From: Geotalea uraniireducens Rf4
GTDB lineage: Bacteria > Desulfobacterota > Desulfuromonadia > Geobacterales > Geobacteraceae
Direction: 5' to 3'
DNA length: 32,000 nucleotides
NCBI RefSeq assembly: GCF_000016745.1
Contig: NC_009483.1
Location: 240,001-272,000 of the forward strand
Shown here: in pieces, positions 1 through 32,000 of the stretch
How the letters are laid out: every line of letters begins with the position of its first letter
Numbering within the stretch: position 1 is the first letter of the stretch
The notes under the pieces: model-generated
Databases searched by the model: none
Seen by the model: the letters and a program-made list of their open reading frames with translations, nothing else
What the model was told of the DNA's origin: nothing
Position numbers and translations under genes: made by a program

Positions 1-60
1 ATTTCAGGGTGAAGAATTAATGCATTTGGGAATGCCGGGGAATAATGCCTGATTGTATAG

Positions 61-99
61 AAGCCGCCGGATCGGTTAAACAGATCTTGCGGCTTTTTT
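61..99 (+). terminator. Rho-independent terminator of an off-window upstream + strand gene
   Basis: AAGCCGC (61-67) pairs with GCGGCTT (89-95), with inner GATC/GATC pairing, followed by a T-run at 94-99. Confidence 0.5.
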
Positions 100-168
100 C
101 GTGCGGAAGAGGGCCAACGAAGAACTTGGCGATTAATTTTAAATATCACATCAAAGGGGGAGATTGTC

Positions 169-1158
169 ATGAAAGCTGTATTGCTTGAAGGATTTGGCGG
201 TGTGGAGGTGCTGAAGGTCGGTGAGGCGGAAAAACCGTCGCCGAAGGAAAATGAGGTTCTGGTCAAGGTGATGGCGACATCCGTCAATCGTCCTGATCTG
301 GTGCAGCGGGAGGGGAAATATCCGCCGCCGCCGGGTGATTCGGAGATTCTCGGCCTGGAAGTTGCCGGGGTGATCGAGCAACTCGGCTCCAACGTCTCCG
401 GCTGGCGGGTCGGCGACCGGGTCCTCTCCCTGGTCGGCGGTGGGGGGTACGCGGAATATGCGGTCGCCTATGCCGACCACCTGATGCCCATCCCCGACAC
501 CATGAGCTTCGAGGAGGCCGCCTGCGTCTGCGAATCCTATATCACGGCGTTTCTCAATATCTTCATCCTTGGCGAGTTCAAGGATGGCCAGACCGCCATT
601 CTCCACGGCGGCGGCGGAGGGGTCAACACCGCCGGCATTCAGCTCTGCCGGGCGCTTGCTCCCAATTCGAAACTGATCGTCACCGCCTCGCCGGAGAAAA
701 TGGAGCGGGTCAAGGAAGTGGGGGCCGACCTGGTCGTCAACTTCCGGGAAACGCCCGATTTCAGTGAGATCGTCAAGGAATACACCAACAAGAAGGGGGT
801 CGACCTGATCCTCGATCATATCGGGGCGAAGTACCTGGCCCCGAACATGAACTCCCTCGCCTACAAAGGGAAGCTGGTCGTCATCGGCGTCACGAGCGGC
901 ATCAAGGCAGAGCTCAATCTCGCCCTCATGATGGTGAAGCGGCAGCAGATCATCGGCTCGGTGCTCCGTTCCCGGCCGGTGAGCGAAAAAGGGGAGATCG
1001 TCGCCGAGTTCACCAAACGGGCGCTTCCCAAGTTCGCCGACCGGACCATCGTGCCGATCATCGAGAAGGTCTTCCCCCTCGACCAGGTTGTCGATGCCCA
1101 CAGGATGATGGAAGAGGACAAGCATTTCGGCAAGATCGTGCTGAAGATCGGCGCATAG
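169..1158 (+). CDS. Zn-independent medium-chain dehydrogenase/reductase, NAD(P)H:quinone oxidoreductase-like
   Basis: 329-aa ORF with a GGGGGAG RBS upstream of the ATG. Has GroES-like N-terminal motifs (NRPD, ILGLEVAGVI), the glycine-rich Rossmann motif LHGGGGGVNTAGIQL and the C-terminal HxGKIVL typical of the QOR/PIG3 family. Confidence 0.85.
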   Translation: MKAVLLEGFGGVEVLKVGEAEKPSPKENEVLVKVMATSVNRPDLVQREGKYPPPPGDSEILGLEVAGVIEQLGSNVSGWRVGDRVLSLVGGGGYAEYAVAYADHLMPIPDTMSFEEAACVCESYITAFLNIFILGEFKDGQTAILHGGGGGVNTAGIQLCRALAPNSKLIVTASPEKMERVKEVGADLVVNFRETPDFSEIVKEYTNKKGVDLILDHIGAKYLAPNMNSLAYKGKLVVIGVTSGIKAELNLALMMVKRQQIIGSVLRSRPVSEKGEIVAEFTKRALPKFADRTIVPIIEKVFPLDQVVDAHRMMEEDKHFGKIVLKIGA

Positions 1159-1183
1159 GCCGAAGCCCGGCAGAATGGAAGGG

Positions 1184-1214
1184 GGCAGGCCGGTGCGTAC
1201 GGCCTGCCCTTTCT
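1184..1214 (+). terminator. Probable intrinsic terminator after the oxidoreductase gene
   Basis: GGCAGGCCG (1184-1192) / CGGCCTGCC (1200-1208) perfect 9-bp stem, 7-nt loop, weak CTTTCT tail. Confidence 0.45.
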
Positions 1215-1232
1215 GCGCAAAGGAGAGGAATC

Positions 1233-1901
1233 ATGCATACGGGAAATGCCGACACAAAGCCGACGATGATGCAATATACGAACCTTGTCGGTTGTTGCCT
1301 TGCTGTTTTACTGATCCTGCTTACGGCTGCGCCGCTTTCTGCCGCAAGCATCAAAAGCCTGGATAATCTGGGCAGAAACCTCTATGCCAATGAAATCAAG
1401 GAGCGAAGCGCACGGCGCATGGAATCCTTTGCCGCCTTGCAGTCATCTCTGGACAGCCTCAACACCGGCCAGGAAATTTCCAGCGTCGTGCAGATAAACA
1501 AGGCGCTTTCCCTTGTGGAGCAAAGCCGGCAGTTGCAGCGCAAGGCGGGAGAGGACCTCACGGCGCTTTCCGGCTACATAACCGCAAACAGGATGAAGCT
1601 GGAAGCTGAGGGGCTGGATAGTTTCCTCCCCCTGGCAGAGCTGGACGACAAGACCTCCAGGCAGTATGAAGAGTCCCTGCGGCTTTATCTTGCTGCCTAT
1701 AAAGCGTTGCTCGAATACTCACGGGACAATATCCTCCCTCTGCGGGTAGGGCGGCAACCGGAGCAGGGTCAGTACGAAGCCTTGTACAATGGCTATGTTA
1801 CTGCGGCGAACAAGCTGGGTGAAGTCGATGCCGAGCGGTTCGGGTTCGTGGCGGATTTCGTCCGCGAGCACCCTGACCTCGCTCCCTACGTGAAAAAATG
1901 A
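1233..1901 (+). CDS. Hypothetical secreted/periplasmic helical protein
   Basis: 222-aa ORF with an AAGGAGAGG RBS 5-14 nt upstream. N-terminal hydrophobic signal-like segment ([22 protein letters not shown]). No family recognised. The start could instead be the internal MM at residues 12-13. Confidence 0.6.
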
Positions 1902-1935
1902 GCTGCAATCACATCATGAAAACAAGGAGTTTATC

Positions 1936-2418
1936 GTGAACTTATGCCCTTGCGGGTCAGGCATTGACTACGGGAAATGCTGCGAACCGCTGATCAAAGG
2001 CGCGCGCCAGGCGCAGACCGCAGAAGAGTTGATGCGTTCCCGTTACACGGCGTATGTAAAGGTGGAAATCGATTACCTGTTTGAAACCACCCACCCGGCC
2101 CATCGCCAGGGCTTCGACCATGAAGGGACGAGGCAGTGGGCAGAGAACTCCGTCTGGGAAGGACTGGAAATTGTCACCACCGGCAAGGGGGGGACGGACG
2201 ATGGCGAAGGCCGGGTCGAATTCATCGCCCGTTTCCGGGAAAAGGGGGTGAAAAAGGCCCATCACGAGTTGGCGGAGTTTAAGAAAGACGACGGCAAATG
2301 GTTCTTTACCGACGGTTCGGCCGTTCCCCGGAAGCCCGCTACAAGCGTCAAGGTCGGCCGCAACGACCCCTGCACATGCGGCAGCGGTTTGAAATACAAG
2401 AAATGCTGCGGGAAATGA
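1936..2418 (+). CDS. ychJ: YchJ-family (UPF0225) protein with SEC-C metal-binding motifs at both ends
   Basis: GTG start 6 nt after AAGGAG. N-terminal CPCGSG..YGKCC and C-terminal [18 protein letters not shown] motifs flank an NTF2-like core. Confidence 0.85.
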
Positions 2419-2440
2419 CCCGCGACGATGCCTATGAAAA

Positions 2441-2468
2441 AAGCCCGCGAAAGCGGGCTTTTTTGTTT
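2441..2468 (+). terminator. Rho-independent terminator of ychJ, which is also the group II intron insertion site
   Basis: AAGCCCGC (2441-2448), GAAA loop, GCGGGCTT (2453-2460), then T-run TTTTTTGTTT to 2468. Confidence 0.85.
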
Positions 2469-4393
2469 GTGCGCCAGGCATGGCGCGTGGCGCGTAAGCG
2501 CCATCCAATTGGGTATGGTGCCTGATTGGTGACTTGGAGGTGAAAGTCCTCTTCGGACCCTGATGGTGGGAACCGATAGCTGAACAGCAAGGGTGTCCGG
2601 GGCGACCCGGAATCTGAAGGAAGCTGTAGGCAAAGTCCTGGCCCGACGAACAGGAATCGCATATGAGGCAGCCACATCTGGGCGAGAAGGCAAACAGATT
2701 CAAAGCCCGATAACCATCCAGAAAGATGTGGAAGTAGATGCGGCGGGTATATGGGATGAAGGTCACGCGCATTACCCTGGGAGGTCTGTCAACCTGCCTT
2801 GTGCTACCGGCATCGAGAGGTGCCGGGATGGGTTGGCAGAAGTCAGCAGAGGCCATACGAGTCGGAATAACCGACCGACAAAGGGCCGAACTTGAAGTAA
2901 GCGGACAGGAGCCTTGAGTTTCGATGACGACAGGAGCAGCAGAAGGCCGGGTTGGGATACCCGGCGCCAGCCCGGAGGGTAGCGGTTGGAAACCGCGAGA
3001 GAAAGGGAGAGGTGCGGCAAACGTCACGGGAAGGAAAGCAGCTCACTGGCCGGAAGCGGCAACGGGACTGATGGAGAAGATCGTCAGTCGCGGCAACATG
3101 ATGGCGGCATACTCACGGGTAATGCGCAACAAGGGAGCGCCCGGCGTCGATAACATGCCGGTAACGGCCCTGAAGGGCTACCTACAGGAGGAATGGCCGC
3201 GCATCAGAGAAGAACTGCTGACGGGAACGTATCACCCGCAACCGGTGCGGAAAGTAGAAATTCCCAAACCGGGAGGCGGCACACGGATGCTGGGAATTCC
3301 CACCGTCCTTGACCGACTCATTCAGCAGGCGGTGCATCAAGTTTTGAGCCCGCTGTTCGACCCTGGTTTCTCCATAAGTTCCCACGGGTTTCGCCCTGGA
3401 CGGAGCGCCCATCAAGCGATCAAGGCAGCTCGGAAGTATGTAGAGAGCGGCCTTAGGTGGGTGGTTGACATTGACCTTGAGAAATTTTTCGACCGAGTCC
3501 ACCACGACACCCTTATGTCGCTGGTGAAACGCAAGGTTGGAGACCGTCTGGTGCTGTCCCTTATCGACAGCTACCTTAAGGCAGGGATACTTGAAGGAGG
3601 AGTGACGTCACCCCGGTTGGAAGGCACGCCGCAAGGCGGGCCTCTCTCGCCGCTGCTGTCCAACATCCTCCTCGACGAACTGGACAAGAAACTGGAAAGA
3701 AGGGGCCATAAGTTCTGCCGCTATGCCGACGACGCAAATATCTATGTTGCAACGAGGAGAAGCGGCGAGCGTGTCATGGCCTCAATTACCGGCTACCTGT
3801 CCGAGCGGCTCAAGCTCACGGTCAACCAGGGCAAAAGCGCGGTTGACCGTCCGTGGAAAAGGTCGTTTCTGAGTTACAGCATGACCCGGCACCGCAAACC
3901 GCGGCTTACCGTGGCCAAGAAAGCGGCTGCCAGGCTCAAGGCCAACCTCAAGACGATCTTTAGGCGGGGAAGGGGTCAGAACATCCAAACCACCGTTGAA
4001 GAGACAACCCCGAAACTTAGGGGTTGGTTAAACTACTTTCGGTACGCGGAAGTAAAAGGCATCTTCGAGGAACTGGACGGATGGCTGAGACGTAAACTGC
4101 GTCGCATTCTCTGGAAGCAGTGGAAGCGCCCCAAGACGCGAGCAAAGAAACTGATGCGGCGGGGATTATCGGAGGCAACTGCATGGCGGTCGGCCACAAA
4201 CGGCCGCGGCCCCTGGTGGAATGCAGGGGCCGCGCATATGAACAAAGCTGTTCCGAAATTCTACTTCGACAAACTGGGGCTGGTATCACTCATAGACCAG
4301 CTTCACCGACTTCAACGTACTTCATGAACCGCCGTGTACGGAACCGTACGCACGGTGGTGTGGGAGGACGGCGGGAGCAATCCCGCCTCCTAC
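2469..4393 (+). mobile_element. Group II intron (bacterial, class C-like), apparently full length
   Basis: 5' GTGCG at 2469. Intron-encoded RT ORF lies in domain IV. The domain V-like hairpin at 4329-4358 is CCGCCGTG-TACG/GAAC/CGTA-(CG bulge)-CACGGTGG. The domain VI-like hairpin with a GCAA loop ends ...CCTAC at about 4393. The 3' boundary is uncertain by about 10 nt. Confidence 0.8.
3071..4327 (+). CDS. Group II intron reverse transcriptase/maturase (no endonuclease domain evident)
   Basis: The ORF is open from 2924, but homology-type sequence starts at MEKIVSRGNMMAAYSRVMRNKGAPGVDNM (ATG 3071, 418 aa). Has RT blocks including RMLGIPTVLDRLIQQA and the catalytic YADD (FCRYADDANIYV), plus a maturase X-like C-terminus (LRGWLNYFRY). 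Confidence 0.9.
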   Translation: MEKIVSRGNMMAAYSRVMRNKGAPGVDNMPVTALKGYLQEEWPRIREELLTGTYHPQPVRKVEIPKPGGGTRMLGIPTVLDRLIQQAVHQVLSPLFDPGFSISSHGFRPGRSAHQAIKAARKYVESGLRWVVDIDLEKFFDRVHHDTLMSLVKRKVGDRLVLSLIDSYLKAGILEGGVTSPRLEGTPQGGPLSPLLSNILLDELDKKLERRGHKFCRYADDANIYVATRRSGERVMASITGYLSERLKLTVNQGKSAVDRPWKRSFLSYSMTRHRKPRLTVAKKAAARLKANLKTIFRRGRGQNIQTTVEETTPKLRGWLNYFRYAEVKGIFEELDGWLRRKLRRILWKQWKRPKTRAKKLMRRGLSEATAWRSATNGRGPWWNAGAAHMNKAVPKFYFDKLGLVSLIDQLHRLQRTS

Positions 4394-4486
4394 CCGATTT
4401 AACCGCAAGGGGAATACTGGCAATACCCGGCTTGTGCGGTACAATTTTTCTACGGAGAAGTCAGGCGGTTCTCAAGGAGGACGAGG

Positions 4487-5377
4487 ATGAACATATTTCT
4501 CAGCGGCGGCACTGGCTTTGTCGGCGGCCATCTTAGGAGGGCCTTGCTGGAGAAAGGGCACCGGATCAGGCTCCTTGCCCACAAGAGGGGGGATGGTTTC
4601 GAAGATGGGATTGAGGTGGTGGAAGGGGACGTGACCCGCCCTGACACCTTTGCCGGGCAGCTCGCGGGGTGCGAAGCCGCAATCAACCTGGTGGGGATAA
4701 TCCGCGAGTTTCCGGCGCAGGGCATAACCTTCGAGAAACTTCTTGTGCAGGCCACCCGAAACATGGTCGATGCGGCAAAAGGGGCGGGAATAAAGCGTTA
4801 CCTTCACATGTCGGCCCTGGGGACCAGGCCGAACGCCACCTCCGCGTATCATAGGTCCAAGTTTCTCGCAGAGGAATATGTCCGCGCCTCCGGCCTGGAT
4901 TACACCATTTTCCGTCCGTCCATTATTTTTGGGCCGAAGGACGATTTCATCAATAAACTTGCCGGATACATCAAGGGCTATCCGGCAGTGCCGGTCATCG
5001 GCGACGGCAAATACCGGCTCCAGCCGATAGCGGCAGACGATGTGGCGCGTTGCTTTGCCATGTCTCTGGAAATGCCGGAGACGGTCGGCAAAACCTATGA
5101 AATCTGCGGCATCGACCGGCTTACCTACAATGAAATGCTCGACACCATCGGTCGTGTGCTCGGCAAGTCGCACGTGGCTAAAATCCCCAACCCGCTCGGC
5201 ATCATGAAGCTCGTGGTCCCGCTTCTGCAAGGGTTCTCGTTTTTTCCCATCACCATGGACCAGATTTTAATGCTCGTAGAGGAAAATATCTGCGACGGCG
5301 CCTGGCGTGAAACCTTCAACTTCGAGCCGCAACGGTTCGAAGAGGGGATACGCGCCTATCTGCGGCCGCACGGGTGA
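4487..5377 (+). CDS. NAD(P)-binding atypical SDR (NmrA/NDUFA9-like epimerase/dehydratase family)
   Basis: 296 aa with an AAGGAGGA RBS. N-terminal Rossmann motif FLSGGTGFVGGHL, and YxxSK (YHRSKFLAE). Confidence 0.8.
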   Translation: MNIFLSGGTGFVGGHLRRALLEKGHRIRLLAHKRGDGFEDGIEVVEGDVTRPDTFAGQLAGCEAAINLVGIIREFPAQGITFEKLLVQATRNMVDAAKGAGIKRYLHMSALGTRPNATSAYHRSKFLAEEYVRASGLDYTIFRPSIIFGPKDDFINKLAGYIKGYPAVPVIGDGKYRLQPIAADDVARCFAMSLEMPETVGKTYEICGIDRLTYNEMLDTIGRVLGKSHVAKIPNPLGIMKLVVPLLQGFSFFPITMDQILMLVEENICDGAWRETFNFEPQRFEEGIRAYLRPHG

Positions 5378-5469
5378 GGACGCGCAAAAAATCGATCTCC
5401 CCTGTTGCCCGTGGAGATTAGCGGTATACTTAGGTGTGACAAAATTAATCTTATCGAGGGAGGCAGACG

Positions 5470-5643
5470 ATGGTCACATCTCCGGAAAAAAACGCGTGCA
5501 CGAAGTGCGGCAGCGAAAATGTCGAGCAGACCAAGGAAGGGCTTTACTGCAACGCCTGCGAACGGATGGTGCGGGTAAGCCGGGCGGTCCATCACGAAGG
5601 TTTTCCCCATGTGGTGGTCGATGAGAACGAGCAAGAGCCGTAA
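5470..5643 (+). CDS. Small (57 aa) zinc-ribbon protein, absent from the ORF track because it is under 60 aa
   Basis: ATG at 5470 lies 6 nt after GGGAGG (5458-5463). Translation is MVTSPEKNACTKCGSENVEQTKEGLYCNACERMVRVSRAVHHEGFPHVVVDENEQEP, with CxxC-x13-CxxC. The stop at 5641-5643 is only 5 nt before the nrdJ ATG. Confidence 0.6.
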   Translation: MVTSPEKNACTKCGSENVEQTKEGLYCNACERMVRVSRAVHHEGFPHVVVDENEQEP

Positions 5644-5648
5644 TCCAT

Positions 5649-7346
5649 ATGGAGCTTTCAGAGAACGCCCTAAAAGTGCTGAGGGCCCGTTACCTGCTGA
5701 AGGATGAACAAGGAAGGGTCATCGAGTCTCCCAGGGAAATGTTCGGCCGCATAGCCCGCAGCGTCGCAGAGGCGGAAAAATTTTACGGCGACAGGGCATG
5801 TTACTGGGAAGAACGGTTTTATGAGCTGCTCTCTTCCCTGAGGTTCCTTCCCAATTCGCCGACGATCATGAACGCCGGGAAATCACCCGGGCAACTGGCC
5901 GCCTGCTTTGTCCTCCCTGTGGAAGACTCCATGCCGGGAATCTTCGATACCCTGAAAAACGCCGCGCTGATTCTCCAGAGCGGCGGCGGCACCGGCTTTT
6001 CCTTTTCCCGCCTACGTCCCAAGGCCGATATCGTCCGTTCCACCGGCGGCATCGCCAGCGGCCCGGTTTCCTTCATGAAGATCTACAACACGGCCACTGA
6101 CGTGATAAAGCAGGGGGGGGCGCGGCGCGGCGCAAACATGGGGATACTGCGCATCGACCATCCCGATGTGCTGGAGTTCATCCGGGTCAAGAGGGATGCA
6201 AAGGAGCTCGCCAATTTCAACATCTCGCTGGCAATAACCGATGCCTACATGGAGGCGTTGCGGGCAGACGGGGAATATCAGCTCGTCAATCCCCGGACAG
6301 GGAAGAGTGCAGGGCGTCTGCGGGCAGGGGAGGTCTTCGGCGAGATCGTTGCAAGCGCCTGGGAAACCGGGGATCCCGGACTGGTCTTCATCGACCGGCT
6401 CAACCGGGCCAATCCCACGCCTGCGGCCGGCAGTTTCGAAAGCACCAACCCCTGCGGCGAACAGCCGCTCCTCCCCTATGAGGCGTGCGTCCTCGGCTCC
6501 CTCAATCTGGCTGCCCATGTGAAGGGCGGCGTCATCGACTATGATGCCCTGGGAAGAGACGTGGCTGTTGCGGTGCGCTTCCTCGACGATACCATCGACG
6601 TTAACAGCTACCCCCTGCCGGCCATTGAACGGATGCACAAGGGGAACCGGAAGATAGGCCTGGGGGTGATGGGATGGGCGGACATGCTGGTCCTGCTCGG
6701 AATCCCCTATGACCACGAGAAGGCATTCAGGCTTGCGCGGGAGGTGATGCGCTTCATCCGGGACGCATCCAGGGAGGCCTCCTGCGCCCTGGCCAAGGAA
6801 CGTGGCGTCTTCCCCAATTTCGCCGGCTCAATTTACGATGCGCCGCACATGCCCCGGCTGCGCAACGCCACCACAACCACCATCGCCCCTACCGGGACCC
6901 TCTCCACCATCGCCGACTGCTCAAGCGGCATCGAGCCTCTCTTCGCCCTTGCCTACAAGCGTTTTGTCCTGGATAGCGAGTTGGTCGAGATTAACAAATA
7001 TTTCCTGCAAATGGCAAAAGAGCAGGGTTTTTACTCCGTTGAGCTGTTTCAGGAAGTGATGCGACGGGGGAACCTGCGCCAGGTAAAGGGAATTCCCTCC
7101 CGGGTGAAAAGGCTTTTCCGGACGGCGCTGGAAATCCTTCCCGAACACCACATCGAGATGCAGGCCGCCTTTCAGGAATATACCGACAACGCCGTCTCCA
7201 AGACCATCAACCTGCCCAACCGCGCCAAGAAAGAGGATGTGGCGCGCGCCTACCTGCTCGCCTACGAAAAAGGGTGCAAGGGGATCACCGTCTTCCGCTA
7301 CGGCGCCAGGCGCGGGACCCTGGTCAAGTTTGCCGATACGGACTGA
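5649..7346 (+). CDS. nrdJ: Class II (adenosylcobalamin-dependent) ribonucleotide reductase, short form
   Basis: 565 aa. N-terminal ALKVLRARYLLKDEQG, the NSPTIMNAG motif, the catalytic NPCGEQPL loop, and the C-terminal core motif GCKGITVFRYG. Confidence 0.9.
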   Translation: MELSENALKVLRARYLLKDEQGRVIESPREMFGRIARSVAEAEKFYGDRACYWEERFYELLSSLRFLPNSPTIMNAGKSPGQLAACFVLPVEDSMPGIFDTLKNAALILQSGGGTGFSFSRLRPKADIVRSTGGIASGPVSFMKIYNTATDVIKQGGARRGANMGILRIDHPDVLEFIRVKRDAKELANFNISLAITDAYMEALRADGEYQLVNPRTGKSAGRLRAGEVFGEIVASAWETGDPGLVFIDRLNRANPTPAAGSFESTNPCGEQPLLPYEACVLGSLNLAAHVKGGVIDYDALGRDVAVAVRFLDDTIDVNSYPLPAIERMHKGNRKIGLGVMGWADMLVLLGIPYDHEKAFRLAREVMRFIRDASREASCALAKERGVFPNFAGSIYDAPHMPRLRNATTTTIAPTGTLSTIADCSSGIEPLFALAYKRFVLDSELVEINKYFLQMAKEQGFYSVELFQEVMRRGNLRQVKGIPSRVKRLFRTALEILPEHHIEMQAAFQEYTDNAVSKTINLPNRAKKEDVARAYLLAYEKGCKGITVFRYGARRGTLVKFADTD

Positions 7347-7453
7347 TTTGCCCGCCCATCTTTTCAAGACATGCCTCCGAGAAAACATGCAGGCCGATTG
7401 TGTCGATATTAATGTACCGTGGGTGAATAAATTGTGTTTATGAGACATTTCTG

Positions 7454-7484
7454 TTGACAGTTGCTCGGCAGCGGTTGTATCAAG
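7454..7484 (+). promoter_or_regulatory. Candidate sigma70 promoter driving the riboswitch leader
   Basis: TTGACA at 7454-7459. The best -10-like hexamers are GTATCA (17-nt spacer) or TATCAA (19-nt spacer), so the -10 is weak. Confidence 0.3.
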
Positions 7485-7499
7485 TCAAATCAAGAATAT

Positions 7500-7587
7500 T
7501 TCGGAAACCGACGAAAAGGCAAAGCACGGGCAACCGTGTGACGCAAAGCTACCTGTCCAGTTGCAACTGGATAGAGGGGCTGCCGAA
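7500..7587 (+). promoter_or_regulatory. GEMM-I (cyclic-di-GMP-I class) riboswitch aptamer
   Basis: P1 is TTCGG (7500-7504) / CCGAA (7583-7587). Conserved GGCAAA, then a CACGG-GCAA-CCGTG hairpin (GNRA tetraloop), then the GACGCAAAGC signature, then a second hairpin UCCAGU-UGCA-ACUGGA and GGGGCUGCC. This matches the Vc2-type consensus as I recall it. Confidence 0.8.
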
Positions 7588-7601
7588 TAGGTGATGGAGA
7601 C

Positions 7602-7633
7602 AGGCCTACCCTTTCGGGGATAGGCTTTTTTTT
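7602..7633 (+). terminator. Intrinsic terminator forming the riboswitch expression platform
   Basis: AGGCCTACCC / GGG(GA)TAGGCT stem with a 2-nt bulge, followed by eight T at 7626-7633, located 143 nt upstream of the next ATG. Confidence 0.75.
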
Positions 7634-7775
7634 ATCCTTCAGTGGCTGCGTCGTCGCCGAAACCGGCTCCGGCCAGGCGGGGTAAGGAAAAGGTGAAAGA
7701 TGATATGGTAGGGACCTGATATAAAGATAAGTTAAGAATCTTGTTGAATCAGTCACAGCGGCTCGGGAGGGTAAG

Positions 7776-8738
7776 ATGGAAGCATTATTGCGGAATATGG
7801 TTCTGATAATGTTTGTGTGGCTGATGCTGGCGGGGGTCTGCCTTGGCAAGCAGGTCTATATGACGGATGGCGGCATCATAGATTGCGAATCCATCTGGCG
7901 GCGGGGCGGCCAGGTTATTGTCAAGGTGAACCGGGACATTGTCGTCGATTTTGAACGGAGCGAAATAGATTTAAAACGGACCTTCCCCGAAGCCAAGAAA
8001 AACCCCCATCGCGTCCTACGAAAAAAAACTGCCCGCGCTGTTGTGCCACCCAGCGCTACGGCACTGGCTGCCGCAGCGCCAACGATTCCCGTTACGGCGG
8101 CGCCTCCTGCGCCAGCAGCAAATCCGGTCCGGCCACAAGCAGCTGCTCCGGCACTCGCAGCAAAACCGGTTCCGTCTCCTGCTCCCGCCCCCGCGCCGGA
8201 GGCGAAAGAACCAGTTCAGCCTGAATCGGCTCAATCCGCTTCCGCAGATCCTTCTTTGCCCCCTGACAAAGCAGAGATGGAGCGTCGGAGTCGGCAAGCT
8301 GCGGAAATGATGGCCGAGGCAATACAGAAGAAAGATCCCGAACTGTTAAAAAAGGCCATTGAGGCTCAGAAGAGCGCCATGCCGCAAAACAGGGCAGAAA
8401 CTGCGGGAAGGAGCCTCAGATACCTGCTCCTCCTGCTGGCCGTTTCCCTCCTGATTGTTGTTTCCATGTGGGTCGTATTCGAAAAGGCAGGTCAATCAGG
8501 CGTTCTAAGCATTATACCGATTTACAACATGTACGTCCTGATGGAAATATCCGGCAAGCCCGGATGGTGGCTGGTCCTGCTGTTCATCCCCGTTGTCGGC
8601 TTTGTGTTCCTTCTCCTGGCCATGCTCGCTCTGGCCGAAAAATTTGGCAGAGGCGCATTGTTCGGCCTTGGGCTATTCTTTTTGCCGATGTTCTTTTTCC
8701 CGATGCTTGCCTTTGGCGGTTCGCAGTATGAGGGGTAA
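7776..8738 (+). CDS. Membrane protein with signal/anchor, small N-terminal domain, Pro/Ala-rich linker and C-terminal DUF5684-like multi-TM domain
   Basis: 320 aa with a GGGAGGG RBS. The C-terminal MWVVFEKAGQSGVLSIIPIYNMYVLMEISGKPGWWLVLLFIPVVGFVF...FGLGLFFLPMFFFPMLAFGGSQY matches the DUF5684 pattern as I recall it. Confidence 0.7.
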   Translation: MEALLRNMVLIMFVWLMLAGVCLGKQVYMTDGGIIDCESIWRRGGQVIVKVNRDIVVDFERSEIDLKRTFPEAKKNPHRVLRKKTARAVVPPSATALAAAAPTIPVTAAPPAPAANPVRPQAAAPALAAKPVPSPAPAPAPEAKEPVQPESAQSASADPSLPPDKAEMERRSRQAAEMMAEAIQKKDPELLKKAIEAQKSAMPQNRAETAGRSLRYLLLLLAVSLLIVVSMWVVFEKAGQSGVLSIIPIYNMYVLMEISGKPGWWLVLLFIPVVGFVFLLLAMLALAEKFGRGALFGLGLFFLPMFFFPMLAFGGSQYEG

Positions 8739-8806
8739 GAGGCAAAAGCGGGGAAACAAAATCTACGAATATATAGAAAAATAATCTCACTCCATAGGAG
8801 CCCCCA

Positions 8807-9748
8807 ATGCCCGATCCCCGCATTCAGAAAGCACTCCGCGCCCTCTCGGACAACATCGAACAAGTAATCGTCGGTAAAAAGGAGGTGATCGACCTGGCGA
8901 TCATTACCCTCCTTTGCCGCGGCCACCTCCTCATCGAGGACGTTCCAGGCCTCGGCAAGACCATGCTTGCCCGTGCCATCGCCGGCTCGTTGTCGCTGGA
9001 CTTCAAGAGGGTCCAGTTCACCCCCGACCTGCTGCCGTCGGACGTGACCGGCGTCTCCATCTACAACCAGAAGAGCGGCGAGTTCGACTTCCGTCCCGGG
9101 CCGGTCTTCACCAACCTCCTCCTGGCGGACGAGATCAACCGGGCGACCCCCCGCACCCAGTCGAGCCTCCTGGAGTCCATGGAGGAGCGGCAGGTGACTA
9201 CCGATGGCACTACCCGGCCGCTGCCGCCGGTGTTCATGGTGGTAGCCACCCAGAACCCCATCGAACTGCAGGGAACCTATCCGCTCCCAGAGGCTCAGCT
9301 CGACCGGTTTTTCATGCGGGTGAGTGTTGGCTATCCGGCCCGTAACGAGGAGGTGCGGGTGATGGAGATGCAGATCCGCGAGCACCCGATCCATGGCATC
9401 AAGCCGGTTCTCACCGAAGAACACGTGCGCTTCATGCAGAATGCGGTGACCGAGGCGCATATCGACCGCTCGCTCCTCGCCTACATCGTCGACATCGTCA
9501 ATGCTACCCGTAAGCACCCGGAACTTCAGGTCGGGGCGAGCCCGCGAGGCTCTCTCTCCCTCATGCGGGCGGCCCAGGCGATGGTTCTCTTGCGCGGCAT
9601 GGAGTTCGTGGAGCCGACGGTGATCAAGACCCTCGCCCGTCACGTCCTCACCCACCGCTTGATCGTCAAGCCCCAGGCGCGCCTGAAAGGGTTGACCGAG
9701 GCCAAGGTGGTGGAGGAGATCCTCCAGGGAATACCTGCCCCGGTATGA
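8807..9748 (+). CDS. MoxR-family AAA+ ATPase
   Basis: 313 aa. Walker A is EDVPGLGKTMLARA and Walker B is LLADEINRATPRTQSSLLE. Also has VVATQNP and the MoxR C-terminal lid (GASPRGSLSLMRAAQA). Confidence 0.92.
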   Translation: MPDPRIQKALRALSDNIEQVIVGKKEVIDLAIITLLCRGHLLIEDVPGLGKTMLARAIAGSLSLDFKRVQFTPDLLPSDVTGVSIYNQKSGEFDFRPGPVFTNLLLADEINRATPRTQSSLLESMEERQVTTDGTTRPLPPVFMVVATQNPIELQGTYPLPEAQLDRFFMRVSVGYPARNEEVRVMEMQIREHPIHGIKPVLTEEHVRFMQNAVTEAHIDRSLLAYIVDIVNATRKHPELQVGASPRGSLSLMRAAQAMVLLRGMEFVEPTVIKTLARHVLTHRLIVKPQARLKGLTEAKVVEEILQGIPAPV

Positions 9749-10983
9749 GCGGATTGGAACGCTTGCTCACCCGGCGCAACGCCCTTCTCGTCCTGGCGGC
9801 GGTATTCTTCCTCATCGCCTGGAACCGGGAGGTGAACCTCCTCTACGGCATGTTCGCCCTGGTTAGCGCCACCGTCATCGTTGCCGTCATTCTCCCCCGT
9901 TTTGCCCTCAAAGGTATCGAGGTGTGCCGCATGCTTCCGACCGCGGCATTCGAGGGGGAGGAGATCGAGGTCTGCGTCACCATGGCCAACCGGGGACGGG
10001 CCTCACGCTTCATGGTGGAGGCAGTGGATGCCGTTCCCGCCGCCGCTCCCCACGAGCGGGAGCCGCTGGTCTTTGCCGGCAGGCTGGTGGGGCGGGCGCA
10101 GCGCAATTTCAGCTACCGGCTTGTCTGCTACAAACGTGGCCTTTATACGGTCGGTCCGCTCCGGCTCCGCTCCGCCTATCCCTTGGGAATAGCCTGGTCG
10201 GAGCGGGAAGGGGACCCGTCCCTCCACACCCTCCTCGTCTATCCGTTCATGTTCGAGATCGCCTCCTTTCCCCTCATTGCGACTGGAACCCTCGTGACGA
10301 GCGGCATGGAGTCCCTGGCACGGGCGGGGGGGAGTGACGACTTCTTCGGCACGCGCGAGTACCGCCAGGGGGACAGTCTGCGCCATATCCACTGGCCCTC
10401 CACGGCACGACATGACCGGCTCATCGTCAAAGAGTTCGAGGTACGCGTTTCGGCGGAGACGACCCTTCTTCTCGATCTCCACCGTGATGCTGATGTGGGG
10501 GAGGAGCGGGAATCGACCCTGGAATACGGGGTGCGGATCGTCGCATCCGTTGCCGGCTATGCCCTGGAAAGGGGGCATACGGTGCAGCTGGCCGGCTTTG
10601 GCAAGGGGTCCCATGTGGTCCCGCCGGGGAGAGGCAGGCACCACCTGGCACAGCTGCTCGATGCGCTGGCTCGGGTGGAAAGCGATGGCCGTATTCCCTA
10701 CCATGAAGCCATCGTCCGCGCTGCCGACCTTATGCGGGACGGGAGCACGGCGGTCCTCTTTTTCTCCGGCGGCGAATCGCTCGAAGATTATCTCTATCCC
10801 CTCGGTCTTCTTCGGGCAAAACGGGTGCGGCCGGTGGCGGTCTTCTTCGACCGGGCGAGCTTCTCCGGCGAATTCTCTTTCTCCCGGCCGGCAGAAGATC
10901 CGCTCCCCCGGGAGCTCTTCGCCATGGGGGCACCGGTCTATTTCGTGGCCAGGGGCAGCGATCTGCGGGAGGTGTTTGCATGA
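9745..10983 (+). CDS. DUF58 domain protein (vWA-like fold), the usual MoxR partner
   Basis: 412 aa. ATGA overlap with the moxR-like stop. Two N-terminal TM helices. Signature REYRQGDSLRHIHWPSTARHDRLIVKEFE. Confidence 0.88.
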   Translation: MSGLERLLTRRNALLVLAAVFFLIAWNREVNLLYGMFALVSATVIVAVILPRFALKGIEVCRMLPTAAFEGEEIEVCVTMANRGRASRFMVEAVDAVPAAAPHEREPLVFAGRLVGRAQRNFSYRLVCYKRGLYTVGPLRLRSAYPLGIAWSEREGDPSLHTLLVYPFMFEIASFPLIATGTLVTSGMESLARAGGSDDFFGTREYRQGDSLRHIHWPSTARHDRLIVKEFEVRVSAETTLLLDLHRDADVGEERESTLEYGVRIVASVAGYALERGHTVQLAGFGKGSHVVPPGRGRHHLAQLLDALARVESDGRIPYHEAIVRAADLMRDGSTAVLFFSGGESLEDYLYPLGLLRAKRVRPVAVFFDRASFSGEFSFSRPAEDPLPRELFAMGAPVYFVARGSDLREVFA

Positions 10984-13271
10984 CGGAGCGCATCCAGTAC
11001 CCCCCCGTTTACCTGGGGATATACTTTCTCCTCATGACTGCCGTGACGGCTGCCATGTGCGCCGTAGCGCCGCCGCTCCAGGCTATTGCCTACACCCTCT
11101 TCTGGGGGGGTGTCTATGGCGCCGGCCTCTATTTCTGCCGCAGGTTCGGTGAGGACAACGAGGAGCGATTCCAGCAGCTCGCCAACGGCGGCGCCGGACT
11201 CGCCCTTGTTCTCTTTTTCGGCGGCTTCGCCTTTTCCGGCGTCGAGACGGGACTCATCCTGCTGCTCCTCACCCTCCAGGCGGGGCGCAACCTGGTTCTC
11301 GCCACCCGCCGCGACCTGAACTTCGCCTGCCTGATTTCCCTCGTTCTCCTCCTCTACGCAGCCGGGAAGGCAATGGAGGGGTACTTCATCGCATTTATCG
11401 TTCTCTATGCCCTGGCGGGAATGTTCACCTTCATGACCGATCACATCGATGCCCGCCTCACCCATGCCCATGGCGGGGATCGGGATCTCCTCAGCCGACG
11501 GATGAACCTGCCGGTGAAGGGAATCGGCTTGGCGCTACTCACCCTTGCACTCGCTTTCGGTATCTACCTGCTGGTGCCGCGGCCACCGTCACCCCGGGTG
11601 CAGGCATTCCCGGCATCGAGTAACTGGAACTACGATAACCGTCACTGGGAAGAAGAGGCAAAGATGCCGCGCCAGGATGGCCAAGGGCAAAACGACGATG
11701 GCAACGGGGAGTCCGACATGAGCCGCCGCCAACTGGTCGAAGCATCCCAAGGACAGGTTAACTCTTCCGAGTACGGCGGGTTTCAAAACAGGTTCGACGT
11801 CGCGGAAGTCGGGGAGTGCGCCCTCCGCCCCGATACGGTGGTTCTCTATCTCCAGGCGGACAACCCTCTCTATGCAAGGGGCAAGGTATTCGACACCTTT
11901 GACGGCCGCCGCTGGGAGGATAGCGGCGCCGGCGCCGAGAAACACTATAACCGGGATGGCCGGTTTACCTTCGGCGCAAAGCCTCAACCCGGCGATACGC
12001 TCCAGGTCTTCACCGTACGCCAGGATCTCCCGCCGTTCATCTTCGCCGCCTACCAGCCGATCCTCGTCTCCTTTCCGGGGAACGTGATCGAGACCGACGG
12101 CGCCCTTGCCCTGCGCGCTCCTGCCCGGCTCCGCAAGGGAACCATATACTCCGTAGCCTCCCACCTGGAGGAGGTGGACAAGCATCCCTGCAGCGGGGCG
12201 TCCATGGCCGGTGATGATGGGTGGACGCCGGACGGCCGTTATCTTGCCCTCTATCCCGATATCTCCGAGCGCTTGCGCGCACTTGCCAGCGACATGGCCA
12301 AGGGGGCCACGGATGACCTCGGACGGGCGAAGGCAGTGGAAGCCTACCTGCGGGATAACTTCGCCTATACCCGCGATACCATGGGGGTCAAATGGAGCGG
12401 CAATCCTGTGGAGCAGTTTCTCTTCGACCTGAAGGCCGGGCATTGCGAGTTGTTCGCCTCCTCCATGGTGGTCATCCTGCGCACCCTCCACATCCCGGCC
12501 CGGCTCGTCACCGGTTTCTACGTCAACCGCTACAACCCGGTCACCGGCTACTACGAGGTGCGGGAGTCGGACGGCCATGCCTGGGTGGAGGCATACCTGG
12601 AGCCGCACGGCTGGGTCACTTTCGAGCCGACCTCCAGCTTCGAGCTGCCGAAGCGAAGCCAGCGGCTCTTCGTTGCCACCGGGCTGGTCCGTTATCTGGG
12701 CGACCGCGCCGAAAACCTGATCCGCAAGCACCGGCATTCCTGGTGGACACAGCTTCTGCAAAAGATCTGGACGGTACTGCTTAAGCTCTGGCTGGCCCTC
12801 ATGGCCACCCTCGCAATGATGAAATTGGCCTGTCTTTCCCTCTGGTTCTGGTTTCTCCGGGTGGGGTGGATGCTTATTCTGCTACTCCTCGCCGCCGCTG
12901 GCGGGGGCTGGTACCTGTGGCGCTATTTCGAGCCGGCCTGGCGTCTCGCGCGGCTGCGCCGGGCCCGCGATGGGGACCCGCAGCGTTTTCTGCGCCTCTG
13001 CTACCGGGAGATGGAGCGGCACTTTGCCGCACGGGGAGTAGCACGGGCACCACATGTCACGCCGCTGGAGTACGAGCTACTCCTCGCCAAGCGCTTTAAA
13101 TTCCTGTCTGATCAAGTTGCTGCCATTACCCGTCTCTTCCAGCAAGCCGCCTACGGCTCCGCGCTGGTCGCTGCCGCCGATGCGGAGGAGGCATTTCGGG
13201 CGTTTGAGGAGATACAGCGGTGGAAGAGTCCAACCCATAGGGATGGGAAATTCTATGCAGAAAATGATTGA
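10980..13271 (+). CDS. Polytopic membrane transglutaminase-like protein with a DUF4129-like C-terminus
   Basis: 763 aa. ATGA overlap with the DUF58 stop. N-terminal multi-TM region. Transglutaminase core GHCELFASSMVVILRTLHIPARLVTGFY...SDGHAWVEAYL...GWVTFEPT. C-terminal TM segment plus a TPLEYELLL-type DUF4129 segment. Confidence 0.88.
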   Translation: MTERIQYPPVYLGIYFLLMTAVTAAMCAVAPPLQAIAYTLFWGGVYGAGLYFCRRFGEDNEERFQQLANGGAGLALVLFFGGFAFSGVETGLILLLLTLQAGRNLVLATRRDLNFACLISLVLLLYAAGKAMEGYFIAFIVLYALAGMFTFMTDHIDARLTHAHGGDRDLLSRRMNLPVKGIGLALLTLALAFGIYLLVPRPPSPRVQAFPASSNWNYDNRHWEEEAKMPRQDGQGQNDDGNGESDMSRRQLVEASQGQVNSSEYGGFQNRFDVAEVGECALRPDTVVLYLQADNPLYARGKVFDTFDGRRWEDSGAGAEKHYNRDGRFTFGAKPQPGDTLQVFTVRQDLPPFIFAAYQPILVSFPGNVIETDGALALRAPARLRKGTIYSVASHLEEVDKHPCSGASMAGDDGWTPDGRYLALYPDISERLRALASDMAKGATDDLGRAKAVEAYLRDNFAYTRDTMGVKWSGNPVEQFLFDLKAGHCELFASSMVVILRTLHIPARLVTGFYVNRYNPVTGYYEVRESDGHAWVEAYLEPHGWVTFEPTSSFELPKRSQRLFVATGLVRYLGDRAENLIRKHRHSWWTQLLQKIWTVLLKLWLALMATLAMMKLACLSLWFWFLRVGWMLILLLLAAAGGGWYLWRYFEPAWRLARLRRARDGDPQRFLRLCYREMERHFAARGVARAPHVTPLEYELLLAKRFKFLSDQVAAITRLFQQAAYGSALVAAADAEEAFRAFEEIQRWKSPTHRDGKFYAEND

Positions 13272-13549
13272 TGGGTATTCAACATGAAAACGACAGAAAA
13301 GTTGAAAAAGGAAGTCACGGACTTAATAGGCGGCGCCCCTTGCATGGGGGAGGGGAAGCCGCCGGCCTTTAGAGGCTTATGGCGTTGACACCGCGACATG
13401 TTAAGGTGTATTTTTGTCCATCAAACGGCTGTTATCAGTCGTGTAGCCACGGTGCACCATATCTGATAAGATGTCTATGTTCGTGCGCATAATTGATAAC
13501 TCATCAACTCCGACAATTGAATTCAAAGTGATGATAGGACGACCAAAGC

Positions 13550-14416
13550 ATGAAGATACAATGCCCGAATTGTAAGATTAGCGGCCAGATCAGTGATGCT
13601 AAGGTTCCCGCGGAGGGAATCATGATGAACTGTCCGAAATGCAAGACCCCCTTCCGGGTGAAGAGGGATGCAGCATCCGGGTGGCAGAGCGGCGACTGCA
13701 TGAGCATCTGCCCGGGGTGCCATTACTCTACGTTTTCCGATGAAACGTTCGATATCTGCCCGAAATGCGGGCTCGTGGCCAGGGAATACAACGCGAAACT
13801 CCGGGACAAGAGTCAGCGTGAGGAGCGGATGCGGGAGGAGGAACGGCTCCGCCTCGAAGAGGAGAAGGCGTTCCGCAAATACGGAATAATTGAAGACGTG
13901 CCCAAAGCCCAGGCCGAAGCACCGGCCGTGGCCGACATCCCACCGGCGATCCAGTTTGCCGGCTGGACAGTCGTTGCCGTTGCGCTCCTGTTGCTGATCT
14001 TTGGCTGCAAGGGGTTGTACGCCTTCTACGCCGTGAGCAGCATGGAAGCTGCCGATCCGGCAACCCTCGAAGAGCCGCGTACGACGGCGGCGCTTTTTCT
14101 CGAATTCGGCCTTTTGCCTGCGTTTCAGATTGTGTTCGGTGCGGTTGCGTTGGTCGCCGGGTCACAGTTCCTGAAACTTCGCGCCTGGGCGCGCAATGCC
14201 TTGGAATGGGCTGCCTGGGCCGGGCTGGTATTCATGAGCGGTTATGAGCTTTTCAACCTCGTGGCCTGGATCAGGCGGTCATCGAGTACTCCCACCATCT
14301 CTTATTATGCGGTCGGCATCTTGAGCGCACTCGGCATGCTGGCGGTCTGGATCGCGCCACTCCTCTTCCTTATCCGGTTTCTGCGCGGGAGCACGGTAAA
14401 AAAAGCCGTTGTGTAA
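13550..14416 (+). CDS. Double zinc-ribbon (MJ0042-type) membrane protein
   Basis: 288 aa. MKIQCPNCK...NCPKCKTPFRV matches the MJ0042-family finger. A second CPGC...CPKCG ribbon follows, then a charged REEERMREEERLRLEEEK helix and about four C-terminal TM helices. Confidence 0.75.
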   Translation: MKIQCPNCKISGQISDAKVPAEGIMMNCPKCKTPFRVKRDAASGWQSGDCMSICPGCHYSTFSDETFDICPKCGLVAREYNAKLRDKSQREERMREEERLRLEEEKAFRKYGIIEDVPKAQAEAPAVADIPPAIQFAGWTVVAVALLLLIFGCKGLYAFYAVSSMEAADPATLEEPRTTAALFLEFGLLPAFQIVFGAVALVAGSQFLKLRAWARNALEWAAWAGLVFMSGYELFNLVAWIRRSSSTPTISYYAVGILSALGMLAVWIAPLLFLIRFLRGSTVKKAVV

Positions 14417-14444
14417 AGGAACGACAGCAGATACCCCAGTTTTG

Positions 14445-14567
14445 TTCCAATTCCAAATCAAGGCGATATCTTCGTTGGCTCGTTTTCGGCTCCTCAACGT
14501 ACTATCTGTACGCCTTCGTCGCCTCACTCCTCGCCGCCTTGATTTCATCCTTGATTTGAAATTGGAA
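14445..14567. repeat. Long-range inverted repeat between convergent genes
   Basis: TTCCAATTCCAAATCAAGG (14445-14463) versus CCTTGATTTGAAATTGGAA (14549-14567) is complementary at 18/19 positions. A second partial partner, CGCCTTGATTT (14535-14545), is perfectly complementary to 14455-14465. Confidence 0.6.
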
Positions 14568-16004
14568 TTACAGGTAGGGGGAGAAGAGTTTTGCCATCCC
14601 GTCCCGGATCTTTTCCGGAATGCTCCTGGCGTTATCGACCTCGGTGAGCGTGACTTCCCTTGATTCAGCCACAGCCGCGGCAAATTTGTCCGCCAGTTGC
14701 CGCGCAAGCTCCCCGTCATACACCTCCAGGTTAAGCTCGAAGTTCAGCCTCAGGCTGCGCGGGTCCAGGTTTGCCGAGCCGATCAGACTCCAGATGTTGT
14801 CCACCAATAGCAGCTTGGTATGGACGAAAGGTGGCGGCTGATAATAGACTTTTATGCCCTGCTGCAGGAGCTCCCAGAGGTAAGCCCTGCCGGCCCAGTG
14901 GACAAAGGGGAGGTTGTTCAGCGACGGCAGCACCAGGGTTACTTCAACCCCGCGCAGTGCGGTAGTGACCAGGGCAGAGATCAGCGGACGGTCGGGGATG
15001 AAGTAGGGGGTCATGATCTGCACCCTCTCTCTGGCGCAGGAAAGCGCCCCCATGATGATCCAGTTGAGCTTCCTGAATTCCTTGTCCGGTCCGTCGCTTA
15101 CAGCCCTGACCAGCGCTCCCCCCGCCGGGGAGATGGTGGGGAAAAACCGCTTGTCTTTGACGAGTTCGCCGGTGACAAAGTACCAGTCTTCTAGAAAGGT
15201 CCGTTGCAGGTCGCTTACCACCTGTCCCTCGACCATGAAGTGCATGTCTTTAACAACCGGTGGTCCGCTGTCTCTCTTCACCATATGCCGGTCGCCGATG
15301 TTCATTCCGCCGGTAAAGCCCCTTGAGCCGTCCACGACGAGGATCTTCCGGTGGTTGCGCAGATTTACGTATCCACCCTGTCGGAGCGGGAGAAAGCGGC
15401 CGACCCTTACCTTTGAGCCTTTCAGAAGTTTGCGCGCGGTGGGGCGGGAGTACTTTTCACCGAGGCTGTCGATAATGATGCGCACCTCCACGCCTCTTGC
15501 CGCAGCGTCTTTCAGGGCTTTCACAAATCTGCGCCCTGTCGGGTCTCCGTCGAATATGTAGGTGCTCAGGTTTATCGAATGGGTTGCATGGTTTATTGCA
15601 TCGAGCATGGCGGGATAGGCAGACTCACCGTTTTCCAGCGGTGTGAGTCGGTTGCCCGGAACGAGTAGAGTGCTGACTACCCGGTCGGAGAGGGAGCGGA
15701 GTTCGTTCAGGTATTTCGCTTCCGGGGGGAGGGTGCTTGCCGCTTGCCGGGTATTTCGGGGGGAAAAGTTTTCCCACCCTGCCAGACGCCGGCCGCTCTC
15801 CAGCCACTGGCGCGCCTTGCGGGAGATGCGGTTTACTCCCATGCTCCAATAGAGCAGTGGGCCGAAGAGGGGGAGGGTCAGGCAGACGATGATCCATCCC
15901 AGCGCGGAACGGGGGTCCCGCTTCAACAGCAGGGCGTGGCCCGCTGAAAGAAGCGCAAGGGCAGTCAGCGAGCAGAAGAAAAGTCCCTGTAAAACGTGAT
16001 CCAA
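14568..16004 (-). CDS. cls: Cardiolipin synthase (PLD superfamily)
   Basis: 478 aa. TTG start preceded by GAGGAGG. Two N-terminal TM helices. Two HKD motifs (HRKILVVDGSRGFTGGMNIGD and HTKLLLVDNIWSLIGSANLD). Confidence 0.92.
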   Translation of the reverse strand: MDHVLQGLFFCSLTALALLSAGHALLLKRDPRSALGWIIVCLTLPLFGPLLYWSMGVNRISRKARQWLESGRRLAGWENFSPRNTRQAASTLPPEAKYLNELRSLSDRVVSTLLVPGNRLTPLENGESAYPAMLDAINHATHSINLSTYIFDGDPTGRRFVKALKDAAARGVEVRIIIDSLGEKYSRPTARKLLKGSKVRVGRFLPLRQGGYVNLRNHRKILVVDGSRGFTGGMNIGDRHMVKRDSGPPVVKDMHFMVEGQVVSDLQRTFLEDWYFVTGELVKDKRFFPTISPAGGALVRAVSDGPDKEFRKLNWIIMGALSCARERVQIMTPYFIPDRPLISALVTTALRGVEVTLVLPSLNNLPFVHWAGRAYLWELLQQGIKVYYQPPPFVHTKLLLVDNIWSLIGSANLDPRSLRLNFELNLEVYDGELARQLADKFAAAVAESREVTLTEVDNARSIPEKIRDGMAKLFSPYL

Positions 16005-16099
16005 ACCGCCTCCTCAGGCATTATACCATGGGCCGGGAGTCATCAATATTATCATAAAAAAGGGAATGACGAAAGCGCCACCCCCTGTCAACACCCGAT

Positions 16100-16660
16100 T
16101 TAGAGAAGGCTGTATGGCTGAGCCCGCTTGACCCATTCGCTGTCCGGATAATCGGACGCGAGTTTTTCGTAGGCTTCCTTCAGTGGCTTGGCGTCGTGGC
16201 TGCTTTTGAAGCGGCAGACACCGCGCAGGTAGACCGCTTCCGGTGCGGCTGCGCTTTTCGAATAGCTGGACAATATCTCATCCAGGTGGAGTATTGCGTC
16301 GTTAAACTGCTCCGTGTCGAAATCGGTCTTTCCCATCCCCAGCAGCAGTGAGGGGACCAGCTCGTCGGGTGGGAGGAATCCGACGGTCCGGTGATGTTCC
16401 CTGCCGTAGTAATCCAGTGAAACCAGGGTGGGGGTCCACATGACCTTGAACTCGGTGGAGAGCGGCTGGGCATCAGCGGGGACCCGCAACGGCACAATTT
16501 TCCGGTCGATGAAATCTATGACTTTTGCATTGGGATACGTGACCGCATCCATCTGTTTGCAGCCGATTCAGCCGGGGTTGAAGAAATCGAGGAGTATCGT
16601 CCGTTTTTCGGCTTGTCCCCGGGCAAGGGCCTTGCTCATTTCCGTTTCCCATTTAATCAT
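16100..16660 (-). CDS. Thioredoxin-fold protein with probable selenocysteine (UxxC) at codon 31
   Basis: The track ORF 16100..16552 continues in frame upstream through TGA (16570-16568) to ATG 16660, which is preceded by GGAGG (16672-16668) at 7-nt spacing. The N-terminus reads MIKWETEMSKALARGQAEKRTILLDFFNPG-U-IGCKQMD, which resembles the LVDF..WCxxCKxM thioredoxin-like motif with Sec replacing the first Cys. Confidence 0.75.
16533..16550 (-). promoter_or_regulatory. Candidate bacterial SECIS hairpin
   Basis: The minus-strand sequence GGAUGCG-GUCA-CGUAUCC forms a 7-bp stem including one G-U pair. It starts 17 nt after the UGA, and the apical region contains GGUC as in E. coli fdhF. Confidence 0.55.
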
Positions 16661-16702
16661 GGCCAGACCTCCGTGGAAAAGAATAAAGACATCCTGAGTC
16701 TA

Positions 16703-16730
16703 AGATTAGCCCGACTTGGGGCGATGTCAA
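16703..16730 (-). promoter_or_regulatory. Candidate promoter for the selenoprotein gene
   Basis: Minus strand TTGACA (16730-16725), 16-nt spacer, TAATCT (16708-16703). The -35 is perfect and the -10 is weak. Confidence 0.35.
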
Positions 16731-16925
16731 GAAATGCGTCGCTAGCCTGTGTCGCCAGGAGTCTGTCGGACTTAGGAATGAATCTACTGCGAGAATGGCA
16801 AATCGGTCCATATTTCCGTAAATTTTCGACAAATAGGTCCACCATTAGCTCTCAAATTTCCGAAAATCTGTCCTCGATTTTCCATCCTCTCGCTACGATT
16901 CTCTAAGTCCGACAAACTCCTAGCC

Positions 16926-16953
16926 TTGCAGTTTTGCCCGGAATGCTTATAAT
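16926..16953 (+). promoter_or_regulatory. Candidate sigma70 promoter for rsmB
   Basis: TTGCAG (16926-16931), 16-nt spacer, perfect TATAAT (16948-16953). Confidence 0.55.
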
Positions 16954-17007
16954 GGGGCAGCGTCGTATAACGAAATCAAAGCTGTATCCAATAAACGGGA
17001 GCCAAAT

Positions 17008-18354
17008 TTGTCCACCACCAATCCACGCAGCGCCGCCTTTGAAATCCTCCTGCGCATCGATAAAGAGCGCTCTTATGCCGATATCCTCATTGACCGGGAG
17101 CTGTCCTCCGGCTTTCTCCAGGGGCCGGACCGGGGGCTTCTGACCGAGCTGGTTTACGGGGTGCTGCGCCGTCAGGGGACCCTCGATTACATCATCAACC
17201 GCTTTTCCAAGCAAAAGAGCGAGCGGCTGGAGCGATCGGTGCTGGTCCTCCTCCGCATCGGGCTGTACCAGATATTTTACCTGGACCGGGTTCCCGTCTC
17301 AGCAGCAGTCAATGAAACGGTCAAGCTGGCAAAAGTACTGGCGCCGCGGGCCTCCGGTTTCGTCAACGCAGTGCTGCGCAGCGCCGACCGGGAGCGGGAC
17401 GACATTGCCTACCCGGATAAAGAGAAGGACCCGGTCGGTTATCTCTCCACCTTTTATTCCCACCCATCCTGGCTTGTGGCCGGATGGATCGGGCAGCTCG
17501 GCTTTGCCGAGGCGGAGTCCCTGGCCAAGGCAATGGCCGAACCTCCGCCGCTCACCATCAGGACAAATACCCTGAAGACGAGTCGTGAGGAGCTCATGGA
17601 GCGGCTTGCGTCTGAGGGGGTGCAATGCGAAGCCACGCGCTTTTCGCCGCTCGGCGTCCGCATCATCACGGCAGGTTCGGTCGCCAGGCTGCAAAGCTTT
17701 CGCGATGGCCTGTTTACGGTCCAGGACGAGTCGTCCCAGCTTGCGGTCATGTTCCTCTCGCCGGAGCCGGGGGAAAAGGTGCTGGACGCCTGCGCCGCAC
17801 CGGGGGGGAAGGCGACCCACATGGCGCAGCTCATGGGGAACAGCGGCGAAATCATCGCCTGTGACGTGATCGGCCGCAAGCTCCGCCTCATCGGGGAAAA
17901 CGCCGCCCGGCTGGGCATCTCCTGCATCAAGACCGTGCCTCTGAATACGGCCAGGCCCCTGAACTCCATCAAGGACGCCCGTTTTCAAAGGATTCTTCTC
18001 GATGCCCCCTGTTCCGGGCTCGGCGTCATCAGGCGAAACCCCGAAGGGAAATGGTGGAAGACGGCTGCCGACGTGGCGGAGCTCGTCCGCGGGCAGAAAA
18101 CCATCCTGGAAAACCTGGCCGGCTACCTGAAGCGTGGCGGTATTCTCCTTTACGCCACCTGCTCCACCACCAGGGAGGAAAATGAAGCGGTCATCGACGA
18201 TTTTCTTTCGCGGCACAGTGATTTTGTGCTAGAAGATTTACGCGTCCTCTTTCCGGCATACGGCGAACTTATTACGCCGCAGGGGTGCTTCCGCGGCTGG
18301 CCGCACCGGCAAGGGATGGACGGCTTTTTCGCCGCACGGCTGAAGAAAATTTAG
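17008..18354 (+). CDS. rsmB: 16S rRNA (cytosine967-C5)-methyltransferase
   Basis: 448 aa. TTG start 6 nt after GGGAG. N-terminal NusB-like domain ([21 protein letters not shown]). SAM-binding [13 protein letters not shown], and catalytic [15 protein letters not shown] plus ATCS motifs. Confidence 0.92.
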
Positions 18355-18383
18355 ACATCTTGTCTTTCCATTTTGGAGGTTTT

Positions 18384-19049
18384 ATGAAAAAGATTGCGCC
18401 ATCGATACTTTCCGCTGATTTTTCCCGGCTCGGCGACGAGGTGCGGGCGGTTGAGGCGGCGGGCGCCGATTATATCCATATCGATGTCATGGACGGCCAC
18501 TTTGTGCCGAACATCACCATCGGGCCGCTGGTGGTGGAGGCAGTGCGGAAGGTAACCAGGCTGCCGCTTGACGTCCACCTGATGATCGACGCCCCCGACC
18601 GCTATATCGGTGATTTCGCAAAGGCGGGGGCCGATATCATCGTCGTTCATGCCGAGGCCACCAATCACCTGCATCGCACCGTGCAGCTCATCAAATCGTT
18701 CGGGAAAAAGGCCGGCGTATCGCTCAATCCGGCCACGACCCTCCACACTCTCGATTACATTCTCGAAGAGCTCGACCTGATCCTGTTGATGACCGTCAAT
18801 CCCGGCTTCGGCGGCCAGTCGTTCATCGATGCCTGTCTTCCCAAGATACAGGCCTTACGGGGAATGCTGGACAAGAAGGGTCTTGAGACCGAGCTGGAAG
18901 TTGATGGCGGTGTCAAGGCATCCAACATCGACCGCATTGCCCATGCCGGGGCGGATGTTTTTGTGGCCGGGAGCGCTGTTTTCGGCAGTGACGATTACGC
19001 CGCCACAATAGCGGAAATGAAACGCCGCGCAAAAGAGCCGGTGCTTTGA
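18384..19049 (+). CDS. rpe: Ribulose-phosphate 3-epimerase
   Basis: The track ORF starts at 18285, but the conserved N-terminus [17 protein letters not shown] begins at ATG 18384, preceded by GGAGG (18375-18379). Also has [12 protein letters not shown] and [12 protein letters not shown] motifs. Confidence 0.93.
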
Positions 19050-19060
19050 AAGCGGTTCGA

Positions 19061-19113
19061 CGTTCGATGTTCGATGTTCTACGTTGTAAACCTCGAACCT
19101 CGAACTTCGAACG
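19061..19113. repeat. Imperfect 23-bp-arm hairpin built from tandem TTCGA units; possible rpe terminator or REP-like element
   Basis: CGTTCGATGTTCGATGTTCTACG (19061-19083), loop TTGTAAA, CCTCGAACCTCGAACTTCGAACG (19091-19113). 19 of 23 positions are complementary. There are three TTCGA copies per arm plus one more at 19056-19060, and the tail is only TTT. Confidence 0.55.
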
Positions 19114-19242
19114 TTTCATATGGAGCTGAAAGAAAAAATAAGGGCTGCATTGGCCGCTCACCGCCGCCATTCTCAAGCAGTTCCTCGATCTGGCGTTCGG
19201 CTGACCCCGCCGGACTTTCTTCGCAGCAAGCGTCAAATTCTC

Positions 19243-19270
19243 TTGACTTTATTCCTGCGAATTCTGTAAT
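19243..19270 (+). promoter_or_regulatory. Candidate promoter immediately upstream of the REC-GGDEF gene
   Basis: TTGACT (19243-19248), 16-nt spacer, TGTAAT (19265-19270). The ATG is only 11 nt downstream of the -10. Confidence 0.35.
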
Positions 19271-19280
19271 CATAGCGACT

Positions 19281-20210
19281 ATGCCGACAAGTATCCTCAT
19301 CATCGACGATTCCGATCAAGTACGCGCCCAGATCGTCCGCACCCTCAGGGAAGTTTCACTCTTCGACCAGTACCTTGAGGCCGGCGACGGCATTGACGCG
19401 TTCAAGACCATTCTCAATTCCCGTGTCGACCTCATTCTTTGCGATCTGGAAATGCCCCGCATGGACGGCTTCAAGTTTGTCGCCATGCTGCAGACGCGCG
19501 AGGAACTGAGGGATATTCCCGTTATCATGCTTACCGGCAGGGAAGACCGTGACCTGAAGATAAAGGGGCTGGAGCAGGGGGCGTGCGACTATGTTACCAA
19601 GCCCTTTGATGCAGGTGAGCTGGTGGCGCGGGTCAAGGTGCAGCTGAAGATCAAGGCGCTTCAGGATGAGCTGAAACGCTCCAACGAGCTGCTGAAGGAT
19701 CTTTCCAATACCGATCCACTCACCCATCTCCACAACCGCCGCTATTTGATGGAGGCGCTGGAGCGGGAGTTCCTGAGGGCTTCCCGCAAAGGTGACGGTC
19801 TTTCCCTCGTGCTCCTGGATATCGACCATTTCAAGAAGGTGAACGACACCTACGGCCATCCTGAGGGGGACAATGTCCTCGTGGCGGTTGCATCGCTGTT
19901 GCAAAACATGGTGCGCCGCTATGACGTTTCTGCCCGTTACGGCGGAGAGGAATTCGTGGTCGTGCTGCCGGAGACTTCTCTGCACCACGCCTTGCAGTTC
20001 GCCGAACGTTGCCGCGTTGCCGTGCAGGATATTTCCTTCGGGGGTGCTTTGAAGGGGCTCACCATTACCGTCAGTCTCGGGGTTGCATCCTATCCGTCGG
20101 GGAAGGTGGATTGCGTGGATTCCCTGTTCAGGCAGGCCGACGAAGCCCTCTACAGAGCCAAACAGGGGGGGAGAAACCGGGTCGAAGCCATGTTAAACGG
20201 CCTTGCATGA
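19281..20210 (+). CDS. Response-regulator diguanylate cyclase (REC-GGDEF, PleD/WspR-like)
   Basis: The track ORF starts at 19074, but the REC domain begins at MPTSILIIDDSD (ATG 19281). Phospho-acceptor context is LILCDLEMPRMDG. The GGDEF active site is RYGGEEFVVVLPE, with an RxxD I-site (RRYD) five residues upstream. Confidence 0.88.
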   Translation: MPTSILIIDDSDQVRAQIVRTLREVSLFDQYLEAGDGIDAFKTILNSRVDLILCDLEMPRMDGFKFVAMLQTREELRDIPVIMLTGREDRDLKIKGLEQGACDYVTKPFDAGELVARVKVQLKIKALQDELKRSNELLKDLSNTDPLTHLHNRRYLMEALEREFLRASRKGDGLSLVLLDIDHFKKVNDTYGHPEGDNVLVAVASLLQNMVRRYDVSARYGGEEFVVVLPETSLHHALQFAERCRVAVQDISFGGALKGLTITVSLGVASYPSGKVDCVDSLFRQADEALYRAKQGGRNRVEAMLNGLA

Positions 20211-20864
20211 GAAATGCAGATCGCACCCCGGGCAGAGCGGTTTTTTCCGGCAATGTTCCTTGCAGTGCTGTACGATCAGGGCGTGATATTCGTTGAACAT
20301 CTCCACATCCTCCGGAAGGTTCTCCATGAACAGGGCACGAATCTCCTCGTAATCGGCTTTTTCCGAGATGACGTCCAGGTGTGCGAAGAGCCGTTTGGTG
20401 TATGCGTCCACCACGAAAGAAGGCTTGTTGCCGGCATAGAGGAGAATCGAATCGCAGGTCTCTCTGCCGATTCCGCGCACCTGCAAGAGTTCCTTCCGCA
20501 AGTCCTGCCAGTCACCACTGAACATTTGTTTCAATTTGCCGTCATGGCGCATGAAAAGCCAGGCGACAAAATCCTTCAGCCTGGCGCTCTTCACATTGAA
20601 GAAGCCGGCTGGCCGTATTACCTCCGCAAGCCGTTCAACCGGCACGTCCCTCATCGCTTCCGCAGATAAAAGCCCTTCCTTCTTAAGATTGCCTATCGCC
20701 TTTTCCACATTGCCCCAGTTGGTATTCTGGGTGAGGATTGCCCCTACGCATACCTCGAAAGGGGTTTCCGCCGGCCACCAGTGGAGAGGCCCATAGCGAT
20801 CGAGTAGAATCCGGAATATGTCCAGGAAGATGTTCCCAGCGGCATTGACATTATGCGGCATCAT
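20193..20864 (-). CDS. Endonuclease III-related HhH-GPD DNA glycosylase family protein
   Basis: The conserved part begins near MMPHNVNAAGNIFLDIF. Has ILTQNTNWGNVEKA, the HhH motif LLQVRGIGRETCDSILLY, and the Cys-rich C-terminus CKEHCRKKPLCPGCDLHFSC. The start is chosen at ATG 20864, overlapping the upstream stop (TGATG); the rest of the 339-aa track ORF is an extension. Confidence 0.75.
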   Translation of the reverse strand: MMPHNVNAAGNIFLDIFRILLDRYGPLHWWPAETPFEVCVGAILTQNTNWGNVEKAIGNLKKEGLLSAEAMRDVPVERLAEVIRPAGFFNVKSARLKDFVAWLFMRHDGKLKQMFSGDWQDLRKELLQVRGIGRETCDSILLYAGNKPSFVVDAYTKRLFAHLDVISEKADYEEIRALFMENLPEDVEMFNEYHALIVQHCKEHCRKKPLCPGCDLHFSCKAV

Positions 20865-21220
20865 CAGCCGATCTCCCATTCCCCCGCCTCCCATTTTTGC
20901 AGGGCCATTGCTGCCCTGAATCCCAAGAGGCCCTCTTCCGCGGCCAGGCGGCGTAGCATCCGGATGCAGCGCTCCGGGGAGTAGCGCATGGAATAGACCG
21001 CCGCCATTCCCGCAACCGCCGGGTTGTCGTCGTCCGTCAAGGCGAGCAGTGCATCTCTCCCTGCATCCCCTTCCCGGACGATTCCTTCGAACAGGCGGGA
21101 GATGACAACGGCCTGGCGCTCGGCCCGTTCCGCATCCATCTCTTCCATTGCGACGTAATGGGCTTTCGCTGCAACGGCAAAACGTTTTATGAGTATCTGG
21201 AGCTTGTTGCACGTCATCAT
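20864..21220 (-). CDS. DUF2019-like helical-repeat hypothetical protein
   Basis: About 118 aa in a different frame from the 339-aa ORF. The pattern ...LFEGIVREGDAGRDALLALTDDDNPAVAGMAAVYSMRYSPERCIRMLRRLAAEEGLLGFRAAMALQKWEAGEW resembles DUF2019. The start is ambiguous (TTG 21226, ATG 21220 or ATG 21217). Confidence 0.55.
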   Translation of the reverse strand: MMTCNKLQILIKRFAVAAKAHYVAMEEMDAERAERQAVVISRLFEGIVREGDAGRDALLALTDDDNPAVAGMAAVYSMRYSPERCIRMLRRLAAEEGLLGFRAAMALQKWEAGEWEIG

Positions 21221-21235
21221 CAGCAACCGGGGTAA

Positions 21236-21769
21236 TCAGGAGGCATCATTGATATATTGCAGGGCATATTTCACGTAGTTCCCGGCTGAACGCTGCAGCC
21301 AGGCAACTTCGTCGGATGACAGTTCCCGCTTGTATTTGGCGGGAGAGCCGACCCACAGCGTGTGGGGCGGAATTATGGTACCCTCGGTTACCAGTGCGCG
21401 CGCACCGACAAGCGCTCCCGCACCGACGACGACCTTGTCCATGACGATTGCCTGCATGCCGATGAATGCACCGTTTTCTACTGTGCAGCCGTGCAGGGTG
21501 ACGCTGTGGCCGACGGTAACGTCATCGCCGATAATGAGCGGTGCACCGGGGTCGTCAGCATTTTTTTTGTGGGTGACGTGAAGCATGGAGAGGTCCTGGA
21601 TGTTGGAGCGGGCGCCGATCCGGATGAAATTTACATCGCCGCGCGCCACGCAGTTATACCAGATACTGCTCTGTGGTCCGATAGTGACGTCACCGATAAC
21701 GACGGCAGTCTCGGCAATGAAGGCGGTCGGGTCGATCTGGGGAGCAATCCCCTGGAATGGACGGATCAT
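21236..21769 (-). CDS. Gamma-carbonic-anhydrase-like / left-handed beta-helix hexapeptide-repeat protein
   Basis: 177 aa. Hexapeptide repeats are visible throughout (VIGDVTIGPQSSIWYNCVARGD, IGDDVTVGHSVTLHGCTVENGAFIGMQAIV). Typical YrdA/PaaY-type length. Confidence 0.85.
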   Translation of the reverse strand: MIRPFQGIAPQIDPTAFIAETAVVIGDVTIGPQSSIWYNCVARGDVNFIRIGARSNIQDLSMLHVTHKKNADDPGAPLIIGDDVTVGHSVTLHGCTVENGAFIGMQAIVMDKVVVGAGALVGARALVTEGTIIPPHTLWVGSPAKYKRELSSDEVAWLQRSAGNYVKYALQYINDAS

Positions 21770-21832
21770 GGTTTACCTCGTGCGACGTACTGCGTGCTGC
21801 GTGAACAAAAAACCGCGGTACGTCGCATGAAT

Positions 21833-22747
21833 TTAGTCCCTGGGTATGGCCAGCATCCTGTCCAGCGCTTGCTTTGCCGGAATCCTGATCTCCTCCGGCA
21901 CCTTGACCACCGGTGTCATGGTTCTCAAGGACTCCAGAATATCTTCCAGAGAGGTCAGCTTCATGTTGGGACAGACGAGCGCAGGCGATGCCAGAATGAA
22001 TTCCTTGTCCGGATTCTCTTTTTTCAGCCGGTAGAGAATCCCCGCCTCCGTGCCGATAATAAAGCGTCGAGCCGGGTTTTTCCTGCAATAGTCATACATG
22101 CCTGTGGTGGAACAGACGTGGTCGGCCAGCGCTTCCACTTCCGGGTTGCATTCGGGATGGCAGATAAACAGGGCGTCGGGGAATTCCTGCTTGAGGCGGA
22201 TGACTGCATCGGGCTTCAGCCGCTCATGGGTCGGGCAGTATCCGTCCCAGTAATGGAAGGTCTTGTCGGTAAAGCGGGCCACGTATCTGCCCAGATTACG
22301 GTCTGGAACGAAGATGATCTCGGATTCCGGCAGGGACTTGACCACCTTGACCGCATTGGCGGAGGTGCAGCAGATATCGCTGATCGCCTTGATCGCGGCG
22401 GATGAATTGACATAGGTGACCACCGGCACGCCGGGATGCCGTGCCTTCAACTCCTGGAGTTCCGGCACCGTGACCATGTCGGCCATCGGGCATCCCGCAT
22501 CGAGCCGCGGCAGGAGTACGGTCTTGTCCGGGGCGAGTATGGAGGCTGATTCCGCCATGAAATGAACCCCACAGAAGACGATGACCGATGCATCCGTCTT
22601 TGCCGCTTCAATTGAGAGCCCGAGAGAGTCTCCGGTAATATCGGCGATTTCCTGCACTTCATCACGCATGTAGTTATGCGCCAAGAGTATCCCGTTTCGC
22701 TCGCCGAGGAGGGTTTTTATCTCATGCTTGATTTCATCCTGGTACAT
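21833..22747 (-). CDS. nadA: Quinolinate synthase
   Basis: 304 aa. Has [37 protein letters not shown] and HPEC motifs typical of type II/III NadA. Confidence 0.92.
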
Positions 22748-22853
22748 GGCTATCCCCTGAAGTCTCCTTTGATGCCTGCCTGCGCAATGTTTACAAAATA
22801 GTGAAGATATTAGACAATGTTCCGGTTTATGTCAAATCCTTAAATAACCTTGC

Positions 22854-22882
22854 TTGACACTGCCCGGCAAAACCTCTATTAT
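22854..22882 (+). promoter_or_regulatory. Candidate sigma70 promoter for tatA
   Basis: Perfect TTGACA (22854-22859), 17-nt spacer, TATTAT (22877-22882). Confidence 0.6.
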
Positions 22883-22972
22883 TTTGTCAGGATTCGCAGA
22901 ACGGGGAAATGGTTCCCGGCTAATGCCATCCGCTCTCTCAACAACGTATAGTCATAACTGGTGGGGTACGCT

Positions 22973-23239
22973 ATGTTCGGAATAGGGATGCCGGAATTGA
23001 TTGTCATCTTTGTGATCGCTCTCGTTGTGATCGGATCGCAGAAACTCCCCGATCTCGCCCGATCTTTGGGCCGTGGTCTGGCCGAATTCAAGCGGGCCAC
23101 TGATGACTTCAAGCAGAGTGTTCAGGAGGAGTCCCAGGCGGCTGATGAAAAGGAAAAGATAGCGCAGGAAGTTGCAGAAAAGGAGAAGATGGCTGAGAAA
23201 GAAAAAGACGTGACAGAGAAAAAAGAGACCGTTGCATAA
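22973..23239 (+). CDS. tatA: Twin-arginine translocase subunit TatA/E
   Basis: [42 protein letters not shown] is the canonical TatA TM helix plus amphipathic helix. ATG 22973 is preferred over GTG 22961. Acidic/Lys-rich tail. Confidence 0.9.
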
Positions 23240-23265
23240 CAGCCCGGCTCCTTGCATACCAACAG

Positions 23266-23293
23266 AAAAAGGCGGGGTTTCCCCCGCCTTTTT
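23266..23293. terminator. Bidirectional intrinsic terminator between convergent tatA and ybgF
   Basis: A-run 23266-23270, GGCGGGG (23271-23277) / CCCCGCC (23282-23288), T-run 23289-23293. Confidence 0.8.
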
Positions 23294-24121
23294 CTATTTC
23301 AGCTCCTTCAGCTTTTCCTTGGCAATTCGGGCCTCATCAGTATAGGGCGAATCTTCGATCAGCTTCTTGTAAACATACCTGGCGCTTTTTGCATCTCCCA
23401 ACTCTTTAAAAGCCATGGCCTGCTTTAGCATGGCAGCCGGAACTTTTTCTTTGCCGGGGTAATTCTTTATCACTTCCTGGAATTCCAGAATCGCCTGGTC
23501 GTACTTCTTTTCATGGTAATATGTTTCTCCGAGCCAGTAACGTGCGTTTGCAGTCAATTCATGCTTGGGGAACAGTTCGATGAATTTTGTAAAGTACTCC
23601 CTGGCCTTCTGTGGATCGCCCCCCTTGAGTGTGTCTAGTCCCCTTTGGTAGAGCGCATCAGGCGCTTGTTCCATCTCTTTATTCTTAGCTTCAGCCAGTG
23701 TTTTATGCAGTTCTTCAAAAGATTTGTCCAGCTTCAACAGACGTTCTTCCATGGCGGTTAGCCGCCGGTCGGTATCTTCCTTCAACAGAGCGAGATCATC
23801 TGCCGGTTTCTGGGCCAGCAGCCTGACATCATCAACCTTACCGGTCAGGACCTGCATGTCGACCTTGGCGCTGTCTAGGGTTGCCTGTAGGTCGGCACTT
23901 CCTTTACGTAGATTATCCATCTCATTCTGAACGTCCTTGATGGTTTTGTCGATGCCTTCTTTCGCTTCGCTGCGCATCCCGCCGATGTCCTTTTCCATCT
24001 TGAACATCCGGGTTTTCATCTCGTCCATGTCGCGCTGCACATTGTCTACGGTTTCCCTCGATGCGCAAGCCGAAAGGGCCAGCGCCAGGACGATGGGTGA
24101 CCACCTTCTGATGAACTGCAT
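23294..24121 (-). CDS. ybgF: Tol-Pal system protein YbgF/CpoB (coiled coil plus TPR)
   Basis: ATG 24121 is preceded by GGAGGA; the track ORF extends to 24181. Signal/lipobox-like LALALSAC, a long coiled-coil segment, and C-terminal TPR repeats (ARYWLGETYYHEKKYDQAILEFQEVIKNYPG...). Last gene of the tol-pal cluster. Confidence 0.85.
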   Translation of the reverse strand: MQFIRRWSPIVLALALSACASRETVDNVQRDMDEMKTRMFKMEKDIGGMRSEAKEGIDKTIKDVQNEMDNLRKGSADLQATLDSAKVDMQVLTGKVDDVRLLAQKPADDLALLKEDTDRRLTAMEERLLKLDKSFEELHKTLAEAKNKEMEQAPDALYQRGLDTLKGGDPQKAREYFTKFIELFPKHELTANARYWLGETYYHEKKYDQAILEFQEVIKNYPGKEKVPAAMLKQAMAFKELGDAKSARYVYKKLIEDSPYTDEARIAKEKLKELK

Positions 24122-24216
24122 AGTGGCAAATCCTCCTTCTTTGATAAAAAAACAGCCGCCGCAAAATACCATCACACCCATATGCCTTGCAGGGGATTAT
24201 GATGACGGCGTTGCAT

Positions 24217-24245
24217 ATAAAAAAGGAGCCCAAGAGGGCTCCTTT
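24217..24245 (-). terminator. Intrinsic terminator/attenuator after pal
   Basis: Minus strand GGAGCCC-UCUU-GGGCUCC followed by UUUUUU (plus-strand A-run 24217-24224), located between pal and ybgF. Confidence 0.65.
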
Positions 24246-24265
24246 TGCGGTTAAAAAGAAACTGA

Positions 24266-24850
24266 CTACTTGATGATGACGAATTCAGCCCTACGGTTTT
24301 TAGCCCACGCAGCTTCATTGTGGCCCGGGTCGGCGGGCTTTTCTTTGCCGTAGCTGATGACGCTGAGCTGGTCAGCGGGAACCCCCAGGGTCACCAGGTA
24401 GTTCATGGCTGACTTGGCACGTTTTTCACCGAGGGCGAGGTTGTATTCGTCAGAACCTCGCTCGTCGCAGTGCCCTTCAATCTGGACCTTCGCCCGTCCG
24501 GTTTTCAGCAACCATTTGGCATTGTTGGACAGGATATCGCGCGAGGTCTGCGTGAGAACAAAAGAGTCAAAGTCGAAGTAAACTTTTCCCAGCTCAGTGG
24601 CGGCTACGGCAGTCACGGGCTGTTCTTTGATGCTTGCTTCAGCGATTGTCGTCGCCTCCTTTATAGGCTGTTCCTTCACAACTTCTTCAGTCATCGATGG
24701 CTTGGCGGGGGGCGTTACAGCGGGCTTTTCAGTTGCAGCAGATGGGACGACGCCTTCTTCACCCTTTACCATTTCTTTCTTGGCGCAGCCTCCCACAAGA
24801 AGCGCTCCGCAAAAAAGAACCGTCACCAAGCCTACCATACCCTTACGCAT
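24266..24850 (-). CDS. pal: Peptidoglycan-associated lipoprotein (OmpA-like)
   Basis: 194 aa. Lipobox LLVGGC. Pro/Thr-rich linker. OmpA_C motifs (VYFDFDSFVL, IEGHCDERGSDEYNLALGEKRA, NRRAEFVI). Confidence 0.92.
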   Translation of the reverse strand: MRKGMVGLVTVLFCGALLVGGCAKKEMVKGEEGVVPSAATEKPAVTPPAKPSMTEEVVKEQPIKEATTIAEASIKEQPVTAVAATELGKVYFDFDSFVLTQTSRDILSNNAKWLLKTGRAKVQIEGHCDERGSDEYNLALGEKRAKSAMNYLVTLGVPADQLSVISYGKEKPADPGHNEAAWAKNRRAEFVIIK

Positions 24851-24984
24851 TTTCCGTTCTCCTTTTCATAGCATCGATTTTAATCAGAGGCCTATGCCTC
24901 GAAACTGCCAAAAATGTTAAAAGATTATACATGAGTCTGGGGCATTTTCAATCATTCTTCTCGGCGGTCGGAAAAGTTTTTTTG

Positions 24985-26268
24985 TTACCAGCGGGGTGAC
25001 CACGCAGGGTGAGAATCCGCGCCCTTTCCTCTCGATACGCGGGTTTGTCCGCTTCCGTCGCTTCTCATCACATAGATTGCTTCCTTGCCGCCACGCGTTG
25101 AGCTGAAAGTGATGAAGCGGCCATCCGGCGACCAGCGAGGATGCTCGTTGCTCCCCTCGGAAGTAAGCTGAACGTCGCTGCTGCCATCCGCGTTAATCAC
25201 GTATATCTGGAATCCACCGCCGTGTTGGCGGCAGTAAGCGATGCGGTCCCCCTTGGGTGACCAGCGAGGGCTGACGTTGTAGGTTCCGCTGGTGGTTAAC
25301 CGGCTGACGTTGGAACCGTCGGCGTTCATGATGAAGACTTGCGGCTTACCGAGCCGGTCCGAGACAAAGGCTATTCTTGAGCCGTCAGGCGACCATGCCG
25401 GTGAAACCTCGATGGCGCTGTTGTTGGTAAGCTTGGCCAGCTGTTTTCCATCCTTGCTGATGGTATATATCTCCGAGTTGCCGTCCTTGCTCATGGCGAG
25501 GGCGATCTTGCTGCCGTCCGGCGACCAGGCGCCGGTGACGTTAATGCCCGGTCGCGCCGAAAGGCGTGCCTCCGTGCCGCTGAACAGTTCCCGGCGGTAG
25601 AGGTCGGGATTTCTTCTTTTATAGGAAGTGTAGATGAGTTCCTTGCCGTTGGGCGAGAAGTCGGGGTTGAGGTTGATGGAGCCGTTTTTGGTCAGACGTT
25701 GCACGTTATAACCGTCGTAGTCCATCAGGCAGATCTCCTTGTTCCCGGTAGCCGTGGAAACAAAGGCGGTCTTGCCGGTGAAGGGACCCCGTTCGCCGGT
25801 AACGGCAAGCATGATCTCATCGCCGAAGGTGTGGACGATCTTGCGCAGGTCTGCACGTTTGCCCGAGTAGCGCTTGGCGGCCAATTCCTTGCCTCTTGCC
25901 ACATCGTATAGCCTGAACTCAATGGTCAGGCTGTCTGCTGAAACGGTATAACCGCTCTTGACCAGCAGGTTGGCTCCGGCAGCCTGCCAGGGTGCAAAGT
26001 CGAATTCGCCCGGTCTGATGCCGCTTTTGCTTTCTGCCGGTGGCGTGGGCATTACCGCGAACGGACCGGCCAGGGTGAGGTCAAAGCTGAAAACTTCGGA
26101 GATTCCCTTGGCAATGTCGGCGCTTGGCCCGCCGAAAAGAGAAACGGGCTGGGCAACGGCCAGCTGCATCTGCCGGTTGCCGGGGGCGGTGACCTCCAGG
26201 TAGCCCTGTTGAGCCTGGAGAAAGGAGGGTACGCAGAGCAGCAATAGTACTACAAGAAATTTTCTCAA
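24985..26268 (-). CDS. tolB: Tol-Pal system beta-propeller protein TolB
   Basis: 427 aa. TTG start overlapping the tolA stop. Signal peptide MRKFLVVLLLLCVPSFLQAQ. Repeated ...SPDG..IAF.S.R.G...IY... propeller blades. Confidence 0.92.
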   Translation of the reverse strand: MRKFLVVLLLLCVPSFLQAQQGYLEVTAPGNRQMQLAVAQPVSLFGGPSADIAKGISEVFSFDLTLAGPFAVMPTPPAESKSGIRPGEFDFAPWQAAGANLLVKSGYTVSADSLTIEFRLYDVARGKELAAKRYSGKRADLRKIVHTFGDEIMLAVTGERGPFTGKTAFVSTATGNKEICLMDYDGYNVQRLTKNGSINLNPDFSPNGKELIYTSYKRRNPDLYRRELFSGTEARLSARPGINVTGAWSPDGSKIALAMSKDGNSEIYTISKDGKQLAKLTNNSAIEVSPAWSPDGSRIAFVSDRLGKPQVFIMNADGSNVSRLTTSGTYNVSPRWSPKGDRIAYCRQHGGGFQIYVINADGSSDVQLTSEGSNEHPRWSPDGRFITFSSTRGGKEAIYVMRSDGSGQTRVSRGKGADSHPAWSPRW

Positions 26269-27044
26269 TTCTTCCCGACCCCTTGAGGCTTGAAAACAAA
26301 GCCGTACTCAAAATCCTGGCCACCCGGCGGCGGCGTAAAACTCTTTTCGGCCTTTGCTATGGCCTGGAGGACGGCATCTTCGAACAAACGGTCGCCGGAG
26401 CTGTACTCGATGCGCTGCCGGGCGATGCGGCCGGTTCTGTTAATGGTAAGCCGTACCCGCACTTCGGGTGTCTTGCTCTGGAAAGCTATGGTGGTCTTGA
26501 AAGCATCCTTGAGCCGCGACTGGATGTAGCTGGAGTAGTCGCTCCCCGCCTCCTTCCCCGTGGCCCCCGGCATGCCTGCCTGCCCTTTGTCGCTGCCAGT
26601 CTTTTTCTTGCGCAAGGCATCGAGAGCCGCAGCCGCGTGCCTGGATTCGTTTTCCCGCTCCAGTCGGGCCAGCCGCTCTTCAAAATCCCGTGCCGATTCC
26701 TGATGGTCCGGCTTTGCTCCGCTGGCTGGGGTTGCTGTCGTGGATTTAGGCCGGGAGGTGGGTGTGGGCTTGGCCGGAAGCTTCATCTCCTCTGCCTGCG
26801 GTTTCGGGGTGGGGGGGGCGACCGGTGCGGTGGCGCCGGTCGCGTTGCCGGCTGGACTGCCGGACCGCGGGCTCGCTACCGGCAGGTTCACCACATCAAC
26901 GTAATAAACCGGCGGATTGTCGGCCTGCACGCCCGACAGGATGTTGAGCTGCATAACAAGGAAAAACAAGGCGGCGTGGAGCAGGAAGGAGCAGATGAAC
27001 ATCCCCCCGGGTCCCGGCTCTTTTCTCTTCAGCGTGCGCGTCAT
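26265..27044 (-). CDS. tolA: TolA / TonB-family energy transducer
   Basis: 259 aa. ATGA overlap with the tolR stop. N-terminal TM anchor, Pro/Ala/Thr-rich spacer, C-terminal TonB_C-like domain. Sits between tolR and tolB. Confidence 0.8.
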   Translation of the reverse strand: MTRTLKRKEPGPGGMFICSFLLHAALFFLVMQLNILSGVQADNPPVYYVDVVNLPVASPRSGSPAGNATGATAPVAPPTPKPQAEEMKLPAKPTPTSRPKSTTATPASGAKPDHQESARDFEERLARLERENESRHAAAALDALRKKKTGSDKGQAGMPGATGKEAGSDYSSYIQSRLKDAFKTTIAFQSKTPEVRVRLTINRTGRIARQRIEYSSGDRLFEDAVLQAIAKAEKSFTPPPGGQDFEYGFVFKPQGVGKN

Positions 27045-27460
27045 TTTCCCTGGACAGGCTCCGTGACCATGCCGAGGCGCTCGATGCCGGCCCCCTTGAT
27101 TTCCGCCATGGTTTTTACCACCTCGCCATAGGGGACGTCCTTGTCGGCCTTGAGAAACACCTCCTTTTTCGCTTTCGAGGCAAACATGGCCGACAGCTTG
27201 GATCTGAGCTCACCGAACGGTACTTCCGATTTATTTATGAAAAGCTTGCCCGATCTTTCCAGGGAAACGACGACGGTTTCTTCCTGGGGAGTCAGTGCCT
27301 TGGTATCCGCCTTGGGCAGATTGACCTGCACTCCCTGCTGCATCATCGGCGCGGTTACCATGAAGATGACCAGCAATACCAGCATGACGTCCACCAGCGG
27401 CGTGACGTTGATCTGCGACATGGTGTTGCGGTTGCTGCTGTCCCTGCTTCCGAGCTCCAT
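27041..27460 (-). CDS. tolR: TolR / ExbD-family protein
   Basis: 139 aa. The INVTPLVDVMLVLLVIFMVTAP TM segment contains the conserved Asp. ExbD-type periplasmic domain. Confidence 0.9.
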   Translation of the reverse strand: MELGSRDSSNRNTMSQINVTPLVDVMLVLLVIFMVTAPMMQQGVQVNLPKADTKALTPQEETVVVSLERSGKLFINKSEVPFGELRSKLSAMFASKAKKEVFLKADKDVPYGEVVKTMAEIKGAGIERLGMVTEPVQGK

Positions 27461-27469
27461 CCTTCCCCC

Positions 27470-28144
27470 CTATTTCCCTGTGAAGGTCCGCTGCACGATA
27501 TTGAGAAACTCGGTGGAAAAACTGTCCATTTCTGCGATCAAGACCCGGATTTTCTGCTGGAAGTGGTTGTACCCCATGACTGCCGGGATGGCGGCCACCA
27601 GGCCGATGGCGGTGGCGATGAGTGCCTCGGCGATGCCGGGAGCAACGACGGCCAGGGAGGCTGAGCCGGTTTCGCCGATCCCCTTGAAGGCGGTCATGAT
27701 TCCCCAGACCGTACCGAACAGGCCGATGAAAGGGGCTGTGGAACCGGTCGTGGCGAGGAAGGTCAGATACTTCTCCAGCCGGGTGATCTCCGAGGTGGTG
27801 GCGCGGCGCAAGGCGCGGGAGATATTGTCGATTCCCCCCAGTTCCGTGCTGATGATGGTGGGGTCCTGCTTCTCCTCACCCTTTTCCATGAGCTTTTTCA
27901 TCTCGCCGTACCCTTCATTGAACAGCACGGTGAGGGGGGAGTTGGCAAAACGGTCGAGCTGGGCGTTGATGGCGTCAAAACGTTTCGCCTTCCAGAAAAA
28001 TTCCAGGAAGCGCTCCGACTCGCTGTTTGCCCGATGCACCTGGAGCAGCTTGTAAAAAATAATGGCCCAGGATACGACGGAAAAATAAAGCAGGATAAAA
28101 AGTACCAGTTTTACGACCAGTCCGGTCGTTGCGAATATTTCCAA
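27470..28144 (-). CDS. tolQ: TolQ / ExbB-family proton channel
   Basis: 224 aa with three TM helices and the MotA/TolQ/ExbB signature TAPFIGLFGTVWGIMTAF...AEALIATAIGLVAAIPAV. Confidence 0.9.
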   Translation of the reverse strand: MEIFATTGLVVKLVLFILLYFSVVSWAIIFYKLLQVHRANSESERFLEFFWKAKRFDAINAQLDRFANSPLTVLFNEGYGEMKKLMEKGEEKQDPTIISTELGGIDNISRALRRATTSEITRLEKYLTFLATTGSTAPFIGLFGTVWGIMTAFKGIGETGSASLAVVAPGIAEALIATAIGLVAAIPAVMGYNHFQQKIRVLIAEMDSFSTEFLNIVQRTFTGK

Positions 28145-28273
28145 GGCTTGCTACCTCCGGTTGTAATTAAATGAATTCGTAAAAAATTCATCCGTGACAA
28201 ATTCCAATAAATATTCCTTACGCGGAGCGAAGTCAATACGATTTTTGTTACGGCTATTTACAGCCGGAGCTGA

Positions 28274-29053
28274 TCAGTAAAATTCCGGTTTTCTGTCGGG
28301 GAAACAGGTGATCTGCTGCCGCCAGTTTTCCATCTCGGCAAAATTAAGGAGAGCCGTCGGCTCGCAATTCTCATACCCACCCTCGGCCAAAAGTTCCCCC
28401 TTCGGTCCGACGATGAGGCTGGAGCCGAAAAAGTCGAGCTTCCCCATGACGCCGCAACAATTGGCGGCGACCACGAAAAGCTGGTTTTCGATGGCCCGCG
28501 CCCGCAGCAGCGTCCGCCAGTGCTCATCCCGCGGCTTCGGCCATTCGCCGGGGACGACCAGGATCTCTGCCCCCTCCACCGCCAGGCGGCGCGCCAGTTC
28601 AGGGAAGCGGAGGTCGTAGCAGATGAACACCCCGATTCTCCCTACGGAGGTGTCGGCAACGAGCCAGGAGTCACCGCCGGTGAAGGAGCGGTCCTCGTTC
28701 ATCAGCGAAAAGAGGTGGATTTTGCGGTACTTGCCGGCCAGTTCGCCCCGGTCCATGACATACGCGGTATTGCAGACCTTGTCGCCGTCCGGCTCCGGCA
28801 GGCTCCCCACCAGCACCATGCCGTAGTCGGCGGAAAGCCGTCCCATCTCCTCCACCACCTCGGGCGTGCGTCTCGCCAGTTCGTTGAGTTCCCGGTAGGC
28901 AAAGCCGCAGCTCCACATTTCCGGCAGTACCGCCAGCTGGACCCCGTTATCGGCAAGCCGCGCCAAAGCATTGCGCACATACTCCACGTTTGCGTCGATG
29001 TCGGCAAGTTTGATGTTGAATTGCACTGCAGCGGCCTTGATCTGGCGTTTCAT
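28274..29053 (-). CDS. Carbon-nitrogen hydrolase (nitrilase superfamily amidohydrolase)
   Basis: ATG 29053 (MKRQIKAAAVQFN...); the track ORF extends to 29110. The Glu-Lys-Cys triad contexts are LAVLPEMW, YRKIHLF and GVFICYDLRFPE. Confidence 0.88.
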   Translation of the reverse strand: MKRQIKAAAVQFNIKLADIDANVEYVRNALARLADNGVQLAVLPEMWSCGFAYRELNELARRTPEVVEEMGRLSADYGMVLVGSLPEPDGDKVCNTAYVMDRGELAGKYRKIHLFSLMNEDRSFTGGDSWLVADTSVGRIGVFICYDLRFPELARRLAVEGAEILVVPGEWPKPRDEHWRTLLRARAIENQLFVVAANCCGVMGKLDFFGSSLIVGPKGELLAEGGYENCEPTALLNFAEMENWRQQITCFPDRKPEFY

Positions 29054-29179
29054 GGCATATCCTACGGTAATAACGTATCGGCAAGGAACAATGGCGCAGT
29101 GTAATCCCATAAACCGTGGATTTCAAGGGGGATTATTAAGTCTTGGACATTTGGCCGATGAATAGATTATTATTTTGCC

Positions 29180-30325
29180 ATGCAAACTTCCCTCTACATA
29201 CATTTCCCGTTCTGCCTGAAAAAATGCCTCTACTGCGACTTCAACTCCGTGGCGGACTCTCCGCTCAAACCGGCTGAGTATGTGGCTACGCTGGTGCGAG
29301 AGATGGAGTTGTGCGCGAAAACGCTCCGAGCGCCGGTAACCGCGCCGACCCTTTATTTCGGCGGAGGCACCCCGTCGCTCATGGAGCCGGAACTGGTCGG
29401 GGCGATAATCGATGCGGCGGCACGGCTTTTCGGGTTGGAAGCGGATGGGGAGATCACCATCGAGGCCAACCCCGGCACCCTGACCTTGGAAAAGCTCGCA
29501 GGTTACCGGACCGCCGGGGTGAATCGGCTGTCGCTGGGGGTGCAGTCCTTTGACGATCCTTTGTTGGCGCGTCTTGGCAGGGTTCATACAGCGGACGAGG
29601 CCATGGCGGCATACGCGGCGGCGAGGGCGGCCGGTTTCACCAACATCGGCATCGACCTGATTCATTCCCTCCCCGGCCAGAGCGTGGAGATGTGGCGCAA
29701 TGCTCTCGATCGGGCAACGAGCCTCGCGCCGGAACACATTTCCGCTTACGGGCTCAGTATCGAGGAGGAGACGCCGTTTTTTCGGCTGGAGGAGGCGGGG
29801 GCCTTGCCGCTCCCCGACGAGGAGGAGGCGGTTGCCATGTTCGAGGCGACCATTGAAGTACTTGCCGGCAAAGGCTATCAGTATTACGAGATATCCAACT
29901 TCGCCCTGCCGGGCTTCAGGTCGCGGCACAACCAGGTCTACTGGCGCCGCGGGAACTATCTTGGCTTCGGCGCAGGCGCCCACTCTTTCCTGCGCGAACC
30001 AGACTGGGGAGTACGGTGGAAGAATCCCGATTCTTATGTCCCTTACCTGGAAGCGGTACAGCGCTCCGTCCTCGCCGCGGAGGAACGCCACCCTCTTTCC
30101 CGGAGAGAGGCGCTTTCCGAGGCGTTTTTCCTCGGCCTGCGGCTCCTGGATGGGGTCGATCTGCGTCTCCTTGAGGGGGAGTTCGGTCCTGCCGTCGAAG
30201 AATATTTTGCCGCGCCGATCCGGGAGCTTACAGCGCAGGGACTTCTGGCCGCTGACGCCGGTCGCCTCTGTCTCTCGCCACGGGCAATAATCGTTGCCAA
30301 CCAGGTTTTTGCCAGGTTTCTTTAG
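29180..30325 (+). CDS. hemW: Radical SAM heme chaperone HemW (HemN-like, oxygen-independent coproporphyrinogen oxidase family)
   Basis: 381 aa. LYIHFPFCLKKCLYCDF carries the CxxxCxxC radical SAM motif. Also has GGGTPS, RLSLGVQSF, and a HemN_C-like tail. Confidence 0.9.
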   Translation: MQTSLYIHFPFCLKKCLYCDFNSVADSPLKPAEYVATLVREMELCAKTLRAPVTAPTLYFGGGTPSLMEPELVGAIIDAAARLFGLEADGEITIEANPGTLTLEKLAGYRTAGVNRLSLGVQSFDDPLLARLGRVHTADEAMAAYAAARAAGFTNIGIDLIHSLPGQSVEMWRNALDRATSLAPEHISAYGLSIEEETPFFRLEEAGALPLPDEEEAVAMFEATIEVLAGKGYQYYEISNFALPGFRSRHNQVYWRRGNYLGFGAGAHSFLREPDWGVRWKNPDSYVPYLEAVQRSVLAAEERHPLSRREALSEAFFLGLRLLDGVDLRLLEGEFGPAVEEYFAAPIRELTAQGLLAADAGRLCLSPRAIIVANQVFARFL

Positions 30326-30360
30326 CCCATCCAGACGCGCCTTTAATCCCGGAAAATCCC

Positions 30361-30389
30361 TTGACAAAGAACGGGTCGATTGTTACTTT
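30361..30389 (+). promoter_or_regulatory. Candidate sigma70 promoter of the hrcA-grpE operon
   Basis: Perfect TTGACA (30361-30366), 17-nt spacer, TACTTT (30384-30389), immediately upstream of CIRCE. Confidence 0.5.
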
Positions 30390-30397
30390 GTGACTGT

Positions 30398-30424
30398 TTA
30401 GCACTCGAATTCCTTGAGTGCTAA
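30398..30424 (+). promoter_or_regulatory. CIRCE operator (HrcA binding site)
   Basis: TTAGCACTC-N9-GAGTGCTAA is a perfect match to the CIRCE consensus, located 21 nt upstream of hrcA. Confidence 0.95.
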
Positions 30425-30444
30425 CGTGCATTTAGAGGTAGGTT

Positions 30445-31476
30445 ATGAAAGAGCATCTTTCTGACAGAGGCAAGCAGATTCTCGAGGCGATCATCGAGGA
30501 TTACATAGTGACAGCGGAGCCTGTCGGGAGCCGTACCATAACCCGCCGGCACCCGTTGTCACTTTCGCCTGCCACGGTGCGGAACGTGATGGCGGATCTG
30601 GAGGAGATGGGATTTCTCGTCTCGCCGCACACCTCTGCCGGACGTATCCCCACGGATAAGGCCTATCGCTTTTACGTGAACTCTCTCTTGGCGGTGAAGA
30701 ATATCGGCCGCGATGAACAGGAGGAGATCGTCAGGCGCTGCTCGCTGGCGGGCAAGGATATCGGCGAGGTGCTCAAGGAAACGAGCCGGATGTTGTCGGC
30801 CACCTCCCATTACATGGGAATTGTCATGGCGCCCCGCTTCGACTCCAATGTTTTCCGCCACATGGAGTTCGTCAAGCTTGGCAGCAGGCGGATCTTGGCA
30901 ATACTGGTGTCGCAGAACGGCACGGTGCAGAACAGGATCATCGAGGCGGATGAGGATGTGAGCGCGGCAGATCTGACCCGGATGTCCAACTACCTGAACG
31001 AACTGCTCCAGGGCCTGACCATTGCCCAGGTAAGGCACAGGCTCATCGAAGAGATGCAGAGCGAGAAGGCCCGATACGATCTGCTTCTGGCAAGGGCGCT
31101 TGCGCTTTCTTCCAAGACCCTCGATGAAGAGGATGCCCAGGTATTTATCGAGGGGCAGGTCAACATTCTGGAACAGCCGGAGTTTGCCGATGTGGGCCGG
31201 ATGAAGGATATCTTCCGCACCTTCGAGAAGAAGAGCGCCATCCTGGAGTTGCTTGACCGGGCCATGGCCGCGGAAGGGGTGCAGATATTCATCGGCTCCG
31301 AGTCCCATCTGAGTGAGATGCCGGGGATGAGCCTGATCACCTCCACCTACGTGACCGGCCAGAACACCCTGGGGGTACTGGGTGTCATCGGCCCCACCCG
31401 GATGGGGTATGCCAAAGTCATACCGATCGTCGATTATACGGCAAAACTGGTGAGCAGATTGCTGGAACTGGAATAA
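30445..31476 (+). CDS. hrcA: Heat-inducible transcription repressor HrcA
   Basis: 343 aa. The N-terminal winged helix is [25 protein letters not shown] and the C-terminus is [22 protein letters not shown]. The CIRCE site is upstream. Confidence 0.95.
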
Positions 31477-31540
31477 ACGCCGTTGCTGTCAAGCCGCCCC
31501 GCCGGGGTGTCTCTACAATAATGTAAGGAGATTAAGAACT

Positions 31541-32000
31541 GTGGAAAAGAAAAAGCATGGCACGAACTCGATCAGCGAGGCGCTGAAGGTAAAAGCGGCG
31601 GTGGAGCAGGAGACGGCGACGCCGGAGCCGACCCCCCAGTCTGAAACGGAAAGCGCCGATAAAATAAAACAACTGGAAGAAGCGCTGGCTGCAAAAGAGG
31701 CTGAGGCTGCGGCGAACTGGGACAAGGTCCTCCGCGAACGGGCCGACCTTGAAAACTATCGCAAGCGGGTGCAGAAGGAAAAGGAGGAGCTCCTCAAGTA
31801 CGGCAACGAGTCGCTCATCCTCGAGATCCTTCCTGCCATCGACAACATGGAGCGCGCGCTTGAGCATGCCTGCGATGAGAGCATGTCGGCAATCGTCGAG
31901 GGGATAAAGATGACCCTCTGCATGCTCCAGTCGACCCTGAAAAAATTCGGCGTTGCTCCGGTTGATGCCGGAAAGGGGACCACTTTCGACCCTGCCTATC
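31541..32000 (+). CDS. grpE: Nucleotide exchange factor GrpE (5' partial, runs off the window)
   Basis: GTG 31541 lies 10 nt after AAGGAG. The translation contains ...[51 protein letters not shown]. It is open to the window end, so it is absent from the ORF track. Confidence 0.9.

What the first reader, a model, noticed from the sequence alone, without database searches (positions are those of the whole stretch)
7454..7633. GEMM-I cyclic-dinucleotide riboswitch with its own terminator, hidden under a spurious antisense ORF
The 430-nt gap after nrdJ contains a TTGACA promoter-like box. It is followed by a sequence matching the GEMM-I architecture:
- a P1 helix (TTCGG/CCGAA)
- GGCAAA
- a hairpin capped by a GNRA (GCAA) tetraloop
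- the near-invariant GACGCAAAGC
- a second hairpin
- GGGGCUGCC

A 10-bp bulged stem plus eight U follows immediately, forming the expression platform. The only track ORF here (7490..7849, minus strand) is non-coding-looking.

The base immediately 5' of CAAA is G. By my recollection of Vc2 numbering this is G20, which predicts c-di-GMP selectivity. The A20 variant (3'3'-cGAMP selectivity) is common in Geobacter. That assignment needs a proper alignment.
Basis: partly seen in the sequence, partly recalled or inferred. Interest (0 to 1): 0.7.

Follow-up and report, generated by a model that had tools for sequence, protein, structure and literature searches.

The report
Ordinary c-di-GMP riboswitch with its terminator

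Summary
Confirmed and ordinary.

- **Identity.** Rfam RF01051 (c-di-GMP-I) matches window 7508-7587 (+) over the full model, at 69 bits (gathering score 35, E 1e-11). It is the only RNA-family hit in the intergenic region.
- **Organism.** The flanking proteins are 100% identical to Geotalea uraniireducens Rf4 proteins (ABQ24401 NrdJ, ABQ24402 DUF5684).
- **Ligand.** The ligand-contact positions are G20 (7518), A47 (7545) and C92 (7583). This is the c-di-GMP type, not the A20 cGAMP type.
- **Flanking signals.** A conserved TTGACA -35 box (7454-7459) precedes the aptamer. A bulged 10-pair hairpin (7603-7626) plus U8 (7626-7633) follows it after a 15-nt spacer.
- **Conservation.** Promoter, aptamer and terminator are conserved as one unit in every Geotalea-like relative with upstream sequence available. 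The terminator shows a U-A / U.G / C-G covariation series.
- **Regulated genes.** The unit always lies ahead of DUF5684 (plus MoxR, DUF58 and a TgpA transglutaminase in three of the four ortholog types).
- **Polarity.** Aptamer and terminator do not overlap, unlike the ON-type cGAMP switch found in locus L021. I infer a Cd1-like OFF switch, but the anti-terminator is weak and not statistically supported (about 50% confidence).
- **Other points.** The antisense ORF is spurious.

The parts
7454..7483 (+). Promoter-like region: -35 TTGACA (7454-7459) and a weak -10 candidate TATCAA (7478-7483, 18-nt spacer). The predicted transcription start is near 7490.
   Evidence: TTGACA and the following TTGTAT are conserved in orthologs L001, L084 and L082. 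Paralogous GEMM-I units also have TTGAC(A/T) at a similar distance. The consensus scan did not call a promoter, because the -10 is poor.
7499..7504 (+). An identical hexamer recurs in the terminator loop at 7612-7617.
   Evidence: Three of its bases are deleted in the close relative L080/L081, and it is absent from L001 and L084. It can pair either with 7512-7516 locally or with 7583-7587.
7508..7587 (+). GEMM-I (c-di-GMP-I) aptamer. It contains G20 = 7518 and the first hairpin 7519-7544 (GC/GC base, AAA internal loop, 6-bp stem, GCAA loop at 7530-7533). A47 equivalent = 7545. The second hairpin is 7547-7581 with bulged A7551 and AG 7573-7574. C92 equivalent = 7583.
   Evidence: Rfam RF01051, 69 bits, full model. 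Pair counts are on alignment A3. The position-20 mapping is supported by the A/G dimorphism at this column in L015 and L021.
7507..7513 (+). Candidate closing-helix (P1) 5' strand: ACC (7507-7509) and CG (7512-7513). It would pair with GGU (7590-7592) and CG (7584-7585).
   Evidence: Inferred by homology with paralogs that have an outer helix, an AA bulge and CG:CG next to the junction (for example L087 CCAC-CG / CG-AA-GUGG), and with L001 AUUGAC:GUCGAU. The helix is weak in the window and not proven.
7583..7592 (+). 3' tail of the aptamer (CCGAAUAGGU), the candidate anti-terminator strand. It can pair with 7604-7617 (GCCUA...UUCGG, or UACC..UUCGG in a second register).
   Evidence: This pairing is the minimum-free-energy structure for transcripts truncated at about 7608-7624. 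The hairpin has -10 to -11.3 kcal/mol against -12.9 for the terminator, and falls to -5.7 if CCGAA is blocked. It is not better than shuffled spacers (p=0.13).
7603..7633 (+). Intrinsic terminator: hairpin 7603-7626 (GGCCUACCC / UUUC / GGGGAUAGGC, with bulged A7620; the first U of the run closes the hairpin) followed by U8 at 7626-7633.
   Evidence: It is conserved in orthologs, with covariation at 7607/7622: U-A in window and L080, U.G in L082, C-G in L001 and L084.
7634..7775 (+). Remaining leader. The stretch from about 7674 to 7690 is a remnant of the 3' end of a Zn-ribbon/TPR gene that relatives carry between the riboswitch and DUF5684. The Shine-Dalgarno sequence GGGAGGG is at 7765-7771.
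   Evidence: By blastn, window 7383-7636 matches L082 940-1189 (86.7%) and window 7674-7793 matches L083 641-764 (86.4%).
7776..13271 (+). Presumed regulated operon: DUF5684 membrane protein (7776-8738), MoxR AAA+ ATPase (8807-9748), DUF58 (9745-10983), TgpA-like transglutaminase (10980-13271).
   Evidence: Pfam assignments are. The gene order is the same in L080, L082 and L090. In G. toluenoxydans (L001) the riboswitch precedes DUF5684 without the MoxR genes.
7490..7849 (-). Antisense ORF (119 aa, TTG start), judged spurious.
   Evidence: It has no Pfam or NCBIfam match. It overlaps the structured RNA and the start of the conserved + strand gene. GenBank accessions ABQ24401 and ABQ24402 for the flanking genes are consecutive.

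Best explanation
Window 7454-7633 is a complete transcriptional riboswitch unit of Geotalea uraniireducens Rf4. A sigma-70-type promoter starts a leader RNA near 7490. Nucleotides 7508-7587 fold into a GEMM-I aptamer that binds c-di-GMP at the three-helix junction, using G7518 (= G20), A7545 (= A47) and C7583 (= C92). A separate intrinsic terminator (7603-7633) then decides whether RNA polymerase continues into the DUF5684-MoxR-DUF58-TgpA operon.

What is shown: the family membership, the junction nucleotides, the terminator, and the conservation of the whole unit ahead of this operon.

What is inferred: the polarity. The two aptamer hairpins and the terminator can all form at once, so the ligand cannot block the terminator by direct competition. 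The only ligand-dependent segment is the 3' tail CCGAAUAGGU. It is complementary to the terminator's 5' arm and loop. I therefore propose a Cd1-like OFF switch. Without c-di-GMP the tail forms an anti-terminator and transcription reads through. With c-di-GMP, C7583 and the neighbouring CG are locked into the junction and closing helix, the terminator forms, and the operon is shut off. I put the OFF polarity at about 0.5. The confidence below is for the identity and the ligand.
For: - **Family.** Rfam RF01051 matches at 69 bits, E 1e-11, over the full model. Covariation across 14 related aptamers gives 93.2% of cells paired against 34-42% for slid partners, with 8 pairs changed on both sides and 0 of 500 shuffles reaching the observed value.
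- **Organism.** The flanking proteins are identical to G. uraniireducens Rf4 ABQ24401 and ABQ24402.
- **Ligand.** G lies at model position 11, and C at both positions 83 and 84. The same column is A in the cGAMP-type aptamers L015 and L021. The literature identifies G20 and C92 as the contacts and shows that G20 versus A20 sets c-di-GMP versus cGAMP selectivity, including an A20G swap in Gmet_0970 (PMC6140456; PMC6456294).
- **Terminator.** The hairpin has -12.9 kcal/mol and is followed by U8. It covaries in orthologs.
- **Conserved unit.** It is present in window, L090, L080/L081, L082, L001 and L084, always ahead of the DUF5684 gene or operon.
- **Polarity.** Aptamer and terminator coexist in the minimum-free-energy fold. 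By contrast, in the A20-type switch in L021 the terminator's 5' arm is the aptamer's 3' strand. PMC9262584 describes exactly this coexistence as the Cd1 OFF design, and overlap as the pilM ON design.
- **Anti-terminator.** The hairpin 7583-7617 is the best structure for truncated transcripts. It is nearly as stable as the terminator and loses 4-6 kcal/mol if CCGAA is blocked, in 4 of 5 ortholog types.
Against: - No ligand-binding or termination experiment exists for this element.
- The anti-terminator is no better than shuffled spacers (p 0.13-0.27 in orthologs; Fisher p 0.59 over paralogous units). It is essentially absent in G. toluenoxydans L001 (-2.1 kcal/mol).
- The closing helix P1 is weak and ambiguous in the window.
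- The -10 element is poor, and no promoter or + strand terminator was called by the consensus scan.
- My mapping of C92 to model position 83 rests partly on recollected Vc2 numbering. The window has C at both candidate positions, so the call is unaffected.
Confidence: 0.88

Rival explanations
1. Same c-di-GMP riboswitch, but an ON switch. Ligand binding would suppress the terminator and induce the operon, as in most characterised Geobacter GEMM-I/Ib switches.
For: Weinberg 2007 notes that many delta-proteobacterial GEMM terminators compete with the aptamer, which predicts ON. All GEMM-Ib-controlled genes in G. sulfurreducens fall when cGAMP synthesis is deleted (PMC6456294). My anti-terminator is statistically unsupported.
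Against: In this unit the terminator (7603-7626) shares no nucleotides with the aptamer or its candidate P1 (which ends at 7592), and both form together in the minimum-free-energy fold. The overlap seen in the ON-type L021 switch is absent. No structure was found by which the bound aptamer could prevent the hairpin.
Confidence: 0.25
2. A GEMM-Ib riboswitch that is selective for 3'3'-cGAMP or responds to both ligands, as is common in Geobacter.
For: The organism belongs to Geobacteraceae, where many GEMM-I aptamers sense cGAMP (PMC6456294, PMC8835794). A20-type aptamers occur in related loci L015 and L021.
Against: Position 20 is G (7518), not A. G20 Vc2 discriminates strongly against cGAMP, and A20G converts Gmet_0970 to c-di-GMP selectivity. 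All orthologs of this unit keep G.
Confidence: 0.06
3. A decayed or non-regulatory aptamer next to an ordinary terminator that simply ends nrdJ transcription. Alternatively, the unit could produce a stand-alone small RNA of about 145 nt.
For: No terminator is predicted between the nrdJ stop and the riboswitch, so nrdJ read-through would end at 7633. The 140-nt leader after the terminator is partly a gene remnant. P1 is weak.
Against: The window's Rfam score is the highest in its subfamily (69 bits against 48-64). All junction nucleotides are intact. The promoter-aptamer-terminator unit is conserved ahead of the DUF5684 operon even where the upstream gene is not nrdJ (L001, L084, L082: SDR epimerase).
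Confidence: 0.05
4. The minus-strand ORF 7490..7849 is a real protein-coding gene, and the RNA motif is incidental.
For: An open frame of 119 codons exists.
Against: It has a TTG start and no Pfam or NCBIfam match. It overlaps the N-terminus of a conserved + strand gene and a high-scoring structured RNA. It is not annotated in GenBank, where the flanking accessions are consecutive.
Confidence: 0.01

Closest known systems
GEMM-I / c-di-GMP-I riboswitch (Rfam RF01051; Vc2 of Vibrio cholerae as the structural reference)
   Same: It matches the full covariance model. It has two hairpins joined by AAA and the GACGCAAAGC core. It has a GYRA (GCAA) tetraloop with bulged A residues instead of a tetraloop receptor, one of the variants described by Weinberg 2007. 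It has G20, A47 and C92. It lies in the 5' UTR of a membrane or envelope operon.
   Different: Vc2 is described as a translational switch with a well-defined P1. Here the platform is a transcription terminator, and the closing helix is short and interrupted.
Cd1 c-di-GMP riboswitch of Clostridioides difficile (transcriptional OFF switch; PMC9262584)
   Same: The aptamer is followed by a separate terminator that can coexist with it. P1 is weak or absent. The proposed anti-terminator is formed by the aptamer's 3' strand and the terminator's 5' arm.
   Different: The organism and the regulated genes differ (flagellar operon in C. difficile). For the window the OFF behaviour is only inferred, and the anti-terminator is shorter.
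GEMM-Ib 3'3'-cGAMP riboswitches of Geobacter (Gs1761/pgcA, Gmet_0970/pilM)
   Same: The fold and family are the same, the host family is the same, and the expression platform is terminator-based.
   Different: Those have A at position 20, and their terminator overlaps the aptamer's 3' strand (ON), as seen in locus L021. The window has G20 and a non-overlapping terminator.

Membership tests
GEMM-I / c-di-GMP-I riboswitch (RF01051) | Covariance-model score above the curated gathering threshold | tested here: met
   69.0 bits against 35, E 9.8e-12, model positions 1-87 of 87. It is the only hit in 7300-7800 at E<=1.
GEMM-I / c-di-GMP-I riboswitch (RF01051) | [quoted passage not shown] | tested here: met
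   GC/GC 7519-20 with 7543-44; AAA 7521-23; GCACGG/CCGUGU; GCAA loop 7530-33. In related sequences 100% of cells are paired, and 5 of 6 stem pairs show changes on both sides.
GEMM-I / c-di-GMP-I riboswitch (RF01051) | AAA linker and a second hairpin (with bulged A residues instead of a receptor when the loop is GYRA) | tested here: met
   AAA at 7545-7547 (the third A opens the second hairpin by pairing with U7581). The hairpin is 7547-7581 with bulged A7551 and AG 7573-74. 88% of cells are paired across relatives. The feature is described in Weinberg 2007.
GEMM-I / c-di-GMP-I riboswitch (RF01051) | Ligand-contact nucleotides G20, A47 and C92 | tested here: met
   G7518, A7545 and C7583 by alignment to the model. 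The contacts are defined in PMC6140456. The mapping of position 20 is confirmed by A at this column in the cGAMP-type aptamers L015 and L021. The C92 register rests partly on recollection, but positions 83 and 84 are both C.
GEMM-I / c-di-GMP-I riboswitch (RF01051) | 5' regulatory position relative to a gene | tested here: met
   It lies 189 nt upstream of the DUF5684 ATG on the same strand. The arrangement is conserved in orthologs.
GEMM-I / c-di-GMP-I riboswitch (RF01051) | Binds c-di-GMP and changes gene expression | not testable with these tools
   This needs in-line probing or ITC and transcription or reporter assays.
GEMM-Ib (3'3'-cGAMP) subclass | Adenine at position 20 | tested here: not met
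   Position 20 (7518) is G in the window and in all orthologs.
Rho-independent (intrinsic) terminator | GC-rich hairpin immediately followed by a U tract | tested here: met
   A 10-pair hairpin at 7603-7626, -12.9 kcal/mol, then U8. It covaries in orthologs. The strict consensus scan missed it because of the bulge.
Cd1-type transcriptional OFF design | Aptamer and terminator are compatible, and an alternative anti-terminator uses the aptamer's 3' strand | tested here: inconclusive
   Compatibility is shown. An anti-terminator exists and is nearly as stable as the terminator, but it is not distinguishable from shuffled controls and is missing in L001.

The most novel reading that the evidence does not exclude
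The riboswitch is a c-di-GMP OFF switch that shuts down a DUF5684-MoxR-DUF58-transglutaminase envelope operon when c-di-GMP is high. That would give the first regulatory handle on this widespread but uncharacterised MoxR/DUF58/TgpA gene set. It would also show that Geobacteraceae run two opposite terminator designs on one aptamer scaffold: separate terminator for OFF with c-di-GMP, and overlapping terminator for ON with cGAMP.
Probability: 0.4. Interest if true: 0.3.

Novelty: already known. Interest (0 to 1): 0.15.

Why it matters
It matters little beyond correct annotation. GEMM-I riboswitches were described in 2007-2008, are especially abundant in Geobacter and its relatives (Weinberg 2007), and are found routinely by Rfam-based pipelines.

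The modest added value is threefold:
1. The element is assigned to the c-di-GMP (G20) type rather than the cGAMP type.
2. The target operon is identified as DUF5684 with MoxR, DUF58 and TgpA.
3. Its terminator does not overlap the aptamer, which points to OFF logic, the opposite of the well-studied Geobacter cGAMP switches.

Tried and rejected
I rejected it as the functional closing helix. Three of its bases are deleted in the close relative L080/L081, which still scores 68 bits. It is absent in L001 and L084. It would also pair C7583, which must contact the ligand.
2. **A premature conclusion, corrected.** I first concluded that the riboswitch was missing from close relatives L082 and L083. 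L082 in fact has it 1.9 kb further upstream, ahead of an extra Zn-ribbon/TPR gene. The L083 contig starts inside that gene, so it is uninformative.
3. **Anti-terminator through the aptamer's 3' tail.** It is energetically plausible but not better than shuffled spacers.
4. **Anti-terminator through the 5' junction strand (CGAAAAGG) pairing with the terminator's inner arm and loop.** This is significant in paralogs L086, L087 and L091 (p<=0.02) but not in the window (p about 0.15-0.2).
5. **UUCG-type loops.** I checked whether they are simply common in local terminators. They occur in 15 of 99 terminator-like hairpins in 374 kb, and most of those are the GEMM-associated ones. Shared ancestry of the units prevents treating this as independent evidence.
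6. **Literature.** The primary papers (Sudarsan 2008; Smith 2009; Kulshina 2009; Kellenberger 2015; Nelson 2015; Ren 2015) are not held in the library. The Weinberg 2007 supplement is not held either.
7. **Promoter and terminator consensus scan.** It gave nothing on the + strand.

Full report
**Observation**

The intergenic region between nrdJ (5649-7346, + strand; Pfam and NCBIfam) and the next + strand gene (ATG at 7776) is 429 nt.

A scan of the whole window against Rfam 15 gives a full-length match to RF01051 (c-di-GMP-I, that is GEMM-I) at 7508-7587 (+). The score is 69.0 bits against a gathering score of 35, with E 9.8e-12. A permissive scan of 7300-7800 finds nothing else.

**Source and context**

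The downstream protein (320 aa: signal peptide, Pro/Ala-rich linker, C-terminal DUF5684 membrane domain) is 100% identical to a Geotalea uraniireducens protein on a 5.14-Mb contig. An exact look-up names it ABQ24402 of strain Rf4, and names NrdJ as ABQ24401. The two accessions are consecutive, so GenBank has no CDS between them.

Three genes follow DUF5684: a MoxR AAA+ ATPase (8807-9748), a DUF58 protein (9745-10983) and a TgpA-like transglutaminase (10980-13271). The gaps are short or the genes overlap. The same order occurs in relatives.

**Anatomy**

From the Rfam alignment:
- The junction G (Vc2 G20) is 7518.
- G7519-C7544 and C7520-G7543 form the base of the first hairpin.
- AAA 7521-7523 is the internal loop. 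GCACGG/CCGUGU is the stem, capped by GCAA (7530-7533).
- GAC 7540-7542 follows.
- A7545 is the equivalent of the intercalating A47.
- The second hairpin spans 7547-7581, with bulged A7551 and AG 7573-7574.
- G7582 and C7583 (= C92) follow, then CGAA.

A GYRA loop with bulged adenines instead of a tetraloop receptor is a variant already described for GEMM (PMC1950547).

On an alignment of 14 related aptamers from orthologous and paralogous loci, 93.2% of cells form standard pairs, against 34-42% when partners are slid by 1-3 columns. Eight pairs show changes on both sides, and none of 500 shuffles reaches the observed values.

**Ligand**

PMC6140456 states that G20 recognises one guanine of c-di-GMP by its Hoogsteen edge and that C92 pairs with the other. 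It also states that cGAMP riboswitches have A at position 20, and that wild-type Vc2 discriminates against cGAMP. PMC6456294 reports that an A20G change converts the Gmet_0970 riboswitch from cGAMP to c-di-GMP selectivity.

That base is paired. The junction base is 7518.

Data here support this mapping. In two A-type aptamers found in related loci (L015 AAG-A-GCAAAG; L021 AAU-A-CUAAAC), the A sits in the column of 7518. The next two bases covary with their partners.

My placement of C92 at model position 83 rests partly on recollected Vc2 numbering (A47 as the first A after GACGC; the C44-G83 tertiary pair). The window has C at both 83 and 84, so the call does not depend on it.

**Promoter and terminator**

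TTGACA (7454-7459) and the following TTGTAT are conserved in G. toluenoxydans-like orthologs and in L082. Paralogous GEMM-I units also carry TTGAC(A/T) at a similar distance. The -10 is weak (TATCAA, 7478-7483), and the consensus scan called no promoter. The transcription start is therefore inferred to lie near 7490.

The hairpin 7603-7626 has 10 pairs, one bulged A and -12.9 kcal/mol. It is followed by U8 (7626-7633). It is conserved in orthologs, with a covariation series at 7607/7622: U-A in the window and L080, U.G in L082, C-G in L001 and L084.

**Conservation of the unit**

A scan of one genome per species with a profile of the DUF5684 protein returned 79 loci. Rfam scans, contig look-ups and a metagenome pattern scan then located the orthologous promoter-aptamer-terminator unit in these loci:
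- G. toluenoxydans (L001) and a close relative (L084).
- Near-identical metagenome contigs (L090, L080/L081).
- L082.

I first misread L082 as lacking the unit. A terminator survey exposed a look-alike hairpin there. Rfam then confirmed a 63-bit aptamer at L082:1062-1141, upstream of a Zn-ribbon/TPR gene that precedes DUF5684-MoxR-DUF58-TgpA.

By blastn, window 7383-7636 matches that unit (86.7%). Window 7674-7793 matches the end of the TPR gene plus the intergenic region in L083. The 140-nt stretch between the window's terminator and the ATG is therefore largely what remains after that gene was lost.

More distant Geobacteraceae orthologs (62% identity or less) have no GEMM-I within 6 kb upstream. 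The upstream neighbour varies: nrdJ in the window, an SDR epimerase in L001, L084 and L082. The riboswitch stays with the DUF5684 operon throughout.

**Mechanism**

The two aptamer hairpins are very stable. They and the terminator form together in the minimum-free-energy structure (z = -4.75).

This contrasts with the A20-type switch in L021. There the terminator's 5' arm is the aptamer's own 3' strand (AGCCGGGUUGCCGA ... UCGGUGCCGGCU-U8). That is the ON design described by Weinberg 2007 and for pilM (PMC9262584). The same paper describes Cd1, an OFF switch, as the case where aptamer and terminator coexist and compete with an anti-terminator built from the aptamer's 3' strand and the terminator's 5' strand. 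It also reports that P2 and P3 are pre-formed while P1 forms only with ligand.

In the window, the only ligand-dependent segment near the terminator is CCGAAUAGGU (7583-7592). It can pair with GCCUA...UUCGG (7604-7617), or in a second register with UACC..UUCGG.
- This hairpin is the best structure for transcripts ending between about 7608 and 7624.
- It has -10 to -11.3 kcal/mol, against -12.9 for the terminator core.
- It drops to -5.7 if CCGAA is unavailable.
- Similar numbers hold for L080, L082 and L084.

The caveats are serious:
- The hairpin is no better than shuffled spacers (p 0.13-0.27).
- It is missing in L001.
- It is not supported across paralogous units (Fisher p 0.59).
- An alternative anti-terminator uses the 5' junction strand. 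It is significant in three paralogs but not here.

I therefore commit to OFF (c-di-GMP promotes termination) at about 0.5. I give ON about 0.25 and leave the rest to no or other control.

UUCGG (7500-7504) and CCGAA (7583-7587) are complementary. However, L080/L081 lacks three of the five 5' bases yet keeps a 68-bit aptamer. L001 and L084 have no equivalent. The pairing would also occupy C7583.

Paralogs show a different, recurrent closing helix: an outer helix, an AA bulge, and CG:CG next to the junction (for example L087). L001 has AUUGAC:GUCGAU. The homologous pairing in the window is ACC(7507-9)...CG(7512-13) with CG(7584-85)...GGU(7590-92). It is weak.

**Antisense ORF**

The ORF 7490..7849 (-) has a TTG start and no family match. 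It overlaps the structured RNA and the conserved N-terminus of the + strand gene, and it is not in GenBank. It is spurious.

**Comparison and verdict**

The element meets every testable defining feature of GEMM-I and fails the defining feature of GEMM-Ib (A20). The class has been known since 2007-2008 and is especially common in Geobacter and its relatives. From my own recollection, G. uraniireducens was noted early as carrying about 30 copies; I could not retrieve that paper.

The finding is correct, and I classify it as already known; I could not check the RefSeq record or the Rfam full alignment for this exact instance. What is mildly informative is the c-di-GMP (not cGAMP) type, the target operon, and the non-overlapping terminator that suggests OFF logic.

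Noticed in passing
window 2596-4398 (+); ORF 2924-4327: A complete group II intron lies between a YchJ-like gene (1936-2418) and an SDR epimerase gene (4487-5377). It matches Rfam RF02001 at 144 bits, RF01998 at 62 bits and RF00029 at 46 bits, and has a reverse-transcriptase/maturase ORF (TIGR04416, E 4e-122). It sits just downstream of a terminator-like hairpin GCCCGCGAAAGCGGGC plus a U-run ending near 2458. A very similar intron occurs in a Desulfuromonadaceae MAG (L005:2576-4388).
   Followed up: partly
L086:780-857, L087:504-578(-), L088:2803-2880, L089:3373-3451, L091:2606-2689: Paralogous GEMM-I aptamers from metagenomes (51-64 bits) have U (L086-L089) or A (L091) at model position 83, where the window has C. 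By my mapping this is the ligand-pairing C92 position, with G20 and A47 kept. These could be specificity variants, or the register could be shifted by one. Not resolved.
   Followed up: partly
L021:7358-7470 and L015:12272-12440: A20-type (cGAMP-type) GEMM-I aptamers lie near DUF5684 orthologs in other Geobacteraceae. The L021 one lies about 500 nt downstream of the DUF5684 gene and resembles the Gs1761 sequence as I recall it. Its terminator overlaps the aptamer's 3' strand (ON design).
   Followed up: partly
window 7637-7690 versus L082:1248-2927 and L083:2-652: Relatives carry a 559-aa Zn-ribbon/TPR gene between the riboswitch terminator and DUF5684. The window keeps only a remnant of its 3' end (around 7674-7690). 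It has a shorter Zn-ribbon protein gene at 13550-14416, downstream of TgpA.
   Followed up: partly
Terminators following GEMM-I aptamers in window, L080, L081, L082, L086, L087, L088, L090, L091, L093, L015: GEMM-associated terminators share a CC(C)-UUUCGG/UUCG-GG(G) inner hairpin that is rare in other terminator-like hairpins of the same loci (15 of 99 overall, mostly the GEMM-associated ones). This motif is complementary to the conserved aptamer strands CCGAA and CGAAAAGG. It could reflect a shared anti-terminator logic or simply common descent of duplicated units.
   Followed up: partly
window 7347-7453: No terminator is predicted between the nrdJ stop codon and the riboswitch promoter. nrdJ transcripts may therefore read into the riboswitch and end at its terminator.
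   Followed up: no

Follow-up and report, generated by a model that had tools for sequence, protein, structure and literature searches.

A c-di-GMP-I riboswitch ahead of a DUF5684 gene and a MoxR–DUF58–TgpA cluster in Geotalea uraniireducens: a probable riboswitch-led four-gene operon

The MoxR–DUF58–TgpA trio is found in many phyla, and both its substrate and its role are unsolved. In Pseudomonas aeruginosa the genes PA2875, PA2874 and tgpA are co-transcribed, internal promoters have been detected in the cluster, and the periplasmic domain of TgpA, an essential protein in this organism, has transglutaminase (TGase) activity in vitro (PMC3507681). On the regulatory side, the Geobacter group carries many copies of GEMM riboswitches ahead of membrane, pilus and cytochrome genes (PMC1950547, PMC8835794, PMC6140456). 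A guanine at the position equivalent to G20 characterises the c-di-GMP class of these elements, an adenine the cGAMP class (PMC6140456, PMC5888326). GEMM elements can act in either direction: aptamer and terminator coexist in the Cd1 OFF switch, whereas they are mutually exclusive in the pilM ON switch (PMC9262584).

The locus described here lies in a 32,000-nt stretch of the Geotalea uraniireducens Rf4 genome (the window). We favour, at a probability of roughly 0.62, the reading that it is a riboswitch-led four-gene operon in which an OFF switch governs a g1–g4 mRNA encoding a TgpA-type module together with g1 as its adaptor or substrate. The leader runs from a promoter-like element through the aptamer to a hairpin with U8, followed by 142 nt and the ATG of g1:

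7454–7483, plus strand: promoter-like element, read from the sequence (TTGACA 7454–7459, 18-nt spacer, TATCAA 7478–7483)
7508–7587, plus strand: c-di-GMP-I (GEMM-I) riboswitch aptamer, Rfam RF01051
7584–7616, plus strand: candidate antiterminator (CGAAUAGGU 7584–7592 with GCCUA 7604–7608 and UUCG 7613–7616)
7604–7633, plus strand: intrinsic terminator (hairpin GCCUACCCU-UUC-GGGGAUAGGC 7604–7625, then U8 7626–7633)

The consensus promoter scan passed over the element at 7454–7483 because its final −10 base is A; in the leader alignment of four lineages both hexamer regions are invariant and the flanks have diverged, and promoter, aptamer and terminator co-align across these four lineages. Transcription of the riboswitch leader from this element would begin near 7490. 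The aptamer matches RF01051 over model positions 1–87 of 87 with 69 bits (E = 9.8e-12), the gathering score being 35 bits, and orthologues of it were found at L092, L009, L011, L001, L093, L105 and L096. Across eight homologous leaders, a small sample with seven distinct sequences, 94.7% of pair cells are paired, compared with 32–40% when the partners are slid, and four aptamer pairs carry compensatory changes (in columns 13/36, for example, C-G becomes U-A). The equivalent of Vc2 G20, placed at G7518 by our own alignment to the Rfam consensus, sits directly 5′ of a GC pair, and CCGAA at 7583–7587 contains the C92 equivalent; with the ligand contacts G20, A47 and C92 checked, the G20-equivalent G, the GACGCAAAGC motif and CCGAA are invariant in all eight leaders. 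The G at this position in every leader led us to reject the cGAMP (GEMM-Ib) class, and G rather than A predicts selectivity for c-di-GMP, not cGAMP. By these sequence criteria 7508–7587 is a genuine c-di-GMP-I riboswitch with c-di-GMP as its predicted ligand. An earlier note on this DNA had placed a cyclic-dinucleotide riboswitch upstream of g1, and the 69-bit match together with the covariation across eight leaders bears it out.

The direction in which the switch acts is a matter of its expression platform. The terminator hairpin (7604–7625) has a predicted energy of −11.3 kcal/mol, a stable hairpin with a U-run is predicted in all eight homologous leaders, and in L001, where the 5′ arm of the terminator has C in place of U, the 3′ arm carries the compensating change. 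The candidate antiterminator is the minimum-free-energy structure when the transcript stops short of the terminator 3′ arm. In the window it is a weak helix of 9 bp interrupted by a 4-nt bulge, and its register varies among lineages; the counterpart predicted for L001 and L093, CCGAAGGGU/ACCCU-AUCGG, is stronger. The aptamer 3′ tail is the sole upstream partner found for the terminator 5′ arm, the core terminator stem overlaps neither P2 nor the aptamer, and aptamer and terminator are compatible in minimum-free-energy folds. Since this is a Cd1-like layout with an antiterminator that competes with the ligand pocket, the riboswitch is probably OFF, c-di-GMP promoting termination. With c-di-GMP bound, the aptamer would keep its 3′ tail (CCGAA plus UAGGU), the hairpin and U8 would form and transcription would stop; without ligand, the tail would pair with the terminator 5′ arm and RNA polymerase would read through.

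The same operon could be governed with the opposite polarity, an ON switch inducing g1–g4 at high c-di-GMP, i.e. in the surface-attached or biofilm state. Weinberg et al. (2007, PMC1950547) proposed that GEMM elements with a terminator overlapping P2 turn expression on in response to ligand, and the pilM element of Geobacter acts as an ON switch (PMC9262584). The weakness of the predicted antiterminator in the window points the same way, as does a minimum-free-energy fold that lengthens the terminator stem to GGU 7590–7592, a possible competitor of P1. However, the core stem is clear of P2 and the aptamer, the coexistence of aptamer and terminator is the Cd1/OFF layout (PMC9262584), and the aptamer tail is the only partner that the terminator 5′ arm was found to have, which leaves ON polarity possible but rather doubtful. 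The earlier note had tied the locus to biofilm or surface signalling; the riboswitch input stands, and the direction is modified, as an OFF-looking platform implies repression by high c-di-GMP and not biofilm induction.

Downstream of the leader, the five consecutive plus-strand genes were confirmed together with their ATGA overlaps and the gaps of 68 nt (g1–g2) and 278 nt (g4–g5):

7776–8738, plus strand: g1, DUF5684 protein (Pfam, homologue alignment, hydropathy, AlphaFold2 model)
8807–9748, plus strand: g2, MoxR-family AAA+ ATPase (AAA_3 and AAA_lid_2)
9745–10983, plus strand: g3, DUF58 protein (Pfam, 67.5 bits; hydropathy)
10980–13271, plus strand: g4, TgpA-type polytopic transglutaminase-like protein (TgpA_N, Transglut_core and DUF4129 by Pfam; hydropathy)
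13385–13414, plus strand: promoter-like element of g5 (TTGACA, 18 nt, TATTTT)
13550–14416, plus strand: g5, zinc-ribbon membrane protein (Zn_ribbon_4 at 42 bits and a second, weak zinc-ribbon match in Pfam)

The g2 product matches AAA_3 (214 bits, 5e-64) as well as AAA_lid_2, has 2r44 as its closest solved structure (E = 1e-73) and is 85–98% identical to its orthologues in related g1-linked clusters. For the DUF58 protein g3 the sequence search gave no solved relative; its N-terminal hydrophobic stretches fit about two TM helices. In g4 a TgpA_N membrane domain is followed by Transglut_core between TM blocks and a C-terminal DUF4129, and residues 420–575 align with the periplasmic domain of P. 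aeruginosa TgpA (6g49, E = 6e-19, about 155 residues). The catalytic Cys and His of TgpA have their aligned counterparts in Cys489 and His533, and the position of the Asp is occupied by Glu549, a residue that does not vary among 21 clade members and may be catalytic in its place; the GHCE, HAWVE and EPT motifs are invariant in the g4 homologue alignment. The ATGA overlaps, read directly at 9745–9748 (g2/g3) and 10980–10983 (g3/g4), suggest translational coupling. We propose that MoxR, as an AAA+ ring in the cytoplasm, and its vWA-like, membrane-anchored DUF58 partner would act on the polytopic TgpA protein, whose Cys-His-Glu transglutaminase-fold domain would be periplasmic and modify an envelope protein or the cell wall.

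A scan of the genome collection with a single TGase protein gave no matches. A scan with a TGase alignment, which holds very general motifs, listed matches from distant phyla and none from Geobacteraceae, and served as an outgroup. Among the matches listed, about 52 of 80 loci, drawn from many phyla, have adjacent MoxR, DUF58 and TGase genes in the same order. Three of ten sampled distant loci carry penicillin-binding-protein genes immediately ahead of the triad, which fits an envelope theme. The triad is thus as widespread as had been claimed, and the accompanying statement that its substrate and function are undefined agrees with the literature (PMC3507681, PMC12067865).

The first gene is the lineage-specific element. 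DUF5684 (PF18936) spans residues 245–320 of g1 (82.7 bits, cut-off 27.4) and is present in all 208 g1 homologues, which belong to Geobacteraceae or Desulfuromonadaceae wherever named. A signal-peptide-like N-terminus precedes a small five-stranded beta domain at residues 25–60 (pLDDT about 83 in the AlphaFold2 model), a disordered linker with 27 Ala and 23 Pro among its 95 residues (71–165) and a helical hairpin (165–201); hydropathy gives the DUF5684 membrane anchor three hydrophobic TM-like segments, and AlphaFold2 puts four to five helices across residues 209–314. No Pfam family matched the N-terminal domain, even at E = 5, and in Foldseek the beta domain returned Sm/SH3-like barrels and YgdR-type lipoproteins, none of them significant; with E > 0.1 throughout, these hits suggest a fold class and nothing more. 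No paper mentioning DUF5684 was found in a literature search. The protein would thus join a small beta-barrel in the periplasm to an inner-membrane anchor by a long Pro/Ala linker; it is a Geobacteraceae-specific addition that could be an adaptor or substrate of the TgpA-type module. Other g1 homologues stand alone or adjoin DUF898 and M48 peptidase genes, so g1 is not dedicated to the triad. A bolder idea, which we hold to be distinctly improbable, is that DUF5684 proteins of the g1 type span the periplasm as tethers and act as dedicated clients or adaptors for membrane-bound enzymes that modify the envelope, the partner being TgpA with its MoxR/DUF58 chaperone in one subfamily and the DUF898/M48 peptidase pair in the other; in Geobacteraceae, c-di-GMP would shut this tether-remodelling system off through the riboswitch. 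Were it true, the MoxR–DUF58–TgpA module would have in g1 its first candidate for a physiological substrate or partner.

Twelve independent loci in Geobacteraceae share the order g1, MoxR, DUF58, TGase (g1 51–98% identical to that of the window), with a g1–g2 gap of 36–96 nt in 11 of them and 228 nt in L105. Looked up from the TGase side, three of four extra orthologues have DUF5684 directly upstream; the fourth, L135, is a triad without g1. The g1-linked arrangement is found at none of the roughly 52 distant triad loci among the matches listed, and the linkage of the triad to DUF5684 is therefore conserved and clade-specific. On the basis of spacing and synteny, g1–g4 would be co-transcribed: a sigma-70-type promoter near 7454–7483 would start a leader holding the aptamer and a separate terminator, and read-through would yield a single mRNA for g1, g2, g3 and g4. 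At L138 the riboswitch–g1–g4 block is missing as a unit. A mobile-element origin of the block was rejected, as a search of 7300–13450 revealed no notable direct or inverted repeats flanking it.

Among relatives, the riboswitch tracks g1, not the triad: all eight riboswitch-bearing loci have g1, five have the triad. It lies ahead of the four-gene core in three configurations, directly (window, L092, L009), via a ZnR-TPR gene (L011) or via a TPR gene and a 178-aa gene (L105). In two lineages, Geotalea toluenoxydans and L093, it precedes g1 without the triad, and it was not found at six g1-triad loci (L097, L134, L103, L109, L118, L137), so that it is neither necessary for nor specific to the triad. 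The literature search linked GEMM elements to neither transglutaminase nor MoxR and returned no report of this downstream gene set. The arrangement singled out in the earlier note, a riboswitch over the triad and DUF5684, is thus recurrent, with the qualification that the riboswitch follows g1 and that at least six g1-triad loci lack it; related clusters keep the DUF5684 gene (12 loci), keep GEMM-I in part (five triad loci) and often lack the zinc-ribbon gene.

This distribution lends some weight to a second rival, in which the riboswitch effectively controls g1 alone, while an internal promoter that escaped recognition provides most of the expression of g2–g4, a TgpA cluster that stands on its own. 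At L001/L002 and L093 the riboswitch and g1 are followed by a convergent cls and no triad, triads without any riboswitch occur at about 52 distant loci (among the matches listed) and at least six Geobacteraceae loci, and L135 has the triad and no g1; the g1–g2 gap is AT-rich, and the P. aeruginosa precedent includes internal promoters (PMC3507681). Against this, the plus-strand scan of 7300–14800 found no terminator-like or promoter-like site in or near the 68-nt gap, upholding the claim that it is terminator-free; the gap conserves only the ribosome-binding site across eight loci, g1 and g2 are tightly spaced in 11 of the 12, and the whole block was lost together at L138. We consider control of g1 alone unlikely.

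The four-gene operon would end before g5. The hairpin at 13329–13363 after g4 is GC-rich, lacks a U-run and is not conserved. The element at 13385–13414, the sole sigma-70-like match in 7300–14800, is conserved in L092 and L009, where the sequence right after the g4 stop is not, and would mark the operon end from outside the operon. It is also kept at L138, where g5 lies between RNR and a convergent cls without riboswitch, g1 or triad. No g5 was found downstream of the TGase gene at L011, L118, L135, L136 and L137, a more distant homologue (L139) has an unrelated context, and just 11 g5 homologues were found in total. The gene is thus an adjacent, independent neighbour with its own promoter-like element and not a member of the module, contrary to what had been supposed. 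A five-gene functional unit including g5 is very improbable in the face of these observations. In its favour, the window, L092 and L009 all have g5 next to the cluster on the same strand; L011, L097 and L134 carry genes for Zn_ribbon_4 (ZnR-TPR) proteins ahead of g1; and the g5 ribbon is 36% identical to the ZnR-TPR ribbon over 45 residues.

For the unsolved trio the locus offers two testable handles: a defined small-molecule input, c-di-GMP via the predicted riboswitch, and a conserved clade-specific partner, g1, a plausible adaptor or substrate from a family that has a membrane M48 protease module as another partner. It brings a further class of genes into the c-di-GMP riboswitch regulon of Geobacteraceae, and if OFF polarity is true, the envelope module would belong to the low-c-di-GMP state and not to the biofilm state.

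Bat (Bacteroides aerotolerance) operons carry vWA-domain BatA/BatB and TPR proteins BatC/BatE after MoxR–DUF58; a Bat-type operon was rejected for the window cluster, which has no VWA-domain gene, TPR genes occurring upstream only and in some relatives. According to the account in a citing article, MoxR-vWA-beta-propeller ternary conflict systems join MoxR to a dedicated vWA protein and a beta-propeller/effector partner (Kaur et al. 2020, via PMC12067865); this assignment was dismissed as well, with bpMoxR a secondary match to g2 at 46 bits versus 214 for AAA_3 and no vWA or beta-propeller partner. Closer parallels are the Bifidobacterium PFNA operon (pkb2-fn3-MoxR-DUF58-tgm) and the mycobacterial moxR1 operon, which share a MoxR–DUF58(–TGase) core with lineage-specific accessory genes (PMC8430577, PMC12067865). 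Those operons have no riboswitch, and their accessory genes encode either a Ser/Thr kinase with an FN3 protein or a vWA protein alongside ripAB neighbours, whereas the window type has a DUF5684 membrane protein, to which some loci add a TPR or ZnR-TPR protein. The riboswitch shares its family and bacterial group with the Geobacter GEMM-I/GEMM-Ib elements (PMC1950547, PMC8835794, PMC6140456) and, unlike the GEMM-Ib cGAMP class, has G and not A at the G20 equivalent. It resembles C. difficile Cd1 (PMC9262584) in aptamer family, in its separate, compatible terminator and in an antiterminator competing with the ligand-bound fold, the polarity in the window being predicted; Cd1, however, controls Firmicute flagellar genes and its expression-platform sequence is unrelated. 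With P. aeruginosa PA2875 (MoxR)–PA2874 (DUF58)–PA2873 (TgpA) the gene order is identical, and g4 likewise has an N-terminal polytopic domain, a transglutaminase core between TM blocks and a C-terminal tail, although its similarity to TgpA is limited to the core and its third catalytic residue would be Glu, not Asp. The P. aeruginosa cluster has neither DUF5684 gene nor riboswitch. Overall, the locus is a variant of the known TgpA cluster whose regulation and accessory gene are lineage-specific.

Five plus-strand ORFs (g1 to g5) lie exactly where the earlier note had placed them when it proposed a riboswitch-controlled envelope module, and the cyclic-dinucleotide riboswitch predicted upstream of g1 is borne out as a full-length c-di-GMP-I aptamer, the only such element in the 32-kb window.

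Elements of the leader and gene cluster (window coordinates)
7454-7459 and 7478-7483, plus strand: putative promoter hexamers TTGACA and TATCAA, spaced by 18 nt, upstream of the aptamer
7508-7587, plus strand: c-di-GMP-I aptamer (GEMM-I, RF01051), 69 bits against a gathering score of 35, E = 9.8e-12
7604-7625, plus strand: terminator hairpin with eight U (7626-7633), downstream of the aptamer
7776-8738, plus strand: g1, Pfam DUF5684 at residues 245-320 (82.7 bits)
8807-9748, plus strand: g2, Pfam AAA_3 (214 bits) and AAA_lid_2, MoxR
9745-10983, plus strand: g3, Pfam DUF58
10980-13271, plus strand: g4, Pfam TgpA_N, Transglut_core and DUF4129, a TgpA-type transglutaminase (TGase)
13385-13414, plus strand: putative promoter (TTGACA, 18 nt, TATTTT), the sole sigma-70-like site in 7300-14800, between g4 and g5
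13550-14416, plus strand: g5, Pfam Zn_ribbon_4 and a second, weak ribbon

The ATGA overlaps that join g2 to g3 and g3 to g4 can be read directly in the sequence, and g1, previously described as a membrane protein rich in proline and alanine, has a linker in which 27 of 95 residues are Ala and 23 are Pro. The gap between g1 and g2 was said to lack a terminator; in the window it indeed carries neither a terminator-like nor a promoter-like site on the plus strand, and across eight loci its Shine-Dalgarno sequence is the sole conserved part.

When eight homologous leaders are aligned, 94.7% of the aptamer pair cells hold standard pairs, compared with 32-40% for slid partners, and four pairs show compensatory change on both sides. 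The window, two related loci (L009, L011) and Geotalea toluenoxydans (L001) can be aligned over the promoter hexamers, the aptamer and the terminator, while the flanks diverge. For each of the eight leaders folding predicts a stable hairpin with a U-run after it, and they therefore point to a transcription-termination switch; in the window the U-run ends 142 nt before g1. All eight have a G immediately 5' of the GC pair closing the first junction. By our own alignment to the Rfam consensus this position is equivalent to G20 of Vc2, which is A in the c-GAMP-class elements (PMC6140456, PMC5888326), and c-di-GMP is therefore the predicted ligand.

The polarity of the switch is judged here from predicted folds. 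There is no overlap between the aptamer and the core terminator stem, and the minimum-free-energy structure contains both, a layout shared with the Cd1 OFF switch, where aptamer and terminator are compatible and coexist, and unlike that of the pilM ON switch, where the two are mutually exclusive (PMC9262584). In transcripts cut before the 3' arm of the terminator, its 5' arm is predicted to pair with the aptamer's own 3' tail: the candidate antiterminator CGAAUAGGU (7584-7592) pairs with GCCUA...UUCG (7604-7616). As the C92 equivalent lies within CCGAA, this helix and the ligand pocket would be in competition. Folding predicts a stronger counterpart in L001 and in L093, another riboswitch-bearing locus; the helix of the window is weak, and its register is not conserved between lineages. 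On this modelling we put the probability that the window riboswitch is an OFF switch at roughly 0.6.

The genomic contexts of g1 were collected from look-ups and from 42 metagenome loci retrieved via the g1 N-domain and screened by tblastn. All 208 g1 homologues carry DUF5684, and the named ones belong to Geobacteraceae, Pelobacteraceae or Desulfuromonadaceae.

Contexts of g1 in the comparison loci (L numbers), with g1 identity to the window
A, g1 followed by MoxR, DUF58 and TGase: window, L092, L009, L011, L097, L103, L105, L109, L118, L134, L136, L137 (51-98%)
B, g1 adjoining DUF898 and Peptidase_M48: about 14 loci (40-55%)
C, g1 linked to neither module: L001/L002 (G. toluenoxydans), L093, L102, L119 (45-66%)

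DUF5684 is thus kept beside the MoxR-DUF58-TGase triad in relatives, a question raised by the earlier note, with 12 Geobacteraceae loci including the window showing the arrangement and 11 of them having tight g1-g2 gaps (36-96 nt; the exception, L105, has 228 nt). TGase orthologues are common in the family (54-95% identity), and DUF5684 stands directly upstream of MoxR at three of four additional orthologue loci; at the fourth, L135, signalling genes take its place. The triad itself merits its description as a widespread conserved neighbourhood, as it occurs in about 52 among the 80 distant-phylum loci listed. An HMM from the g1-family alignment (A3) found no g1-type ORF in any of them, and according to Pfam the gene upstream of MoxR is unrelated to DUF5684 in all ten distant loci sampled. 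These results make the triad old and widespread, with the g1 linkage as an elaboration specific to Geobacteraceae.

Several neighbours deserve mention. In L003, L004 and L106-L133 (about 14 loci) a second g1-like DUF5684 subfamily consistently has a DUF898 membrane protein and Peptidase_M48 as neighbours, often with gaps below 20 nt. Directly upstream of g1 in L011:7248-8927, L097:8229-9923 and L134:2946-4706 lies a gene for a 560-590 aa protein that has a Zn_ribbon_4 at its N-terminus, TPR repeats at its C-terminus, and membrane segments (ZnR-TPR; 72% identity between lineages). L135:200-13647 has the triad without g1, preceded by genes for a histidine kinase, a GAF-HD-GYP protein and a response-regulator-PilZ protein, which carry c-di-GMP turnover and receptor domains; this single case is possibly an independent link between c-di-GMP and the triad.

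The riboswitch was surveyed in two ways, by Rfam scans and by a covariance model trained on the eight aptamers, and the results agree.

Arrangements of riboswitch, g1 and triad
Riboswitch directly before g1, then triad: window, L092, L009
Riboswitch, ZnR-TPR gene, g1, triad: L011
Riboswitch, TPR gene, 178-aa gene, g1: L105 (triad next), L096 (contig ends)
Riboswitch, g1, convergent cls, triad absent: L001/L002, L093
g1 and triad without riboswitch: L097, L134, L103, L109, L118, L137

Since g1 is present in all eight riboswitch-bearing loci and the triad in five, the riboswitch tracks g1. It is not constant in the cluster: the earlier note's question whether relatives keep GEMM-I upstream is answered positively by L092, L009, L011 and L105 and negatively by six g1-triad loci. 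None of the context-B loci has it, nor was it found upstream of the triad in about 52 distant loci among the matches listed. The only distant locus with matches, L083 from an Alkaliphilus MAG, has GEMM-I-like elements at 14439-14526 and 16654-16735, 3-5 kb downstream of the TGase gene, which presumably control other genes. In a rough neighbour-joining tree of g1, the L097/L134/L118 lineage, which lacks the riboswitch, falls between lineages that carry it. The placement suggests that the riboswitch was present ancestrally and was lost later, and that the G. toluenoxydans lineage lost its triad; because the tree is crude, this history is offered as inference only.

The fifth gene, assigned to the module on strand and spacing, is an independent neighbour. 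It has its own promoter-like element, and in L138 an 85%-identical g5 shares that sequence in the order RNR, g5, convergent cls, with riboswitch, g1 and triad all absent. Elsewhere, other genes come after the triad: cls (L011), an MCP gene (L137), a second transglutaminase-core gene encoding 989 aa (L135) or a hydrogenase maturation protease-like ORF (L118, translation judged by eye). A 47%-identical g5 homologue has an unrelated context, and similarity to the ZnR-TPR protein is confined to the 45-residue ribbon. About 190 nt upstream of g5 (13360-13549) are strikingly conserved in L092 and L009, unlike the sequence just past the g4 stop; the region, with about 130 nt between promoter-like site and start codon, has no Rfam match and possibly holds a 5' UTR element.

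A group II intron (2596-4398; Rfam D1-D4 and Intron_gpII matches, RT/maturase ORF 2924-4327) separates a ychJ-like gene (1936-2418) from an epimerase gene (4487-5377), which are adjacent and intron-free in L009 and L011. Between epimerase and riboswitch, 5470-7346 holds a 565-aa ribonucleotide reductase gene preceded by a 57-aa ORF, an arrangement which the window shares only with its closest relatives (L009, L092) and L138. The absence of this gene from L011 and G. toluenoxydans marks the epimerase-cls slot as a hotspot where genes are gained and lost. At 19074-20210, 4.7 kb downstream, a gene for a response-regulator-GGDEF diguanylate cyclase belongs to a conserved cls-rsmB-rpe synteny also found in L001 and L138, and its closeness to the riboswitch is probably coincidental.

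At the protein level, g2 matches the MoxR structure 2r44 (E = 1e-73); g3, for which sequence finds no solved-structure relative, has N-terminal hydrophobic stretches fitting about two TM helices. About five N-terminal TM segments of g4 precede a loop of roughly 400 residues with the transglutaminase core, further TM segments (about 596-646) and the DUF4129 tail. In the AlphaFold2 model of g1, made with alignment A3, residues 25-60 confidently form a beta domain of five strands (pLDDT about 83), and the model further shows a disordered linker (74-162), two helices (165-201) and membrane helices. Its N-domain matches nothing in Pfam, and Foldseek gave only non-significant likeness to Sm/SH3-like barrels and YgdR-type lipoproteins; read by eye, the N-terminus resembles a type-I signal peptide in which CLG or AFA precedes KQ.

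Beyond the existence and linkage of these elements, we infer every step of the following scheme. Transcription from the promoter would pass the aptamer and, with ligand bound, terminate (OFF); without termination, read-through would yield a g1-g2-g3-g4 mRNA. MoxR and DUF58 would act on the polytopic TgpA at the cytoplasmic face, its periplasmic Cys-His-Glu domain would modify an envelope target, and g1 may serve as a clade-specific adaptor or substrate. A penicillin-binding protein (transglycosylase/transpeptidase) gene lies immediately upstream of the triad in three of ten sampled distant loci (L013:5441-7684, L065:5290-6735, L077:4409-6859), which hints that the triad is connected to the cell wall. 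Indirect support for an envelope role comes from these neighbours, the TgpA literature and the alternative pairing of g1 with a membrane M48 protease module.

In the literature searched we found no description of a DUF5684 gene in the triad cluster across Geobacteraceae with a c-di-GMP riboswitch in front, no mention of DUF5684, and no link of GEMM to transglutaminase or MoxR. The locus offers concrete experimental access to a widespread module. GEMM is common in Geobacter and related genera upstream of varied genes (Weinberg et al. 2007, PMC1950547), and the riboswitch is an ordinary RF01051 member. The triad is likewise an ordinary TgpA-type cluster, with one caveat. P. aeruginosa TgpA has a periplasmic domain (6g49) to which the g4 core can be aligned at E = 6e-19. 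The catalytic Cys and His of that domain are conserved as Cys489 and His533, whereas its third catalytic residue, Asp, is replaced by Glu549 (codon 12624-12626, motif FEPT). This Glu does not vary among 21 clade members, Nitrospirae included. In P. aeruginosa, PA2875-PA2874-tgpA is co-transcribed, tgpA is essential, and the periplasmic domain of TgpA has TGase activity in vitro (PMC3507681).

Follow-up and report, generated by a model that had tools for sequence, protein, structure and literature searches.

Does the TGA codon that interrupts a thioredoxin-like reading frame of Geotalea uraniireducens Rf4 end a gene, or is it decoded as selenocysteine (Sec)? The locus lies on the minus strand of the window, by which we mean the whole stretch of 32,000 nucleotides that was analysed (contig NC_009483.1, positions 240,001 to 272,000); all coordinates below are positions in this window. 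At this locus a program-made list of open reading frames shows just a 150-amino-acid piece (16100..16552). An earlier note, made from the letters alone, had proposed that the piece belongs to a UxxC selenoprotein split by its own Sec codon and followed by a SECIS hairpin. We consider it close to certain that the in-frame TGA encodes Sec in a probably cytoplasmic thioredoxin (Trx)-fold selenoprotein, with the hairpin acting as SECIS. The proposal is correct but not new, as the gene is a known selenoprotein that was published in 2006. The computational evidence comprises the structure of the gene, the pairing of Sec with Cys among homologues, the conservation and covariation of the SECIS, the protein fold and the identity to the published entry. 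The parts of the locus are as follows:

16668..16672, minus strand: ribosome-binding site GGAGG, by direct sequence reading, with a 7-nt spacer (tctggcc) to the ATG
16100..16660, minus strand: full selenoprotein coding sequence, 186 codons plus TAA, by translation
16660-16658 and 16102-16100, minus strand: start codon ATG and stop codon TAA, respectively, from translation of 16672..16097
16568..16570, minus strand: UGA, predicted to encode Sec at residue 31, where it opens the U-I-G-C redox motif
16559..16561, minus strand: TGC for Cys34, an invariant column in an 82-sequence alignment, presumed to be the resolving cysteine in UxxC
16533..16550, minus strand: predicted bacterial SECIS hairpin GGAUGCG-GUCA-CGUAUCC, from the minimum free energy (MFE) fold, covariation and the bSECIS consensus
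16346..16660, minus strand: Trx-fold domain, DsbD-gamma-like, about residues 1-105, from Pfam, PDB profile and Foldseek matches
16103..16339, minus strand: C-terminal all-helical TPR-like domain, about residues 108-186, from weak Pfam, NCBIfam and PDB profile matches and the AlphaFold model of a homologue
16061..16086, minus strand: terminator-like hairpin and T-run, a pattern match only, from a consensus scan

The 150-residue open reading frame begins at an ATG (Met37 of the full protein) and, as had been claimed, no GGAGG-like motif is visible by eye in front of this codon, where the bases lie inside the coding frame. Upstream of 16552 the frame is indeed open apart from the TGA, and it extends to the ATG at 16660 with its well-spaced GGAGG. 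Translation returned the added N-terminal residues as they had been given, MIKWETEMSKALARGQAEKRTILLDFFNPG-[TGA]-IGCKQM, within the longer peptide MIKWETEMSKALARGQAEKRTILLDFFNPG-[TGA]-IGCKQMDAVTYP on the minus strand. Downstream, the terminator-like pattern consists of an 11-pair stem followed by TTTTTATGAT and starts 14 nt past the stop codon; a cardiolipin synthase gene (14568-16004) lies beyond it. A sigma-70 scan of 15950-17050 found no promoter. The neighbours rsmB/rpe upstream and cls downstream are common only to Geobacteraceae loci (20-24 of the best 80 loci), and we therefore read them as inherited synteny and not as an operon. Together with the terminator-like hairpin after the stop codon, this confinement suggests that the selenoprotein gene is monocistronic and stands alone.

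A protein search returned 960 homologues, which fall into two classes: full-length proteins of about 186 amino acids, and proteins of 149-150 amino acids whose first residue is precisely Met37. Similarity to the query is higher in the truncated class (69-98% identity). The full-length homologues place C-I-G-C opposite TGA-I-G-C, so that the TGA takes the position of the first Cys of a CxxC motif, as the earlier note had it. Their alignment continues through the TGA, with strong conservation of the 30 residues before it. When one genome per GTDB species was scanned, a relative was present in 276 genomes; among the best 80 loci, the codon for residue 31 is TGA in 74 and TGC in six, the latter being of the Geomonas type (L025, L045, L056, L065, L073 and L079). 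The surrounding context, LLDFFNPG-U-IGC[KQ]QMDAVTY, is almost invariant in these 80 loci. By record title, the TGA carriers include Geobacteraceae, Syntrophaceae, Desulfobacteria, other Thermodesulfobacteriota, Nitrospirota and Ca. Brocadia (Planctomycetota), among others. Going by these codons and record titles, the family is predicted to be overwhelmingly Sec-using across at least three phyla. A single Ser form, P0023 (L081:1501-2070), has TCA in place of TGA, giving the motif S-T-G-C, and Leu replaces the Pro two residues before; its SECIS-like hairpin, GGATGCAGTTTCGTATCC, is still intact. This form may reflect either a recently lost Sec or a mistake in the assembly.

The thiol:disulfide interchange protein selenoprotein family was reportedly first described by Kryukov and Gladyshev in 2004, a work that we take to be reference 12 of a 2026 review. 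That review credits the family to its reference 12, equates 'thiol:disulfide interchange protein' with 'Trx-like 2', assigns it a PF13098 domain and a UxxC motif, and grades it 'predicted with high confidence' and not 'experimentally verified' (PMC13188914). The family is also covered in the GOS paper (PMC2398784), and the members recorded by Zhang et al. (2006, Genome Biol 7:R94, PMC1794560) come from G. metallireducens, G. uraniumreducens and Syntrophus aciditrophicus. Additional file 4 of the latter paper lists a sequence named "Geobacter_uraniumreducens" under "Thiol:disulfide interchange protein". Translated with U at the TGA, our product is identical to this entry over 186 of 186 residues, which upholds the UxxC selenoprotein reading and means that the gene is not new. 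The G. metallireducens member is 51% and the Syntrophus aciditrophicus member 48% identical to it, with the common motif FFNP[GN]UIGCK.MDAV. The query is thus a member of the Trx-like 2 family with no gene-level difference: it is homologous to the known members, carries PF13098 with UxxC, shows a Sec/Cys pair with conserved flanks, and has a bacterial SECIS hairpin. What the present analysis adds to the published family is modest, namely the preference for Sec in 74 of the best 80 loci, an explicit account of SECIS covariation, the two-domain fold and the continuing truncation in databases.

Sec decoding is documented for the source organism. Eight selenoproteins have been listed for G. uraniumreducens, which are SelD, two FdhA, a Prx-like protein, a thioredoxin, proline reductase, the thiol:disulfide interchange protein and a distant AhpD homologue, and the organism has four entries in the accompanying SelA/SelB/SelD/YbbB sequence file (PMC1794560). 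ARAGORN found no tRNA in the 32-kb window, and so no tRNA-Sec, and a Pfam scan of 20 neighbouring or large open reading frames of the window showed no sel gene. The Sec machinery of the host is therefore known from the literature alone.

The hairpin is itself coding and falls within the M-D-A-V-T-Y-P codons. It had been placed 17 nt past the TGA, and it starts there, with its apical loop beginning 24 nt past the UGA. Folding of the surrounding 76 nt returns the hairpin as part of the MFE structure (z = -2.06 for the segment). The published bSECIS consensus describes an apical loop of 3-9 nt, a stem of 4-16 bp, a distance of 16-37 nt from UGA to loop and an MFE of at most -7.5 kcal/mol, with a G among the first two loop bases and usually G or U after it (PMC13188914, Fig. 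2 legend). With a 4-nt GUCA loop, a 7-bp stem, the 24-nt distance and -9.6 kcal/mol for the hairpin alone, the element falls within every one of these limits. The SECIS part of the earlier note is borne out in homologues as well, in that Sec forms keep the hairpin, with compensatory changes, and Cys forms have lost it. At Rfam gathering thresholds, nothing matched at the selenoprotein locus.

Conservation of the stem was followed in 73 Sec-form sequences (72 loci plus the query gene). The 6-bp core GGAUGC/GUAUCC is intact in 71 of them, and the other two have a C-U mismatch at pair 3. This pair is A-U in 56 Sec forms, G-C in 12 and G-U in three; its change couples an Asp to Gly replacement (GAU to GGU) with a synonymous UAU to UAC change. 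At pair 4, 71 Sec forms have U-A and two (L034 and L036) have A-U; in these two, GGU to GGA is coupled with a Tyr to Phe replacement (UAU to UUC). In the Thr/Ser codon the wobble base is paired in the stem, and it is G in all 73 Sec forms and C or U in Cys forms. Of the six pairs, the five Cys forms examined have only three or four left, and their minimal hairpin energies are 0 to -5.6 kcal/mol, as against -4.8 to -11.6 kcal/mol in Sec forms.

In an alignment of 70 Sec-form sequences, the two arms pair in 99.5% of cells; sliding the 3′ arm by one to three columns lowers this to 22-66%. Double-sided changes occur at two pairs, to which the covariation support is confined, and the observed covariation score was reached by none of 500 shuffles. 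RNAalifold, run unguided, predicts exactly the hairpin helix and no other. Retention of both the TGA (74 of the best 80 species-level genomes) and the stem is thus far beyond chance. Part of the conservation of the hairpin is at the protein level, since it lies within the strongly conserved MDAVTYP codons. The pattern at synonymous sites and the decay of the stem in Cys forms nevertheless point to selection acting on the hairpin RNA.

The fold of the product was approached with the TGA replaced by Cys. As the earlier note had anticipated for a thioredoxin-family search, Pfam Thioredoxin_2 (PF13098) passed its gathering threshold, with 36.2 bits against a cutoff of 27 (8e-9) over residues 17-102, a match that spans the TGA; weak TPR_6/YfiO matches followed in the C-terminal part. 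NCBIfam returned no model specific to the selenoprotein, just domain-level matches far under their cutoffs. The best of these were to the DsbD-like C-terminus of TsoB and to that of DsbD (NF001419, 35.7 bits with a cutoff of 330, over model positions 461-566 of 574); those in the tail were to YbgF/BamD (tol_pal_ybgF, 7e-7, 29.9 against an equivalog cutoff of 90.1). A profile of 82 full-length homologues, searched against the PDB, matched DsbD C-terminal domains over residues 6-104 (E about 5e-11), and CpoB (2e-8) and YbgF (2e-6) over residues 110-181. The model cd02953, which we take to be that of the DsbD-gamma domain, would agree with the DsbD-gamma-like assignment.

An AlphaFold model of the Cys homologue P0005 (68% identical; pLDDT 97.5, pTM 0.91) predicts a Trx fold with six to seven helices (97-184) after it, and shows no transmembrane segment. 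Foldseek places the DsbD gamma domain as the closest single domain (TM score normalised to the target 0.65-0.71, rmsd 2-3 A, 27-28% identity), and E. coli YbbN/CnoX as the top whole-chain match (top entries 3qou and 3qdn, with 196-200 aligned columns). These matches and the secondary structure of the model together indicate a two-domain architecture, with an N-terminal Trx and a C-terminal TPR domain. Inspection of the N-terminus by eye found neither a signal peptide nor a membrane segment, and the protein is therefore probably cytoplasmic.

Each of the known systems resembles the query in part. The DsbD gamma domain (PDB 2fwf, 1uc7 and 1vrs) is the closest solved Trx domain and has its CxxC-type active site at the same place. 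It is, however, the Cys-using periplasmic end of a membrane electron transporter, whereas the query is predicted to be a standalone, Sec-using protein with a TPR-like tail and no signal peptide or membrane domain seen by eye. DsbD has a three-domain layout of periplasmic alpha, transmembrane beta and periplasmic gamma domains; of these, the 186-residue query has a match to the gamma domain alone. CnoX/YbbN, a 'chaperedoxin', is the best whole-chain fold match and has the Trx-plus-TPR architecture in common with the query. Identity is 14-16% and the rmsd over the whole chain is 11-12 A, so that the orientation of the domains differs; moreover, the TPR part of the query (about 80 amino acids) is much shorter than that of the 282-285-residue YbbN chains. 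No YbbN chain came up when PDB sequences were searched with the profile at E <= 0.01. The likeness of the query to CnoX/YbbN is thus one of predicted architecture and fold.

The CpoB/YbgF TPR domain (PDB 6g5s and 2xev) matches C-terminal residues 110-181 at the profile level, but the query differs from these proteins in having no visible signal peptide and no coiled-coil N-domain, and in the position of its gene outside the tol-pal cluster. Identity with BamD was considered and rejected, as TIGR03302 gave 27.8 bits against a cutoff of 81.4 over residues 104-181 only. BamD/YfiO is an outer-membrane lipoprotein with a lipobox and five TPRs, in contrast to the query, whose N-terminus is a Trx fold and not a lipoprotein signal.

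These data also bear on other readings of the TGA. It could be a genuine stop codon in a pseudogene or truncated gene, from which at most the 150-residue open reading frame starting at Met37 (16552..16100) would be made. Gene callers and the PGAP pipeline treat the locus in this way, and many database entries are 149-150-residue proteins from Met37, some of them named hypothetical protein or BamD. Judging from the model, such a protein would have neither the active site of the Trx fold nor its strand 1 and helix 1, and its occasional BamD name runs against the sub-threshold BamD score given above. Since the ribosome-binding site precedes the ATG at 16660 and not Met37, since conservation of the protein sequence extends over the 30 codons ahead of the TGA in several phyla, and since the TGA itself is retained in 74 of the best 80 genomes, we regard a genuine stop as highly improbable. 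A sequencing or assembly error in a TGC codon for Cys would need only one base, and the six Cys forms show that such codons exist at this site. The same TGA is found, however, in 74 independently assembled genomes and in the sequence of the same organism published in 2006, which makes an error hardly credible.

A further reading would have the TGA decoded as an amino acid other than Sec, by near-cognate read-through as Trp or Cys or under an alternative code. Some metagenome gene calls do have W at residue 31 (P0007, P0009, P0016 and P0094). One of these, P0009 (loci L082/L083; L082:243-392), was checked, and its DNA has TGA and gives no translation to the query under table 11; its W therefore stems from the gene caller's use of code 4 (TGA = Trp) on a short contig. 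The site is that of the catalytic first Cys of CxxC, for which Cys is the only natural alternative in the best 80 loci, covariation in the downstream hairpin is confined to TGA forms, and the host is a documented Sec decoder with the standard code. We accordingly give decoding as another amino acid very little credence, and return to Sec as the preferred reading of the TGA.

Under Sec decoding, translation would begin at the ATG at 16660. When the ribosome reaches the UGA at 16570-16568, the hairpin 17 nt downstream would serve as the SECIS and recruit SelB-GTP carrying Sec-tRNA(Sec). Binding of SelB-GTP to the hairpin loop would allow Sec, and with it selenium, to be incorporated, and translation would go on to the TAA at 16100. 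The predicted product of 186 amino acids would carry its redox centre, U31-I-G-C34, in the N-terminal DsbD-gamma-like Trx domain. Sec31 may act as the nucleophile on a substrate disulfide or an oxidised thiol and form a mixed selenenylsulfide, which Cys34 would resolve, and a reductant would then recycle the Se-S bond. The C-terminal TPR-like tail probably binds a partner or substrate.

A more far-reaching proposal, which we put forward tentatively and think unlikely to hold as a whole, is that the 186-residue Trx-plus-TPR subfamily constitutes an almost obligately Sec-dependent, CnoX-like cytoplasmic redox protein. Its TPR domain would bring specific clients to a Sec-based reductase centre, and Sec would have been kept across Desulfobacterota-type lineages, Nitrospirota and anammox Planctomycetota, with reversion to Cys only in the Geomonas clade. 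Neither a chaperedoxin-like role nor near-universal use of Sec is stated in the accessible published descriptions of the family.

The main importance of the locus is for annotation quality. It had been predicted that automatic annotation would truncate the gene, and about 40% of the top database matches are 149-150-residue products from Met37, P0027, P0029 and P0046 among them. Public databases still hold most members of the family in such truncated form and some are mislabelled, NCBI naming some of the products 'outer membrane protein assembly factor BamD'. A family-specific model that includes the Sec site and the SECIS would mend hundreds of records.

Elsewhere in the window, the only Rfam matches are to a group II intron and a c-di-GMP riboswitch. 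The complete-looking group II intron occupies 2596-4398 on the plus strand, where matches to domains D1-D4 and to domain V/VI flank an open reading frame (2924-4327) with reverse-transcriptase and maturase domains. The c-di-GMP-I riboswitch (7508-7587, plus strand, 69 bits) lies upstream of an open reading frame at 7776-8738, the C-terminus of which matches DUF5684. Genes for a MoxR AAA ATPase, a DUF58 protein and a TgpA-like transglutaminase follow in a row at 8807-13271 on the plus strand, in an arrangement typical of MoxR-associated clusters. Finally, part of a Tol-Pal cluster is found at 23294-26268 on the minus strand, with TolB at 24985-26268 and a YbgF/CpoB-like TPR protein at 23294-24181. 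It is the family of this TPR protein that the C-terminal domain of the selenoprotein most resembles, though the two are separate genes about 7 kb apart.
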